64,000 nt of DNA, taken from positions 2,144,001 through 2,208,000 of the forward strand of contig OY762007.1 of the NCBI GenBank assembly GCA_963665115.1, read 5' to 3'. Position numbers and translations under genes: made by a program. This document shows, one piece after another, positions 1 to 64,000 of the stretch. This DNA is from an uncultured Rivularia sp. Lineage in GTDB: Bacteria > Cyanobacteriota > Cyanobacteriia > Cyanobacteriales > Nostocaceae. The notes under the pieces are model-generated. The model made no database searches. It was not told the DNA's origin and saw only the letters and a program-made list of their open reading frames with translations. How positions within the stretch are numbered: the first letter of the stretch is position 1; every line of letters starts with the position of its first letter.

Positions 1-31
1 TATCATACAGATAAATTAACAGAAATTAACA

Positions 32-457
32 ATGGTAGAACCCCCAATTAAAAAATCTGACCGTCAACCAAAACCGGAAGCTGAAGGCAGTTCTGATAAG
101 AGTCCCGATCAAAGCTTTACTCCTCCCGTCAAATCAGCAGGCAGTTCTGAAAAAAAGAGTTTTGCACCTCCGGTAAAAACAGATCGTAAAGATAGAGACA
201 GCGATAGAGATAACGATAGAGGTAGAGGCAAAGGTAAAGGTAGAGGTAGAAAATCATCTGAAAGAGATGAAATCAAGGCTCCAGTTAGTCTTGCATTAGC
301 ACGCCCTCCCAAGCCAAGCAAGCCTCCCGTTAAAGTTGAAGCTGAACCAGAAGAAGTTTCAGAAACTGTTGCCGAAGATCGAGATTCTAATGAAGCACCA
401 TCAGAAGTTGTTGCAGAAGAATCTCAAGATTCTAGTGAAGAACAAAGCAATTCATAG
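32..457 (+). CDS. Hypothetical low-complexity, charged/Pro-rich protein
   Basis: 141-aa ORF with an ATG start. K/S/P/E/R-rich, with DR and GRG repeats; no recognisable domain. Confidence 0.65.
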   Translation: MVEPPIKKSDRQPKPEAEGSSDKSPDQSFTPPVKSAGSSEKKSFAPPVKTDRKDRDSDRDNDRGRGKGKGRGRKSSERDEIKAPVSLALARPPKPSKPPVKVEAEPEEVSETVAEDRDSNEAPSEVVAEESQDSSEEQSNS

Positions 458-477
458 CTTGTGCTTTTAGAAGAAGA

Positions 478-578
478 AGAGGGGGAAGAGGGGGAAGAGG
501 GGGAAGAAGGGGAAGATTAAATAATTGAGAACTCCTCATTCCTGACTCCTAACTCCTAACTCCTCATTCTTAACTCCC
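478..578. repeat. Short tandem repeats (GGGGAAGAG 9-mers; ACTCCTA heptamers, STRR-type)
   Basis: Visible tandem units between convergent genes. Confidence 0.85.
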
Positions 579-584
579 ATATCT

Positions 585-3330
585 TTACTTTTTCACACGT
601 TCGCCAAAGCGGATTAATCTTTCAATCATTGCCAGACGGTTTTCCCAAACTCCTACTTGATAGGGGTTATTCAAAGCTTGTTGCTGCATTAATGTTCTAA
701 ATTGAGATTGAAAGCGAGTCAATGATGCTTTCGTTGTTTGTAAGTTAGCTTGAGATGGAGATTTTGCAAGTTGATTTAAAGCGTTTTCTAATATTTCTGC
801 TTGGCTGTTAAATTCGGAAATTCTGCTAGCAGACATTTGTAGTTGCTTATTCTCTAACGTAAATTTCCATTCTTTTTGTAGGGAAGCGTAACGTAAAGCA
901 GCAGTTTTGAATGGTTGACGGTAGGGAATCGGTTCGCGTTCGGTTTTACTACCTTGAGTGCTGCCCAAAACTTGCTGTAGCTGTTGATTTTGTAAGTTTT
1001 CGGCTGCGAATAATGCGTAACCACCTACTGGTAAATCTCTAATTAACTGTACTTGGTCAAATGCTCCTAAAGTCGGTAAATTTAATAGACGAATTCCGGG
1101 AACTAATAAGGTAGAACCTAACTTTCTCGATACAATCCAAGGCTGTGCTAATCTGCTAAAAGTTGGAGTATCTAAAGCGTAAGTCATGGGAACAATTAAG
1201 TCTATATCGCCTCGTTTGGCCCAAACTTCCCAATGTTGCTGTAATTTACCAATCCTTTCTTGTTCCGGTAGAGGAAACACCGCTACGGACATAATTAAAT
1301 CGGATTTTTTTTGCCGCATTTTTTGCGAAACTTGAGCGACAAAGCTATCTATTTGCTGAGTACGAAAAGCCGTCCATTTTTGCCAGATATCGCGTTGGCT
1401 TGGTGAAATTTTGAGCGGATCGACTCCATAACGCTGTTTAAATTGCGATCGCGCTGCTTTCCCATAACCATAACTGCGGTTTCGTTGATGATCTTGGAAA
1501 GGATAGCGGATGTAATCCAAATGTAAGCCGTCTACGTTATAGTTGGTAACAATTTCTTCGTACTGATTTAATAAATACTGTCGTAATTGAGGATTTGCAG
1601 GGTCAAAAAATGGTTTATTTTGACCTTGGGGAATCATCTTTCCGCGTCTATCGTAACCAGCCCAATCGGGATGAACGGCAAGTACTGGGCCTGGATAGTT
1701 AGTGTTAATACCCAAAAGTTTATTATGTCGCTGGTTTCCGGCCGCAAAAACCCATACCCAGGCGTGTAATTCCATACCTCTGTCATGGGCTAATTTGACG
1801 GCGGATTTTAACGGGTCCCAGTCACGAGTTAAAGGATTTTGCTGGGGTGCTACTTTACTCGGATAGACTGTATAACCTGCATTAACCGTTTCAAAAAATA
1901 CCGTATTAATACCCGCTTGCGAAAGTCGATCGAAAACTTGGGCTAATCCTTGCTCATTTCTAGCCTTAACAATAGTTCCTCTATCGAGCCAAATTGCTCG
2001 GATTTCCGGTTGAGCAAACCTTTGATTTACCGGAAACTGATTCCATAAAGAAGCTTTTGCAGCTAACCATTGTTTGCGAGCTTCAGCGTATTTTCTCTTT
2101 GCAACTAACTGCGGTAGTTTTTGGACAACTTCTTTAGCTTGTGATAGGGCTTGTTGACTGCCAAAAGTCAATGTTGCAGGTTGACTGGATGCAAATTGTG
2201 CGGGTTGAGCTTGTGCAGCTGGAGTTCGGTTATTTATCGCTGCAACAGCTAGATTCGCGCTTTCAACTCGACCAATTAATTTTAGTAATTCTTGCTGTAG
2301 CGCTGCTGTTTCATTACGGCTAATTGGTTTGCGGGAATTGGGTTTAACATCCAGCCGAACCTTATCTTGCAAATTATCTATTGCTTCATCGGATAGCTCA
2401 TCGGAACGTTGGAAGTTGATATTCCTAGAAGTATTATCGGGAATAACGGCAGTAATTTTAGACGGAATAGAAGTATTTGTTTGTGTTGGCGTAGTGGAAT
2501 TTATTGTGGGTAAATTTTGACTACTATTTCTATTAGTAGGATTTGTCGCAGGTATTTTGGCAACAGCAGGGTTATCACACTCAGTTGCACCACCTGGAAT
2601 ACTTTTAACGGCATTTGGCGTTGCGTGTCGTTTTACCGCAGCTTGTAACCAAGCACTATCTAAACTGGGATTTGCAGCGCTATCAACTCCCCATCTCCAA
2701 CCGAAAAAAGTAGAACGCGAGGTAGCTAAAACGGCTGCGGAATTATTTTGAGATTCCCATAGTGCAGCAGCTTGATTGGGTGAGTTGGGAACCACAACAC
2801 CACCGCGCACTTCTCCAATTAAATCTTTGTTATTAGCCCATCGCTGCAATTTATCTTTAGAAGGTTGAAGTTTCTGCGGTGTATCTAAACTAAATCCCCA
2901 GTAACCTCCCAAAACATTTTTAATTAATCGACGTACCCCCGGAGCAGATAAACTTCCTACGGGGGCCACTAGCAATCACACTTCCACCTTTACTTACCCA
3001 TTCTTCCAAGCTAATTGCTTGCGACGGCGTTAATGTTTCCACATTAGGTAAAAGTAGTACCGTGCGGCTTCCCCAATCAGCAGTATTTCTGATGCTATTC
3101 AAAGGAATCACGCAGTAGTTAACCCCAGCTTCTTCAAGACGAGTAGTTATACCCTTCCACTGGTTAGCATTTTCGCGACTTTGAATTACGCTGATAACAG
3201 TTTCAGTTGCTGCGACAGCAGGTAAAATATTAAATAAAATACAAGCCAAAAATTGGCATTTAAAAAATAGTAATCCAGTTTTGATAGATTTTAATTTAAC
3301 TTTTCTAATTCCTTTAAGTTGATTCGTCAC
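585..3330 (-). CDS. Family 10-like glycoside hydrolase (DUF187/GHL10), split by a +1 frameshift at ~2961-2965
   Basis: ORF 585..2975 has EIRAIWLD, GMELHAW, FFDPANP and GLHLDYIRYP motifs. ORF 2920..3330 carries the signal-peptide-like N-terminus. Removing one base from the G5 run gives the continuous reading ...VIASGPVGSLSAPG... Confidence 0.85.
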
Positions 3331-3868
3331 TATTTATTCCCCATTCGATTTTGGATTTTGGATTTTGGATTGGCGCTAAGATATTTAGTAATAGTTAGGT
3401 TAAATTTGATTTAAGTTAAATTAAATTCAAGTAAAAAGTTAATTAATAAAAGATTTTGCTATTAATCAGAATTTTACAAAATATTTATTATAGATAAACT
3501 ACTCCCTTTCCGCTCTATAATTACCTATCTCTCCATCTCTTTCCTCACCCCTCTCTTTCTTGAAAAGTTGTGGCTCTTCAAGAAAGTCTATGTCAAACGC
3601 GGACACGCTGAGCCGCACCTTCGGTGAACGTTAACGCTGCGTCTCTGCGGTTTTTTATAGGTAATGTCCCACCAGGAAAAGGGTAGCAATTTGCTAATAG
3701 CTCGGAAGCATCCTAATTGTTGAAAAACTTGGGACGCTCCAGTCTATGTACAGCCAAAAGACAATTAAAAATATTCTTTATGGAAAAACCACGATCAAAT
3801 TAGAATAGTAAAATAACTAAAAAATAAATATAAGATTGATTTTATTCATAACTCCCAATTTCTAACTC

Positions 3869-5206
3869 CTAACTCCTAGTTCCTAACTTTTGTACGCAAC
3901 TTTCGATCAACTCTTCAACAGTTGCTACAGGAAAAATTTTTGTTTTTAAACTGCTAGCTACTTCCTCAACTGTTTTATCATCGAGAAAAATTGATTCTCC
4001 GTGCTTTAACATTACATTCGGCAGTAAAATTCCATCTCCTAAATCTTCATTTTGTAATTTTAAAAGTAAATCTTGCCCAGTTAATAAACCAGTAACGCTA
4101 ATATCTTGTCCCCAATAATCGCTGGATAAAGCACGCATATTAACCGATAAACCTTCAACCGAATTTAACTGTTTTACAAGAGGTTGAAAAGCTTGCTCAA
4201 CAGCATTTCCTACTACCCAAGTTAATTTCCGTGGTTCAACTTTCTGCGGTAATAATTCCCGTGCAGTTTGCAAAAACTCTTTGATAAACAAACGAATCGA
4301 ACCTACACCATTATCAATTTGGGGATAATCTTCGTATTCAGCTTCACATGGTAAATCCTCACCTGCAATTAAAAACCATTCATCGGCTAGCCAAATGCAA
4401 TTTGAACCAACACTTTCTTTTAATTCTTGCTGCAACTTCCGCACTTGAGTAATTACTTCTCGTCCTTTCTCCCGTGTCACGGGTATAAGTTCATCCTCTT
4501 GGGGACGAAACCGCGTTAAGCCTACTGGAACAACTGCAACAGAAGCCACAGCAGGTAATTCGCCAGTATGAAAAGACGCTAAGTCGCGCAGAGTTGTTTC
4601 TAAGTGTAAGGCATCATTGATACCAGGGCAAACAACTACTTGTGCGTGAATTTGTAATCGTCTTTCCTGAAACCACTTGATATGCTGTAAAATCTCTCCC
4701 GCACGTTGATTCTTTAACAATCTAATTCTTACTTCGGGTTCGGTAGCATGAACGGATACATAAAGCGGCGACAAACGCATCTGTTCGATTCTTTCCCATT
4801 CCCGTTGCGGTAGATTCGTTAAAGTCAAATAAGAACCATACAGAAAACTTAAGCGATAATCATCATCTTTAAAGTAAAGACTAGAACGTTTACCCGGTGG
4901 CTGTTGATCGATAAAACAGAAAGGACAACGATTATTGCACTGGATTAAACCATCAAAAAGCGCCGTTTCAAACTCTAAACCTAAATCATCATCGTAATCT
5001 TTTTCAATTTCAATTTGATGAGTTTTTCCCTTTTCATCTAAAATTTCTAAATCTAAAACTTCATCAGCACATAAAAACTGATAATCAATCAAATCGCGAG
5101 GATGCATACCATTAATACTAACGATTGCATCACCTACCTCAAATCCAATTTCAGCACCAATAGAATCGGGCAATATCTTTGTAATACGAGCGGGTTTGAT
5201 ATTCAT
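3869..5206 (-). CDS. PDZ-domain putative radical SAM / Fe-S protein (TIGR03279, DUF512)
   Basis: N-terminal PDZ-like segment, CNNRCPFC (CxxxCxxC), FKDDDYRLSFLYGSY and YPQIDNGVG. Confidence 0.9.
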   Translation of the reverse strand: MNIKPARITKILPDSIGAEIGFEVGDAIVSINGMHPRDLIDYQFLCADEVLDLEILDEKGKTHQIEIEKDYDDDLGLEFETALFDGLIQCNNRCPFCFIDQQPPGKRSSLYFKDDDYRLSFLYGSYLTLTNLPQREWERIEQMRLSPLYVSVHATEPEVRIRLLKNQRAGEILQHIKWFQERRLQIHAQVVVCPGINDALHLETTLRDLASFHTGELPAVASVAVVPVGLTRFRPQEDELIPVTREKGREVITQVRKLQQELKESVGSNCIWLADEWFLIAGEDLPCEAEYEDYPQIDNGVGSIRLFIKEFLQTARELLPQKVEPRKLTWVVGNAVEQAFQPLVKQLNSVEGLSVNMRALSSDYWGQDISVTGLLTGQDLLLKLQNEDLGDGILLPNVMLKHGESIFLDDKTVEEVASSLKTKIFPVATVEELIESCVQKLGTRS

Positions 5207-5216
5207 GAGTTAGGAA

Positions 5217-5510
5217 TGTAGAGACGTAGCAGTGCTACGTCTCCATAATTAAGTTAGTAGGTTGGGTTGGGTTGCAAGAAGAATTATAGTTTTTAATTAA
5301 AAATTGATGCTGCAACCTAACCCAACATTGCATTTTTTATTCGTCAATATTCATCAATATCCTACATCCTCGCCGCGATAATGTTATTTATTCAGCATGG
5401 TGATGTTGGGTTACGACACGATTAACAAATATTGTCGTCACAAGCCTTCATTTTAAAGGGTTCGTTTTGCCCGTAACCGTCGGGAGACGTAGCACTGCTA
5501 CGTCTCTACA
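5217..5510. mobile_element. MITE/REP-like element with perfect 27-bp terminal inverted repeats
   Basis: TGTAGAGACGTAGCAGTGCTACGTCTC (5217-5243) is the exact reverse complement of 5484-5510. Internal GTTGGGTT/AACCCAAC inverted motifs are also present. Confidence 0.7.
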
Positions 5511-5531
5511 ACTGCTAACCTTTAATTACTC

Positions 5532-6563
5532 CTAACTATTCTCCAGAAATCCCGCAGCAATTCCACCCAATATAAAGATTCCAAATATTAATCGATACCA
5601 AACAAACACCCAGGTACTTTGAGTTTTTAGAAAGCGCAACAAACTGGCGATCGCCAAGTAAGAAAATACTGCTGACGAAATTATGCCTGCGACTAAAGAA
5701 ACTATCTGACTTCCATCAACTCCTGCGGCAAAGAAATCTTGTAATTGTACTAATCCAGCTATAGAAATCGCTGGAATACCTAGCAAAAAAGAAAATCTGG
5801 CTGCGGTTTCTCGTTCTAAATTTAAAAATAATCCCGCCGTTAAAGTCGAACCCGATCGACTTACACCCGGTATCAGCGCTAAAGCTTGAGCAACACCCAT
5901 AAACAATCCATCTAACATTACGAGATTTTCAAAGTCGCGCTGGCGCTTGCTGAATTTCTCCGCCAATCCCAACAGTATTGACATGACTATAGAAGCAATT
6001 GCGATCGCGCTCATACTCCGCAGCGGTGAGTTATCAAAGTCGGGAATAAAAATTTTGATGATAATTCCGCAAAACAATATAGGTAGCGTGCCAAAGAAGA
6101 TACCCATGCACAAGCGAAAATCAAAGTCCATATAGTCTTTTAGGGCGATCGCTCTGGTAGCACCTTTAAAAATCCTCGACAAATCTTTCCAGAAATACCA
6201 CAGCACCGCTGCAATACTTCCCAATTGAATCACCGCACTAAAAGCGACTCCTGGATCTCCCCAACCAAGCGCGACTGGAACGACTTTTAAATGCGCCGTA
6301 CTGCTAATTGGTAAAAACTCTGTTGCACCTTGTACAAAGCCCAAGAAAATTGCTTGCCACACGTTCATTTGCTGTACGCCATCAACAGCACCTGAAGCTT
6401 GGCTGGCAAAAGTTTTTATTGGATGTATTGCGATGCTGAATATGGCGGATGCTACAGTTAAAAACCAGAATAATTGACGTTGAAAACTCCGTATATTTGT
6501 TCTCATCATTAAAACAAAACCAAACCTTCCAGTTTTACGCAGCTTTTTGTCATTATTCATCAC
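5532..6563 (-). CDS. uppP: Undecaprenyl-diphosphate phosphatase (BacA family); start uncertain, possibly a downstream Met
   Basis: QGATEFLPISSTAH, PGVSRSGST and AARFSFLLGIP motifs. Confidence 0.93.
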   Translation of the reverse strand: MMNNDKKLRKTGRFGFVLMMRTNIRSFQRQLFWFLTVASAIFSIAIHPIKTFASQASGAVDGVQQMNVWQAIFLGFVQGATEFLPISSTAHLKVVPVALGWGDPGVAFSAVIQLGSIAAVLWYFWKDLSRIFKGATRAIALKDYMDFDFRLCMGIFFGTLPILFCGIIIKIFIPDFDNSPLRSMSAIAIASIVMSILLGLAEKFSKRQRDFENLVMLDGLFMGVAQALALIPGVSRSGSTLTAGLFLNLERETAARFSFLLGIPAISIAGLVQLQDFFAAGVDGSQIVSLVAGIISSAVFSYLAIASLLRFLKTQSTWVFVWYRLIFGIFILGGIAAGFLENS

Positions 6564-6863
6564 AATCCGCCAGTCATTGTATTTTAGATTTTGGATTTTG
6601 GATTGGGAGTTAGGAGTTAGGAGTTAAGAGTGAGGAGTTAAGAGTTAAAAAACTTTTTTATGTAAACTTCCGATCGTACTTACTTTTTTTTACCCGTTCA
6701 CTTCCTATGCCCAATTCCCAATGCCCAATTACCAATTCCTAATGTCTATATCTTGCACAAACAACTAACACACTCAAGGCTACGACAATACAAACAGTTA
6801 TCAGTTACCAGTTACTAGTTATCAATCAACAGCTGATAATTGATAATTGTTCATTGTCTTTTC

Positions 6864-7827
6864 TTACGCATCCTGAAGTACACCGAAATATAATCCAGCT
6901 AAGATAGCGATACCAAATATTACGCGATACCACACGAATACCCAGGTGCTTTTGGTTTTAAGAAATTCTACTAACCAAGCAATTGCTAAATAAGAAAATA
7001 TTCCTGATGATATTACAGATGCTACCAAGGTAATAATTTCTGAATTATTAACTCCAACTTCTAATAAGTCTTTAACTGAAATTAAGCCAGCTAAAGTAAT
7101 TGCGGGAATTCCTAATAAAAATGAGAACCTTGCTGCTGTTCCCCTTTCCAATCCCATAAATAATCCTGCTGTCAAAGTTGAACCGCTTCGAGAAGCCCCA
7201 GGTACTAACGCTAAAGCTTGAGCGCAGCCCATTAATATGCCATCACCCATTGTTAATTTGTCAAAATTGCGCTGTCTGCTGCCTTTCATTTCTGCCAATC
7301 CCAACAGTATGCCCATCACAATTGACACAACTGCAATTACACCCATACCTCTTACAGTATTTTCGTAAAATTCTTCAAACACAACTTTGAGTAAAAGCCC
7401 TAAAACTACTATTGGGAATGTTCCGATGGCAATTCCTAGAGCGATGCGGAAATCGGTATCTTGATAATCTTTACGTCTAATAGCAATATACGCACCTGTA
7501 AGAAACCCGCTTTAAATCTCCCCAAAAGTACCAAAGCACAGCCACAATACTACCAAGCTGAATCGCTGCACTAAAAGCAGAACCTGGATCTCCCCAACCT
7601 AATGCAACTGGTACGGCTTTTAAATGCGCCGTGCTACTGATGGGCAAAAATTCTGTTGCACCTTGCACGAAACCTAGAAAAATGCCCTGCCATAAGTTCA
7701 TTTGCGAAGCTGCATCAACAGGAGTACTCGCATCTTGACTCAGAACTTTCAACGGAAATGCCGCTACTGATAAAACACCACTTCCTACCATCAATAAGGG
7801 AAACAGCAAACGTTTGGATACAGCCAT
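6864..7827 (-). CDS. uppP: Second undecaprenyl-diphosphate phosphatase paralog, split by a +1 frameshift at ~7503-7505
   Basis: 7477..7827 has QGATEFLPISSTAH; 6864..7382 has PGASRSGST and AARFSFLL. Removing one base gives ...GDLKRVLTGAYIAIRRKDYQDTDFRIALG..., collinear with the neighbouring paralog. Confidence 0.88.
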
Positions 7828-8127
7828 GAATACACCTATCTACCCGTAATTACCAACGATTACACTTTCAACTACTTCTGTACTGTCTACAGGAAAAAAT
7901 ACGCCAGTTAAAAATAATATTTCCTGTTTGCTTAGAATTGTGAAGCCCAATTCTCGCTACAGCATACCCGTAAACTTCACTTTATTCTTTGTGTTTTTTT
8001 TAAAGATTTCATAGTTGGCTACAATTGAGGTATCATGGATATGCCCCCCAGGGGGATACTAGATAGCCTCTAAAGGGTTGATCTAATACCTTAAGAAAAG
8101 TTAATATTTGTAAAGAATATTAAAATT

Positions 8128-8961
8128 TTGACTAATAATACGTTGTATTCATATCCAGTTTTTAACCTTGTGACTCAAACAGTTGAAAGCCTCAAATCCT
8201 TAAAAATCAACACAATAGCGAATCAAAAAGTGATAAGCACAGCAATACCCTTATATAAAGAGAAAGATGAGAATGTGACATCTTTTTCAACTTCTTCCTT
8301 AATACCTCTCTCTTTTGGGGTTACATCTCGACAAGCTCTACTGGTATTTACTGCTGCGGTATTTCTGGTATCGGTGCCTGTATTCATTGAAGCGCCGCTG
8401 GTAAGAGTACTGCCGTGGTTGAGTGTAGCTCTAACAGTGGGATGGATATGGCTGAGTAAATTATTAATGTCGCGGAGTGCGACTTATGTTTGGGGAGATT
8501 TACTTGTAGGTTTTAGCTGGAGTTGGTTAGCTGGCTCTATATATTGGGGTTGGTTGCGCTGGGAACCTTTATGGCATTTGCCCGTAGAATCAATCGGTTT
8601 ACCCTTTGCGATGTGGTGTTTGTATCGAAATTGGGGAAAAGTCGGTAACTGGTTTTATTTTGGTTCGTTAGTTGGCACGGTTTTAACCGACATATATTTT
8701 TACATTGTGGACTTAATACCCTACTGGCGGCAGATTATGGTTGTAGAACCGGAAGCAGCAACACCCGTTTTAAAAGCAGCACTTTTACAAGTACAAACAC
8801 CAGCAGGGCAAGCTTGGGCGGTTGTTCTAGCCGTGGTGTTATTGAGTGTGGGGATTATACCTTTAAAATATAAGCAGCTGCACTGGTATGCTTTTAGTGG
8901 AGCAGTTTTAAGCACAATTTTAGTAGATAGCTTATTTTTAATCGCTGCTGTTATGGCTTAA
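8128..8961 (+). CDS. DUF3120-family membrane protein
   Basis: Multi-TM; FLVSVPVFIEAP, WGDLLVGFSWSWLAGSIYWGWLRWEP and HLPVE are typical of this cyanobacterial family. Confidence 0.8.
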   Translation: MTNNTLYSYPVFNLVTQTVESLKSLKINTIANQKVISTAIPLYKEKDENVTSFSTSSLIPLSFGVTSRQALLVFTAAVFLVSVPVFIEAPLVRVLPWLSVALTVGWIWLSKLLMSRSATYVWGDLLVGFSWSWLAGSIYWGWLRWEPLWHLPVESIGLPFAMWCLYRNWGKVGNWFYFGSLVGTVLTDIYFYIVDLIPYWRQIMVVEPEAATPVLKAALLQVQTPAGQAWAVVLAVVLLSVGIIPLKYKQLHWYAFSGAVLSTILVDSLFLIAAVMA

Positions 8962-9214
8962 GTTTGGGAATTCTGCTTTCCCAACGACTGTAATAGCTAA
9001 CAAAAGTTTTTTTTGCAAAAATCTTGCTCAAAATCCTTGGGAGTAAGTATTAGATATATTGATAAGCTATATATTAGTTTTTGATAACTGCTGTGTTTGA
9101 ATTAAGTTACTGACTACGAGCATCTGTCATTTATGCATTATCTGTAATGAATGGCATCTAAGTAGGATTTGGCTTAAAGCTTTATGTAAGTTTGATGGAA
9201 AGAGGTAGAAAATC

Positions 9215-9655
9215 GTGAAACGATTGGCGCATTTAGTAACAGTATTTAGTTTGTTAATCGGATTTTGGGGATTGTTAGGTTCCCACGGAGTAGCCCAAGC
9301 AGTAAATTTAAATCAATTTACTGTTAATAATGCTCCTATTTTTGCAATCGATTCATCCCGAGTATTGCGGAATCGAGCCGATGACAAACTTGCAGATGTT
9401 TATGGTGACAAAATTGATTTAAACAATACCAACATAGGAGCTTTTCAGAGATATAGAGGACTATATCCGACACTTGCTAAGAAGATAGTCTTCAACGCTC
9501 CCTACGACAATGTAGAAGATGTGCTGAATCTTCAAGGTATAAGCGACAGACAAAAACAACGCTTGGAAGCTAACTTGGAGAATTTCACGGTTAACCCACC
9601 AGATGAAATATTTATTGACGGCGATGAGCGCATCAATAACGGTATTTACAGATAA
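9215..9655 (+). CDS. psbU: Photosystem II 12 kDa extrinsic protein PsbU
   Basis: Signal peptide, [22 protein letters not shown] and C-terminal [11 protein letters not shown] start preceded by AGAGG. Confidence 0.96.
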
Positions 9656-9885
9656 TGGATTTGGGTACTGTTGATTTCGGTGTTTTTGTTTGAGATTCAG
9701 ATAATTCTCAAAATGATAAATTAAGAGATGTTGCCATGCAATGTCTCTTAATTAGGTATCTCCCAAAAACGTTTATATTTATATGGTTTTAAATTTACAA
9801 AAAATTTAACTCCCCTATCCCCTGGGTGGGGAAGTTCGCTGAAAAACTCTTGATTTAAGCTCTAAAGCTTTTAAAAATATAAATT

Positions 9886-11562
9886 TTGACGAAAAATACT
9901 CTTCAAAATAAATTTGATGTTTTAGTAGTGGGTGCTGGTGCAGCTGGACTATATACTGCTCTGTGTCTCCCTCAAGATTTACAAGTTGGCTTAATTACTA
10001 AAAAAACAATTTCCTTATCTGCTAGTGAATGGGCGCAAGGAGGTATTGCAGCGGCAGTTTCTCCCCAAGATTCTCCACAATTACACGTTGAAGATACTAT
10101 ACGTGCAGGTGCCGGTTTATGCGAACCTTCTGTAGTAAAATTTCTCGCCGAACAAGCTCCGGGCTGCATCCAATCTTTAGTTGATTTAGGAGTAACTTTC
10201 GATCGTAGCGGTTCTGAATTAGCTTTAACTTTAGAAGCAGCCCATTCTCGCCACAGAGTTCTTCATGCTGCCGATACCACGGGTTCGCGAGTAGTCACCA
10301 CTCTAAGCGCTCAAGTACTACAACGTCAGAATATCAAAATTATTCAACAGGCTTTAGCTTTAGATTTGTGGTTGCATCCAGAGACTGGACGTACTCAAGG
10401 AATCAGCTTATTCTTCCAAGACGAAATTAGATGGATTCAGGCTGGTGCGGTAATACTAGCAACAGGTGGTGGAGGCCAAGTTTTTGCTCAAACCACTAAT
10501 CCAGCTATTAGTACTGGTGATGGTGTAGCTATAGCTTGGAACGCTGGAGCAATTCTTAGAGATTTAGAGTTCATGCAGTTTCACCCTACTGCTTTAACAA
10601 AACTAGGTGCGGATCGATTTTTAATCAGCGAAGCAGTACGCGGTGAAGGGGCACATCTGATTGATAATCAAGGGCGACGCTTTGCATTTGACTATCATCC
10701 TTCTGGCGAACTAGCACCCCGAGACATAGTTAGTCGCGCCATTTTCACTCATTTGCAAAAAACAGAAAATGATCCCGCCAGTGCAAATGTATGGTTGGAC
10801 ATGAAACCTATTCCTCCTGAAAAAATTCGCTATCGCTTTCCTAACATTGTTAAAGTTTGTCAGCGCTGGGGAATCGATGTATTTTCAGAACCCATTCCCG
10901 TCGCACCAGCAGCTCATTATTGGATGGGTGGAATTAAAACAGATTTGATGAATCGTACTAGCATTCCAGGTTTATACGCAGTTGGAGAAACAGCCAGCAC
11001 CGGAGTTCATGGAGCGAATCGTTTGGCTAGTAACTCTCTACTAGAATGCATAGTTTTCGGCGCTCAAATGTCCAGTCTTAAATTAGAAGACAATATTGAG
11101 ATTGAGAATCAGCATCTATCTAAAGAAATATTCGAGATTAATCCCTCAGATAACAGTGAAGAATTTAAATATTTACAAGAATTACGAAGTGAGATACCCC
11201 GCTTAGTTTGGCAGTCTGCTGGAATTTGTCGAGAGCAATCGAGTTTAGATAAAGCAGTTTCTACTATCGAATCTTGGCGTAATGAATTCACCAATCTTCA
11301 CCTAAGTAAATTTCTATCTTCTTTAAATCCACCAAAGCCAGCTAGCTTTGAATCGGACAATGCTCAAAACCTGCTTTTGCTGTGGACGCAAGTCCGCAAT
11401 CTGCTCGATATAGCTAATTTGATTCTTAAAAGTGCTGCTTATAGAACTGAAAGCAGAGGAGGACATTATCGTCAGGATTACCCCCAATCCAATCCTGAAT
11501 GGCAAGTTCACACCTTAATACAAAACGATCGTTGGTGGAAAGAAGCGATTAATGGCGATTAA
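9886..11562 (+). CDS. nadB: L-aspartate oxidase
   Basis: GAGAAG FAD motif, WAQGGIAA, EAAHS, QFHPT, SEAVRGEG, GVHGANRLASNSLLE and ESRGGH. Confidence 0.96.
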   Translation: MTKNTLQNKFDVLVVGAGAAGLYTALCLPQDLQVGLITKKTISLSASEWAQGGIAAAVSPQDSPQLHVEDTIRAGAGLCEPSVVKFLAEQAPGCIQSLVDLGVTFDRSGSELALTLEAAHSRHRVLHAADTTGSRVVTTLSAQVLQRQNIKIIQQALALDLWLHPETGRTQGISLFFQDEIRWIQAGAVILATGGGGQVFAQTTNPAISTGDGVAIAWNAGAILRDLEFMQFHPTALTKLGADRFLISEAVRGEGAHLIDNQGRRFAFDYHPSGELAPRDIVSRAIFTHLQKTENDPASANVWLDMKPIPPEKIRYRFPNIVKVCQRWGIDVFSEPIPVAPAAHYWMGGIKTDLMNRTSIPGLYAVGETASTGVHGANRLASNSLLECIVFGAQMSSLKLEDNIEIENQHLSKEIFEINPSDNSEEFKYLQELRSEIPRLVWQSAGICREQSSLDKAVSTIESWRNEFTNLHLSKFLSSLNPPKPASFESDNAQNLLLLWTQVRNLLDIANLILKSAAYRTESRGGHYRQDYPQSNPEWQVHTLIQNDRWWKEAINGD

Positions 11563-11650
11563 AACAGGACAACAATGAGGGACTCGATCTGGGTATATTA
11601 ACTCTACCTATCTCAAATCAAATCACATTACTTCACTTAAAAGCCTTATA

Positions 11651-11914
11651 TCATCGGGTACCGCTACCATAAGCGCTTGAAGGACTACCAAAATTAGGGG
11701 GTTGATATCCTGATAAATCTTGAGAATCCTCTTCATATCTATCTAAGCTGTCTTGCGCGGCAGGAATTGCGTAATTAGGAACCCTACGATCTAAAGTCAA
11801 AGCGGCATCCGCAATTTTAGGAATTACCAAAGAAGCTCCAACAACAAAAAATATTGCGCTGCTAATCTTTAAACCATTTTCTAAAAAAGTTTGTGTATTG
11901 ATGTGAATATTCAT
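11651..11914 (-). CDS. Small putative secreted peptide precursor ending in PPNFGSPSSAYGSGTR
   Basis: 87 aa with a hydrophobic N-terminal segment, an ADA/AAL cleavage-like site and a C-terminal Pro/Gly motif. AGGA lies just upstream of the ATG. Confidence 0.7.
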   Translation of the reverse strand: MNIHINTQTFLENGLKISSAIFFVVGASLVIPKIADAALTLDRRVPNYAIPAAQDSLDRYEEDSQDLSGYQPPNFGSPSSAYGSGTR

Positions 11915-12571
11915 AGGACAATCTTACTTACGTGTATATACTTATTTTTTTAATTAAATTTGGATTAATATTAAATTAATGTTTTTGTCCAAAGTAGAAT
12001 TACGTAAAAATCGACTTTGCCAAAGAAAAATTAATCTTTAGAGTGAAGACAACTTTACAATTCAGATATCATCTAAATAATTGGTAATACTAACAGATAC
12101 CTATCTACATCTGCCTTTAGTTAGACGTAGGGTATAAACCCAATAGCATGAGTATCTATTCGTGGTTTTTCTTCAAGCTATCTTAATATATTGAGTAGAA
12201 TTACGGTGTATTTTGATTCACAAACTAAGATGAATACTGGAAATTGTTAATGGTTATCAATTTTTAATTAAACCTTCATTAGAGAAAATAACTAAAAAGA
12301 GATAATTAATGTTGCCATTGTGGCAGATTTTACAAAAATTAATCTCTCAAAACAAATTAATCAGTAACTGTACGTCAGTAAAAAAAAGATAGATTTGAGG
12401 TCTTATTTTTATCTAGCTGATTAGTTCTACAAGAGTATACTTAGAGATTTCTGATATATTTGAAGATAAAGATAAATATTCTTGAATAAGCGCGATCGCA
12501 CCTCAAGGAATAAGGTATCTAAATCTAAAAAATGTAATTTATGATACCTCTGTTTTATGCGACTAAATCAA

Positions 12572-14741
12572 TTAAAAGTCTCGGAGTGCGAATTCATAGC
12601 GATTTCTTCCAAGATGCTTAGCACGATACATCGCAGCATCAGCTTGTTTTAGTAACATTTCGCAATTGTCAGCAGTATTTGGATAAATACTGATACCGAT
12701 ACTCGCAGAAACTGTGGCACTATGACTTTCCAGAGTAATTGGTTTCTGTAAGACTATTAAGGATTTTGTCCGCGATTTTAGCAGCCACTTGTGGCTTAGG
12801 GATTTTGCGTAAGATAATAGTGAACTCGTCCCCACCCAACCGTGAAACAGTATCGCTACCGCGCAAGCAATTACTAAGTCTTTGAGCGACTGTAACCAAT
12901 AGTAAATCGCCCATTTTATGCCCTAAAGAGTCATTTACCTGCTTAAATCCATCTAAATCGACAAATAATAATGCCAATAGGCAATTACCGTTTTTTGCCC
13001 ATAATAGAGACTCATAAAGTTCTTCAGCAAAAGCTTTGCGATTTGGTAAGCCCGTAAGAGCATCGTGATAAGCTATATAACGCAAATGGTCTTCTTGAAA
13101 TTTACGTTCGGTAATATCACGAATTATTCCCACTAAAAATAAATTTCCTGCTGAATCTTTATGAAGCGAACGTTTGGTAGCAATTAGATGAAGCTTGCCA
13201 TTTATATCCGTCAACTTTTCTTCATTCTCTATAAATTTGTGAGTCTTAAAAACCTGTTCATCATTTTTGATGAAAACATCCGCTTCATGCTTAGGAAAAA
13301 ACTCATAATCGAACTTACCGATTAATTTATTTTGTGGAAAACCGATCAAATTACAGTATGCATCGTTTAAAACAATCCATTGATGCTTTTCGTTTTTAAC
13401 AAAAATGGGATCTGCAACTGTATTGATAACTTGCTGCAAAAAATCTTTAGATCGTTTAAATTCTTCTTGTGTATGAGCAATTTGGCTAGTAATAACGATT
13501 ACTGAAGCAATATAAGTTATTAATGTAGGAATTAAAGGTATCCACCAGCCTTCTAAAAACAAAAGATAGGCACAAACTGTAAAGATAAAACTAATAAATA
13601 ATATTAATAATATGTTCTTACTTGAACTCCTAATCCGCCACCTAGTTATTGCCCCTATATAAGCCCAAATTGCAATGCATAAATATTCTACTGGTTCCGA
13701 CCAAACTCGCAATAATTTTCTTCCCCCAAGTGATGCAGAAATAATTTCATCAATAAAATAAGCTTGCAGTTCTACACCAGCTATAGACTCTGGCTCTCCA
13801 ACCATAAAACTACTTGAGTATGGAATAAATTTTAAATCTAACAAGCTTGGTGCAGTCGAACCGATAAGAACAATACGATCTTTAATCCAGTTTTCAGGTA
13901 GCTTCTTATTCTCATCTAATACATCTTTCAAAGGTATTGTGCGAAAGCCATAAGAACTATCGCCACAGCCTTCAGAGCAAGCTGGCTTAGGAAAGTTAGA
14001 TAAAAACTGATAGCCACCATCATCGGCATTTACATAGCCTCCGTCATTATTTTTAAATCGAATAAATTTAGCTTTACCTAATTGTAAGTATTCAGAATTT
14101 TTTGCATTTTTAGGTACAACATTCTCCTTTTTTAAATAAAGCCGCGCTAATTTCAAGGCAAAGCTTTCGTATTCTTTTTCTTTACCCTCAAGATGAGCGT
14201 ATAGCAGACCGCGACGCACTTTACCATCAGCATCCCGTATCGTGTTATTAACACCTACCTGACCCCTTTTACTTAATACGGCTGGTGGGTTAACCCGACT
14301 GTTTTGACTATCTGAGAGTAATTCAATGCCAATTAAATTCGGCATTGAATTAAATGCTTTCTCAAGTTCTTTTTCACCAGGTGGTACTGCTAAATCTCTA
14401 TAAATATCTAAACCAATAGCACGAGGTTGATAACTATCTATTGTCTGTAACAATTTAGCAATATAGCGGTCGGAAATTGGCGAGCCGAATTTACGTAAAG
14501 AAGCTTCATCTATAGCTACTATGGTAATTCGCTCTTGAGAAGCTTCAATTGGACGCAATTGAAAAAACTGGTCTAAAGTAGCCCATTCTAAAGGTTGTAA
14601 TAATCCCAAGTAGCGCAATATAAGTACGCAAAGTACTACACCAGAAGCGGTAATTAATTCTCTATATCTTCTGAAAATTTTTTGCTGTAGTGCAAAGATA
14701 GATATTTGTAAATCTTTGCCGATTTTTTTTCTTATTCCCAT
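12572..14741 (-). CDS. CHASE2-PAS-GGDEF diguanylate cyclase, C-terminus split by a +1 frameshift at ~12743-12745
   Basis: ITIVAIDE, AIGLDIYRD and DADGKVRR (CHASE2), 3 TM helices, PAS (DPIFVKN), HDALTGLPNR, DLDGFKQVND, RGSD I-site and RLGGDEF. The tail SASIGISIYP..QADAAMYRAK lies in ORF 12572..12835. Confidence 0.9.
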
Positions 14742-14961
14742 TAGCCGAGCGGGAGAAACTTTTTCAAATTAATTAAAACCGATATTTTCAAGGTACTAAC
14801 TGTACTTTGCTGCTAGATATTAAATAAAATCAGACCAAACATCTAAATATATTTTTTTATTAGATGTATGGATGAGAATTAAATTGTTCTAGTTATTTAC
14901 TAAATTTATTAGAGGCGTTTTAGCAGAACATGGTTCCCTAAAGACTTACATCTTTTACATT

Positions 14962-15042
14962 TATAGTCGTTTCAAATAAAAACAGATGGTAGTAGGAGTC
15001 GAACAGCTAACTTTACTACGCAAATTATTTTAAACGACTATA
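14962..15042. repeat. Small inverted-repeat (MITE-like) element
   Basis: TATAGTCGTTTCAAATAA (14962-14979) and TTATTTTAAACGACTATA (15025-15042) are 17/18 complementary. Confidence 0.55.
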
Positions 15043-15552
15043 GTGCAAACGATTATATTTACGAACTAACAGTAACTGTTATTCGTTACCCATAATCATT
15101 GGTTAGTATAAGTACTGATAGCACATAGTTAAATAGTACTTACATAAATAGGCTATCGGCAAGTATTAAATCGTGAATAATTAACATTACACTTTTAGTT
15201 TTTGAGTGATATTTTATACTTATAAACATATTCCGTAGCAGTTTAAAATAATTGCAATTACTGCTTTATTCCTTTATAAACATAGCTTTGAGATAGATGA
15301 TAGCTGAACATACTCTTAAGTATTTAGAACGATAAATACTTTTTACTTATTACAATTAATACTACTAAGAAAAAAATACTGAAATATATAGATTCAACAG
15401 ACATCTATTTTTTAAATCTAGATATGTGTATTGCGACCTTATTCTCAATAATCTTTGATACTTATCCATTAGCAAAACCACATATCTACAAATCGCGGAC
15501 TGACTTGTTCAGCTCTTACTCAGCGACAATAGTAAATATAGTGTTCTAAAGA

Positions 15553-15751
15553 TAAGTAGCTCGGCGTGAATAAATAAAATTATGATTTGTCATTGCGTTA
15601 CCCGAATAGTGAGGCAAGCTGAACATGGAGTGTTCCATTCGAGGGAATGGAGGCACGACGACGCATTCACCTTTATGTGCGGTTCATCCCAATCGTTTTG
15701 AGGTTTTTACTTTTCGTTACATAGTTATATTTATTAGTGCCAACCTACTTA
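15553..15751. mobile_element. Degenerate MITE-like element
   Basis: The ends TAAGTAGCTCGGCG and TGCCAACCTACTTA are imperfect inverted repeats around a ~200-bp core that is more GC-rich than its flanks. Confidence 0.45.
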
Positions 15752-15863
15752 TACGTAATTTTTAGTTAGTTACTAAAAAAAACAATTGGAATAACTTATA
15801 CTGAAATTTCCTTTAAGCCTAAGTACGGGGAATATCAATATAGCACCTGCTTTAGAGATATAG

Positions 15864-15898
15864 AAAAAAGCCAACAAAAGTAGAGACTCCTGTTGACT
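15864..15898 (-). terminator. Intrinsic terminator downstream of the VKOR gene
   Basis: Minus strand: AGTCAACAGGAG-loop-CTTTTGTTGGCT followed by a T6 run. Confidence 0.65.
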
Positions 15899-15946
15899 TA
15901 GAACCTTAATTTTTCGTACCTTTTAAACCAATAGGTCAAAAGATAA

Positions 15947-16972
15947 TTAACGATTCAGATAATACTTGAAATTAGTTGGGCCTTTATAACCAGAAAGTTT
16001 TGCTAGTTCATCAAGATTCTTGGCACCTTGATAGGTTTTTCCGTTTATTTTCCAAGTAGGATAGCTTTGAATCCCAGCTGTTTTACACTCCGGTTTCACA
16101 TTGTTAGGATTATCGGCAGGAGCGCAATCTGTATGGGGAACTTCTTCATAAGCTTCCTTACCAAACAATAGCTTTTGGTCGTGGCAATGAGGACACCACC
16201 AGGCAATATACTCTTTGGCTCCAATATCTTTGAGGTGACGCGCTAATGCTATTTCTGCTTCTCCGGAAGTGGTTGTAACTTCCCAACCAACTCCTGGTTG
16301 AGGAGGATTATCTCTAGTAGGATTAAAAGTGATTTTTCCATCTTCAGCCACTATTGCAGCTTTAGCAGGATCGGTTCCGGGTTCAGATCCATCAGGTGTA
16401 ACACCAGCATAAACGCCTAATGTCCCGATCAGCGTTACCATTCCCACAATAATTGCAGTAAAGAATATTTGCCCTATGTCTTCCCAAATACGGCCAATAA
16501 TTGTTAGCACCAGCATCGTTAAAGAAAACAAAGCCGATGCAATACAGTAGGGACAAAGCGTCTGAATTTTGCTAAATAACACATACATTAAATAGCTGCT
16601 GAAAACCGTCATGGAAATCGAGCCGATCAACAGAAACATCCATGTCAAGTTTTCCAGCTTTAGACGCTGTTCTTTATTTTCTCCGCCTTTTAAAAGTAAA
16701 GGCGCAACAGCAAACACCAGCATACTGAAATATGCGAGAAATCCGAATAACGCTAATGGCTGTCCGAGAACTTCTGCCCAGGGGCTAGAAAGAACGCTAT
16801 TACATCCAGCACCCGTACCCGCACCAGCAGAAGAAGCGTTACAAGCAACTTGTTCTCCACTCAACTTAACTATAGTCAGATAACCCGTTACTAAAGCGCC
16901 GCAGGAAGCGATTCCTGCAATTAATAAGCGAGAGAAACGATGAATCCAAGGAGTAGAACGACGACGAATCAT
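15947..16972 (-). CDS. Vitamin K epoxide reductase (VKOR)-thioredoxin fusion, thylakoid disulfide-bond catalyst
   Basis: C..VLSSPWA, TM helices with CPYC, and a C-terminal Trx-like WCPHC...IQSYPTW. Confidence 0.92.
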   Translation of the reverse strand: MIRRRSTPWIHRFSRLLIAGIASCGALVTGYLTIVKLSGEQVACNASSAGAGTGAGCNSVLSSPWAEVLGQPLALFGFLAYFSMLVFAVAPLLLKGGENKEQRLKLENLTWMFLLIGSISMTVFSSYLMYVLFSKIQTLCPYCIASALFSLTMLVLTIIGRIWEDIGQIFFTAIIVGMVTLIGTLGVYAGVTPDGSEPGTDPAKAAIVAEDGKITFNPTRDNPPQPGVGWEVTTTSGEAEIALARHLKDIGAKEYIAWWCPHCHDQKLLFGKEAYEEVPHTDCAPADNPNNVKPECKTAGIQSYPTWKINGKTYQGAKNLDELAKLSGYKGPTNFKYYLNR

Positions 16973-17232
16973 AAGCTAAAACATTATTAATTGGGATTAA
17001 TATATCGGTTAAAGGGAATAATGTCGGAAGCATTATTCTAAATCTATATACAGTTCCGTAATTAAAATCGGATTGCTATAGCTTAATGTAGTTAAAATTA
17101 AGATTAGCTGCAAGAATCCGAAATTACTTTTAGGTTAACTAGATTTGAAATAAATAACCCTCAAGTATTCAAAAAACAGATTTGTTAATAACTACTACAA
17201 ATGCAAACCACCATTATTCCCAATTTCCGCAT

Positions 17233-18081
17233 TTAAGAATGTCGCTTTAAAGAAGATGCTGATTCGGTTCTCGCTCCTACATTAAAATTTTGCCAAGCAG
17301 CCTCTACAAACTGACTGACACGAATTGGATCTATTGTTTGGTCGCGATTACCGTGGCGTTTCAAAGAACTGGAAACTATTACACCATCAGCAGCTTGCAT
17401 AAGTGTAGCAATATTATCCCAACTAGCTCCACTACCAACAAATACTGGGGTACCTTTTGCTGCTCTTGATGCTAGTTCCAAATCCTCGGGATTCGGAGGA
17501 TCGCCTGTAGCCCAACCCGACAAAATTACTGCATCTGCTAATCCACGCTCAATGGTGTCTTGGACGGCAGTAGTTAAATTGACCGAACCTAAAGGGCGAG
17601 CGTGCTTCACCAATACATCCGCTATAATTTTCACCTCACTACCCAATTCTCGACGGTATCTTAATAATTGGTGCGCTTCTCCTTCGATTAATCCTTGATC
17701 TGTTGCCATTACCCCAGTCAACACGTTAACGCGGATAAATTGCGCTCCAGTACAACTTGCAATAGCGATCGCACTGTGAGCGTCGTTCCGCAATACGTTT
17801 AAACCTATAGGCAAAGTAATCAGATTTTGTATTCGCTGAACTACAACAGTCATCGCACTTACAACCGCCGGATCTACCCGATTCTTAGCAAACGGCGCAT
17901 CAAAAAAATTCTCAACAATAATGCCGTCAATTCCGCCACTAGCGAGGGCGACTGCTTCTTGTTCGGCACGGTCGATTACCGCTTTGAGACTACCTCCCCA
18001 ACGCGGTGAAGTTGGCAGCGGTAACAAGTGAACCACACCAATAATCGGTCTTCGTGTTTTAAATAAATGATATAAATCCAC
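17233..18081 (-). CDS. btpA: Photosystem I biogenesis protein BtpA (probable GTG start at 18081)
   Basis: PIIGVVHLLPLPTSP, IIVENFFDAPF, GLNVLRND and ADVLVKHA. Confidence 0.92.
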   Translation of the reverse strand: MDLYHLFKTRRPIIGVVHLLPLPTSPRWGGSLKAVIDRAEQEAVALASGGIDGIIVENFFDAPFAKNRVDPAVVSAMTVVVQRIQNLITLPIGLNVLRNDAHSAIAIASCTGAQFIRVNVLTGVMATDQGLIEGEAHQLLRYRRELGSEVKIIADVLVKHARPLGSVNLTTAVQDTIERGLADAVILSGWATGDPPNPEDLELASRAAKGTPVFVGSGASWDNIATLMQAADGVIVSSSLKRHGNRDQTIDPIRVSQFVEAAWQNFNVGARTESASSLKRHS

Positions 18082-19020
18082 GTCTTTTTTTTTTACGGAC
18101 TTTGTGTGGTTTCCCCGAACGAACAACGCTCATTTGCGCGAATATCTCATAGAGCAACAGTTAGAGTTGCTACAACCGATATTCCTTCATGTATTCTGTT
18201 TTATAAGCAGAACTCAGAAAATACCGGGCGTAAACCTTTAGTACAGGAATTAACCTTTTCAAACAGTGATTCGTACTCTGCTCGCGCAGGTTTAACCAAG
18301 CAAAAAAACACACGAAGACTATTTTACCTGGATTACCGCTATCTCTTAATCTTCATACAAATAAATTTTTCAATTACTCTTTTTAAGTAGGCGGCAATAT
18401 GGGGGTAATTTTCTTTGTAAAATGCTTATATAAATTAGATAAGATACCTCCTCCTTGAGATGTAATTTGGCAAAAATTTTTTCATAAGATATGTTAAGAT
18501 AAAACTTGATACAAGAGGAGTCTGCCGCTCATCGATGCAGCGGCTTGCAGCTTTACTTATAACAGTGTAAGGCGGCAACGGATACAGGTAATCGCTCGGT
18601 AAAGAGGTAACATTACCGCTGATTAAAGCGTAACTCAGCCTGGGATTACATCATAAGGTAGCGACTTCTCTACATAAACCGACTTTGGTCGGATGCTTCC
18701 TAACGATTAAATCAGTATTGTACGAACTGCGGTAATGTGAAAAACCATTCTTATAACAGTATGTAAAAGAAAAATACAACAGACCGAACAGTAGTGAAAA
18801 CTATTTAATATCTATGTGTAATTAAAAATACATGGGGTACCATAGCACAATCTTCTTAATTCCCGAGATAGATAAAACCGTTATTTATAGTTGGTTTTTA
18901 TCAGGTAAAAAGAGTAGGCTGAGCATCAATGAGTTTTGCGATTTTTTATGGCAAAATTCCGTGACCTCGCCGGCGATCGCTTAAACGTTCAACTCGAAAC
19001 AGCAAAATATCTTTTATAAT

Positions 19021-20343
19021 ATGGGTGATAAGCCAACAATCGCAATTTCTCACCTTGGGTGCGAGAAAAATCGGATTGATACAGAGCATATGCTCGGTCT
19101 GCTGGTAGAAGCAGGTTACGGCGTAGATAGCAATGAAGAGTTAGCCGATTACGTTATTGTCAATACTTGTAGTTTTATCGCAGCAGCGCGAGAAGAGTCT
19201 GTTAAAACTTTAGTAGAATTAGCAGAGGCAGATAAGAAAATAGTAATTACTGGTTGCATGGCGCAGCATTTCCAAGAGCAGTTATTGGAAGAGTTGCCTG
19301 AAGCAGTAGCAGTTGTAGGTACGGGCGATTACGATAAGATCGTAAATGTTCTACAGCGAACCCAGCTTGGCGAACGTGTCAAGGAAGTAAGTGCCGAACC
19401 AACTTTTATTGCCGATGAAAAAACGCCTCGCTATCGGACTACTTCAGAAGGTGTAGCTTACTTAAGGGTTGCTGAAGGATGTGATTATCGTTGCGCGTTT
19501 TGTATAATTCCTCATCTGCGGGGAAACCAACGTTCGCGTACCATTGAATCAATTGTTGCTGAAGCAGAACAGTTGGCATCTCAAGGAGTAAGGGAGATAA
19601 TATTAATTTCCCAGATAACTACAAATTACGGTATAGATATTTACGGTAAGCCGCAGTTAGCAGAATTACTTCGCGCTCTGGGTAAAGTGAATGTACCGTG
19701 GATTAGGATGCATTATGCTTATCCAACGGGGCTAACCCCAGATGTAATTGCGGCTATAAAAGAAACAGAAAATGTTTTACCTTATTTAGATTTGCCATTA
19801 CAGCATTCCCACCCTGAAATTCTTCGCGCAATGAATCGTCCCTGGCAAGGACAGGTAAACGATACAGTTATTGAAAATATCAAGCAGGCATTGCCAAATG
19901 CCGTATTGCGAACAACCTTCATTGTGGGTTTTCCTGGCGAAACAGACGAGCATTTCGTGCATCTACGCCAGTTTGTTGAGCGTCACGAGTTTGACCATGT
20001 GGGTGTTTTCACTTTTTCACCGGAGGAAGGAACAAAAGCGTATAATCTACCGAATCAATTGCCGCAAGAAATAATGGATCGGCGGCGAGATATATTAATG
20101 CAAATTCAGCAGCCAATTTCCCTGAAAAACAATCAACAGGAAGTTGGCAAAGTAGTTGATGTGTTAATTGAGCAAGAAAATCCCATTCGGGGAGAGCTAA
20201 TAGGTCGTTCTAGTAGATTTGCTCCAGAAGTAGACGGACAAATATATGTTCGTGGGGAAGCAAGTTTAGGAAGCATCGTGCAAGTGAAAATTGACGCTGC
20301 GGATGCATACGACTTATATGGTGAAGTCGTAACAGTTTTTTAG
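19021..20343 (+). CDS. rimO: Ribosomal protein S12 methylthiotransferase
   Basis: [31 protein letters not shown] and a C-terminal TRAM domain (APEVDG). Confidence 0.96.
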
Positions 20344-20447
20344 CTTTAAATTTTGGCTATTAGTTATCAATTTTGCTGGACTAGTAGGCAAAAAATTAAC
20401 GCAAATGATGATTTATTGAAGATTAAACTTAGAACATAGGAGAATTG

Positions 20448-21974
20448 ATGAGTCTTACTTTTGAAGATTTAGGAATTTCAGAACAACGCCTTGCACAATT
20501 AGAGAAATTAGGTTTTAGCACACCTACAAATATTCAGGAACAGGCAATCCCGCAACTGTTATCTGGTCGCGATGTAGTCGGTCAATCCCAGACTGGAACG
20601 GGTAAAACAGCAGCATTTTCTTTACCAATTTTAGAAAAGCTAGATGCCGATCGCAAAGCAGTACAGGCAGTAGTTTTAGCTCCAACTCGCGAGTTAGCAA
20701 TTCAGGTTCATAGTGCTGTTTCTGAGTTTGTCGGCAGTCAAAGATTGAAAATATTGGCAATTTATGGTGGTCAATCAATTGACCGTCAAATGATGGCGCT
20801 TAAGCGCGGCGTTCACGTTGTCGTAGGAACTCCTGGACGAGTAATTGATTTACTAGATCGGGGTTGTTTGAAGCTCGACCAGGTGAAATGGTTTGTATTG
20901 GATGAAGCTGATGAAATGTTGAGCATGGGCTTCATTGACGACGTAGAAAAAATTCTTTCACGGGCACCAAAAGAACGTCAAACCGCGCTATTTTCGGCAA
21001 CAATGCCTCCGTCAATTCGCCAGTTGGTGAATAAATACTTAAACGATCCCGTAACAGTGACGGTTCAACAGCCAAAAGCGGCTCCGAATAAAATCAATCA
21101 AGTCGCTTACTTGATACCGCGTCATTGGACGAAAGCAAGAGCTTTGCAGCCGATATTAGAGATGGAAGATCCCGAAACGGCGTTAATTTTCGTTCGTACC
21201 CGACGCACCGCAGCAGAACTAACAAATCAGTTGCAAGGAGCAGGTCATAGCGTAGATGAATATCATGGCGATTTGTCCCAGCAAGCGCGGGAAAGATTAT
21301 TAGGACGCTTCCGCAATCATCAAGTTCGCTGGGTTGTAGCAACTGATATTGCTGCAAGAGGTTTGGATGTTGACGAACTTACCCACGTGATCAACTTTGA
21401 TTTACCTGATAGTGTAGAAACTTACGTTCACCGTATTGGTCGTACTGGTAGAGCCGGAAAAGAAGGAACCGCGATTTCTTTGGTACAGGCATTCGAGCGA
21501 CGCAAACAGCAAGTTATCGAACGCCATAACAAGCAGAGCTGGCAAATGCTTTCGATTCCAACCCGCGCTCAAATTGAAGCCAAACAGTTGGAAAAACTGC
21601 AAGTTCAGGTTAAAGAAGCTTTAAGTGGCGAACGTTTGGCTTCATTTTTACCGATAGTGCGCGAACTAAGTGAAGAATATGATGCTCATGCGATCGCAGC
21701 AGCAGCATTACAAATTGCTTACGATCAAACCCGTCCGGATTGGTTAAAAGCAGACAGCATACCCGAAGAGGATGCAAAGAATTTTGCTTCACCAAAACCC
21801 AAACTACGTGGTGGTGGATCGCGTCGCTCAAATGGGGATAGAGGTCGTCGTTGGTCGGAAGGCAAAAATAGAGATGGAAAACGTGGTGGCAATGGCGGTG
21901 GTGGTGCAACCTCCAAGCCAAAACTAAAATCAAACCATCGGGAAACATCTTCTAGTGCTGCAAAAGAATCATAA
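20448..21974 (+). CDS. crhR: DEAD-box RNA helicase (CrhR/CrhB type)
   Basis: TGTGKT, PTRELA, LDEADEM, SAT, ARGLD and HRIGRTGR. Lies directly downstream of rimO, with an AGGAG RBS. Confidence 0.9.
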   Translation: MSLTFEDLGISEQRLAQLEKLGFSTPTNIQEQAIPQLLSGRDVVGQSQTGTGKTAAFSLPILEKLDADRKAVQAVVLAPTRELAIQVHSAVSEFVGSQRLKILAIYGGQSIDRQMMALKRGVHVVVGTPGRVIDLLDRGCLKLDQVKWFVLDEADEMLSMGFIDDVEKILSRAPKERQTALFSATMPPSIRQLVNKYLNDPVTVTVQQPKAAPNKINQVAYLIPRHWTKARALQPILEMEDPETALIFVRTRRTAAELTNQLQGAGHSVDEYHGDLSQQARERLLGRFRNHQVRWVVATDIAARGLDVDELTHVINFDLPDSVETYVHRIGRTGRAGKEGTAISLVQAFERRKQQVIERHNKQSWQMLSIPTRAQIEAKQLEKLQVQVKEALSGERLASFLPIVRELSEEYDAHAIAAAALQIAYDQTRPDWLKADSIPEEDAKNFASPKPKLRGGGSRRSNGDRGRRWSEGKNRDGKRGGNGGGGATSKPKLKSNHRETSSSAAKES

Positions 21975-22103
21975 TCTTAAATTTAGATTTGGTCTTCTTG
22001 TAGAAGAATAATCTCTACTGGTTATTTGATTTGATATTTCATATAGAGCAAAACTAGTAGAGAAATCAAAAATTCATCCCTAAATTGGATGAAATTATCA
22101 AAT

Positions 22104-22233
22104 ATATCAGGTTCGTTTGATACTTAAGTTATTGACAAGGCTGTTAAAAACTGATATCTAGCGGGAAAAATTTGAACGGTTATTAGTTGAACTACAACCG
22201 AAGATAAATGTAGAAATCAATCGAACTTGATAT
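22104..22233. mobile_element. Small MITE-like element
   Basis: ATATCAGGTTCGTTTGA (22104-22120) and TCAATCGAACTTGATAT (22217-22233) are 15/17 complementary. Confidence 0.5.
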
Positions 22234-22422
22234 TTAAAAAAAATTAAGCCAAGCGTGTTAAATCGCAAAGCAACTGGTTTCAATGCAAGCTTCATACTTC
22301 TGCATAGTTCAGAAGTAACTTAGAAGAAAGCAATGGAGCCAGTTATTGTTTTATAAGAAAGAGTTAGGAGTAGAGAGTAGGGAGTAGGGAGTTAGGAGTT
22401 AGGAATTTCAAATAAATTAACT

Positions 22423-22619
22423 ATCAGGAGCGTTCGCATCTTGCTAGTTACCACCAGGGAGCGAGACGCTCCCACTACATTTTTATTCCCGATCAAAATC
22501 AGGAGTGTTCGCATCTTGCGTAGCTAATTACCACCAGGGAGCGAGACGCTCCCACTACATTTTTATTACCCATCAAAATTAATGTGGTGGAATATCAGGG
22601 AGCAAGATACGAACATTAC
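22423..22619. repeat. Tandem ~75-80 bp duplication containing the REP-like palindrome GGGAGCGAGACGCTCCC, plus a partial third copy
   Basis: Copies at 22423-22497 and 22498-22578 share TTACCACCAGGGAGCGAGACGCTCCCACTACATTTTTATT exactly. Confidence 0.85.
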
Positions 22620-22667
22620 GAAAATTAATTACAACAAATACATCTTTAACCTTTAACCTAACAATTA

Positions 22668-23618
22668 TTAATTCAACCAACGACGGCTAATTTCATCTAA
22701 TTGAGTAATTTCTTCATCGCTTAATTTCCAATCCACAGCACCAGCGTTTTGTTTAACTTGTTCTGCTGTTTTTACTCCAGAGATTGGAATTACATTGCCT
22801 TGAGCAATTAACCAGTTAAGAGCAACTTGTGCTGGAGTACGATTATATTTTTCGCCGATTGTGCGTAACAAAGATATTACTGGCTGAATTTTCTGTAAAT
22901 TGTCTTTACTAAAACGCGGGTCTATGCTTCTGGCTCCTGTAGGCTTTACACTGCTATCTAAAGAATATTTACCTGTAAGTAAACCTTGGGCTAAAGGACT
23001 ATAAGCTAAAATTGTCACGCCCAATTGTTTGGCTGTAGCAATAATTCCTTGACTTTCAACTTGACGGGTTAATAAAGAATAGCGCACCTGATTAACAGCC
23101 AAAGGTATACCGCGACGAGCTAAAATTTGGTGTGCTTCCTGCATTTGTTCTTGGGAATAATTACTTACACCAATGGTTTTAATTCTGCCGAGTTCTACCT
23201 CAGTTGCTAAAGCATTCATCAACGTTTCCTGGCTCATGAAAAAAGTAAAAGGCCAATGAACTTGATAAAGCGCAATTTGTTCTACTTGAAGACGTTTAAG
23301 ACTATCAGTTAATGCTTCGCTGACAGACTCAGCAGAAAATCGCCAAGGTAAAGGACCAAATTTTGTAGCGATCTGTACCTCTTTGTCCGTTTTTTTGATA
23401 AATTTTCCGAGCAATTCTTCTGAAAGTCCCAACCCGTAGACTTCCGCAGTATCAAAAAATGTAATTCCAGCTTCGATTGCAGCGTCAAAAGCTTGTTCTA
23501 CCTGTTCCGAGCCGTAGTCATTGCCATAATTCCAAAATAGTTTATCACCCCAAGCCCAAGTACCAAGACACAAAGGGGTGACTGATACAGCGTTTTGTCC
23601 TAATGCGATCTGTTCCAC
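22668..23618 (-). CDS. Aldo/keto reductase
   Basis: LGTWAWG, FFDTAEVYG, IATKF, LYQVHWP, IGVSNY and AYSPLAQGLLTGKY. Confidence 0.93.
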   Translation of the reverse strand: MEQIALGQNAVSVTPLCLGTWAWGDKLFWNYGNDYGSEQVEQAFDAAIEAGITFFDTAEVYGLGLSEELLGKFIKKTDKEVQIATKFGPLPWRFSAESVSEALTDSLKRLQVEQIALYQVHWPFTFFMSQETLMNALATEVELGRIKTIGVSNYSQEQMQEAHQILARRGIPLAVNQVRYSLLTRQVESQGIIATAKQLGVTILAYSPLAQGLLTGKYSLDSSVKPTGARSIDPRFSKDNLQKIQPVISLLRTIGEKYNRTPAQVALNWLIAQGNVIPISGVKTAEQVKQNAGAVDWKLSDEEITQLDEISRRWLN

Positions 23619-23796
23619 AATTGATTAAATGTTTTTACAATACTTAACTTAAAGTGTATCGCTGTTGTTGATATTAAAAACTTTATTGATGATTCGTTAG
23701 TGGGATAATAGCAAAGCAGCAACTGATTAAATTAGATAAGCGTTTCAGTTTAATTTTGGTTGCTCCGGTTATTTATAGTTTTATGTTTAACTAGTT

Positions 23797-25281
23797 ATGG
23801 CAAGCAGTGATTCTTTACCAAATCCAGAATCTAACAACTCGGAACAAACAAAATCGCTTCCCAGAATCAAGCTTTTAACAATGTTCCGCTTGGGTTTATT
23901 TCAGATGGGACTTGGGATTATGTCACTCCTGACATTGGGGGTACTTAACCGAGTCATGATTGACGAACTTAAGGTTTTACCCTTGATTGCAGCAGGTGCG
24001 ATCGCCATGTACCAGTTTGTCAGCCCAGCGCGGATTTGGTTTGGTCAAATGTCCGATGCTAAGCCGATTGGTGGCTATCATCGTTCTGGGTATGTATGGA
24101 TTGGAGCAGCTTTTTTTACTCTTATTTCTTTTGTAGCGCTGCAAGTTGTGTGGCAGTTAGGCTTTAGTTTGCAGGCTCGTGGATGGAGTTTTCAAACTTA
24201 CGCTTGGACTGCAATACTGGCATTAATTTTTGCACTTTACGGTTTAGCTCTCAGTGCAAGTTCTACTCCTTTTGCGGCTTTATTAGTAGATGTAACCGAC
24301 GAAGACAACCGTTCTAAATTGATTGGGGTTGTTTGGTCAATGTTGATGGTTGGGATTGTAATTGGAGCAATTGTAAGTTCCAGATTATTAGAAACACCAG
24401 AAGTTTGCGGGGCGGCTATATTATCTTACAACCCTGCTCAAACTGGGAAAATAGCTGATATTGGGCAACTCCAAGCTTTAATTAACCCCGTATTTATTAT
24501 TATGCCAGCCATAGTTTTCGGACTATGCATTTTAGCAACTTTTGGGGTAGAAAAAAAATATTCGCGTTATTATTTACGTTCTCAAGCTGTAGAAAGAGAA
24601 GACCAAATAACTTTAAAAAAAGCATTAAAAGTTCTTACTGCTAACCGTCAAACAGGTTTATTTTTCGGCTTTTTACTGGTATTAAGTATAAGTCTTTTTA
24701 TGCAAGATTCAATATTAGAGCCTTATGGTGGTGAAGTTTTTGGAATGTGTATTGCTGAAACCACAAGATTAAACGTTCCTTTTGGCATGGGTACTTTAAT
24801 CGGAATTGCCTCAACTGGCTTTTTAGTAGTACCTCGTTTAGGAAAGAAGAATACTACTAAATTCGGATGTATGAGTGCAGCCGTCAGCAATATTTTTATT
24901 ATTATGGCGGGATTTACTGCTAGCAAAAGTTTGTTAATGGGTAGTTTATTCTTTTTTGGTTTATCATCTGGAATGTTAACAGCAGGTGCCACTAGTTTAA
25001 TGTTAGATTTGACTGCTGCTGAAACTGCGGGTACGTTTATTGGTGCTTGGGGATTGGCACAATCAATGGCTAGAGGTTCTGCGACGGTACTTGGTGGTGG
25101 ATTTTTAAACTTAGGTAAAATGCTATTTGAGTTACCAGCAATGGCATATGGACTAGTCTTTTTTCTGCAAGCAATAGGAATGATTTTTGCGATTATATTA
25201 TTGCGTCGCATTAATGTTAAAGAGTTTCAAAATAATGCCAAAGTCGCAATTAGTTCGATTTTAGAAAGTGAATTAGATTGA
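23797..25281 (+). CDS. PucC/BCD-family MFS protein (chlorophyll delivery)
   Basis: RLGLFQMGLG, LNRVMIDEL, QDSILEPYGG and AGTFIGAWGLAQ; about 12 TM helices. Confidence 0.9.
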   Translation: MASSDSLPNPESNNSEQTKSLPRIKLLTMFRLGLFQMGLGIMSLLTLGVLNRVMIDELKVLPLIAAGAIAMYQFVSPARIWFGQMSDAKPIGGYHRSGYVWIGAAFFTLISFVALQVVWQLGFSLQARGWSFQTYAWTAILALIFALYGLALSASSTPFAALLVDVTDEDNRSKLIGVVWSMLMVGIVIGAIVSSRLLETPEVCGAAILSYNPAQTGKIADIGQLQALINPVFIIMPAIVFGLCILATFGVEKKYSRYYLRSQAVEREDQITLKKALKVLTANRQTGLFFGFLLVLSISLFMQDSILEPYGGEVFGMCIAETTRLNVPFGMGTLIGIASTGFLVVPRLGKKNTTKFGCMSAAVSNIFIIMAGFTASKSLLMGSLFFFGLSSGMLTAGATSLMLDLTAAETAGTFIGAWGLAQSMARGSATVLGGGFLNLGKMLFELPAMAYGLVFFLQAIGMIFAIILLRRINVKEFQNNAKVAISSILESELD

Positions 25282-25370
25282 TGAATATGGGAATGGGGGA
25301 TTGGTAGTTGGTAATTGGTAATTGGTAATTGATGGATTATCCTAATTGTTTTTAGCTTTCAAAATATTTT

Positions 25371-25862
25371 CTACATTTTTAAAGCTTTTTTGGGCAGTCT
25401 AATCACGCTTGGGCTATTCGGAAATATAGGTATATCAATATAAATTTCGTATTCGTCAAAACTATTTATACTGGCTTCGGTGATTGCATCCCAAGGTATT
25501 AATAAAGGTGGATGGAAAAGACTCATCAAAAAAATAAATGATAGATAAAGACCTTCTTCTGTAATACCTATATTTAGACTGTTTTTATAAGAAACCAAGC
25601 CAATGTTACCTGTTTGCCAAGTATATAATTCAGTTGGTGAAGGAATATTAGTTATATAATATTTTGCTAACAACAACCACCCACTAATAAAATAAAATAG
25701 TAAACTCCCGAAAGTTATTATCATTAGCACAGTCAGTGGAGGAATATTAGCTCTATAGTAATGAGTTGATAACTGTATCTTGCTTATTAAAGAAGAACCT
25801 GTAAAAATTAGAATAATCAGAAAAAGCAGATTAATAATAAAATCAATAAATATTTTTATCAT
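25371..25862 (-). CDS. Hypothetical membrane protein
   Basis: Two TM segments plus GLYLS...FHPPLLIPW, a motif seen in small bacterial membrane proteins. Confidence 0.6.
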   Translation of the reverse strand: MIKIFIDFIINLLFLIILIFTGSSLISKIQLSTHYYRANIPPLTVLMIITFGSLLFYFISGWLLLAKYYITNIPSPTELYTWQTGNIGLVSYKNSLNIGITEEGLYLSFIFLMSLFHPPLLIPWDAITEASINSFDEYEIYIDIPIFPNSPSVIRLPKKALKM

Positions 25863-25936
25863 TCAAACATTATATGAAAAAATAAGTTTTAAATACTCCA
25901 TGCTCAATCCCCAATCCCCAATCCCCAACTAACAAT

Positions 25937-26737
25937 ATGAACGATTTCTGGAATACTATTTTAGAGTTTTCTCAAACTACTACTGCTAGAGTCGGAAAGC
26001 AGTTGATGCAAGATTTTGGAAAAGTTCAAGCTGATAATAAAGCTGATGGTAGTTTGGTGACAAAAGCCGATAAATGGGCTGATAATCAAATACGAGAAGC
26101 AATAAAATCTAAATTCCCCCATCATGGTGTTCTCAGCGAAGAGAATAATAAAGTTTTTCCCGATAATGAGTGGTGCTGGATTGTCGATCCTTTGGATGGT
26201 ACTACTAACTTTACGAGGGGAATTCCTATCTGGTGTATTTCTCTGGGCTTGCTTTATAAAGGTACGCCTGTATTTGGTTACGTTTATGCTCCACCTACCA
26301 ATGAAGCTTTTCACGGTTATTGGCAAGGTGATTCGGGATTGGATTTACCACGGGGAGCATTTCGGAACAATACTCCAATCAAAACTAGCGATGATGAAAT
26401 TAGTAAAAATCATTTTTTCAACGTATGCTCTCGCAGTACATCAATAATTACTCCAGATTTTCCTTCTAAAATTAGAATGCTTGGTGTTGCTAGCTATAAT
26501 TTTCTGACGGTAGCGACGGGAGCAGTTTTGGGTGCTGTTGAAGCGACACCCAAAGTATGGGATATTGCTGGCGCTTGGGTTATTTTACAAGCTGCTGGAG
26601 CAAACTGGATATCTTTGAAGTTTGAGCCTTTTCCTTTAAAAGTAGGTGAAGATTATAGTGCAAAATCTATACCTACTTTGGCTGTAAGTAAACCAGAATT
26701 GATTGAGGTGTTTAAACCTTTTATGGTTAGTTGTTAG
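25937..26737 (+). CDS. Inositol monophosphatase family protein
   Basis: KADGSLVT, SEE, WIVDPLDGTTNF and WDIAG. Confidence 0.93.
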   Translation: MNDFWNTILEFSQTTTARVGKQLMQDFGKVQADNKADGSLVTKADKWADNQIREAIKSKFPHHGVLSEENNKVFPDNEWCWIVDPLDGTTNFTRGIPIWCISLGLLYKGTPVFGYVYAPPTNEAFHGYWQGDSGLDLPRGAFRNNTPIKTSDDEISKNHFFNVCSRSTSIITPDFPSKIRMLGVASYNFLTVATGAVLGAVEATPKVWDIAGAWVILQAAGANWISLKFEPFPLKVGEDYSAKSIPTLAVSKPELIEVFKPFMVSC

Positions 26738-26826
26738 TGGTTAGTGGTTAGTGGTTAGTTGTCTCCCTAATGCCCCATGCCCAATTACCAATTACCAATT
26801 ACCAATTACCAATTACCAATTACCAA
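26735..26826. repeat. STRR heptamer arrays (TAGTGGT, ATTACCA)
   Basis: Visible tandem heptamers between convergent genes. Confidence 0.9.
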
Positions 26827-27594
26827 TCACAAATAATTTTCGGTGATTCTGCCATCTTCTAAGAATGCTACATTGTCGGCGAAACTTTGAATCCGGGAGT
26901 CGTGAGTCACCATGACGACGGTGCTTCCACCTTCTTTGGCTAAATTGCACAGTAATTCGATGACTGCTTGCCCGTTGTGAGAATCAAGTGCGGCGGTTGG
27001 CTCATCTGCCATAATCAACTTGGGATTACCAGCTAAAGCACGGGCAATCGCGATTCTTTGTTTTTGCCCACCAGATAAGTCTCGGGGAAGCAAGTGAGCT
27101 TTATTGGCTAATCCCACCATATCTAATAGCTCTAAAGCTTGATTGGTAGCAGATTTTCCTTTAATACCTTTGATCTCTAAGGCAAGTTGGACGTTTTCTA
27201 CTGCATTTAAAGCACCAAAAAGGTTAAAGCCTTGAAAAATAAAACCAATATTATCTCTTCTAAATTGTGATAATTTTTTACGAGACATTCGGGTAATTTC
27301 TTTCCCTAAAAGATTTACCTCACCAGAAGTAGGAGTCAAAATCCCTGCCAGAATTGATAGTAAAGTAGTTTTTCCGGAACCAGAATGTCCCATCAACAAC
27401 TGAATAGTACCCTTGGGAATATCTAAATCAATTCCTTTGAGTGCTACATAACGCTGTTTGCCGGATTGATATACCATTTCTACTCCTCTGGCAGAAATAG
27501 CGGAAGTTTTCAATTTACTTGCATTAATAGACTTTGAATCATTCCAACTGTCGATTCTGGAAGTCACTATACATCGATTTTGAGAAATAGTCAT
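26827..27594 (-). CDS. ABC transporter ATP-binding protein (LolD/DevA-like)
   Basis: GHSGSGKT, LSGGQKQR, ADEPT and VTHD. Confidence 0.93.
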   Translation of the reverse strand: MTISQNRCIVTSRIDSWNDSKSINASKLKTSAISARGVEMVYQSGKQRYVALKGIDLDIPKGTIQLLMGHSGSGKTTLLSILAGILTPTSGEVNLLGKEITRMSRKKLSQFRRDNIGFIFQGFNLFGALNAVENVQLALEIKGIKGKSATNQALELLDMVGLANKAHLLPRDLSGGQKQRIAIARALAGNPKLIMADEPTAALDSHNGQAVIELLCNLAKEGGSTVVMVTHDSRIQSFADNVAFLEDGRITENYL

Positions 27595-27720
27595 TTATTT
27601 AGGGAGAGGATATTGATTTTAGGGCTTTGTGCAAGGAGAAGCGTAAATTTACTTATAGATTTTCAGTATGAGAATAAAATAATTCACTCTAAAGATAGAG
27701 AATTCCAATCGTGTGACAGT

Positions 27721-28971
27721 CTATGCTTTGAATACTATTGCCGGGTCTACTTTACTGACTTTTTGAATCGCAAATAAGGCAGAACCAACACACATCAAAA
27801 CGGTTATGCCAAATACTCCAACGGCTGTTAATGGAGTAATTAAAATGACAATTCCTTGAGTTGCTAAAGTCCAAGCACCCAAGCCCCAACAAAGCAACAT
27901 TCCTGGTATATACCCAAGAATCGCCATCCACAGAGCTTGCTCAATAATTACGCCGTATATCACCCTATTTGACGCTCCCATCGCTTTGAGTGTTCCAAAT
28001 TCTTTTAAATGGTCGGCAACGGCAGAGTATAGAATTTGACCAACAATTACGACTCCAACAACTACCCCAACTCCTGCCCCCAAGCCTAAAATGAAGCCGA
28101 TTCCCGTTGACTGCTGCCAATAAATTCGTATCTTTTTAGACAACTCTTTAGTGGTATACGCTTTAGTTTCTGGGAAGGTAGCTTCTAAACGTTTTTTCAA
28201 TTTTCGGATATTTTGACCTGGCTCTGCTTGAATTAGTACGTAAGAAATGGGTGTATTTAAGCTGAGTTTGGGTGGCGGTTCATTAGCTGATTGCTTTTTC
28301 TTGGCATCGGCATCTTTTTCATAAACATTCCGACACTGAAGTTGTTCTCCAACCCAGGTACAGTTGACGTTGGTGGTAACGCTGGCGTTTGCGTAAGCAT
28401 TTGCAGTTTCTAAAGAAGTAAATATAAAAGGACTCGAAACAACTGATTGAGTATTTTGCGTTAAACCAACTACCTGTACTGGCAATGAGCCAATTTGAAC
28501 GGTATCTCCAATTTTTTTAATTTTGAGAGACTTTAAATTGCTTTTATCAATGATTGCCGTATAAGGGTTTCTCAAAGATTTTTTGTTTCCCTTCAGCACA
28601 TCTCCAGGAACAAATAATCTTCCTGTGGCTGGAAATCCGTATACTTTTACTACATTTAACTTGCCATTCGGAACATTCCATCTAGCTGAACCTTGGAGCA
28701 AAGCTTCGGCTCGCTTTACACCTTCAACTTTCCTAGCCCTGACGGCATAATCAAAAATCAGCGGCTGCGTAAGTTCGAGCTGCACCATCTTATCTGAAGC
28801 TAACCAGATATCGGCTCGCGAATTTTCTACTAAAGCTGTGGTAGAACGAATTACACCGTTGAATACCCCAGTTTGAATAGTCACCAAGCTGACAGCAAAC
28901 ATAATTCCTGCTTGAGCCACTAGAAAGCGCGGAATATCTTCAAACAGGTTTTTACGAGCAATAGAAACCAT
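27721..28971 (-). CDS. ABC transporter permease (FtsX/MacB/DevC-like)
   Basis: MVSIARKNL start, one TM, a large periplasmic loop, EFGTLKAMGA and C-terminal DPAIVFKA. Confidence 0.9.
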   Translation of the reverse strand: MVSIARKNLFEDIPRFLVAQAGIMFAVSLVTIQTGVFNGVIRSTTALVENSRADIWLASDKMVQLELTQPLIFDYAVRARKVEGVKRAEALLQGSARWNVPNGKLNVVKVYGFPATGRLFVPGDVLKGNKKSLRNPYTAIIDKSNLKSLKIKKIGDTVQIGSLPVQVVGLTQNTQSVVSSPFIFTSLETANAYANASVTTNVNCTWVGEQLQCRNVYEKDADAKKKQSANEPPPKLSLNTPISYVLIQAEPGQNIRKLKKRLEATFPETKAYTTKELSKKIRIYWQQSTGIGFILGLGAGVGVVVGVVIVGQILYSAVADHLKEFGTLKAMGASNRVIYGVIIEQALWMAILGYIPGMLLCWGLGAWTLATQGIVILITPLTAVGVFGITVLMCVGSALFAIQKVSKVDPAIVFKA

Positions 28972-29928
28972 GAAACACAATCATTGAAAAAGTTTACTTA
29001 ACAAGGCAACTTACCTTCACCTGTTTACTGACGCAAAAGCAAGAAGAAATCGTTCCTTTTTATTCTTAGGGGCTGCGGTTAAGGTTTATGGAATAAGATG
29101 CGAATTGGGTTTAAAGAATATCTATCAACTGGTAATAAGCTACTGCTGCGATCGGTGACGATGTATAATACATATGTTCTTTATTTTATAAATTTTCTAA
29201 TGTTTGTAGTTAGCGAAAGTTTTCTAAAAAAAGTATGTTTTGGCTTAGATATAGACTTAAAAATGGCTTTTGATCGGTGCTATAGTAAGGTTTATCAGAT
29301 AGAGACGGCGAATAAGAATACAAAAAGAGTGAATTGATTTCCTCTTAAAACCAACTATCAAAATTATGCTCCTGCTAATTCTTAGCTGTGAGATAAGCTG
29401 AATTACAAAAACTGAATTTCAAATTATCCTGACATATTCTGTTAAGAAGAGAACAATTTAAAATCGTGAATATCAAACCTAAAATTGAATGTGCATTATA
29501 CTTCTTGATTTCTTATTCTAGTTTCAAGCCAAGTAGTTTAAGCTATGGAACCTTTTGATAGAGATAAAGTCTACCAGATAAAATATTCCATCCTACTAGC
29601 TCGATGTCAATCTCAAATCCCTACATTCATTTGATTGACAATTTCATTTTATAAACTCCATAAAATTTTCAACCAGATATGAAAGTATCCCATGACTGAA
29701 ACCGATTTATATCCATACAGATGTACATTCTTAATTAGTACTTACAACATCATAAATACTTAAGAGTGTAAGTGACTTCTCTCGACAGACTGGAGTGTGA
29801 GTAGTAATATTTTTCTCACTCCGAAGCCGATATAGTCGTGTTTCCCTAACTTTAGTTAGTTTTAAATAGTTTTGTAAAGTCGCTTCAACGATTGTTCATG
29901 TTTCCTTAATAATTCGTGTGAGGATTAA

Positions 29929-31626
29929 ATGGTAAATTTAGCTCTAACTCTATTAACTAGTGCAGCAAGATTATCTAAAGCAAATTTTGTACGTAAAACT
30001 CGTAAAACGGCAATTTGTCAAGAGCAATTTTTGTTTTCACTGCTGAAAACTCACCAAGAAACTCAATTTGGAAAAGATTGCGGTTTTGAAGATATCAAAA
30101 CTGTAGAGCAATTTAAAGAAAGAATTCCGATCCTTACTTATAGCGGTTACGAAAAATACGTCGAACGTATTGCACGAGGAGAACAAAATATTCTCACATC
30201 AGATCCAGTCGTTTACTTTAATCAAAGCAGCGGTTCCACGGGTAAACAAAAACTGATCCCGGTAACGAAAAGAGTGCGTAAAGTACGTTCTAGGGTAACT
30301 CAGCAATCTCTGGGATTCATGGTAGATGCTGCAATAAAACGAGGTTTGCCGATTGGTAAAATGTTGCTGACTACCTCCATCCAAATTCGCGATCGCACTA
30401 GTGGAGGTATTGCTTATGGCACTTCCAGCGTAGGGGATTTACGCAATATGGATTTTCTCTACAGACAAGTTTTTGTCCATCCTTACGATGCTTTGAAGCC
30501 AGCAGATAGTTTGGCTCGTAATTATGTTTGCTTATTGTTTGCATTGAGAAATCCTCAAATGCGAGTGATTGGGGCAAATTTCCCGATTTTGGCGCTACAG
30601 TTAGCTGATTATTTAGAGCGTTATGCTTTATATTTAATTCAAGATTTAGAGACTGGAAAAATTGCTTCTTGGTTGAAAATAGAACCTGAAGTGCGTGAAG
30701 CATTAGAAAAGCAGTGGAGTGCAGCACCGCAAAGAGCGGCTGAATTACGCTCTATTTTGCAAAGTGAAGAAACCTTAACTCCTAAGATGGCTTGGAAAAA
30801 TCTTTCATGGATAATTACCGCTCGCGGCGGTACTTCCGACTTCTATTTTGAAAGGTTTAATCAATATTTTGGCGATACTCCAATCTTTGGAGGAATTTAC
30901 GCAGCTTCTGAAGCAACTTTTGGTATTTACGAAGACTTTAACAGCGACGGTACTATTTTAGCTATTGACAGCGGTTTCTTTGAATTTATTCCTTCAGATG
31001 AATGGGAAAAAGAACAGCCGAAAACTGTTTTAGCTCATCAAGTTGAAGTCGGTAAAAACTATCGTATTGTTGTTACCAATTACAGCGGTTTATATCGTTA
31101 CGATATTGGTGATGTAGTTGAAATTGTCGGCTTTTACGAACAAGCTCCCATAATTGTATTTCGCCATCGTATGGGAGGATTGTTATCTGCTACCAGCGAA
31201 AAAACTAATGAATTTCATGCGACTCAAGTAATGCAGCAATTACAAAAAGAGTTTGATTTACCTTTAGCAAGCTACTGCATCACATTATCTAAAAATGAAA
31301 TTCCACCACACTATTTATTAAATATTGAATTACTTCCTAACCATCCTTTGAATAACCCAGAGAAACTTTTAGCTGAATTCGATTTAAAAATGCAGCAAGC
31401 AAACGTATCTTACGAGGAAAAAAGGTGTAATAACATACTTCCTCCACCTCGCCTACGTATTTTAGCCCCTGGAAGTTTTGCTACAGTTCGTCAGCGGCTT
31501 TTACAGAAAGGAATACCCGATTCCCACCTCAAAATTCCTCATATTAACGAAGATAGAAAATTTCTTGAAGGATTAGATATTGAGCAAGAAGTTAAATTAT
31601 CGCAATTAGAACAAATAAGTAAATAA
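29929..31626 (+). CDS. GH3-family acyl-adenylating (acyl-acid amido synthetase-like) protein
   Basis: SSGSTGKQKLIP, YAASE, FFEFIP and GLYRYDIGDVV (GH3 motifs I-III); GAGG RBS. Confidence 0.9.
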   Translation: MVNLALTLLTSAARLSKANFVRKTRKTAICQEQFLFSLLKTHQETQFGKDCGFEDIKTVEQFKERIPILTYSGYEKYVERIARGEQNILTSDPVVYFNQSSGSTGKQKLIPVTKRVRKVRSRVTQQSLGFMVDAAIKRGLPIGKMLLTTSIQIRDRTSGGIAYGTSSVGDLRNMDFLYRQVFVHPYDALKPADSLARNYVCLLFALRNPQMRVIGANFPILALQLADYLERYALYLIQDLETGKIASWLKIEPEVREALEKQWSAAPQRAAELRSILQSEETLTPKMAWKNLSWIITARGGTSDFYFERFNQYFGDTPIFGGIYAASEATFGIYEDFNSDGTILAIDSGFFEFIPSDEWEKEQPKTVLAHQVEVGKNYRIVVTNYSGLYRYDIGDVVEIVGFYEQAPIIVFRHRMGGLLSATSEKTNEFHATQVMQQLQKEFDLPLASYCITLSKNEIPPHYLLNIELLPNHPLNNPEKLLAEFDLKMQQANVSYEEKRCNNILPPPRLRILAPGSFATVRQRLLQKGIPDSHLKIPHINEDRKFLEGLDIEQEVKLSQLEQISK

Positions 31627-31882
31627 TAAGTAAATAATTAAGATCAATTTTTTACAAGACATAAAGATGGGAAATATGTAAATCTATAAGAGATTGGGAA
31701 ATAAGACTAATTGTGATTAGTTATACCAATAACCTATAGATAACAATCGATATTGTTGCTATTGCTATTAAATGCTTTGTATTTTAACGGTATTTTATAC
31801 CAATAGTTTAATTTTCGATTGTTAACTAAGGTAAATAAATCTTTCGATTGCTTTTATTTAACCTTACTCGATCGATCCAGTG

Positions 31883-32857
31883 ATGAAGACACCCTTAGAA
31901 GAGAAACATCTATCCGCATCAGATAACGCGCTGTTAAAAGTTGCAAGAATTGATGGAACTAATTTGACACCAAAAATATTTGCTAATAAATATAGAAAAG
32001 ATGGTGTTCCAGTAATTGTTACTGGTTTACTAGATTCCATGAATAGTTGGGATTTGGATTTTCTACGTGAAAAGTTAGGAAATCAGGAATTTCCAGTTCG
32101 TTTTAACGGATGGGAAAGATATAAAAAAGATAAAAAGGCGTGGAACAATATTGGTAGCGGTGTTGAGTCGCGCACTCTTTCTTTTAATGAATACGCCGAT
32201 TTACTATCATCCAAAGAAGCCCACAAAAATGATATTTATCTTGGCAGATGCGCTTTAAAAAAAACACCACTTGCCGATACACCAGCACTTACAGAAGCTG
32301 ATGCCAAACTTGGTTTAAAAATGCCAGGTACCAGCCCTAACCTGTGGGTATGCCCCGGAAGTCATATAACTCCTTTGCATTACGATCCCCTCGATGGTAC
32401 CTTGATACAGATTCATGGTGAAAAGCGACTTCTACTATTTCCGCCATCTCAAACCTATAATCTTTATCCACTATCATTATTTAATTATTTACGGCATGGT
32501 TTAAAGCTGCGAGCTAATTACTCTCAGGTATATCCTGAAAAACCAGATTTAGAAAAATTTCCGAAATTCGAGAAAGCACTTGCTCATCGTTACGAAGTGA
32601 TTCTCAAACAAGGTGAAATTCTATTTATTCCTGCGGGATGGTGGCATGAAGTAACTTCTTTGGGTGATGGAGTTGTCTGCTCAATTAATCGTTTTTGGCA
32701 CGTTTTACCTTTAACAAGAGCAGCAACTTCCTGGAATAAATGGCGCTTACATCTTGGCGCTTTGATGACTGCACCTCATATTACAAAAACTTGGATAGCT
32801 GCCATATTTAGTAAAGATAGAGAACAAAAGATACGTCATTTAGTGCAAAGACTGTGA
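31883..32857 (+). CDS. JmjC/cupin-8 2-oxoglutarate-Fe(II) hydroxylase
   Basis: NLW...TPLHYD, QIHGEKRLLLFPP and GEILFIPAGWWHEV (HxD...H triad). Confidence 0.9.
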   Translation: MKTPLEEKHLSASDNALLKVARIDGTNLTPKIFANKYRKDGVPVIVTGLLDSMNSWDLDFLREKLGNQEFPVRFNGWERYKKDKKAWNNIGSGVESRTLSFNEYADLLSSKEAHKNDIYLGRCALKKTPLADTPALTEADAKLGLKMPGTSPNLWVCPGSHITPLHYDPLDGTLIQIHGEKRLLLFPPSQTYNLYPLSLFNYLRHGLKLRANYSQVYPEKPDLEKFPKFEKALAHRYEVILKQGEILFIPAGWWHEVTSLGDGVVCSINRFWHVLPLTRAATSWNKWRLHLGALMTAPHITKTWIAAIFSKDREQKIRHLVQRL

Positions 32858-33104
32858 GGATTTTGGATTTGAGATTTTGGATTAAAAATTGTAGAGACGT
32901 AGCACTGCTACGTCTTTATAGGAGTGAGGAGTTAGGAATGAGTAGCAAGTAGCAAGTAGCAAGTAATAAGTAATAAGTAATAAGTAATAAGTATTAAGGA
33001 GTTAAGAGTTTTAAATTACTCTTTATCTCCCCGTCTCGCCATCTCCTCATCTCCCCCTCTCTTTCCCATTCCTTCCAACAATTAAAATTTTATAGATTTC
33101 AAAT

Positions 33105-33866
33105 ATGCAAAACTTATCAAAGATAGTCGTTAAGCAATTAGAAAAATTACTAACCAAAGATGGTTGGTTGGAAAGGTTAATCGCGAAAAACTCTTTGGTT
33201 GGCGATTCTGTTTTTTTTGAAAATGAACAGTTTCCTTGGAGCAAAGATTTAGAAGCTAACTGGATGGTGATTCGCAAAGAATTGGATGGGGTGCTGGAAA
33301 GAGTAGACGAGTTACCTAATTTTCAGGATATTTCTAAGCGTCAATCGCGGATTGCCAACGATAATCGCTGGAAAACCTACTTTTTCTATGCATTCGGGTT
33401 TAAAGCTACTAAAAACTGCGAAAGATGTCCCGAAACTACTAAGTTAATCGAACAAATACCGGGAATGAAAGTAGCATTTTTCTCGATTCTTGCTCCCGGT
33501 AAACATATCCCCAAACATCGCGGTAAGCTCAAGACTATGATTCGCTACCATTTGGGTTTAATTGTTCCACAGCCCAAAGAAAATTGTAAAATTCAAGTAG
33601 CTGATGAAATTAAATATTGGGAAGAAGGTAAAAGTTTAATTTTCGACGATACTTTTTACCATGAAGTTTGGAATGATACGGATGGCTACCGTGTAGTTTT
33701 ATTCTTAGATATTGCTCGCCCTTTAAAATTTCCACTTTCTTTTATTAGTTCGTTAGCTAATAAATTTATTACTGCAACTCCCATAGTTAAAGATGCTAAA
33801 GCTAGTCATAAAGCTTGGGAAGATAAGTTTGAAGCTGAGAATAAATCCAAGGAATTGGTTTCTTAG
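33105..33866 (+). CDS. Aspartyl/asparaginyl beta-hydroxylase-domain (LpxO-like) protein
   Basis: LEANW..IR.E, CPET, FSILAPGKHIPKHRG, RYHLGL and FDDTFYHEVWN...RVVLFLD. Confidence 0.9.
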   Translation: MQNLSKIVVKQLEKLLTKDGWLERLIAKNSLVGDSVFFENEQFPWSKDLEANWMVIRKELDGVLERVDELPNFQDISKRQSRIANDNRWKTYFFYAFGFKATKNCERCPETTKLIEQIPGMKVAFFSILAPGKHIPKHRGKLKTMIRYHLGLIVPQPKENCKIQVADEIKYWEEGKSLIFDDTFYHEVWNDTDGYRVVLFLDIARPLKFPLSFISSLANKFITATPIVKDAKASHKAWEDKFEAENKSKELVS

Positions 33867-33928
33867 TTCGTAGTAGCGCTTTAGCGCCTCTTATCGGATG
33901 CGCTGAAGCGCTACTACGAACCTTTTTT
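33866..33928. terminator. REP-like long hairpin between convergent genes, probable terminator
   Basis: GTTCGTAGTAGCGCTTTAGCGC (33866-33887) pairs with GCGCTGAAGCGCTACTACGAAC (33900-33921), followed by a T run. Confidence 0.7.
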
Positions 33929-35184
33929 CATCTACGAGCAAACCGTTTTCTTTTACGAAATAATCTTGATAAACTAAACCATAAAATTATTCCAACGGTT
34001 GATAATGCTAGTAAAAGTTGCCATAACGGTTTTGGTAGCATTAAATCGTATATTAAATCGTCAAATATATTTTTTTCAATAGCGGCTGTATTGGGATTAA
34101 TAACTCCAACATCTCCGACTATATCCATTTTCGTTTTTAACGCTAAACTTCTTTCTTGAACTTTTTTCAAAAGCTTTTGGCTTCTGTCTCCCTTTAAGAA
34201 AAAAGGCTGTGCTAAATCTTGATTTTCCCCAGCTACTGGCAGGATTTCAATACTATTAATTTGCTTAGAAGTTAAAATAAATTTGGCTAAAAAATTATCT
34301 GTCCAAAACGGATGATTGTGACCGAAAATAAAATTACCCAAGCAGTAAATTATAGGTTTATTTTTATAAATTTCTATCCCTTGCGGAAAATGGGGATGGT
34401 GCCCAAGAATAATGTCAGCACCAGAATCTATGGATTTATGCGCTAAACTGCGAACCCAAAATGGTGGCTTTTTACTGTCATTGAGTCCCCAGTGAAAAGA
34501 TAATATTACATAATCCACTTTCTGTCGTAATTTTTGAATATCTTCTCGAATTAACGATAAATCTGTAGGCATTACACCAGCACGATTCGGCTTTGCATAA
34601 CTCGAATCGCCGGAATTTTCTGACATTGTATAAGCAAGAAAACCCAAACGAATACCATTTTTTTCGCTAATAAATGGCAGTCGTGCTGAAGCCAAATCTT
34701 TACCGCTACCAACAGCAGGTAAATTAACTTGAGATAAACTGGTTAAAGTATCTTTTAATCCTGCAACTCCAGCATCAAGAGCGTGATTGTTAGCAGTAGA
34801 AACCACATCAACGCCAGCCCATTTTAATCCTGCGGCAAAAGCAGTTGGTGCTAAAAAAGCACCTTTTCTCTTAGCAGTATCCGATAAGGGAGCTTCTAAA
34901 TTAACAAAAGCAATATCGGCATCTTCTAGTACAGGCTTTATCTTTTGAAATGGATAACGCGCTTCTTCCTGTTTTGATGCAAAATCTAAATCGTATCGAA
35001 TAATTTGCCGGTGAAATAAACTTTCCTTTGACATCCTCGACCATTCTACATCCCCACCAGCGAGCAAAGTTACCTGAGATTGTGGTTGTGCGATCGCAGT
35101 TTGTGCGGGGAAGCCGAATGCAATTGCTAAATACCCGATAAATATTATTCTCGCGCACGAAGCTATTTTGAAAAGCTTATTCAT
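33928..35184 (-). CDS. CapA/PGA_cap-family metallophosphatase with signal peptide and C-terminal membrane anchor
   Basis: GGD, VNLE, ANNHALD, SFHWG, ILGHHPH and YCLGNFIF. Confidence 0.88.
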   Translation of the reverse strand: MNKLFKIASCARIIFIGYLAIAFGFPAQTAIAQPQSQVTLLAGGDVEWSRMSKESLFHRQIIRYDLDFASKQEEARYPFQKIKPVLEDADIAFVNLEAPLSDTAKRKGAFLAPTAFAAGLKWAGVDVVSTANNHALDAGVAGLKDTLTSLSQVNLPAVGSGKDLASARLPFISEKNGIRLGFLAYTMSENSGDSSYAKPNRAGVMPTDLSLIREDIQKLRQKVDYVILSFHWGLNDSKKPPFWVRSLAHKSIDSGADIILGHHPHFPQGIEIYKNKPIIYCLGNFIFGHNHPFWTDNFLAKFILTSKQINSIEILPVAGENQDLAQPFFLKGDRSQKLLKKVQERSLALKTKMDIVGDVGVINPNTAAIEKNIFDDLIYDLMLPKPLWQLLLALSTVGIILWFSLSRLFRKRKRFARR

Positions 35185-35307
35185 TGGGGTTAGTAGTCCA
35201 CTAAAGGAACTATATAGGGTTGATAATCAGAAATTTTTTCTTCCCCCTCTCCCCCTCTTCCCCTTCCCCGTCTTCACCTGGCAATTTTGGCTTGGTGAGC
35301 AGCTAGT

Positions 35308-36510
35308 TTACTTATCATATTGTGCTGTTTCAAGTGCTTTACCTTGTTGAATGCTCAAAAACGTAGTTATTAAAGCTACGCCTGCTCCTACAAAAAATAC
35401 CCCAATTCCGGCATATTTCCAAACTGGCCCGAGCAAAATAGGCGAGAAAAATTGTCCTAAATTACTAGCCCCCGTTCCGATAGCTAAAACGCTAGAACGT
35501 ACTTCTCTCGGAGTTGATTTAGATAAAGCATCGTACAAATTAGGCATGACAATACCAAATCCCATGCCGAAAATAATTGCTGTGGGCAGAATCAAATAAA
35601 CTTGTTCTACAAAAGGTATAGTAATCAATGTTACTGCCATTAAGATAAAACCCAAGGCAATAGCTTTAGCGCTTCCCACACGCTTTGCTAATTTGCTGGC
35701 ACCTACGGCAGAAATAACGGCCGCACCAATGGCTCGCGATGCCAAAATTGCTCCATTAAGAACCGTATCGGCTCCGATTGCTTTTTTAAAATGTAGGGGA
35801 GCGTAGACAATAACTACATAAAAGATTGCAGATGACAAGGCTAAAGCTGTAAATAAGGTTAAAGTACTACTAGCTCTCAAGCTTTCAATTAATTTATCTT
35901 TTTGACCTAAATTGATTGATGAAGAACCTTGACGTTTGCGCTTTGGTAATAAAAAGTGGGCAAGTAACGCTGCTGGTAAAGCCAAACCATACATAAAAAA
36001 GGTAAATCGCCAATTGTATTTACCAAGTAAACCACCAAGAAGAGGAAAAATAATGCTGGCGATCGCCAATGCACTGGTTGTGTAACCCAAAACGCGGGTT
36101 CGCTTCTCTCCTTCATACATACTGCTGAGAATGCCGATACTCGCAGCTGCAATTCCCCCGCTGGCAGCCCCTAACAATGCTCGCGATATTAATAAAGGCG
36201 TAAAGCTGTTTGCAAAAGCCCCAGCAGTACCGAAAATTGCGTAGCAAATAAGTGATGGAATTAGCACTTTTACCTTTCCAATACGGTCGGCTAATATACC
36301 AAATATTGGACTAAACAAGAAGATTGTTAGGCAGTGCATACTAACCAGAATTCCCGACCACCGGGGATCGATTAAAAGTTGATCTTTAACCTCCGGCATC
36401 ACTGGTGCTACTAAGCTTCCCGTCATGGTGGTTAAGCTGCCACAAGCAAGTAGTACTAATAATATAGGAATTTGTTTGCGAGTTTCTTGAGTTAGAAACG
36501 AGGTAGACAT
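35308..36510 (-). CDS. MFS transporter
   Basis: About 12 TM helices; motif A GILADRIGKVKV. Confidence 0.92.
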   Translation of the reverse strand: MSTSFLTQETRKQIPILLVLLACGSLTTMTGSLVAPVMPEVKDQLLIDPRWSGILVSMHCLTIFLFSPIFGILADRIGKVKVLIPSLICYAIFGTAGAFANSFTPLLISRALLGAASGGIAAASIGILSSMYEGEKRTRVLGYTTSALAIASIIFPLLGGLLGKYNWRFTFFMYGLALPAALLAHFLLPKRKRQGSSSINLGQKDKLIESLRASSTLTLFTALALSSAIFYVVIVYAPLHFKKAIGADTVLNGAILASRAIGAAVISAVGASKLAKRVGSAKAIALGFILMAVTLITIPFVEQVYLILPTAIIFGMGFGIVMPNLYDALSKSTPREVRSSVLAIGTGASNLGQFFSPILLGPVWKYAGIGVFFVGAGVALITTFLSIQQGKALETAQYDK

Positions 36511-36700
36511 ATAAATAAAAAAATCCTTAATTTTGTTTGGTATCGAAAAGGTATTAAAACTAACTTCTAAAGATTTCCCCGCTTTCGGTATTCTTTTTTG
36601 ATTAATGGTTATTTGTTTAAAAAGAAGTGAATTAACGATATTAGTGCATTACAAGTAGAATAAACTAATTTATTAACGATGAATAGCTAAATTTGATCGC

Positions 36701-36732
36701 AAAATCCCCTCCGATAAAATTGTTGGAGGGGA
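36701..36732 (-). terminator. Hairpin after the CFA-like gene
   Basis: TCCCCTCCGATA / TGTTGGAGGGGA stem, followed by T4 on the minus strand. Confidence 0.5.
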
Positions 36733-36779
36733 AATAGTACTTTATATTTTGAATCGTTTTAAGCTTGAAGTGTTCCGCT

Positions 36780-38105
<1,326 letters not shown>

Positions 38106-38227
38106 TTAAAAAGAAGTGAATAAAATATAATTTACTTTGTTCCTTATCTAAGTGTTTGATAGGTTTGTAGCAAGGACTTTAATCCTCGGATTTAGGGCTA
38201 AAGCCCCTACTACGAACCTTTTTATCA

Positions 38228-39061
38228 TTACTTCTGCGGAAGCTTGACGTTGGTTGCTAATCCGAGGAATTGCAATAATCTAATCGTCATCCAAGTCATG
38301 TCAATTTCCCACCATTTCAATCCATGACGTGCGGAATATTGAAAAGCATGATGATTATTATGCCAACCTTCACCAAAAGTCAGCAGAGCAACCCACCAAC
38401 AGTTGGTAGAGCGATCGCCTGAATCTTGATTGCGATAGCCGATGGTATGACAAGCACTGTTGACGAACATAGTAGAGTGAATGCCGACAAACAAGCGTAC
38501 AAATGTTCCCCAAACTACAAAAGGCCATCCACCAAGCAAATATAAAATAACTCCTAACGCGACTTGCAGTTCAATATAATAACGATGGCAGAAACGATAA
38601 AATGCATCGTCGGCAATATCTTTTGTCATGCGTGGAAGTTCGGGTTTAGCAGGCACCGTATGCATTAACCAGCCGATGTGACTCCACCAGAAACCTTCAT
38701 TGGGTGTATGAGGATCTCCTTTTTCGTCGGAATGTAAATGATGTACTCGGTGATATCCAACCCAGCCCATCACACCTCCTTGAAGTGCCAAAGTCCCGCA
38801 CAAAATCAAGAAATACTCCAGCCATTTGGGAACTTGTAAGCTGCGATGGGTTGCTAAACGATGAAATCCGAAAGCAATTCCCAAACCAATAGTCATCCAG
38901 TGCAATAACACTGCGACTCCTACAGCAGCCCAGCTAAAGTTTTGGGGTAAAAATGCTAATAAGACTGCTAGATGAAGAATGACAGTAAAAATAATCACCT
39001 TCAATCGGGGAGAAGGTGGATTTAATTGAGGTAAAGAAACTGGAGATAAATTGGTAGTCAT
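38228..39061 (-). CDS. Delta-9-type (DesC/Ole1-like) fatty acid desaturase; probable start 39061
   Basis: His boxes HRLATH, HRVHH and GEGWHNNHH. Confidence 0.92.
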   Translation of the reverse strand: MTTNLSPVSLPQLNPPSPRLKVIIFTVILHLAVLLAFLPQNFSWAAVGVAVLLHWMTIGLGIAFGFHRLATHRSLQVPKWLEYFLILCGTLALQGGVMGWVGYHRVHHLHSDEKGDPHTPNEGFWWSHIGWLMHTVPAKPELPRMTKDIADDAFYRFCHRYYIELQVALGVILYLLGGWPFVVWGTFVRLFVGIHSTMFVNSACHTIGYRNQDSGDRSTNCWWVALLTFGEGWHNNHHAFQYSARHGLKWWEIDMTWMTIRLLQFLGLATNVKLPQK

Positions 39062-39282
39062 GAATTTTTTTGCCCTACACCTACTTAAAGATAAAAGATA
39101 ATTTTTTGATACATTTAATACTGTGTTCCGTTCATACAGCGCTTTTCGTTTTAGTGCAATAACTTCGGGCAACCTCACCCCCTTCCCCTCTCCTTATTAA
39201 GCGGGAGGCGGGGTGAGGTTAAGTAAATTTCTGTACATACTCTAATGTCGGAACTCGGCATTAAGTAATTCTCAGATATGCT

Positions 39283-40878
39283 CTAAATAACCAAAGATTC
39301 GTTCATCTCAACTTGCTGAGACTTTTCTTTGATATTCGCTGCACGATAATCGGCTATTTGCCCTTCAATTTCATTCTGGACAACTTGACGGTAATCAATA
39401 TGATGCTCTAAAAGAGCGCACATAGTTACGTAAGAGATTAATACACTAGGATTATGCTTAAGTATCCCGAAAAGTTGACTCCAGAATTGGAATCGCGTAT
39501 TTCGTTTAATACCCTGTCGCCAAACAATAATTAATAGTGCTTTTAATTCTATTAACTCTGGCATTTTAAACTCTTTCTTGTAAGGGCGAGGCTGCATTTC
39601 CAGGTAATGGCGATAAACCCTTCCCAAGTATTTCTTTGGTTCGTATAATTCCCAGAAACACTTGACATATTCGGAGGCTAATTCTTCTATGGGACGAGTT
39701 GGAATAAAGTTAGTTAAAGAGGTTGTTTGATTGCCCGTATTGCCTTTTTGGTCAATTTCTAACAAACGCCCTTCTTTTTCTAATCGATGCCATAATGCTG
39801 TATTTGGTAGAGCTTGCAGCAAACCAAACATTGCATTCGGAATTGCAGTCGTCTCCACAAAATCAATAATGCGATCGCCTGCTCCTGCTTTTTCTCCGTC
39901 GAAACCGAGAATAAAGCCAGCCATGACTCGCAAGCCTTTACGATTAATTTTCTGAACGGCTTCTACTAAAGAATCGCGAGTGTTTTGATGCTTTTTCGTT
40001 AATGACAAACTATCCGTATCGGGTGTCTCAATTCCCAAAAATACAGAGCTAAAGTTAGCAGCAATCATTAAATCGAGCAATTCATCGTCTTGTGCTAAAT
40101 CTACTGAAGCTTCTGTTTGCAAGCTAAAGGGATAACCCCGCTCTACCATCCAAGGAATCAGTTCTTTGAGTAGAAGCTTGACATTACGTTTATTGCCGAT
40201 GAAATTATCATCTACCATAAACACCGAATGCCGCCAGCCTAAATCATACAGTGTTTGTAATTCCCCCAGCAGTTGTGCTGGAGACTTTGTACGCGGTTTG
40301 CGTCCGTAAAGTACGATAATGTCGCAAAATTCACACTGATAAGGACAACCACGGGAAAACTGCACCGACATATCGCTGTAAGCGCTTATTTCCAGTAAAT
40401 CGTATCTTGGTATCGGCGTAGTAGTAATATCGGGCTTTTCACCATTTGAGCGGAATATCCCCGAAGTTTCCCCTCTTTGAAGTGCTTCTACAAATAGAGG
40501 TAAAGTTATTTCTCCTTCATCTAGAACCAAAAAATCTACCCCTGCGGCTTGGGCTTCTTGGGGTACGGAAGTTACGTAAGGACCTCCCACCGCGACTAAT
40601 TTGTTACGCCGTTTTGCTTCGCGGATTAAGTGCAGCATATCTGGTTTCTGGACAATCATTCCGGAAACAACGATCAATTCTGCCCATTCCCAATCAGCTT
40701 CGGTTTCAGGAGCAATATTACGGTCAACTAGTCGAAAATCCCAATCTTGAGGTAGAATAGCCGCTACCGTAATCATCCCCAGAGGAGGAACAGTTACTTT
40801 ACATCCAATTAGTTCTATACTTTTGTCGAAAGACCAAAAAGATTTTGGAAACTGAGGATATAGCAGTAAAACTCGCAT
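39283..40878 (-). CDS. B12-binding radical SAM protein (DUF4070, HpnP-like class B methylase family)
   Basis: PPLG and GGPYVT (B12-binding domain), SRGCPYQCEFC, DDNFIGN and FLGIETP. Confidence 0.9.
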   Translation of the reverse strand: MRVLLLYPQFPKSFWSFDKSIELIGCKVTVPPLGMITVAAILPQDWDFRLVDRNIAPETEADWEWAELIVVSGMIVQKPDMLHLIREAKRRNKLVAVGGPYVTSVPQEAQAAGVDFLVLDEGEITLPLFVEALQRGETSGIFRSNGEKPDITTTPIPRYDLLEISAYSDMSVQFSRGCPYQCEFCDIIVLYGRKPRTKSPAQLLGELQTLYDLGWRHSVFMVDDNFIGNKRNVKLLLKELIPWMVERGYPFSLQTEASVDLAQDDELLDLMIAANFSSVFLGIETPDTDSLSLTKKHQNTRDSLVEAVQKINRKGLRVMAGFILGFDGEKAGAGDRIIDFVETTAIPNAMFGLLQALPNTALWHRLEKEGRLLEIDQKGNTGNQTTSLTNFIPTRPIEELASEYVKCFWELYEPKKYLGRVYRHYLEMQPRPYKKEFKMPELIELKALLIIVWRQGIKRNTRFQFWSQLFGILKHNPSVLISYVTMCALLEHHIDYRQVVQNEIEGQIADYRAANIKEKSQQVEMNESLVI

Positions 40879-41931
40879 TTATATAGCAATTTAGAAAAAC
40901 ATTGCCGAAGTGGTTTTGATGGCTGAAATCCGAGAATTGAAGATTTTAATTATCTATATTTTTTACTTTTTTACTATTGTAGTTGTGGATACACTTTTTT
41001 TTGAATTGCGGCACAAACCATAAAAAAATACGTTTATTAGATCGAGAAAACCTTCGTCTAAAATCTTTTGTTTTTGCTAAGTTGATCGATCGTTAATATG
41101 AGGGATTTGTAAATTACTGCGACCTAACTTCTTCTGTATTTGGCAATAAGGTCGCTTTTGGGTAATGATAAGTAAAACAAAAACTGCATCAAGACGCAAG
41201 GAAAAAAATATAAATTTATTGTTATTACAAGATTATTGATGGATTTGTTCCCAGAGATGTTTCCTTAAATTTAATATTACAGTTAGAAACTACTTAACTT
41301 TTGATTGTGTATCAATGTATCTCAGCTTCTCAGTATTGAAACGGTTTTTTTAATAATCTGAGTTTAAGCCTTTTATATTGTGCTTAGAAGTTAAAGTTTA
41401 ATTTATACGATACAATCGGCTATGAAATTTTACCGGGTAAGAGCTAATAAATACATAGACCACATTTATTTATCGAGTTTTATAAAGAAGGCTCATGCAC
41501 AAAAAATCCATATATTTGATGTGCGAGCATAAGATTTATATATCAGAAAAGCAAACAATTTATGGTTTTAGATATTTCAGTAATTAAACGTATCATAAAA
41601 TATAATTATGTTGTAAGCAACACTTTTATCTTGTCAGTGTAAACAATATACAACTAAATAAACAAGAACATAAAAGTGTCATAAGGCACTCGACATTTGC
41701 GAAAAATCGGATAAAACTATGGAAGAAAAGTGACATTTGGGCGATTGAAAACTAAAATGCCTAAGATAATGGTTTTTCGTAGATTTTTGGTTTGTTTTGC
41801 CATAAGTTCTTGCTTAATTACTGAGAACTTTGTAAATTTCTAATAAGATTGTCGGCAAGTCTTCTAGAATGATACGCTAACTTTCTGTCGTAATTGCTCA
41901 TATAGTTAATTACTTATTAGGGAGTATCGTA

Positions 41932-43056
41932 ATGGAAATAGCTCCAATGCTAAGGAGCCAAACCGTTCAAAATCAAGTGCGCGAAGTCGGTATTAATCCA
42001 AATTATTGGTATCCCGCAACTTGGGCTTCGGAACTAAAACCAGGTGATGTAATACCCGTAATGATTTGGAATTCGGCGATCGCACTTTACCGTTCCCAGG
42101 ATGGTCAAGTTCACGCTATGGAAGATGCCTGCCCGCATAAAGGTATAGCTTTACACAAAGGTAAAGTAGCTGGAGAAAACCTTACCTGTCCTTATCACGG
42201 TTGGGAGTTTAACGGTGATGGGGTGTGTACCAACATTCCTTATTTTCCTAAAGACCAAAAATTGCCCTGTGCTTCTTCACGTAGCTATGCGGTGCGAGAA
42301 AAATTTAATTTGATCTGGATTTTTCCGGGAGCGATTGAAGATTCAGAAACAGTCGAATTTCCTTCGATTCCAGAATATGATGACCCAAACTGGCTAGCTA
42401 TTCCCATACCGGGAGAGTTTAAAGCTCATTTCTCCATCTGTAACGAAAACACGATGGACGTGTTCCACGGCTATTTACATGAAAACTTGCAGGGCTGGTT
42501 CGATCCAGAACTAATAAGTTTGAAAGCCTCCGATGCATCGGTATTTGCTATGGGTCGAGTATCTTATCAAGGTTGGATGACCAAGTTTTTCGGATTCAGC
42601 GAACAAGGGAACGAAGTTACTACTCGTACTGTCACAATTAAATATAACTATCCCCATTACCATAGTTCTTTGGAAGGAATGTCTTCCCTTTATTTGATGC
42701 GTCAACCAGTGGGGGCACAATTAACAAAATCTTTTTCCCTATTGTTTATCAAAATTCGCCTTCCTCAATGGTTTGTAAAACCGTTACAAAAACCGATAAC
42801 AAAAATCATTTGGCGGTTTATCTTGAAAAGTTTTCTCGATCAAGACACCGAGATGATTGAAAGCGAACAACAAACCTACCTAGCTAATCCCCAAAGACGT
42901 TATGTAGAAATTAATCCAGCAATCATTGCCCTACAACGGGTAATTGTCGGTCAATATGAAAAATTTGTGCAACAATCTAAAAAACTATCCAATGGCAATA
43001 ATGGTAATCACGCATCTTCGGTTGGTGAAATTAAATCAAATTTAACTTCTACTTAG
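41932..43056 (+). CDS. Rieske non-heme iron oxygenase alpha subunit
   Basis: CPH...CPYHGW Rieske motif; ENTMDVFHGYLH and DQD iron ligands; GGAG RBS. Confidence 0.92.
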   Translation: MEIAPMLRSQTVQNQVREVGINPNYWYPATWASELKPGDVIPVMIWNSAIALYRSQDGQVHAMEDACPHKGIALHKGKVAGENLTCPYHGWEFNGDGVCTNIPYFPKDQKLPCASSRSYAVREKFNLIWIFPGAIEDSETVEFPSIPEYDDPNWLAIPIPGEFKAHFSICNENTMDVFHGYLHENLQGWFDPELISLKASDASVFAMGRVSYQGWMTKFFGFSEQGNEVTTRTVTIKYNYPHYHSSLEGMSSLYLMRQPVGAQLTKSFSLLFIKIRLPQWFVKPLQKPITKIIWRFILKSFLDQDTEMIESEQQTYLANPQRRYVEINPAIIALQRVIVGQYEKFVQQSKKLSNGNNGNHASSVGEIKSNLTST

Positions 43057-43176
43057 GAAGGTGGTACATCATCTGATATAACAGATTGGTTAATTGTACA
43101 AAGTAAAAAAGTAAATTTTCAACTGCAAACATATATTAAAAGCCCATAGGCAAATATTAGGTGAGAGGAGTTATTT

Positions 43177-44463
43177 GTGGAAGTTGTTGAAGAGTATATG
43201 CAGGGACTCTATCAAAGTGGTCTCTATCCAGATAAGTTAATTTGCCATGAAAAACATGGAAATGTAGTCGAAGTTGAAGATCCTGCCGATGGCAAGCGAT
43301 ATAAACTATTGACATTCTGCACTAACGATGTATTAGGGTTAGTTCAGTCAGAAGAAGTAAGACAAGCGGCGATTGATGCAATTGTGAAATACGGTACTTC
43401 TAATAGTTCCTGTTCCGTGTTAAGCGGCAGAATTGAGTTGCATCGTCAGTTGGAGCAAGAAATTTCGGCTTTCAAACATTTGCCCCATACTCATCTATTC
43501 CTCAATGCTTGGATGGCAATGCAAGCATTAATAGATGGTTTTTGCCACTTAGCGATTAATCTTCCTGGCTTTCGGAACACCAGAGAAACCTTAATTTTGA
43601 CTGATGTTCTCAACCACGGCTGTATAGTTTCTGCCGTTACCAATGCCAGCAATCGTTCTGGAAAGATGTTTAGTCATAGTCCTGATGTTCGCGTGAAAGC
43701 TTACCGTCATTGCGACGTAAATGACTTAGCGCGAAAATTACGACGCTATGCGAAGCCAAATGACCGAATTTTGGTAGTTTCCGATGCTGTCTTCTCAATG
43801 GATGGGGATATCGCTCCATTGCCAGAGATGCTGGACGTTTTAGAAAACTATCCAGGTAGCGTCATTGTGATGGATGAAGCTCACGCCAGCGGTGCGCTCG
43901 GTCCTAAAGGCGGCGGTATCTACGACCATTTTGGAATTACGCCCCAGCAAGTACTCGATCGGGGAATGGTGCCATTAATTATGACCACCTTCTCTAAATT
44001 TGCAGCTTCCGCAGGTGCAGCAATCAGTTCTCATATGCCAGAAATGATTGACTTGTTGGACGTTTCCCCAACCTCCATCGGTACAATTTCTCTTCCACCT
44101 CCAACAACAGCAGCAGCGTTAGAAAGTATTCGTCAGGTAAGACAAAATCCTGAATTAGTCGAAACCTTGCAAGCCAACGCGAATTACTTGCGATCGCGTT
44201 TAATCGAACATGATTTTGCAGCGATTGGCGAAACTAACGTCATACCAGTACTAATGCCACCCGAACTCAATCCCAAGCAGTTCACCCGTCATTTGATGGA
44301 ACACCACGGTATTTGGGTATCTGCGATTTGGTTTATTGCTAAACCTCGCTTAAGAATTACCGCAAACGCGCTTCATACTAAAGAAGAAATGGATAATTTG
44401 GTTGAAGCAATGGTACAAACGCGAGAGCTTTTATATAAACCTGCGACTGTAGCTACTGCTTAG
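43177..44463 (+). CDS. PLP-dependent alpha-oxoamine synthase, putative serine palmitoyltransferase
   Basis: NDVLGL, D..NH, SDAVFSMDGD, DEAHASG, TFSK (PLP lysine) and RLRIT (BioF/KBL/SPT fold). GTG start with a GAGGAG RBS. The SPT call rests on gene context. Confidence 0.8.
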   Translation: MEVVEEYMQGLYQSGLYPDKLICHEKHGNVVEVEDPADGKRYKLLTFCTNDVLGLVQSEEVRQAAIDAIVKYGTSNSSCSVLSGRIELHRQLEQEISAFKHLPHTHLFLNAWMAMQALIDGFCHLAINLPGFRNTRETLILTDVLNHGCIVSAVTNASNRSGKMFSHSPDVRVKAYRHCDVNDLARKLRRYAKPNDRILVVSDAVFSMDGDIAPLPEMLDVLENYPGSVIVMDEAHASGALGPKGGGIYDHFGITPQQVLDRGMVPLIMTTFSKFAASAGAAISSHMPEMIDLLDVSPTSIGTISLPPPTTAAALESIRQVRQNPELVETLQANANYLRSRLIEHDFAAIGETNVIPVLMPPELNPKQFTRHLMEHHGIWVSAIWFIAKPRLRITANALHTKEEMDNLVEAMVQTRELLYKPATVATA

Positions 44464-44538
44464 AAATTGAAAAGGGTGGGCATCCCTGCCCCACAATAGT
44501 TGTAAATCTTCTTGATTTGTAAGAATTGTCGAGATTTT

Positions 44539-44571
44539 AGAAACCCGGTTTTTTCAAAAAACCGGGTTTCT
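44539..44571. repeat. Palindrome AGAAACCCGGTTTTTTCAAAAAACCGGGTTTCT (near-identical copy at ~48799-48830)
   Basis: Self-complementary, and repeated in this window. Confidence 0.8.
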
Positions 44572-44740
44572 GAATTTTTTGATGGTGCGTTATGCTGCGC
44601 GATGACACACCCTACGTTCTCAAAAGCGCACTTTTTGCTATTTCCTGTTCCCTGTGCCAAACAATTAAAATAAACCAATAAAAATATCATAATTAAAAAT
44701 TTAACTGTAACTTTTTTACATTAAACGCAAAACTTTATTA

Positions 44741-45892
44741 GTGAATATGGTTACTCAAACTCAAAATTTTCAGGTATCACCTGTAACTACAGACGCACAG
44801 AGGGAAATGTTCCTCGATGTGCCTGTTAAAGTATATAAAAATAATCCTAATTGGGTTCCACCAATTCGCAGCAGCATTGCCAAACAATTAGCATCAAACG
44901 AAAATCCTTTTTTGGAATATGGAGAATTTCAGCAGTTTATTGCTATTTCTCAAAAGAATAACGAACCTTTAGGAAGAATTGTCGCTATAGTAAATCGCCG
45001 ATTAATTGAAAGCGAAGGTAAAAATGTCGGTCTTTTTGGTTATTTTGAATGCCTAGAAGACTTTGAGGTTGCTAATAGTCTATTAGAAACAGCTTCCAAG
45101 TGGTTGCGCGATAAAGGGATGAATTTTGTCAGGGGACCAATAAATTTATCTACTCACAATAGCTGTTTATTTTTAGTAGATAAATTTGATCAACCACCAA
45201 TCATGATGACACCTTATAATCCGCCTTATTATCCTGAATTTATGGAAAAGGCTGGTTATTACAAAGGAAATGATGCATATGTTTTCAATTTTCCCTTAGA
45301 TACTGCTTTAGACCCTAAATTTGAAAAAGCTTATCGAATTGCTTGTAAATCTGGAGTAACATTTCGCCCACTCCGCACTAAAGGTGAAGGTTTTGAACAA
45401 GATTGTCGAGATATATATAACCTTGTAGGTAAAGTTTTTACTAAAAATTATAGTTATAGCTACCGTACTGTAGAAGAATTTCTCAGTCAGGCTAAAGATT
45501 TGCAAGATATGGCTGACCCAGATGTATTTCCCATAGCCGAACATGACGGTAAAATGATTGGTGTTTGGATGGGAATACCAGACTATAATATTGTTTTAAA
45601 ACATATTAACGGTAAACTAAATTGGTTAGGAATTATCAAATTCCTTTGGTATCGCCGTCAAATTGACCAAGGGATAGTACCCCTTATTGCTTGTTTGCCT
45701 GAGTATCGCCGCAAAATGGTGCCTTTAGCTCTTGTTTACTTAGGTATGCAAGGAGGAATCCGAAAAGGAAAGCCCTACAAAAGAGCAGAACTCGGTTGGG
45801 TATGGGAAGATAACTCAGCTTCCCGCAAAATGATTGAAGCAGCAGGCGGCAAAATCTACAAGACTTACCGAATTTACGAGAAAGCGTTATGA
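44741..45892 (+). CDS. GNAT-fold protein resembling bacterial ceramide synthase (bCerS/YghO-like)
   Basis: PNWVPP, GRI, GLFGYFEC, RGPINLS, MTPYNPPYY and ELGWVWEDN..SRKMIE...YRIYEK. Lies downstream of the SPT-like gene. Confidence 0.75.
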   Translation: MNMVTQTQNFQVSPVTTDAQREMFLDVPVKVYKNNPNWVPPIRSSIAKQLASNENPFLEYGEFQQFIAISQKNNEPLGRIVAIVNRRLIESEGKNVGLFGYFECLEDFEVANSLLETASKWLRDKGMNFVRGPINLSTHNSCLFLVDKFDQPPIMMTPYNPPYYPEFMEKAGYYKGNDAYVFNFPLDTALDPKFEKAYRIACKSGVTFRPLRTKGEGFEQDCRDIYNLVGKVFTKNYSYSYRTVEEFLSQAKDLQDMADPDVFPIAEHDGKMIGVWMGIPDYNIVLKHINGKLNWLGIIKFLWYRRQIDQGIVPLIACLPEYRRKMVPLALVYLGMQGGIRKGKPYKRAELGWVWEDNSASRKMIEAAGGKIYKTYRIYEKAL

Positions 45893-46860
45893 AAGCTTTA
45901 GTTACAGGTGCCAATGGTTTCACGGGTTCGCACTTAGTAAAAGCGCTACAGCAGCGCGGCGATTCGGTTATTGGACTAGTGCGAAAATCCAGCGATTTAA
46001 CAAGATTAGAAAATACAGGAATACATTTAGTTACGGGAGACATTACCGATCGCAACGCCTTACGTCAAGCGATGCAGGATGTTGACATGGTATTCCATAC
46101 AGCAGCTTTTGTGGAGTTAGGTTTAGTCGATGCCGCAAAAATGGAACGGGTAAACGTCGAAGGAACTCAAGCCGTTTTAGAAGTTGCCAAGGAAATGGGA
46201 ATTTTAAAAATGGTTTATTGCAGCACCATCGGCATTTATGGCGATACCAAAGGTGAAATCATCGATGAAACCTTTGAAAGAACTCAAGAAAACTTCTCCT
46301 CTGCTTACGACAGCACCAAATATGAAGCACAGCAGCTAGTTGACAACTACGCCGTCATCGGTTTTCCCGTAGTTAGCGTTATGCCTTCAGGTATTTTTGG
46401 CCCAGACGATCCGCATTTTGGCCCCGTATTTAAACTATTTTTGCAAGGTAAATTAAAACTCTGGGTAGCTGGCGATCGCATGACAGGGATAGTTCATGTG
46501 GACGATCTTGTAAATGCCATGATATTGGCAGCAGAAAAAGGCGAAAGAGGAGAACATTACATAATTTCTGCTGGTGAAGTTCCCTCCCGCGAAATGTTTG
46601 AAATTATCAGCGAACAGACAGGCATTTCCACACCTACGGAAGTTCCACAACCGATAGTTAGAATTGCAGGTAATATTCTTGACCCGATAGGAAGCTTATT
46701 CTCATGGAATCCACCAATAGGTAAAGAGCGCTTACATTACTTGTACGACCGCTGCGTGCGAGTCGATGCAAAGAAAGCGCGTGAAAAATTAGGTTGGCAA
46801 CCCCGTTCTGTGTCCCAAACATTACAAGAAATTGCTACACACTTACAATCTCAAATTTAA
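45889..46860 (+). CDS. Extended SDR / NAD-dependent epimerase-dehydratase, putative 3-keto (oxidised ceramide) reductase
   Basis: TGANGFTG, ST and YDSTK (YxxxK). ATGA overlap with the upstream stop codon. Confidence 0.85.
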   Translation: MKALVTGANGFTGSHLVKALQQRGDSVIGLVRKSSDLTRLENTGIHLVTGDITDRNALRQAMQDVDMVFHTAAFVELGLVDAAKMERVNVEGTQAVLEVAKEMGILKMVYCSTIGIYGDTKGEIIDETFERTQENFSSAYDSTKYEAQQLVDNYAVIGFPVVSVMPSGIFGPDDPHFGPVFKLFLQGKLKLWVAGDRMTGIVHVDDLVNAMILAAEKGERGEHYIISAGEVPSREMFEIISEQTGISTPTEVPQPIVRIAGNILDPIGSLFSWNPPIGKERLHYLYDRCVRVDAKKAREKLGWQPRSVSQTLQEIATHLQSQI

Positions 46861-47067
46861 AGATAAAACAAAAATAAGGTTGTTGGTAGTTGCGCTTCAG
46901 CGCCTCCGAGAAGAAGCGCTAAAGCGCAACTACGAACCTGCTAAGTCCTCATTATTGCAACCTATTAAAGATTTTTAACGTCCTCAACAAAGTAGTGTTG
47001 TACGCAATTATCATGTCGATAAATTGTTACGATAAATTACAAGACAGATATTTCTTCAAAAGCTTAT

Positions 47068-47577
47068 ATGAATTCAGTGTTATTTAGTGCTTCGACAGCA
47101 ATAATTTGTTTCCTAATTGCCTTCACACTGGCGAGTTTGGTGGAATACTGGCTGCATCGTTTGATGCACGTTAATCGTAAAATTGGTGAACGTCATCGCG
47201 ATCATCATCGTCGCAACGAAGGACAAGGTGTAGTCTGGGAGTTTCGCGATTATGTTGTTGGTAGCTTAGTCGTCTTGCCATTAATGTTTTTCTTTTCTTG
47301 GAGTGCTGGTTTGGGTTGGTTGCTCGGAAGTTTGAGCTATGCGGCTTTTTCAGCATATGCTCATCAATTACAGCATGAAAATCCAACCAAATGCTTCTGG
47401 ATGAAAATGCCAGTTCATTACGTCCATCATAAATACGGGATGTGGGAGCATAACTTTGGTTTAGCTGTAGACTGGTGGGACCATGTTTTCGGTACTTACA
47501 AACCTGTTGAAGAATGGATCGGTGAAAAAGAAATTGCGCTATCCGAACGCGGTTATTTACAGTTGAAGTGGTGGTAG
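47068..47577 (+). CDS. Fatty acid hydroxylase / sterol desaturase family protein
   Basis: His boxes HRLMH, HRDHH, HQLQH and HYVHH; NFG...WWDHVFGTY. Confidence 0.9.
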   Translation: MNSVLFSASTAIICFLIAFTLASLVEYWLHRLMHVNRKIGERHRDHHRRNEGQGVVWEFRDYVVGSLVVLPLMFFFSWSAGLGWLLGSLSYAAFSAYAHQLQHENPTKCFWMKMPVHYVHHKYGMWEHNFGLAVDWWDHVFGTYKPVEEWIGEKEIALSERGYLQLKWW

Positions 47578-47582
47578 AGTAT

Positions 47583-47810
47583 TTGCGCGGATGGTAAGGT
47601 GTTGAAAAATAAATTGAAAAAATAATTGCTGAATCCCATATTGGATAAGGCTTTGAAGCATTATTTTACCTACAACCATCCGCGCACCTTACCTGGACTG
47701 GATTTCAGCGATTTTGCCCCTTCTCTATTTTGTTTTCCCATGCTACTATTAGGTCATCCGCGCAACCGAACCTTGAAAACCATATACAGACAGTGTTCTG
47801 AAATAGTGCA
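47583..47810 (+). promoter_or_regulatory. CRISPR leader containing TGCGCGGATG / CATCCGCGCA inverted motifs
   Basis: Lies directly before the first perfect repeat, opposite the degenerate end. Motifs at 47583-47595, 47675-47686 and 47755-47765. Confidence 0.75.
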
Positions 47811-48203
47811 GTTGAAATTACCTCTAATCCCTATTAGGGATTGAAACGGGAAATACGCTAATCCATCATTTTTTGACAAAAGTTGAAATTACCTCTAATC
47901 CCTATTAGGGATTGAAACACGTCGTATTGCAAAAACAGATGCGGAAAAAGAATGTTGAAATTACCTCTAATCCCTATTAGGGATTGAAACACAGAAGACA
48001 AGAAAGAAGGTTTGAGAGCTACAGGTTGAAATTACCTCTAATCCCTATTAGGGATTGAAACGCAGAAACGATACTCAAACTATTGGTATTACCAAGTTGA
48101 AATTACCTCTAATCCCTATTAGGGATTGAAACGGAAGAATTGGTAGTTAAGAAGTGATTATTTACGTTGAAATCGCCTCTAATCTCTATTAAGGATTAGA
48201 AAG
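47811..48203 (+). CRISPR. CRISPR array: 5 identical 37-bp repeats plus 1 degenerate repeat, 5 spacers (33-35 bp), type I-D-like; no cas genes in the window
   Basis: GTTGAAATTACCTCTAATCCCTATTAGGGATTGAAAC starts at 47811, 47882, 47954, 48025 and 48096; degenerate copy at 48166. Internal AATCCCT/AGGGATT hairpin and ATTGAAAC 3' end. Confidence 0.97.
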
Positions 48204-48400
48204 TAAACATTTATCATCAAAAATAAAATCTATCTTAAGTACAGTAACCAAACTATAACTTCTGTTAGAGGGATGATTAGATCATTTATAGGTAATCTTG
48301 ATTTGTATTCAGTACAACTAATCTTGCTTTGAAATAGATTGGATTTTTAGATGTGCTGAATCAGTTAAAACTATTGGAAATGAGCTAACAAAGTTTCGTG

Positions 48401-48763
48401 ATGAAAAATATAATTAAGAGCGCGATCGCTAATATCAGTTTTGCATTTAAACAGCTTCAGGTTAAAAGTTTTTTGGCTGTTGTTTTAGCTGGGTTTTTAG
48501 TGCTAAATACAAGTTTTGCTCTCTCGGATAGGAGTGAAGCTGTTACTAATAAAATTGATAATTTAGTAAATCAAAACGATTCCGATAGACCTAAAACTGT
48601 AGGAGAATGGAATAAGGAAGCTCGTCAAACAGAAGATGCTCCCCTTCAAAGAGTTAAGAGAATTGGTAAAGAATCTGCTGAAGCTATAAAAGATTTTGGT
48701 GAGATGTATGGAGATACTGCTGAAAGAAGTACTCCCGATTTAGATAACAATATGATGAAATGA
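48401..48763 (+). CDS. Hypothetical protein with N-terminal hydrophobic segment and hydrophilic tail
   Basis: About 120-aa ORF; RPKTVGEW...SAEAIKDFG. Confidence 0.65.
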   Translation: MKNIIKSAIANISFAFKQLQVKSFLAVVLAGFLVLNTSFALSDRSEAVTNKIDNLVNQNDSDRPKTVGEWNKEARQTEDAPLQRVKRIGKESAEAIKDFGEMYGDTAERSTPDLDNNMMK

Positions 48764-48888
48764 TTGATTGATATCGCATTATTAGATCGTTCGCGAGCAG
48801 AAGCCCGGTTTTTTCAAAAACCGGGTTTTTCAACATAGATAAATATTTCATTCTGGTTAAAATTACTGTCGCTGAGGTTATGAAATTT

Positions 48889-49884
48889 TCAAGCAGAACA
48901 TTTAACCGGGTTGGAATTTATATCGCTAGTGCAAAAATCTCTCTGCTTCTTCTTCATGCTTCTAATATGACGAATTACAACTGCAAAAGCATTTATTCCT
49001 TGAAGCATTAATAATGTCATCCAACAAAGTGCTTTAATAATGCTAAAAGCTGTAGGGCGAGTTAATCCTTCGTGAATAGCAATCCGCGCTTCATCTAAGA
49101 AACCGTCATATTCTTGTGGTTTTAGGGAATCATGAAAAACCGAGACTTTAAGCCCATGTATTCCGCTCACCATGTATTTTCCCATTCGGATACGTTCTAA
49201 TTGGGCTACTTCAAGATGATATAAGTCGTGATAGTGGATGAAAACACCTTTCATTTGAATATGCTCGTTACCAATTTTGATGGGAATTATGCTAATACAA
49301 CCTAGAGTTTTCTTAAATTGAGTAATTTGAGAACTTTGATTGGTTATATCTATAATATTTTTAAGCAACGCTACCCAAAATTTCTGGTATTGAGACAACC
49401 GCAATTTTATACTTTCTGTTTGTAAAGCAGCACTGTTATTGATTTTAGAGACTGGCTTTACTTTGAGATTTTGCTGTTCGTTAATACCGTTAACCGATTT
49501 GAATACTTCATCCCAAAAGCTAAATAAATAATAAGGAATTTCAAGATTTTTTTGCGGCTGTAACTTCAAACAAGCTTGCAAACGTTTCTGCAAGCTTTGT
49601 TGATGTTTGGATAAAGCATCTGGTGAAAAAGACTGACGACGCTTGTAAATTACAAATGCACGCAACAATAACCATTTCATTCGAGAAGCATAAAGACGAT
49701 TTTCAGCACTACTCGACGATTTTATTTTCCATAATGCATTTTCTAAAGCTATTTGTTGACACCGGGAAAGCTTCGGTTGTTGATTCACTGTGTTTTTGTA
49801 GTTATGTTGTAATACGCGACTGTGGAAAGTTAGATGTCGCGAAGAAATTAAAAAGGATGTATTACTACTACACAATGGATTCAA
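48889..49884 (-). CDS. Hypothetical protein; the N-terminal part resembles an IS66 transposase fragment
   Basis: 331-aa ORF; the segment RMKWLLLRAFVIYKRR...LQKRLQACLKLQP recalls IS66 transposase helices (from memory). Confidence 0.5.
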   Translation of the reverse strand: MNPLCSSNTSFLISSRHLTFHSRVLQHNYKNTVNQQPKLSRCQQIALENALWKIKSSSSAENRLYASRMKWLLLRAFVIYKRRQSFSPDALSKHQQSLQKRLQACLKLQPQKNLEIPYYLFSFWDEVFKSVNGINEQQNLKVKPVSKINNSAALQTESIKLRLSQYQKFWVALLKNIIDITNQSSQITQFKKTLGCISIIPIKIGNEHIQMKGVFIHYHDLYHLEVAQLERIRMGKYMVSGIHGLKVSVFHDSLKPQEYDGFLDEARIAIHEGLTRPTAFSIIKALCWMTLLMLQGINAFAVVIRHIRSMKKKQRDFCTSDINSNPVKCSA

Positions 49885-49911
49885 TAAATTATGATTTTGC
49901 TGAAAATTTGC

Positions 49912-50817
49912 TTACTTTAATATAAAGTCGGCGATCGCCTTATCTTTATCTACGGGTGTAATGTCGGGAACGCTTAATAAAACCGAACGCTGAGTAAATT
50001 TACTATCTGGTTTATCTTGAACTCGTCTTTGTACTCGATTAGGAATACCGTAACCGTATACAATATGACCTTGCCCTGCTAAGACAACCATTTGATAATC
50101 TTTGTTAGCTTTGATGAACTTGGCGATACCATCCGCCATTGTTTCATCCCACAATACTTGGGCTAGAAAAAAACGATTTGCACTACTACTGTTTCCATGC
50201 CCCGCACTTTGATGTTGTTCAAATGCTTTCAACACCATTTGCCGGTATGCTATGTTATCTAAGCGAATTTCTGTAATCGGCGGTATTAATTGTTTTTCAG
50301 CATCGGTAAGTTTTTCTATGCCCTCTTTGGCAACTTTACGGCTAATTTCGCTAGGAGTGTTTAAAGCTAAAACGGGTATTTGTTTTTCTTTGGCAAAGCG
50401 TAAAATAGGAGCATAAAGTTCCCAATCAAAACCCCAACGATTTTTATATTCGGTTTTTTCAACTAGTTCTGCTTCTGTAATTTTTCCTGCAATATATTGG
50501 TTAATGACTTCTTGAAAGGGGCGTTGAAACATTTCCATCCCGATCGCAATTTTTGGATTATTTTTATATAATTCTTGAATAACTTTTAATTGATTTTGAT
50601 GATCTTTGGTACTGTCGTGAATTTCCCCAAGATATACTACTTGAGCTTTTTTTAGTTCGGGTAATATTTGGTTTAAATTATCAGCGCATTGACTATTGGA
50701 AAATTGTGTAGCGCAGGAATTTATTTTAGGTTGAGCGTAACTTGTACAAGAAAATAGAAAAAATATTCCTACTGATAAAGCAAATAGTTTACTCAAATAA
50801 AGCGGTGAAGGCTGCAT
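49912..50817 (-). CDS. ChaN-family (heme/iron uptake) lipoprotein
   Basis: Lipobox-like LFSC, YLGEIHD, GMEMF, AQVLWDETMA and LAGQGH. Confidence 0.88.
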   Translation of the reverse strand: MQPSPLYLSKLFALSVGIFFLFSCTSYAQPKINSCATQFSNSQCADNLNQILPELKKAQVVYLGEIHDSTKDHQNQLKVIQELYKNNPKIAIGMEMFQRPFQEVINQYIAGKITEAELVEKTEYKNRWGFDWELYAPILRFAKEKQIPVLALNTPSEISRKVAKEGIEKLTDAEKQLIPPITEIRLDNIAYRQMVLKAFEQHQSAGHGNSSSANRFFLAQVLWDETMADGIAKFIKANKDYQMVVLAGQGHIVYGYGIPNRVQRRVQDKPDSKFTQRSVLLSVPDITPVDKDKAIADFILK

Positions 50818-50972
50818 ATTTTTGATCTAGTTTAGAATAGCAATTTTATCTTTTAATAAATCGAATACACAAATAGTAGTCGAAATTTAATTTATTTAAA
50901 TTTTTCAAGTCTCTACAAATCTGATTTTTATGAAAAAATAGTTATGGAATTTATTTAAGAGAATAAAAACAA

Positions 50973-51278
50973 ATACCTCAAATTCAACATATGGCTCTTT
51001 TAAAATTTAAGCCAGAAGTCACTACCGATAAAATAGAGTATTTATTCAATCAACTTGCGGAATTAAAACACTTAATTCCAGGTATTACTTATTTTTCTGG
51101 CGGTTGCTATTCTAGTGATGAGGGACTAAATAAGGATTTTAAACATGGCTTTTTGACAACTTTCGAGAGTATAGAAGCACGAGATATTTATTTACCTCAT
51201 TCAGAGCATGAACGAGTCAAAGCAGAAATATTACCTTGTATTGACGATATAATTGTGTTTGATTTTGAAGCCGAATGA
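50973..51278 (+). CDS. Dabb-family stress-responsive A/B barrel protein (first ATG at 50991; in-frame ATA at 50973)
   Basis: QH..LLKFK, IPGI, HGFLTTFES, YLPHSEH and VFDF. Confidence 0.85.
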   Translation: MPQIQHMALLKFKPEVTTDKIEYLFNQLAELKHLIPGITYFSGGCYSSDEGLNKDFKHGFLTTFESIEARDIYLPHSEHERVKAEILPCIDDIIVFDFEAE

Positions 51279-51297
51279 AGAAAAAGGTCGATCAAAA

Positions 51298-51660
51298 CTA
51301 TTCGTAAACAGTTTCATCTTCTTTACGCCAAGCTGGATCTACAATGCAAATAAATACTAATGGTTCGCTGCCACAACTGTGAATAAATTGCTTTGCATTG
51401 GGAGGAATGTATACGGCATCACCAGGTTCTACAATTTGGATTTCCTCGTCAATATGCATTTCTCCTTTACCAGTGAGAATATAATAAACTTCCGAAGTTT
51501 TTAAAGAATGCGGCTGAGAAGTTTTTCCGACTGGTAATGTTGCATGAGCAAAACTATAGCGCAATTCTAAAGGATGCTTATCTGGGTGAAGCAATTCTCG
51601 TAAAATAGTATTGTCACCCGCGATAAATTCCGGACAATCTAACAGTTTTTTGACGAACAT
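51298..51660 (-). CDS. Cupin-domain protein
   Basis: PHSLKTSEVYYILTGKG and PGDAVYIPP. Confidence 0.88.
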   Translation of the reverse strand: MFVKKLLDCPEFIAGDNTILRELLHPDKHPLELRYSFAHATLPVGKTSQPHSLKTSEVYYILTGKGEMHIDEEIQIVEPGDAVYIPPNAKQFIHSCGSEPLVFICIVDPAWRKEDETVYE

Positions 51661-51758
51661 TAAATGTTAGTGGTTAGTGTTTAGTTGTTAGTTGTTAGTG
51701 GTTAGTGGTTGGTTGTTAACAGAAAGACTATCAACTATCAAATATTAACTATCAAAAT

Positions 51759-52049
51759 CTAATACAACATTGGATTTGTTTTAGGTTGATAATCCATACA
51801 TTCTATTGCTTCTTCAGTATTAGCAATAGAAGGGTTTACTGTGCATTTTAAACGGTAGTTGTCGGTAAAATATTGGCAGCCCGAACATGGAATTTGATGC
51901 ATTTGCTGTACTGTCGCAATTCCATCTCGTGCAGCAGTCCACATACTCCAGCCTACTAAAATAACTAATGCCCAAGCACAGACAAAGCAAATGGGCACTA
52001 AGAAAGGCTGAATCGTATTAACTAAGAAATAAAGTATTTGAAACAGCAT
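51759..52049 (-). CDS. Conserved small membrane protein with a Cys-rich tail
   Basis: TM helix followed by HQIPCSGCQYFT...LKCTVNP...C.DY. Confidence 0.75.
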   Translation of the reverse strand: MLFQILYFLVNTIQPFLVPICFVCAWALVILVGWSMWTAARDGIATVQQMHQIPCSGCQYFTDNYRLKCTVNPSIANTEEAIECMDYQPKTNPMLY

Positions 52050-52138
52050 TTTCAGGTTAAAGGTTAAAGGTTAAAGGTTAAAGGTTAAAGGTTAATTATC
52101 TATTATTAATGCCTTATGCCCTATTCCCCAATCATTAA

Positions 52139-53122
52139 TTACACACCCGAATGACCGAGTGCTATACCCGCAACTAACATTCCTAAAACTAGAAATGGTT
52201 GGGCACTAGCTTGATATTTTACATCGTTTTCTAAGGGGTCGCGCAGGAAGTACATATCTTGCAACGTGATTTGTGGGATAACTAGCAGAAGTAGTATTGC
52301 AGCGTACAAATTTTGATGCAGGTAAATTAAGTATGCTGCGATCGCAACTTGAAAAATATCAATCATCCCAGCGCAAATCCAAGCTGCTTTTTTAACGCCG
52401 AAGACTACTGGTAAGGATTTCAGCCCGAATTGCTTATCGCCTTCTACGCTCTTAAAGTCGTTGACAATAGCAATTCCTAAGCCTGCCAAACTATATACAA
52501 CGGTGAATACTACTACTTTCCAATTAAGTTCGCCGAACAATGCATGACCAGTACACCAAGGGAAAGCAATGTAGCTTGCACCAAGAGCATAACCGCCCAA
52601 CCAACCATTTTGTTTTAGTTTAAGGGGTGGTGCGGAATAAATATAGGCGATTATTATACCTAACACGGCAATGACTGAAATTGTCGGAAACTCATTTCCC
52701 GCCCATTTATCCAAAGCGATCGCCAAACCCAAACCGGCAATCATTAATACCCAAATTTGCGTAATTACCTGGGGTAAAGGAATCGCACCAGAAGGAATCG
52801 GACGATAGGGTTCGTTGACAGCATCAATTTCGCGATCGTAGTATTCGTTTAAAGTTTGGGTATAACCTGCCAAAATTGGTCCTGCAAGCAACATACAAGC
52901 CGCTGACTTGAGAACATTTTCCAAAGTCCAGGTATAGTTACCTGAAGAAGCGGCACCACAGACAACTCCCCAAATCAAGGGAATCCAAGTAATCGGCTTC
53001 ATTAACTGCAAGCGGATTTTCCATACAGAAGTTTCACCAGATGCTGCACCCTTCATTCCTAGCAACTGTCTGGTTTTAGCACTGCGATCGGCATCTGATT
53101 TTGGTTGAGTTGATTCAGACAT
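52139..53122 (-). CDS. chlG: Chlorophyll synthase
   Basis: RQLLGMKGA, MKPITWIPLIWG, DREIDAVNEPYRPIPSG, NDFKSVEGD and NDVKYQASAQPF. Confidence 0.97.
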   Translation of the reverse strand: MSESTQPKSDADRSAKTRQLLGMKGAASGETSVWKIRLQLMKPITWIPLIWGVVCGAASSGNYTWTLENVLKSAACMLLAGPILAGYTQTLNEYYDREIDAVNEPYRPIPSGAIPLPQVITQIWVLMIAGLGLAIALDKWAGNEFPTISVIAVLGIIIAYIYSAPPLKLKQNGWLGGYALGASYIAFPWCTGHALFGELNWKVVVFTVVYSLAGLGIAIVNDFKSVEGDKQFGLKSLPVVFGVKKAAWICAGMIDIFQVAIAAYLIYLHQNLYAAILLLLVIPQITLQDMYFLRDPLENDVKYQASAQPFLVLGMLVAGIALGHSGV

Positions 53123-53269
53123 TTTTATATTTTGGGAATTGGGAAGAGAGATGGGGGAGAGGGGGTAGAGGGGGGAGAGGGGGTAGAAATTTAATGATTA
53201 ACTCCCAACTCCTAACTCCTAATTCTTAAATCCTAACCACTAACCACTAATAACTAACAACTAACTCTT

Positions 53270-54370
53270 TCAAAACGAAATTATCAAATATTGGTTTTGA
53301 AATTTCGCACCCGCTACGGGTTTGCCGCTGAGGGCTGGAGGTAGTAATATATTTCTTCTTTGATCTCCCGCTTCTATGGTGACTTCTGGCCCATATTGAG
53401 TTAGTTTGACTTGCTTTTTATCAAAACCTGGCAGAAATAAACGTACCTGACGGGCGTTGACATCAATTTCTATTGGTGTGGGAGCTTGTTGTGTCTGTAC
53501 TGTAAAGTCAGGTAGGGCATCTACTAATGGCTGCCAGTTACCTTCTTTAATATCTGGGATATTAGTTACTTGTAGGGGAGCAAAGTCTTCAGAGACATTT
53601 GAACTACCATCGGGGGAAATAACAATAACGCCACCAATAGTTAAACCCACCTGTTGGGCACTTCCCCAAAGATAACGGCTCGTTACCACCTCGATGGGGT
53701 CAGGAGTTGTTACCAAGAAAGCGCTAAACTGTTGGGGATTGGCGAGAACTTGCTTACCTTTGTCCAAGATATTAGTAGCTACGTTTGTAGGTTGAGCAAA
53801 GTTATCTGCCATCGGGTTGATGTTGAGAAAAGTGGAAATTAACGGTTGGATAAAAGGTGAATCAGAGATTGTCCTTCCCAAATCCGAATTAATAAATAGT
53901 TGCCGGAAACGACGCACGTACCAGCTAATAGATTCGGGCATTCCCAGCATCCGCAAGGTATTTAAATCGCCCGTACCGTTGTAGACAATAGCGTCGTATT
54001 TTCCACTTTCAAAATATTCACGAATAGCATTAAGTGCCAAAGCGCCATCCATCCCAGGTAAGATTGATAACTCTTGCCCGTATACATCTTTGAGAATAGG
54101 TGTTTTGAGATATTGCGCTTCAAGTTTCTTGACTTCTTCCCAATTGCGTTCTAACAATACAGAAGATTGAAACTGCACTGCTTGTAAATTAGCACCAATT
54201 TCTTGAGGATCGGGACCTAAATCGGCACCTAACATAACGGGTAAAACGGGTTCCGCACCACTTGCCAAAAGAACCCGCTTTCCTTGATTCGCAAGGGATT
54301 TAGCAGACGCGATCGCAATTTTAGTTCGAGCCGCACTGCTTTCACCCAAAAAGGTCAATATCTGGGACAT
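53270..54370 (-). CDS. ArsA/Get3-like ATPase family protein with C-terminal alpha-crystallin-like domain
   Basis: ILTFLG, degenerate P-loop, ELSILPGMD and LFLPGFDKKQVKLTQYGPEVTIEAGDQRRNI. Confidence 0.88.
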   Translation of the reverse strand: MSQILTFLGESSAARTKIAIASAKSLANQGKRVLLASGAEPVLPVMLGADLGPDPQEIGANLQAVQFQSSVLLERNWEEVKKLEAQYLKTPILKDVYGQELSILPGMDGALALNAIREYFESGKYDAIVYNGTGDLNTLRMLGMPESISWYVRRFRQLFINSDLGRTISDSPFIQPLISTFLNINPMADNFAQPTNVATNILDKGKQVLANPQQFSAFLVTTPDPIEVVTSRYLWGSAQQVGLTIGGVIVISPDGSSNVSEDFAPLQVTNIPDIKEGNWQPLVDALPDFTVQTQQAPTPIEIDVNARQVRLFLPGFDKKQVKLTQYGPEVTIEAGDQRRNILLPPALSGKPVAGAKFQNQYLIISF

Positions 54371-54441
54371 TTTATAACTTCCAATTTCCGCCTAATTAAT
54401 CAACTTCAACTTAACAGCAGATTTCCTTAAGACGCTTCCCT

Positions 54442-54639
54442 CTATTGCACTACTTTTAGTTCATCTTCAAAAAACCAAGTGGCAGAATTGTCATCAAACT
54501 TAACCACGCAGCCAACACCCATACCATCAGTTATTTTAAAATCTTTGATGGTACCGACTTTACCCAACCTACCAGATGTATTTCTGGAAGATAAACGATC
54601 GCGCAAACGAACTACTTTAACTTTTTGTCCTACTTCCAT
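54442..54639 (-). CDS. petP: Cytochrome b6f subunit PetP (DUF2862)
   Basis: MEVGQKVKVVRLRDR...TDGMGVG...TWFFEDEL, an SH3-like 65-aa protein. Confidence 0.88.
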   Translation of the reverse strand: MEVGQKVKVVRLRDRLSSRNTSGRLGKVGTIKDFKITDGMGVGCVVKFDDNSATWFFEDELKVVQ

Positions 54640-54704
54640 GCCGAATTATAAATGATGAAATAAATGCACTAAACCAAGACTAAGTTTAGCTGAATTAGGT
54701 AATT

Positions 54705-54967
54705 CTGGGAATTAGGTAATGGGTAATGGGTAATTGGGCATAGGGCATGGGACATTGGGATTTTAGATTTTGGATTCAAAATTGTGTAGAGACGGGGCGC
54801 AGTGCTACGTCTAAAGTTAGGAATTAGTAGCAAGTGGCGAGTAGCAAGTAGCAAGTAGCAAGTTATAAACTAATTTCTTCTTGTATGTTAATTACCAATT
54901 ATCAATTACCAATTACCTACGCCCTATGCCCCATGCCCCATGCCCTATGCCCCATACTCAATTACCA
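54705..54967. repeat. Mixed STRR heptamer arrays with a REP-like palindrome remnant
   Basis: GGTAATG, GGGCATA, AGTAGCA, ATTACCA and TGCCCCA units; TGTAGAGACG...GCTACGTCT at ~54785. Confidence 0.8.
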
Positions 54968-55159
54968 TTTCGTTGTATGATTATCTAAAAATTTTGTTGG
55001 GAAAAATGCGTAAAAGTAATTTTTATAACCTCTACTTACAATATATTTCCTGTAGACAGTTGCTTATAAAGAAGAATAATTCAGGTTTTTAACGGTTATT
55101 AATTAAGATTTGACCGCTAATTGCGAATTGATAATTAATGTGTGAGGAATGGGAAGTCT

Positions 55160-56017
55160 ATGCGAGCAATGCAAATATTTGCAGGTATTTCGGGTAGGTT
55201 GAGACGAGTTTTACCGATTAGCGATCGGCTTTGGACGAAGTTCGATTTGTTAAGAACTTTGGTTAGACGAGATTTAGAAGCGCGGTATAAAGGCTCTGTA
55301 TTAGGCAATTTGTGGTCTATAGTTAATCCACTCTCGCAACTGCTTATTTACACTTACGTGTTTTCCGTAGTGCTAAAAGTGAAACTGAGTCTTAAGGGAT
55401 TGCCAGCAAATGAAAATGTATCGTTCGGATTATGGCTATTTGCAGGATTGCTTCCTTGGATAGCTTTTAGTACAGGTTTAATTCAATCTGCTGGCTCGGT
55501 AATTGGTCAGCCTAATTTAGTCAAAAAAGTTGTATTTCCTTTAAGCTTATTACCTTTAGTACCGATTTTTTCAGCTTTTATCGAGAGTTCTTTCGGATTG
55601 ATAATGCTAATTTTTTTTGTAGCTTTGTCCTCCGGGACTTTACATACTACACTGGCGTTATTACCTTTAGTTTGGATACCGCAGCTATTACTTACCGCAG
55701 GTTTAGGTTACTTAGCGGCAGGATTAACCGTATTTTTACGGGATATTCCGCAGACGTTAAATGTTATTCTAAATATTTGGTTTTATGTTACGCCGATAGT
55801 TTATCCGATTACATCTATTCCTGAGAGTTGGCGAAACTGGGTGTTGTGGTTGAATCCACTGGCAGCAATTGTAGAGGTTTACCGCGACTTTATTTTAGTG
55901 GGGGAGGTGAAGCACTGGGGAGAGTTGGGATTAGCTTTTATTATATCGGGAATTGTATTTGTTGTCGGTGTATTAACATACAGAAAATTACGTCCGGGTT
56001 TTGCAGATGTTCTTTAG
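55160..56017 (+). CDS. wzm: ABC-2 polysaccharide export permease (start 55142 or 55160)
   Basis: RDLEARYKGSVLG.LW, NLVKKVVFP, FYVTPIVYP, LNPL and FADVL. Confidence 0.9.
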   Translation: MRAMQIFAGISGRLRRVLPISDRLWTKFDLLRTLVRRDLEARYKGSVLGNLWSIVNPLSQLLIYTYVFSVVLKVKLSLKGLPANENVSFGLWLFAGLLPWIAFSTGLIQSAGSVIGQPNLVKKVVFPLSLLPLVPIFSAFIESSFGLIMLIFFVALSSGTLHTTLALLPLVWIPQLLLTAGLGYLAAGLTVFLRDIPQTLNVILNIWFYVTPIVYPITSIPESWRNWVLWLNPLAAIVEVYRDFILVGEVKHWGELGLAFIISGIVFVVGVLTYRKLRPGFADVL

Positions 56018-56057
56018 TATACATTGTTAGCCGCAGACAATTACAGGGAGACTAAGC

Positions 56058-57131
56058 ATGGTAAAGAAGGCGTTAATTACTGGTATAACTGGACAAGATG
56101 GTTCTTATCTGAGTGAATTATTGTTAGAGAAAGGTTATGAAGTTCATGGTGTTATTCGCCGTACTTCTACTTTTAATACAGATAGAATCGACCATATTTA
56201 TACTGACCCTCATAGCGATAATGCAAGATTATTCCTCCACTATGGCGATTTAACGGATGGTACTACTCTACGTCGTATTTTAGAAACGGTAAAGCCGGAT
56301 GAAATTTACAATTTAGGTGCCCAGTCCCATGTACGTGTAAGTTTTGACTCTCCTGAATATACAGCCGATACTGTGGGGATGGGTACTTTACGCTTATTAG
56401 AAGCCTTGCGAGATTATCAGCAGCGAACTGGGCTTGATGTTCGTTTTTACCAAGCTGGTTCTTCCGAGATGTTTGGTAAAGTGCGGGAAGTTCCTCAATT
56501 GGAAGAAACACCTTTCTATCCTCGTAGCCCTTATGCTTGTGCGAAAGTATTTGCTCATTGGCAGACAGTAAACTACCGCGAGTCTTACGGCTTGTTTGCC
56601 TGTAACGGAATTTTATTTAATCACGAATCACCCCGCCGTGGAGAAACATTTGTTACTCGTAAGATCACCCGTGCTGTTGCTCAGATAGTAGCAGGCAAGC
56701 AGAAGAAGCTGTATATGGGAAACATAGATGCAAAGCGAGACTGGGGATACGCGAAAGATTACGTGAATGCAATGTGGTTAATGTTGCAGCAAGAACAGGC
56801 TGATGATTATGTAATTGCGACAGGAGAAACTCATTCAGTAAAGGAGTTTTTGGATATTGCTTTTAACTATGTCAATCTTAAATGGGAAGATTATGTAGCT
56901 TTTGATGAGCGGTATTTACGTCCAGCAGAAGTTGATTTGTTGGTTGGTGATGCTAGGAAAGCAAAACAACAGCTTGGTTGGAAGCGTACTGTTAGCTTTG
57001 AAGAATTAGTCAAGTTGATGGTAGAAGCAGACTTGCAGGTTTTAGGCTTAGTTTCTCCTAACGGTAATAGTAAATTTGCAGTACTAGATAATGCGACTAT
57101 TCGTAGTACGCCGAAAACTTTGATAGCTTAA
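56058..57131 (+). CDS. gmd: GDP-mannose 4,6-dehydratase
   Basis: [26 protein letters not shown] and [17 protein letters not shown]. Confidence 0.97.
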
Positions 57132-57200
57132 TTATCAAATTGCCGATTAGGAGCTTTGTTGAGTAGGGAATCCGAGTTGTAATTGTAAATATATGGTGTT

Positions 57201-58505
57201 ATGAGTGAGGAAATTGCAATCTCCCTAAAGAACATTTCTAAATGTTACAAGCGGTATGCTCGTCCCGTAGATCGGCTTAAAGAAATTTTGCTACCCCGAA
57301 AGAGTCAGGCTCAAGAATTTTGGGCTTTAAAAGATATTAATTTAGAGATTCGTAAAGGTGAAACTTTAGGGATTATCGGTCAAAATGGTTCTGGAAAAAG
57401 TACGCTGTTACAAATTGTTGCTGGAACATTGACACCGACGACAGGAGATGTATTTGTTAATGGTCGGATTTCAGCTTTATTAGAATTGGGTAGTGGATTT
57501 AATCCGGAATTTACGGGAAGACAGAATGTATTTTTTAATGGGCGGATATTAGGTTTAAGTAATGAAGAAATTGCGGCTAAGTTTGAGGATATTGCTGCTT
57601 TTGCTGAAATAGGCGAATTCATTGATCGCTCGGTAAAGACTTATTCTAGTGGAATGGTAGTTAGATTAGCATTCGCGGTTATTGCTAATACTGAACCAAG
57701 CATATTAATAGTAGATGAAGCATTAGCTGTTGGAGATGCGAGATTTCAAGCAAGATGCATGAAGCGTATTCGGCAGTTAAAAGAGCAAGGTGTGACAATT
57801 TTATTTGTTTCTCATGATTCTTCCAGCGTCAAAATGCTTTGTAAAACTGCTGTTTTGATGAATAGTGGAAAGATATTAGAAGTCGGTGAACCTAAAGAAG
57901 TAGTAAATCATTATATAGCTTTACTAAGTTCTGACAAACAGAAACAAGACGATCGGGTAGAACAATCTCAAGATTATAGTCAGGAAATCAAAGAGATTGA
58001 AAATCATGATGATTTTGTGCTTGAAAATCAATTACAGAAAAAAAATTATAGACACGGCAATCAATTAGCTGTTATTAATAGCGTTAAAATTACCGATTTA
58101 GATAACAAAAAAATTAGTAAAGTAGAAACAGGAACAACTTTTCAAATTATAGTTTCCTTAGAAGCAAAAGAAGAATTAGAAAAATTAATTGTTGGAATTT
58201 CGCTGAGAAACTTAATGGGTTTGGTGATATATGGTATCAACACTCATTTAATGAATGTTGATTTGCCAGATTTACAAGCCGGACAGCAATTAAAAGTTTG
58301 TTTTCAAATTCCTTGTCATTTGAATAAAGGTATTTATACATTTACAGTCGGTATCCATTCCGAGGAAGGTATTAGCTATGACTGGGTTGATGAATTAGTT
58401 GTATTTGAAGTTATAAATGGTAAATTTTGTGATGGTGTGGTTGATTTAAAATCGACTGTTGAAATTATTGAAGAAACAATTTGTTTAGCTAGTCAAGATA
58501 TTTAG
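57201..58505 (+). CDS. wzt: Polysaccharide ABC exporter ATPase with C-terminal carbohydrate-binding (Wzt_C) domain
   Basis: GQNGSGKST, YSSGM and DEALAVGD, plus a ~150-aa C-terminal extension. Confidence 0.92.
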   Translation: MSEEIAISLKNISKCYKRYARPVDRLKEILLPRKSQAQEFWALKDINLEIRKGETLGIIGQNGSGKSTLLQIVAGTLTPTTGDVFVNGRISALLELGSGFNPEFTGRQNVFFNGRILGLSNEEIAAKFEDIAAFAEIGEFIDRSVKTYSSGMVVRLAFAVIANTEPSILIVDEALAVGDARFQARCMKRIRQLKEQGVTILFVSHDSSSVKMLCKTAVLMNSGKILEVGEPKEVVNHYIALLSSDKQKQDDRVEQSQDYSQEIKEIENHDDFVLENQLQKKNYRHGNQLAVINSVKITDLDNKKISKVETGTTFQIIVSLEAKEELEKLIVGISLRNLMGLVIYGINTHLMNVDLPDLQAGQQLKVCFQIPCHLNKGIYTFTVGIHSEEGISYDWVDELVVFEVINGKFCDGVVDLKSTVEIIEETICLASQDI

Positions 58506-58511
58506 GATCTT

Positions 58512-59990
58512 ATGATTGAATCAAATAATCTCCAAATCAATATCGATGAATTAATGCAGAAAATCCGAGAAGAAGTTGCTCGGCGTAATAATCATACTCA
58601 ACAATCTTTATTCGTAAATTCAAATAATGCAGTAAAAATCAACTTTAATTTTAATTACCTTGAGGCATTACTTCGGAATGCAGAAGCTAGAGCCGATGTA
58701 CGAACAAAGTGGCCCGATAAGCTGAATGGCTTTCCTTTTACCTTGAGTGAAAAAATTAAGAAATACTGTTTAAAGATAGTAAATTTTATATTTAAAGACC
58801 AAAGGGAAGTTAACTTAAACCTAGTTAATGCTTTAAAGCAGTCTACGCTGTTGAATCGTCAGTTGGTTACAGAAGTTGAACTTTTGCATTCGCGATTAAA
58901 TGAGCATTTGGGTACTTTTGAGAGTCGCATTAATCACATAGATAGTCAAGTTAAAGTATTAGACAAACGTTTCAATCAAATAGATAGTCAAGTTAAAGTC
59001 TCAGACGAGCGTTTTAATCAACTAGATAACCAAGTCAAAGCCTCAGATAAACACTTTAATCAATTAAATAACCAAGTAAAAGTTTCAGATGAGCGCTTCA
59101 ATCAAGTAGATAGCCAAGCAAAAGCCTTAAATGAGCGTTTGAATTATATCAATAGTAGAGTCCAAGAATTGAATGGAAGTTATCTACAAAATGATAGCTA
59201 TATTAAAAATGACTTAGTACAGCAAAAACGTTTGCTTACAATGTTTTTAGAAGAAGCACGCAAAAGCTTACCAGAGCCTTTTAATCAAGAACAGTTGCAA
59301 AATATTCTTAATGAAGAAAAACATTTATCAGATGCATTATACGTTGCTTTTGAAGACAAATTTCGCGGTAGTCGTGAGGAAATTTTTGATAGATTAAAAG
59401 TGTATCTACCATTAATTGAAGAAGCAAAACTTGGTACATCTGATTCAGCTATTTTAGATGTAGGTTGTGGTAGAGGGGAATGGCTGGAGTTGCTGCGAGA
59501 ATTTGGGTATACAGCCCGAGGTTTAGACATCAATAGGGTCATGATTGAGCAATGTTTGAATAGAGGATTTGAAGTAATTGAATCTGATGTTATTTCTTAT
59601 CTACAGTCTTTAGAAGATAGTAGTTTAGGTGCAATTACGGGCTTTCATATTATTGAACATTTGCCATTTGAAACTCTGATGACGTTGTTTGCTGAAGCTA
59701 TCAGGGTAATTAAACCTGGAGGTTTAATAATTTTTGAAACGCCGAATGCTAGAAATATATTAGTAAGCTCAGGAGATTTTTATAGAGACCCGACACATAA
59801 AACACCTATTCACCCTGACACAGTAGCTTTTCTGGCTGAGTCACAAGGTTTTATTAAAAGTAAATCATATTTTTTTGAAGAAATAGAAGGAAAACTACAT
59901 CTTATTAGTTCATCAAACGTAAAATTTGATGATTTAAATGACTATGTTAAAATTTCTCGCGACATGGTATTAACAGCTCATAAGCCATAA
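58512..59990 (+). CDS. Coiled-coil plus class I SAM methyltransferase (glycan chain-capping type)
   Basis: Heptad repeats, FEDKFRGS, LDVGCGRGEWL, FHIIEHL, ETPN and DPTH. Confidence 0.85.
   Translation: MIESNNLQINIDELMQKIREEVARRNNHTQQSLFVNSNNAVKINFNFNYLEALLRNAEARADVRTKWPDKLNGFPFTLSEKIKKYCLKIVNFIFKDQREVNLNLVNALKQSTLLNRQLVTEVELLHSRLNEHLGTFESRINHIDSQVKVLDKRFNQIDSQVKVSDERFNQLDNQVKASDKHFNQLNNQVKVSDERFNQVDSQAKALNERLNYINSRVQELNGSYLQNDSYIKNDLVQQKRLLTMFLEEARKSLPEPFNQEQLQNILNEEKHLSDALYVAFEDKFRGSREEIFDRLKVYLPLIEEAKLGTSDSAILDVGCGRGEWLELLREFGYTARGLDINRVMIEQCLNRGFEVIESDVISYLQSLEDSSLGAITGFHIIEHLPFETLMTLFAEAIRVIKPGGLIIFETPNARNILVSSGDFYRDPTHKTPIHPDTVAFLAESQGFIKSKSYFFEEIEGKLHLISSSNVKFDDLNDYVKISRDMVLTAHKP
58938..59147 (+). 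repeat. Five in-frame 42-bp (14-aa) tandem repeats
   Basis: IDSQVKVLDKRFNQ / IDSQVKVSDERFNQ / LDNQVKASDKHFNQ / LNNQVKVSDERFNQ / VDSQAKALNERLNY. Confidence 0.9.
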
Positions 59991-60018
59991 ATAAAAATAG
60001 TAGTTATAAGTTTTTAGA

Positions 60019-61068
60019 ATGAGAATAGGAGTTAGCACAGTTCAAGTACCTTTTATACGTGGTGGTGCAGAAATACTAGCAGATGGTTTAGTAAAAGCTT
60101 TTTTAGAGTTAGGTCATCAAGCTGAAGAAATATCTATGCCTTTTCGTTTTGCTCCAGTAACTGAAGTTAAGCGCAGCATGGATGTTTGGGCTAGTGAAAA
60201 CTTTGAATACATGAATGGTCATAATATGGATTTGGTTGTTTGTCTCAAGTTTCCTTCTTTTTACTTGCAGCATCCAAACAAAGTGGCTTGGATTATTCAT
60301 CAGCATCGTGCTGTTTATGACCTTTGGAATACTTCTTTTACTAAAGACTTCTCAACCACAATTGAAGGTAAAAAACTTAGAGAGGAGATTATTAAACGTG
60401 ATACGCAAGCATTCAAAACTTTTCGGAATATTTTTACTATTGGAAAAATAGTTTCAACGCGGCTTCAAAAGTTTAATCAAATTAATTCAAGTACTCTATA
60501 TCATCCACCAAAGTTGGCTAACTATTTATATAATGCTCCGGCAGAGCCTTATATTTTTTTTCCTAGTCGCTTAGAAGAGTTGAAGAGACAATATTTATTA
60601 ATTGAAGCAATGCAGTATGTTGAATCTCCTGTAGTCGCTTTGGTGGCTGGAGATGGAGGACAAAAGGTAGTTTTACAAAATTTAATTGAACAATTAGGTG
60701 TAAATCAACGAGTACGCTTAATAGGAAGCATTTCGGATGCGGAAATGCTAGGTTTCTATGCTCATTGTCTAGGTGTATTTTTTGGCTCTTATTATGAAGA
60801 TTATGGTTATGTAACCTTAGAAGCAATGTTGGCTGCTAAACCAGTAATTACCTGTACTGACTCTGGAGAAGCTGTAGAATTTGTAGTTGACCAAGAAACG
60901 GGTTTTATTGTTACACCAGAACCACAAGCGATCGCCAAAGCAATCGATTATTTATACTTTCATCAGGAACGTGCTTCTGCAATGGGTATTGCAGGACGGG
61001 AAAGATATCACGCATTAGATATTTCGTGGGAGAATGTCGTCAACAATCTTTTACGTAATTGTAATTAA
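60019..61068 (+). CDS. GT4-family glycosyltransferase
   Basis: GGAE, SRL..LKR and EDYGYVTLEAM (EX7E). Confidence 0.92.
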   Translation: MRIGVSTVQVPFIRGGAEILADGLVKAFLELGHQAEEISMPFRFAPVTEVKRSMDVWASENFEYMNGHNMDLVVCLKFPSFYLQHPNKVAWIIHQHRAVYDLWNTSFTKDFSTTIEGKKLREEIIKRDTQAFKTFRNIFTIGKIVSTRLQKFNQINSSTLYHPPKLANYLYNAPAEPYIFFPSRLEELKRQYLLIEAMQYVESPVVALVAGDGGQKVVLQNLIEQLGVNQRVRLIGSISDAEMLGFYAHCLGVFFGSYYEDYGYVTLEAMLAAKPVITCTDSGEAVEFVVDQETGFIVTPEPQAIAKAIDYLYFHQERASAMGIAGRERYHALDISWENVVNNLLRNCN

Positions 61069-61084
61069 TTATTTTAAATAATCT

Positions 61085-61738
61085 GTGCAACTAAAGATTA
61101 TGAACAAGTTAAAGTTTCTTACTTCCAAGATTATTAGCAAGTTATCTACTAGTAGCAAGAAAATTAATAAAGTGGTCTATCAGTCTAACAAGATACAGCA
61201 ATCTACACCAGAAAAGATTGAGTATAAAACCCTAAGTGAATTTGATCATTTACAATATCCACCTAAGCTAAATCTTGGGTGTGGATTTGATATTCGTAAT
61301 GGTTACTTAAATGTTGATTTTCAGGGTTTTCATAACCCGGATTTAGTAGCAGACATAAGAAAACTAGATATGTTACCTTCAGGTTTTTATGAAGAAGTAG
61401 TTGCTCAAGATTGCCTTGAACATTTCCCACGTTGTGATACTGAGCCTGCACTATCTGAATGGTCAAGATTACTTAAGTCAGAAGGTATTTTGAAACTTAG
61501 GGTTCCCAATTTAATTGGTTTGCTAGAGCTTTTTAAATGGGAATCCAAGCAATCTGTCAAAGAGCAAGAAACATTAGTTCAATGTATGTATGGAACACAA
61601 GCGTATAACGGTGATTGGCATTTAACTGGTTTTACAGAAATTTTGTTACAGGATTATTTAGAAAAAGCTGGATTTAACAAAATTAAGTTTGCAAAAAAAG
61701 ATCACTGGTTATTTGACATTACTTGTGAAAAAAAATAA
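61085..61738 (+). CDS. SAM-dependent methyltransferase (type 11-like); start may be 61100
   Basis: KLNLGCG, NVD, LEH and GILKLRVPN. Confidence 0.82.
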   Translation: MQLKIMNKLKFLTSKIISKLSTSSKKINKVVYQSNKIQQSTPEKIEYKTLSEFDHLQYPPKLNLGCGFDIRNGYLNVDFQGFHNPDLVADIRKLDMLPSGFYEEVVAQDCLEHFPRCDTEPALSEWSRLLKSEGILKLRVPNLIGLLELFKWESKQSVKEQETLVQCMYGTQAYNGDWHLTGFTEILLQDYLEKAGFNKIKFAKKDHWLFDITCEKK

Positions 61739-61753
61739 TTTAATAGAATTAAT

Positions 61754-64000
61754 ATGCAAATAGCTATAGTTGCTCCTAGTCCTGTGCCATTTTGTATTGG
61801 TGGTGCCGAAAATCTTTGGTGGGGATTGCTGAATTACATCAATAATTACACGAATCATAAAGCTGACTTAATTAAATTACCTAGTAAAGAAAGAAATTTT
61901 TGGGAATTAATTGATAATTATAAAAATTTTTCCCAATTAGACTTAAGTCACTTTGATTTAGTAATATCAAGCAAATACCCAGCATGGATGGTGCAGCATT
62001 CAAATCATATTTGTTATATGCAGCATCGTTTGCGTGGCTTATACGATACATATAATTTCACTGGTTTACCAAAAACAGATAATTACGGAAATATACATAT
62101 TGCTGAATTACAGAGTTTGATGAGAGATAGCAAACGAAATGGAAACGCTATACAAGAATTTTTTAAAAGCTTAGACAAACTACGTTTAAGTTCAAATTGC
62201 CCACAAGAAGCATTCCAATTCCCAGGTTCTTTAGCACGAGAAATAATTCATTTTCTGGACGGGGTAGCTTTAGACCCTAGCAGAATTAAAACATATGCAG
62301 CTATTTCTTACAATGTAGCAAATCGTCAAAATTATTTTCCACAGGGAACTGTAGCAGAGGTTATATATCATCCTTCAAATCTAAAGTCATTTCGTAAAGG
62401 TAGTAATGATTATCTATTTACAGTTAGCCGTTTAGATAATGCTAAAAGAGTCAGTTTGTTAATTCAAGCAATGAAATATGTCAAAACAAATATTCAATTA
62501 AAGATTGCTGGAACAGGTCCTGATGCCGACTCCTTGAAACAAATGGCAGAAAATGACGAAAGGATTATTTTTCTAGGTTTTGTTAATGACCAGGAAATTA
62601 CAGATTTATATGCAGATGCATTAGCAGTTCCTTACATTCCCTATGATGAAGATTATGGGCTAGTGACTATAGAAGCTATGATGAGTGGAAAGCCAGTACT
62701 AACAACAATAGACGCTGGCGGTCCTAATGAGTTTGTCGTCAATGGTGAGACAGGATATTCAGTTATCCCTGACCCCCAAGCCCTGGCTGAACGGATTGAT
62801 TATCTGTGCGAACATCGAAATGAAGCTAAGGAAATGGGGCTAACAGGTCAAAAGTTAGTTTCAGGAATTAACTGGGAAAATACAGTTACTCGCTTGTTGG
62901 GTGAAACCCAAATATTTAAACCTGTTTCAATTGCTAAAAAGCGAAAAAAAATTACAGTGGCTTTGACTTTCCCTGTTTTTCCACCTAGAGGAGGTGGACA
63001 AAGCCGAGTGTTTCACTTGTATAGACACTTGGCAAGTCAATTTGATATTGAACTTGTTACATTTACTAATCCTGATGAAAAAGCATTTAGAGAAGAAATT
63101 GCTCCAAACTTATATGAAATCAGAATTCCAAAGTCTAAAGAACATCAGCAACAAGAACTACTAATTGAAAACAAGGTAGGAGTACCAGTTACAGATGTAG
63201 CAATGCCAATGCTATATCATTTAACTCCTGCTTATACACAAGCATTAAAAGCATCCATAGAATCTTCCAATTTTGTTATTGCTTGTCATCCCTACTTGTT
63301 TACAGCAATTCAAGAAGTTAGCAATAAACCAATTTACTACGAAGCTCAAGATATTGAACTAGTACTAAAGAAAGTTGTGCTTCCGAAGAATAAAATGGGT
63401 TTAAAACTACTAGAAACTACCCGTAAAATTGAGGCTGATTGTTGTCAAATGAGCAAACTAATTATGGTTTGCTCTCACAATGATGCTAATGGCTTAAATA
63501 GAATATACGACATAGATTTAAAGAAAATTATTGAAGTTCCAAATGGCGTAGATTTAGAAACAGTTAACTATATATCTTTAGAAGAACGTAATTTAAATAA
63601 AGCAAGATTAGGATTTGACAAAAGTTTTACTGCCGTGTTTGTAGGAAGTTGGCATCCCCCTAATTTAGAAGCAGTGCGTCATATTTTTAAGATGGCAGAA
63701 AAACTACCTGACGTGAATTTTTTAATCGTAGGATCTGTGGGTTTAGCTTTCCGAGACGAATTATATCCTGCAAATATTGGGTTTATGGGAGTGGTTGATG
63801 AAGACACTAAAGATGTTATTTTTGGATTGGCAGATGTAGCACTTAATCCAATGACTTATGGTTCTGGTACTAACCTAAAAATGTTAGATTATTTTGCTGC
63901 TGGAATTCCAGTTGTTTCTACAGCTTTTGGGGTCAGAGGATTAGGTGTTGATGAAGGAAAACATTGCTTGATTGTAGATTTAGAAAAGTTTACTCAGGCA
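61754..64000 (+). CDS. Two-domain GT4 glycosyltransferase, runs off the window end (absent from the ORF track)
   Basis: Spot-translated: MQIAIVAPSPVPFCIGGAENLWW..., EDYGLVTIEAM, then a second domain FPPRGGGQ...NPMTYGSGTNLK in the same frame. Confidence 0.88.
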   Translation, partial: MQIAIVAPSPVPFCIGGAENLWWGLLNYINNYTNHKADLIKLPSKERNFWELIDNYKNFSQLDLSHFDLVISSKYPAWMVQHSNHICYMQHRLRGLYDTYNFTGLPKTDNYGNIHIAELQSLMRDSKRNGNAIQEFFKSLDKLRLSSNCPQEAFQFPGSLAREIIHFLDGVALDPSRIKTYAAISYNVANRQNYFPQGTVAEVIYHPSNLKSFRKGSNDYLFTVSRLDNAKRVSLLIQAMKYVKTNIQLKIAGTGPDADSLKQMAENDERIIFLGFVNDQEITDLYADALAVPYIPYDEDYGLVTIEAMMSGKPVLTTIDAGGPNEFVVNGETGYSVIPDPQALAERIDYLCEHRNEAKEMGLTGQKLVSGINWENTVTRLLGETQIFKPVSIAKKRKKITVALTFPVFPPRGGGQSRVFHLYRHLASQFDIELVTFTNPDEKAFREEIAPNLYEIRIPKSKEHQQQELLIENKVGVPVTDVAMPMLYHLTPAYTQALKASIESSNFVIACHPYLFTAIQEVSNKPIYYEAQDIELVLKKVVLPKNKMGLKLLETTRKIEADCCQMSKLIMVCSHNDANGLNRIYDIDLKKIIEVPNGVDLETVNYISLEERNLNKARLGFDKSFTAVFVGSWHPPNLEAVRHIFKMAEKLPDVNFLIVGSVGLAFRDELYPANIGFMGVVDEDTKDVIFGLADVALNPMTYGSGTNLKMLDYFAAGIPVVSTAFGVRGLGVDEGKHCLIVDLEKFTQA

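Follow-up and report, generated by a model that had tools for sequence, protein, structure and literature searches.

A modular gene block in Rivularia as a candidate pathway to a ceramide-like membrane lipid

A block of 15 genes in the genome of an uncultured Rivularia sp. is the most complete form of a gene set that is scattered over a minority of cyanobacteria. We tentatively propose, at a little under an even chance, that it encodes a modular pathway: a four-gene core would build a ceramide-like N-acyl amino-alcohol lipid, a GH3 enzyme would add a swappable amino-acid head, and hydroxyl, methyl or cyclopropyl groups would come from optional enzymes. The product is likely an undescribed ceramide-like membrane lipid; the literature on bCerS may list cyanobacterial homologs. 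Judged by its genes, the route appears to be a variant of the bacterial ceramide pathway, and the accessory network around it is what seems new. The proposal builds on observed gene content, homology, linkage, nested co-occurrence and allele swapping, from which we infer each reaction and substrate and that all enzymes would act on one molecule. Positions below are those of the window, the whole 64,000-nucleotide stretch of DNA analysed.

26827..27594, minus strand: DevA-type ABC exporter ATPase (Pfam/NCBIfam); outside the range of the initial annotation, part of the block, in 19/19 genus clusters
27721..28980, minus strand: FtsX/MacB (DevC-type) ABC permease (Pfam/NCBIfam), divergent from GH3
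29929..31626, plus strand: GH3 acyl-acid amido synthetase, allele A, near-core (three Pfam GH3 matches; motifs)
31880..32857, plus strand: JmjC/cupin (Cupin_8) Fe-2OG oxygenase, optional (Pfam)
33105..33866, plus strand: AspH-family Fe-2OG hydroxylase (Asp_Arg_Hydrox), optional, travelling with GH3 (Pfam/NCBIfam)
33928..35184, minus strand: CapA/PGA_cap calcineurin-fold protein, MslH-like, tied to GH3 allele A (Pfam/NCBIfam)
35308..36510, minus strand: MFS transporter, frequent partner (Pfam)
36780..38084, minus strand: cyclopropane-fatty-acid-synthase family methyltransferase (CMAS; CFA), optional, paired with the desaturase (Pfam/NCBIfam)
38228..39178, minus strand: membrane fatty-acid desaturase (FA_desaturase), optional (Pfam, motifs)
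39283..40878, minus strand: B12-binding radical SAM protein with DUF4070 (HpnP-like), cluster-specific subfamily, optional (Pfam/NCBIfam)
41932..43056, plus strand: Rieske oxygenase, frequent partner (Pfam/NCBIfam)
43177..44463, plus strand: divergent alpha-oxoamine synthase (AOS), core (NCBIfam, alignments, model)
44741..45892, plus strand: YghO/bCerS-like N-acyltransferase (GNAT), core (full-length YghO homology)
45889..46860, plus strand: extended SDR (epimerase/SDR), CerR-like, core (best genome match of E. coli ECD_02852)
47068..47577, plus strand: small di-iron fatty-acid hydroxylase (FA_hydroxylase; FAH), core (Pfam, motifs)

The initial annotation had described 13 contiguous genes at 29929..47577, and an ORF check recovered 13/13 at the same coordinates and on the same strands, with no internal stops. 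Its family labels agree with Pfam and NCBIfam, or, for the GNAT, with full-length YghO homology; it had also correctly counted five O2-dependent oxidising enzymes and two methyl-transfer types. Catalytic motifs are found in the block's enzymes. The annotation had seen neither PKS nor NRPS, and an ORF and Pfam profile search likewise found no such genes within 24-54 kb of the window. Its boundary was too short: devA and devC (26827-28980) both adjoin GH3 in 19/19 genus genomes, so the block stretches left to include them. Neighbouring genes of the block are spaced by -4 to 1053 bp. The region is tiled by contigs from three sequencing runs, possibly of the same sample as the assembly, with almost no differences, and a gap of ~60 bases in this tiling lies inside an intergenic repeat. 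A recent horizontal island was rejected, as GC and GC3 are near the genome level and the position is fixed within the genus. Scans of the block gave no excess of promoters (62 versus 55.8 in shuffled background) or terminators (20 versus 15.7), and no convincing match to regulator motifs. Relatives are represented by four metatranscriptome runs (at most two samples), whose contigs cover all three strand-defined arms into which the annotation had divided the genes; DNA carry-over is possible, and assembled contigs do not bear on co-expression.

The AOS of the core keeps all four catalytic residues (N50, H147, K274 and R393; Asn, His, Lys and Arg), and its structure model, with a pLDDT of 95, reaches a Foldseek TM of about 0.8 to Spt and lies at equal structural distance from Spt, Kbl, ALAS and BioF. 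The sequence scores below every curated Spt cut-off (172/640, 160/500 and 112/670 bits), and E. coli Spt is 34% identical to the host's BioF-like gene versus 26% to the cluster AOS. A diagnostic site reported to hold Ala in Spt and Lys in SulA (PMC9304779) is Ile304 in 33/33 cyanobacterial rows, the position being read from alignments; Ile304 also aligns with the Lys of 28eh. Because of this Ile, we consider the cluster AOS, as judged from its sequence, to be neither canonical Spt nor SulA. It falls in an isolated clade (the AOS and GH3 trees were both built with FastTree), and a search of metagenomes for members of this clade outside the cyanobacteria yielded, among the matches listed, 2 cyanobacterial-type and 78 generic AOS loci.

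An amino-lipid backbone had been suggested in the initial annotation, and the YghO/bCerS homolog supports one of ceramide type. This GNAT aligns with E. coli YghO over its full length (27%, 383 columns, E 2e-45) and is the sole, reciprocal YghO match in the host genome; the protein itself has no Pfam or NCBIfam match, one ortholog matches PF00583, and a single-sequence fold (pLDDT 37) gave no usable model. The SDR is the best host-genome match of E. coli ECD_02852 (CerR), at 24% and E 5e-12, a family-level similarity far weaker than the CerR filter of 1e-30 in PMC11334938. The only PDB match of FAH is the yeast ceramide hydroxylase Scs7, and it is weak (E 0.004). The same AOS-GNAT-SDR gene order is found on a Rubrobacter plasmid, and plasmid matches carry the annotation yghO.

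A clustered AOS, YghO-family N-acyltransferase and extended SDR also make up the Spt-bCerS-CerR ceramide pathway of Caulobacter and of E. coli BL21 (ECD_02850-02854), for which PMC9386255 names ECD_02850, ECD_02852 and ECD_02854. In contrast to that pathway, the block has an AOS from an isolated clade that lacks the Spt Ala; it contains no AcpR/AasR, LptFG or head-group kinase/glycosyltransferase, and it adds near-obligate GH3 and FA-hydroxylase partners together with a large plug-in set. The rhodobacterial-type ceramide pathway has dedicated AcpR and AasR beside spt, neither of which is in the block. The capnine/sulfonolipid pathway (SulA/CapB) makes a ceramide-like backbone from a non-serine amino acid, and cysteate synthase does occur in some AOS-positive clusters; there, however, it flanks GH3 and not AOS, and our AOS has no Lys281 equivalent. 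Capnine synthesis in the Rivularia genome was rejected, given Ile304 in place of Lys and the absence of a cysteate synthase (best match 87 bits, cut-off 325).

How tightly these genes belong together can be read from 261 cyanobacterial-phylum genomes, 22 of them AOS-positive and 239 AOS-negative, with an 80-genome subset (21 and 59, respectively) for Rieske, radical SAM, AspH and CFA. Related genomes are not independent in these counts, and 134/239 AOS-negative genomes belong to seven families, probably mostly small-genome lineages. GNAT orthologs (at least 53%) occur in 22/22 AOS-positive and 0/239 AOS-negative genomes. The SDR was found in 21/21 other AOS-positive genomes and in none of five AOS-negative ones checked, and FAH (at least 67%) in 21/22 AOS-positive genomes, with 50-55% homologs in 5/239 AOS-negative ones. 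GH3 orthologs (at least 49%) are present in 19/22 and 0/239, three AOS-positive genomes being without one. Accessory genes are sparser: Rieske (at least 54%) in 15/21 versus 0/59, JmjC in 6/22 versus 0/239, the cluster radical SAM subfamily in 7/21 at 72-77% with none of the 59 above 68%, AspH (at least 54%) in 3/21, always adjoining GH3, versus 0/59, and CFA in 3/21, unlinked to AOS there, versus 0/59; with so few orthologs, the AspH and CFA signals have a rough p of 0.08. The MFS gene is in 19/19 genus clusters and 21/57 loci outside the Rivularia group, and no ortholog was found in five AOS-negative genomes checked. In the distant genomes G080, G242, G159, L067 and L082, DevA is a neighbour of core genes, and the DevC-type permease has only C-terminal 36-45% matches in five AOS-negative genomes.

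Accessory orthologs thus turned up only where the core is present, whereas the core also occurs without accessories, and close orthologs from all three arms are confined to AOS-positive genomes, in line with the co-occurrence that the initial annotation had led us to look for. In distant cyanobacteria, genes from all three arms sit together in a changed order; because they reshuffle together across orders, their proximity is not a matter of chance. The refuting condition named in the initial annotation, arms that are unlinked in related genomes, was therefore not borne out. The arms are nevertheless not the evolutionary units: the complete set of 13 genes is found in only 3/19 genus relatives, and the units are an obligate core and optional plug-ins.

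In the pathway that we propose, AOS would join an amino acid and an acyl thioester into an amino-ketone; the YghO/bCerS-like GNAT would N-acylate this, the SDR would reduce its ketone, and the di-iron hydroxylase would then hydroxylate an acyl chain, probably at C2. GH3 would next adenylate a putative carboxylate of the backbone, which either an acidic amino acid or a diacid as acyl donor would supply, and couple an amino acid to it. Chains or head could be further modified by JmjC, AspH, Rieske, radical SAM and the desaturase-CFA pair; CapA, acting outside the cytoplasm, may invert the stereocentre of the head, and export would fall to MFS/DevAC. In favour of the scheme, distant clusters place an Mpo1-like 2-hydroxy-fatty-acid dioxygenase next to FAH. 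Rieske as a general source of GH3's acid was ruled out, since six GH3-positive genomes are without Rieske.

The role of GH3 is central to this scheme. The protein has the adenylation motifs, and the genus carries two alleles whose distribution does not follow the AOS tree; they diverge most over residues 100-199 (16/46 fixed differences, p 0.004). Where it lies away from AOS, GH3 still adjoins FAH, MFS, radical SAM, JmjC or AspH in 8/14 of the GH3-centred or radical SAM-plus-GH3 loci inspected. A cysteate synthase above cut-off adjoins GH3 both in G248, where a PLP decarboxylase accompanies it, and in G250, where it comes with an amino-acid racemase and next to FAH-Mpo1-amidohydrolase genes; in G159 a 40% cysteate synthase homolog lies upstream of GH3. 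Such neighbours point to a swappable amino-acid head. Taken further, the scheme would amount to a new lipid class that combines ceramide logic with a GH3 ligase, namely an N-acyl amino-alcohol acid with an exchangeable, possibly D-configured head (cysteate or taurine in some lineages) and cassette swapping without PKS/NRPS, an extension that we regard as possible yet doubtful.

GH3 could instead belong to a second lipid, with AOS-GNAT-SDR-FAH (and perhaps Rieske and radical SAM) making a ceramide-type product and GH3-AspH-JmjC-CapA starting from free fatty acid to make an N-acyl amino acid lipid of its own; the two would have exporters and a role in the envelope in common. The model for this is the OlsH/OlsI ornithine-lipid pathway of Singulisphaera with its OlsC/OlsE tailoring, which likewise combines a GH3 amide synthetase with AspH-family and di-iron hydroxylases, and in which OlsH is reported to convert free fatty acid and ATP to N-acyl ornithine (PMC12493201). 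The block's AspH is closest to OlsC (263 bits, cut-off 450), described as an ornithine-lipid 2-hydroxylase (PMC12971839); GH3 is often far from AOS, multi-copy in some genomes and in G034 placed behind a PlsC-like acyltransferase. Yet an independent lipid should sometimes occur alone, whereas block-type GH3 is confined to AOS-positive genomes; the OlsH match is weak (100 bits against a cut-off of 620), the block has no OlsI-type or other alpha/beta-hydrolase, and GH3 neighbours elsewhere point to cysteate rather than ornithine. We therefore think two lipids unlikely. Still less probable is a single pathway in which GH3 provides a second N-acylation or an acyl-activation step, passing a free (hydroxy) fatty acid to an amine of the AOS product or standing in for AasR/AcpR. 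Neither acpR nor aasR is in the block, where GH3 is the only adenylating enzyme, and elsewhere FAH-Mpo1-amidohydrolase genes suggest amide turnover. However, the amino-acid supply and racemase genes beside GH3 point to a small amino-acid nucleophile, and every AOS-positive genome already has the GNAT.

Not all accessory genes are equally bound to the set, and CFA, desaturase and CapA are only weakly tied to it. CFA and desaturase adjoin AOS in 0/57 loci outside the Rivularia group; CFA is present in 14/19 genus genomes, the desaturase (66% identical to a paralog in the same genome) is lost together with it, the pair recurs in G054, and many members of the genus have lost CapA too. None of the 260 other genomes sampled carries a close ortholog of CapA, and its occurrence in 9/9 allele-A versus 0/10 allele-B genus genomes comes down to two or three events plus physical linkage. 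These three may be passengers whose substrates are bulk glycerolipids or cell-wall polymers, beside a core that makes the amino-lipid, which we hold to be a minority possibility, albeit one compatible with the modular pathway. Against it, CFA matches occur in 6/21 AOS-positive and 0/59 AOS-negative genomes, and CapA also accompanies a sister clade of GH3 found beyond the genus (L034, L035 and L037). CapA has hydrophobic segments at its N- and C-terminus and keeps equivalents of MslH His88/Asp91 and His295, residues common to metallophosphoesterase relatives too; its MslH-type match scores 96/700 bits.

Desaturase and radical SAM both have widespread paralogs, also in the host, and in a quick tree the cluster radical SAM subfamily is set apart from generic copies by a branch supported at 98. 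This subfamily shares the B12-radical SAM-DUF4070 architecture with HpnP and HpnP-like proteins, the latter described as uncharacterised (PMC10697835), but is a separate subfamily found only in AOS-positive genomes. A triterpenoid-tailoring cluster, with an SdmA/SdmB-like demethylase, an HpnP-like methylase and a sterol-desaturase-family hydroxylase, comes to mind as the best NCBIfam matches of Rieske and SDR are SdmA and HpnA/SdmB, and a Calothrix strain is reported with SdmAB in a sterol cluster (PMC10202945). All scores, however, are far below cut-off (SdmA 228 bits against 600) and AOS, GNAT and GH3 would be left unexplained, which makes this reading highly improbable. Hopanoid or sterol tailoring was rejected, as a search of the 99.9% complete host genome found no squalene/oxidosqualene cyclase domain (PF13243) and so no triterpene cyclase.

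Finally, the gene set can be placed in the context of cyanobacterial sphingolipids, for which, as a 2022 paper puts it, no genetic basis had been reported until then (PMC8895605). The negative result for Nostoc punctiforme in that paper fits the patchiness of AOS, as this strain has only a BioF-type AOS. A field sample of Moorena producens yielded a cerebroside (PMC6272925), and the M. producens genome P0098 carries AOS; the Moorea cerebroside requires a glucosyltransferase, missing from the block, and came from non-axenic field material. The gene set points to the strains worth analysing and the enzymes worth assaying, and it places three orphan families in a setting open to testing: the GH3s of cyanobacteria, the HpnP-like radical SAM subfamily and the isolated AOS clade. 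AOS is present in 27/27 genus genomes, and the core is kept there and in the diatom symbiont Richelia intracellularis (L042), which suggests an important part in the envelope or in symbiosis and the possible use of the lipid as a biomarker.

The stretch at 29929..47577 of the Rivularia window holds a real, conserved and modular set of genes predicted to make an amino-lipid by a new version of the bacterial ceramide pathway, one set apart by a near-obligate GH3 amide synthetase. The 13 genes named there in the initial annotation were recovered as open reading frames at the same coordinates, domain searches agreed with the families assigned to them, and motif inspection found their catalytic motifs kept. 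The block has unremarkable GC content and is reproduced by contigs from three sequencing runs. The source genome (8.69 Mb, 99.9% complete) is that of a heterocystous cyanobacterium whose closest named AOS relatives are Rivularia-type records. A transporter borders the block:

26827-28980, divergent from GH3: DevA/DevC-type ABC exporter, found in 19/19 genus genomes read

Because the exporter adjoins GH3 in all of these genomes and its genes recur adjoining core genes in distant ones, we extend the block to 15 genes. Neither the cluster nor a cyanobacterial bCerS was described in the literature searched; cyanobacterial homologs may be listed in the bCerS-defining paper or in the supplement of PMC11334938.

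The core consists of an oxoamine synthase (AOS), an N-acyltransferase (GNAT), an SDR and a small di-iron hydroxylase (FAH). The predicted AOS structure has the oxoamine synthase fold (pLDDT 95) and lies about equally near Spt, ThAOS, Kbl, ALAS and BioF in structure comparison. AOS retains all four residues listed as conserved in Spt and SulA in PMC9304779, and alignments place Ile304 at the site by which that paper tells Spt (Ala) from SulA (Lys). Given fold, conserved residues and Ile304, AOS would act much as the enzyme that opens ceramide synthesis, though as an Spt it is at most putative. Clade-specific changes surround the PLP lysine and phosphate loop, and in a search of 1.8 billion representatives only about eight near-full-length AOS clusters (37-62% identity) outscored the generic AOS background. 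GNAT had no match in the domain/family library; it aligns over its full length with E. coli BL21 YghO (27%, E 2e-45), whose sole match in the source genome it is. PMC9386255 gives YghO (ECD_02850) as the ortholog of a Caulobacter acyltransferase required for dihydroceramide. SDR is the best match of ECD_02852 in the source genome, yet at just 24%. The only structural match of FAH, a weak one, is the yeast ceramide hydroxylase Scs7. In distant clusters the genes after FAH encode an Mpo1-like 2-hydroxy-fatty-acid dioxygenase and then an amidohydrolase, together a conserved trio:

L116:9285-10742 and L084:2657-3052: FAH-Mpo1-amidohydrolase trio
L172, L175, L186, L200 and L245: further loci with the trio

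The amidohydrolase of the trio is 81-86% identical across orders, often with rSAM as the next gene, and the trio is possibly a branch for amide-lipid turnover or decarboxylation; a genome search found neither the dioxygenase nor the amidohydrolase in the source genome. Two symbionts of diatoms, Richelia intracellularis and Calothrix rhizosoleniae (L042, L040, L036), keep Rieske-AOS-GNAT-SDR. On a Rubrobacter radiotolerans plasmid (L243:6701-12293) AOS, GNAT and SDR also stand in this order, and the next gene is of the LTA-synthase family.

In a single draw of 261 genomes, the source included, AOS orthologs occur in 22, spread over many families, with only 1/35 among same-family genomes outside the genus. 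GNAT orthologs (at least 53%) are found in exactly these 22, with 27-35% homologs in nine others, and FAH (at least 67%) in 21/22, with 50-55% homologs in five AOS-negative genomes. GH3 (at least 49%) is present in 19/22 and in 0/239 AOS-negative genomes, five of which have 26-30% homologs; one of the three AOS-positive genomes lacking the ortholog has a distant family match. JmjC follows at 6/22 and 0/239. An SDR ortholog was found in 21/21 other AOS-positive genomes and 0/5 AOS-negative genomes tested. A chosen 80-genome subset comprised 21 AOS-positive and 59 AOS-negative genomes (27 of comparable kinship, 32 small-genome or distant lineages). All 59 lack Rieske (at least 54%; 15/21 AOS-positive), the rSAM subfamily (at least 72%; 7/21, generic paralogs in 45/80), CFA (6/21, three at 68-74%) and AspH (at least 54%; 3/21, three shorter 45-50% matches in AOS-negative genomes). 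No close CapA ortholog was found in the other 260 genomes. Rough Fisher tests gave a strong association with AOS for GNAT, FAH, GH3 and Rieske and a moderate one for JmjC and rSAM; for the AspH and CFA orthologs significance was not reached. The tests overstate association, since kin are not independent, and the identity thresholds were taken from gaps in the results.

Within the genus, AOS occurs in 27/27 genomes, and devA, devC, GH3, AspH, MFS, Rieske and AOS each in all 19 read fully. GNAT-SDR-FAH lies inside the fetched stretch in 15/19, and the other four have GNAT-SDR DNA matches on separate contigs. CFA and desaturase are present in 14/19, never one without the other, JmjC in 13/19, rSAM in 12/19 and CapA in 9/19. 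The proposed unity of the 13-gene cluster thus stands in part: core and partners are widely kept, but all 13 genes occur together in just 3/19 genomes. In some of the 19, matches are split, perhaps by assembly frameshifts. Outside the Rivularia group, 57 AOS loci, part of the 80 best out of 295 and in many cases short, differ widely in gene order; their AOS neighbours are Rieske (35), GNAT (35), SDR (22), MFS (21), FAH (20), GH3 (12), rSAM (9), AspH (5), JmjC (3) and CapA (3), with CFA and desaturase at 0. Away from AOS, GH3 often adjoins FAH, MFS, rSAM, JmjC or AspH. The block thus shows a plug-in gene set at its largest extent.

Among the tailoring enzymes, CFA has a parallel in the fungal sphingolipid C9-methyltransferase, a CFA-family enzyme that works after a desaturase. 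Of this, PMC3230030 bears out just the 9-methyl base. The generic HpnP-like rSAM paralog is frameshift-split in the assembly (L130:10069-11653; G000:C1:3016068-3017595), so the cluster rSAM may be the only intact HpnP-like copy. Triterpenoid tailoring fails as a reading of the block because a genome search found no cyclase.

Enzymes of the GH3 family use ATP to couple an acid with an amine. For the bacterial OlsH, PMC12493201 gives N-acyl ornithine as the product. In the block, GH3 would act downstream, on the product of the core, because in the genomes sampled it was never found without the core, whereas the core occurs without GH3. This role would require a postulated carboxylate on the backbone; ATP-dependent taurine transfer onto the ornithine-lipid carboxyl, reported in PMC12971839, is a precedent. 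GH3 could instead be a second N-acylating or acyl-activating enzyme. That one connected pathway is at work, under either reading, we consider fairly probable; the specific model of a GH3-ligated amino-acid head group on the core lipid is tentative at best.

For this head-group model, other genomes offer candidate amines. GH3 is flanked by cysteate synthase and a PLP decarboxylase in genome G248 (L184:7979-12982); in G250 (L182:5899-13766), the series cysteate synthase, amino-acid racemase, uncharacterised ORF, GH3 lies next to FAH-Mpo1-amidohydrolase. The cassette with the PLP decarboxylase also has DedA, and in G159 (L196:9099-12126) a 40% cysteate synthase homolog precedes one GH3. The three cassettes are candidates for pathway variants that make lipids with D-cysteate or taurine. 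Cysteate would more plausibly be the substrate of GH3 than of AOS, since a genome search found no cysteate synthase in the source genome and AOS is 68-97% identical across it and the cassette genomes. Two GH3 alleles share one slot in the genus, A in the window and nine further genomes, B in ten; G001 and G014 carry B, though their AOS groups with that of A carriers. Fixed differences cluster at residues 100-199, the region where plant GH3s have substrate-pocket helices. CapA always accompanies allele A and never B, which linkage alone could explain; CapA also retains the His/Asp residues seen in MslH, a peptide epimerase, perhaps a loose parallel to the G250 racemase. The source genome has a second devC (87%) and GH3 (55%) pair (L131:8257-11478; G000:C1 ~4.283 Mb) embedded in an island of RND/MerR efflux and two-component genes. 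In the tree this GH3 groups with the tandem second GH3 of the cluster in genome G004, which suggests that devC-GH3 is a mobile piece.

Immediately after the FAH gene lies a CRISPR array (47811-48208) of six 37-bp repeats, the last degenerate, with spacers of ~34-35 bp; no cas gene adjoins it, and the three cas1 genes found by genome search are far off. Transposase-like insertions separate AOS and GNAT in relatives' clusters. Short palindromic repeats occupy intergenic gaps of the block at 33867-33927, 44536-44574 and 46880-46940 and, judged by contig depth, are multi-copy in the genome.

Follow-up and report, generated by a model that had tools for sequence, protein, structure and literature searches.

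The window analysed here, a 64,000-nucleotide stretch of DNA from an uncultured Rivularia sp., carries four genes on the plus strand that encode an alpha-oxoamine synthase (AOS), a GNAT-fold protein, an extended SDR and a His-box hydroxylase. All four open reading frames were found where a previous sequence-only reading had placed them, and the seven motifs which that reading had quoted were present in the translations (7/7). The features considered in this work are given below by position in the window; counts over 14 and 137 refer to the core-positive and the remaining genomes of the profile sample described further on.

26827-27594, - strand: DevA-like ABC ATPase that probably works with the permease listed next; score under the DevA cut-off
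27721-28980, - strand: DevC/MacB-like ABC exporter permease; tracks the core (14/14 vs 0/137)
29929-31626, + strand: GH3 acyl-acid amido synthetase; frequent accessory (13/14 at >=49%, 0/137 at that level)
31880-32857, + strand: JmjC/cupin hydroxylase, possible tailoring gene; 6/80 loci
33105-33866, + strand: OlsC/LpxO-like acyl 2-hydroxylase, possible tailoring gene; top NCBIfam match OlsC (E 1.8e-78), under cut-off; 10/80 loci
33928-35184, - strand: CapA/PGA_cap family protein, link uncertain; 7/80 loci
35308-36510, - strand: MFS transporter; tracks the core (14/14 vs 0/137); 33/80 loci
36780-38084, - strand: cyclopropane fatty acid synthase-like methyltransferase; 13/80 loci, link mostly intra-genus
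38228-39178, - strand: fatty acid desaturase; 14/80 loci, link mostly intra-genus
39283-40878, - strand: B12-binding radical SAM protein, possible tailoring gene, divergent from the Rieske gene; 20/80 loci
41932-43056, + strand: Rieske oxygenase; frequent accessory (60/80 loci; 10/14 vs 0/137)
43177-44463, + strand: AOS, 428 aa; core gene; Aminotran_1_2 and AOS-type NCBIfam matches
44741-45892, + strand: GNAT of the bCerS/YghO family, predicted tandem-GNAT N-acyltransferase, 383 aa; core gene
45889-46860, + strand: extended SDR, predicted ketone reductase, 323 aa; core gene; GxxGxxG, S and YxxxK; Epimerase/3Beta_HSD
47068-47577, + strand: His-box membrane hydroxylase/desaturase, 169 aa; near-core gene; FA_hydroxylase PF04116

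The overlap by ATGA between the SDR start (45889) and the GNAT stop (45892) was verified. The four genes had also been described as an operon, which the sequence does not establish: gaps of 277 nucleotides between AOS and GNAT and of 207 nucleotides between SDR and hydroxylase each contain a hairpin, the first of them (44536-44574) terminator-like and the second located at 46882-46937. Promoter predictions were at chance level (23 observed vs 22.4 expected). A Rieske oxygenase gene, co-oriented with AOS and located 120 nucleotides 5' of it, and, further to the left, linked genes for an MFS transporter, a GH3 enzyme and an ABC exporter had been absent from the sequence-only reading.

We analysed the distribution of these genes in 151 genomes spread over the phylum Cyanobacteriota. 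Orthologues of AOS, GNAT and SDR were detected in the same 14/151 genomes and in none of the others (0/137), counts that are to be read in the light of the partial kinship among the 14 genomes, and the hydroxylase was present in 13 of these 14 as well as in 5/5 named genomes. The SDR lay away from the AOS locus in 7/14 core-positive genomes, yet was still present, and it was kept in four core-positive genomes in which no Rieske gene was detected; likewise, the GNAT was located elsewhere in all five genomes whose AOS locus is without it (5/5). A neighbouring ChaN-like control gene departed from this pattern (11/14 and 16/137), and an amidohydrolase tracked the core (10/14, 0/137). Altogether, carriers of the cassette belonged to at least nine cyanobacterial families, in a patchy distribution with no AOS in the same-family genomes other than the core-positive ones (0/22). 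It was kept in Richelia HH01, which has broken copies of bioF and bioD and in which no bioB was detected, and a Moorena genome (L118) carried AOS-GNAT-SDR and the hydroxylase along with a third AOS. These counts uphold the proposal of a co-occurring core: the four genes form one pathway. The transporters and GH3 were not invariant among the named genomes (MFS 4/5, permease 3/5, GH3 3/5), so that export may not hold for all carriers.

A phylogeny of the AOS against Spt, BioF, Kbl and HemA, part of the check that the sequence-only reading had called for, was obtained as three trees (FastTree, 115 rows; LG+G4, 40; mixture model, 28, the latter two on hand-picked subsets), in all of which the AOS fell outside the BioF clade and separate from Spt. 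It formed a clade of its own (support 100/100) beside the Spt clade (100/99), and both shared a branch excluding E. coli and cyanobacterial BioF, Kbl and HemA (support 93-96); AOS-Spt sisterhood was not rejected (AU p 0.11). The AOS stayed below all three Spt cut-offs (NF047600, NF047599 and NF047603; scores 172/640, 160/500 and 112/670 bits). Its identity to eight Spt references was 26-31%, lower than that of the BioF from the same genome (32-40%), and it never attained against these eight the Spt filter of E<=1e-70 used in PMC11334938. The best solved-structure match was the S. multivorum SPT (SmSPT, E 1.2e-39), and the top NCBIfam match was bioF (TIGR00858), with 231 bits vs a cut-off of 426.45. 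Identity to cyanobacterial BioF (Npun_R3567 clade) was 32%, and CqsA-type synthases matched poorly (E 1e-8). Judged from its sequence, the AOS is neither BioF nor a member of the Spt family, and belongs to a separate clade.

Kbl and ALAS were also considered as identities for the AOS and rejected, with scores of 189/460, 156/493 and 174/339 bits and a position outside both clades. A search of the ESM Atlas gave general AOS clusters only. In a metagenome scan for the gene context of the deep, non-cyanobacterial part of the clade, no more than four loci were close, and 76 were generic AOS.

The PLP catalytic residues N50, H147, D233, H236, K274 and R393 were intact in 80-81 of the 81 orthologues, and the equivalents of SmSPT Asn52 and His138 were retained. 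The AOS differed from the SmSPT pocket at Tyr54, Gly80, Ser81, Phe83, Asn117 and Phe272, with many of the changed positions fixed across the AOS clade, and the hydrophobic acyl-site residues of SmSPT were replaced. With the pocket rebuilt in this way, the enzyme may well use an amino acid other than serine, an acyl chain other than palmitoyl, or both; the changes mark divergence without pointing to any particular substrate.

The GNAT could be assigned to the bCerS/YghO family as previously claimed; in the accessible part of PMC9386255, yghO is named for E. coli BL21 as the cluster's N-acyltransferase gene. It aligned over its full length with six GNATs adjoining Spt-like genes (27-34% identity, E 2e-36 to 6e-65) and passed the E<=1e-30 rule of PMC11334938, the references for both GNAT and SDR being cluster homologues and not the characterised bCerS and CerR of Caulobacter or Bacteroides. 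The nearest non-cyanobacterial reference was from Rubrobacter (33.6%). The window GNAT kept 20 of the 34 positions invariant in the six Spt-linked GNATs, vs 10/34 in six homologues without an AOS close by, and the bCerS-type C-terminal signature was retained. bCerS-like GNATs also exist without an AOS in the stretch examined (L042, L130, L213-L219), and an unconstrained GNAT tree did not place the cyanobacterial clade within the Spt-linked set (AU p 0.07). No Pfam or NCBIfam match was obtained for this protein. A model built from the alignment (pLDDT 77; 37 for the single-sequence fold) showed a tandem GNAT fold, with Z 21.5 and an rmsd of 4.2 over 308 residues to 7q3a, in agreement with Foldseek; no solved bCerS structure was found by sequence or fold, an absence that carries no weight.

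Matches of the SDR to the six cluster (CerR-type) SDRs ranged from E 2e-4 to 5e-22, short of the E<=1e-30 rule. In the tree it did not group with them, with weak deep support, and a single clade was not rejected (AU p 0.09); it was no nearer to CerR than to another SDR of the same genome.

Carriers of the cassette, a minority of the cyanobacteria, likely make a ceramide-like lipid that is as yet undescribed, because a bCerS relative adjoins an unusual condensing enzyme within a shared gene set. We regard a ceramide-type product of one kind or another as probable, and the (hydroxy)ceramide-like or related amino-alcohol lipid inferred from the sequence alone is still the likeliest product. The claim of a complete ceramide core was upheld as regards the bCerS family of the GNAT and the co-occurrence, and was not supported in the strict sense, given an AOS outside the Spt clade and cut-offs and an SDR no closer to CerR than to another SDR of the genome. 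Our preferred reading, a ceramide-type lipid whose base is not the standard one, likely hydroxylated and exported, and made by the co-occurring genes, is offered at slightly under even chances. From the co-occurrence, the family assignments and the intact catalytic residues we infer the following steps. From an acyl thioester, probably acyl-ACP, and an amino acid, the AOS would form an alpha-amino ketone by condensation with loss of CO2. The GNAT would N-acylate the amine, and the SDR, although of a different subfamily, would act like CerR and reduce the ketone, which yields the amino alcohol; N-acylation and reduction may come in either order. The His-box hydroxylase, plus the Rieske, OlsC-like and JmjC enzymes where present, would oxidise the chains; GH3 may attach a further amide, and the MFS and DevC-type ABC transporters would carry the product through the inner membrane and on towards the envelope. 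Loci L038-L040 have their own genes for an ACP, an acyl-ACP synthetase and LptF/G, none of which was seen in the cluster of the window. With more reserve, we consider that the product might constitute an own cyanobacterial class of sphingolipid-like molecules, with an undescribed AOS clade, a non-serine or unusual base and DevC-type export; if this class is real, the fact that Richelia keeps the cassette while losing biotin synthesis would point to a function on the cell surface or where symbiont and host meet.

The same genes could make an ordinary serine-derived (hydroxy)ceramide membrane lipid, with the divergent AOS acting as serine palmitoyltransferase and the SDR replacing CerR. SmSPT as the top solved structure, the sisterhood with Spt that was not rejected, the joint branch without BioF, Kbl and HemA, and the conserved Asn52 and His138 equivalents are all in line with this; nevertheless, we find it doubtful, since the AOS lies under all Spt cut-offs, is less Spt-like than the BioF of its own genome and has many pocket positions changed and fixed in the clade. 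The Moorena genome with AOS-GNAT-SDR and hydroxylase recalls the cerebroside from Moorea producens (PMC6272925), the only sphingolipid-type record for the genus Moorea/Moorena; however, the producer is uncertain because that sample was hand-collected in the field, the genome has a third AOS, and no glycosyltransferase was seen in the cluster of the window.

Unlikely, in our view, is that the product is not a two-chain lipid but a small amide or amino ketone, secreted as a signal or surfactant, to which the GNAT would add a short acyl group and GH3 an amino acid, with turnover by the amidohydrolase. MFS, ABC permease, GH3 and amidohydrolase indeed track the core, the acyl-site residues of SmSPT are replaced and the distribution is patchy, but the GNAT keeps its bCerS-type signature, the adjoining tailoring genes are mostly lipid-chain enzymes, the CqsA-type match is poor and the characterised bacterial GH3, OlsH, produces a membrane aminolipid from fatty acids according to the available part of PMC12493201. 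The oxidase and reductase genes might instead modify a sterol, a hopanoid or another existing lipid, with AOS and GNAT serving something else: in NCBIfam the Rieske protein matched SdmA best (E 1.5e-67), and the SDR matched HpnA (E 1.7e-59) and SdmB (E 1.3e-43). All three scores were far under the cut-off (228/600, 201/368 and 150/600, respectively), and the SDR accompanies AOS and GNAT in 14/14 genomes, including the four without a detected Rieske gene, which makes this very improbable. Hardly credible is a spare BioF or housekeeping AOS beside unrelated genes, despite bioF being the top family match, given that a second gene of the genome passes the BioF cut-off (468.7 bits), the cassette outlasts the decay of biotin synthesis and the co-occurrence of the core is exact.

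AOS, GNAT and extended SDR are common to the window and to the Spt-bCerS-CerR systems of Caulobacter, E. coli BL21 (spt-acpR-epi-aasR-yghO) and Sphingomonas, as depicted in the accessible parts of PMC11087976 and PMC9386255, and homology of the GNAT extends along the whole protein. Unlike those systems, the window has an AOS outside the Spt clade, an SDR that is a predicted ketone reductase with a weak CerR match, and accompanying MFS, DevC-type ABC, GH3 and Rieske genes. In favour of the preferred reading, the AOS-GNAT-SDR order is the same in Rubrobacter (L041) and Streptomyces (L129), but the AOS of these compact loci and of that of Aureispira (L124) lies inside the Spt clade. Cyanobacterial BioF (Npun_R3567 clade; PMC8895605, in its available part) is of the same enzyme family, and the second AOS of the genome is of this type. 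That a clade of SPT-like AOS enzymes can take a different amino acid when its pocket at the dimer interface is rebuilt has a precedent in the sulfonolipid enzyme CFAT/SulA, which, in the portion available of PMC13692747, is like the window AOS without the Asn117 contact. The cysteate fatty acyltransferase identity itself was rejected: Lys280, important for CFAT activity, corresponds to Ile304, and the Phe-Gly-Tyr loop (Gly114-Tyr115) to Asn-Ala-Trp (Ala111-Trp112), the trees being without a CFAT sequence. The wider cluster also shares a GH3 and an OlsC-like gene with the OlsH/OlsC ornithine lipid pathway (PMC12493201, PMC12971839), but both counterparts are far under cut-off (NF052613, 100 bits vs 620, with the three GH3 motifs present; OlsC-like hydroxylase, 263 vs 450), and OlsH, as far as the available text of these papers goes, needs neither AOS nor bCerS.

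The negative Nostoc lipid study mentioned in the sequence-only reading is real (PMC8895605); however, by the accessible part of that paper the gene tested was the usual one of the BioF clade, and the strain has a single AOS. Since that strain has a BioF-type gene only, the result says nothing against the cassette, and no ground is left for calling the product conditional. For cyanobacterial sphingolipids, the same part of the paper points to a pair of chemical reports and a single study with a negative outcome, with no genetic basis or enzyme reported; the available main text of the ISME J paper names cyanobacteria in a reference only, and no description of this cassette or pathway was found in the literature searched. 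The cassette is a concrete genetic candidate for cyanobacterial sphingolipid-like lipids, and cultured strains are among its carriers. Spt homology screens could miss it because its AOS falls short of the E<=1e-70 filter of PMC11334938 against the eight references. If the proposal is true, it would bring another lipid class to a phylum considered to depend on glycerolipids, give the AOS enzymes a new substrate specificity and reveal a clade of them overlooked by published Spt screens; it would also offer a candidate surface molecule for the nitrogen-fixing marine symbiosis of the diatom symbiont Richelia.

Contigs of relatives covering cassette genes were detected in four metatranscriptome runs from two studies, one contig spanning Rieske-AOS and another GNAT-SDR-hydroxylase, in libraries that may contain DNA. 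The nearest related loci were 92-97% identical and came mostly from organisms named Rivularia, Calothrix or cyanobacterium.

The cassette genes of this Rivularia sp. form one pathway that is real, conserved and larger than the four genes that the sequence-only reading had singled out. The genes concerned are:
41932..43056, forward strand: Rieske oxygenase gene
43177..44463, forward strand: alpha-oxoamine synthase (AOS)
44741..45892, forward strand: tandem N-acyltransferase (GNAT)
45889..46860, forward strand: predicted reductase (SDR)
47068..47577, forward strand: His-box hydroxylase
35308..36510, reverse strand: MFS gene
27721..28980, reverse strand: DevC-like ABC permease
26827..27594, reverse strand: DevA-like ATPase
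29929..31626, forward strand: GH3 gene

An AOS orthologue was found in all 24 genomes of the genus and in 9 of 16 from other families, and GNAT was present in the same 9, with one weak match in addition. In an even phylum-wide draw of 151 genomes, own genome included, AOS reached the threshold of E<=1e-60 in 14 genomes from nine families, which include kin and are not independent. The same 14 genomes carried GNAT at E<1e-140, and 21 others gave matches of no more than 23-35%. SDR at E<=1e-60 was likewise found in these 14, of which 7 have it away from AOS; the hydroxylase was present at 67% or more in 13, with three weaker matches (50-55%) elsewhere. Searched genome-wide, the MFS gene and the permease each occurred in these 14 genomes and in none of the 137 others. 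GH3 reached 49% or more in 13 AOS-positive genomes, four distant matches lying elsewhere, and the Rieske gene was present in 10/14 AOS-positive and 0/137 AOS-negative genomes. As a control, the neighbouring ChaN-like gene was found in 11/14 AOS-positive versus 16/137 AOS-negative genomes, so that kinship alone yields enrichment, but not the exact match seen for the core. Cassette-positive strains include Baaleninema PCC 7105, Calothrix NIES-267 and Anabaena UHCC 0204. Of five named genomes with AOS (Moorena, Richelia, Baaleninema, Anabaena and Mastigocoleus), all 5 carried SDR and hydroxylase, 4 carried MFS, and permease and GH3 were present in 3 each. Together with the phylum profile, these counts identify the four genes as the core, as had been proposed, transport and GH3 being frequent, not invariant.

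An amidohydrolase was present in 10 of the 14 AOS-positive genomes and was not found in the own genome. The copy at locus L220 (159-1547, reverse strand) and its orthologues are 74-88% conserved and lie beside the hydroxylase in several lineages; it is a candidate ceramidase-like turnover enzyme.

The four open reading frames and all seven motifs quoted in the sequence-only reading were located in the window, where the GNAT stop and the SDR start do overlap by ATGA. The Rieske oxygenase identified by family search of the window ORFs is co-directional and lies 120 nt upstream of AOS. As for the claimed operon, co-orientation stood, but a single transcript was not concluded because both intergenic gaps (277 and 207 nt) contain a hairpin. 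The GC content of the cassette resembles that of the flanking DNA, and the records of the closest relatives are titled mostly Rivularia, Calothrix or simply cyanobacterium. Among the best 80 of 295 AOS loci, nearby genes were Rieske (60), GNAT (51), SDR (38), hydroxylase (35), MFS (33) and GH3 (10), and the four genes were co-oriented as in the window at only 14 of the 49 loci flanked by 5 kb on each side.

Several further features were observed. Long inverted repeats (44536-44574 and 46882-46937), intergenic in the window, occur in other contexts on relatives' contigs and are therefore probably dispersed repeat elements. Just past the hydroxylase there is a CRISPR array (47811-48208) of six repeats with 70-72 nt spacing, the last one degenerate, and no cas gene was recognised among the adjacent window ORFs. 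Positions 5532-7382 hold two tandem ORFs, the second short, which by their translation look like copies of undecaprenyl-diphosphatase (BacA). At loci L075, L078-L080, L084, L086 and L089, two of them titled Spirulina, GH3 directly follows AOS in place of GNAT; in the L078 genome, the only one of these checked, GNAT is found elsewhere. Elsewhere in the own genome (G000:C1:4282256-4285477), a further copy of the DevC-like permease (87%) and a further GH3 (55%) point away from each other amid efflux and two-component genes. About 60 kb past the window (G000:C1:2267952-2279334) lies another cluster, with a distant GH3 (23%) and three Rieske oxygenases, which may encode a second pathway for an amide lipid or natural product.

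Judged by its sequence, AOS is neither BioF nor a member of the Spt family. It scored below every NCBIfam AOS cut-off, and the second AOS of the own genome passes that of bioF. Clustering with BioF, which the sequence-only reading had named as speaking against itself, was not seen, since cut-offs and three trees separate the two. In those trees the AOS group formed its own fully supported clade beside the Spt clade (alphaproteobacterial, E. coli, Bacteroidota and actinobacterial references), on a common branch that excludes E. coli and cyanobacterial BioF, Kbl and HemA and also contains one protein passing the bioF cut-off; a sister relationship was not rejected (AU p 0.11). Against eight Spt-type references AOS gave E values of 1e-19 to 1e-41, which fall short of the 1e-70 Spt filter of PMC11334938. 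Among 1.84 billion representatives, its near relatives comprised about 7 near-full-length clusters (37-62%) and some fragments, followed by generic AOS.

Catalytic residues are retained in 80-81 of 81 AOS orthologues. AOS was aligned to SmSPT, the serine palmitoyltransferase of S. multivorum, residue roles being taken from PMC10196870 and PMC13692747. Tyr54 is Val in AOS, Gly80 is Ser, Ser81 is Cys, Phe83 is Val, Asn117 is Met and Phe272 is Gly. All 81 orthologues have Ala-Trp in place of the Gly-Phe/Tyr loop, and a different, shorter segment stands where SmSPT has its Pro-rich C-terminal loop. Through Bacteroides references, Tyr27 appears to be replaced by Asp. By this alignment the pocket is rebuilt relative to SmSPT; the changes do not indicate a substrate. 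Identity with the sulfonolipid synthase CFAT (cysteate fatty acyltransferase) was discarded because its lysine is absent.

The proposed relation of GNAT to the bCerS family was borne out, and the protein can be described as bCerS-like on its sequence. It shares 27-34% identity with six Spt-linked GNATs, and its predicted model is a tandem GNAT fold. These six references have 34 invariant positions; all 8 cyanobacterial sequences keep 20 of them, and six homologues that belong to other classes in the phylum and have no AOS in the fetched stretch keep 10. In an unconstrained tree the cyanobacterial clade fell outside the Spt-linked set (AU p 0.07), and bCerS-family members also occur without AOS nearby in the fetched stretches. 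GNAT matched 46 plasmid records, in 44 cases over 80% or more of its length. Several of the records are annotated yghO or dATP pyrophosphohydrolase, the latter presumably the database label of Caulobacter bCerS. Three of these plasmid loci represent a full spt-acp-reductase-lptFG cluster, with an AOS that scores above an Spt cut-off. E. coli BL21(DE3) has an spt cluster of its own (PMC9386255). Rubrobacter and Streptomyces loci show AOS-GNAT-SDR in the same gene order as the window. Loci L213-L219 (genomes G081, G061, G113, G096, G078, G048 and G043), from other classes of the phylum, hold bCerS-like GNATs with no AOS found in the fetched stretch; they form their own clade, lack the C-terminal signature, and some are fused into larger ORFs or adjoin AMP-binding ligases.

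Co-occurrence and chemistry are the basis on which SDR is predicted to be the ketone reductase. Its motifs (GxxGxxG, Ser, YxxxK) are intact; its matches to six cluster SDRs ranged from E 2e-4 to 5e-22, compared to 1e-23 for an unrelated paralogue in the own genome, and it did not group with them in a tree (AU p 0.09, one clade not rejected). The best profiles were HpnA and SdmB, both below cut-off, and the best solved-structure match was 3wj7, a putative oxidoreductase.

AOS chemistry yields an alpha-amino ketone. In bacterial ceramide synthesis, as outlined in part of PMC11087976, an AOS makes the base, a bCerS-type GNAT N-acylates it and an SDR reduces the ketone. Here AOS would likewise form an alpha-amino ketone, GNAT would N-acylate the base and SDR would reduce the ketone, and the hydroxylases and GH3 may tailor the product. 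A passage of PMC12493201 describes OlsH, a characterised bacterial GH3, as using free fatty acid and ATP to form N-acyl ornithine. The window permease is similar to DevC and the ATPase to DevA, both below cut-off, and no DevB gene was identified beside them. DevBCA systems export heterocyst glycolipids.

The claim of a complete ceramide core stood in part: the pathway probably operates in the manner of bacterial ceramide synthesis without being a member of it in the strict sense, as AOS lies below the Spt cut-offs in a separate clade and SDR is weak against the cluster SDRs. A ceramide-type product is likely. That it is built on a non-standard base is a tentative reading, and serine ceramide is rather improbable.

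Full-text search found no description of the cassette, and the pathway is apparently undescribed so far; Stankeviciute 2022 and an ISME J supplement, outside its scope, could list cyanobacteria. The Nostoc study to which the sequence-only reading pointed exists (PMC8895605); according to it, the one AOS of Nostoc punctiforme belongs to the cyanobacterial BioF clade and lacks SPT activity. The paper cites two chemical reports, one of them on mooreaside A, whose source was a hand-collected field sample (PMC6272925, in part). The Moorena genome with the cassette (locus L118) additionally carries a third AOS (G185:C193:2327-3493), in a frame of 580 residues, which passes neither the Spt nor the bioF cut-offs and is a further candidate for making amino-lipids in Moorena.

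In the draft genome of Richelia intracellularis HH01 (G186; L074), bioF is broken into three pieces and four stops interrupt bioD, while AOS is whole:
C76:3336-4436, C23:223-726: decayed biotin genes (bioF pieces, bioD stops)

No bioB was found in this draft, which retains the lipid cassette, GH3, MFS and permease. In a second Richelia genome, bioF, bioD and bioB were all intact. The bioB of the own genome (G000:C1:7794657-7795590) matches in two frames, reflecting a frameshift or an assembly error.
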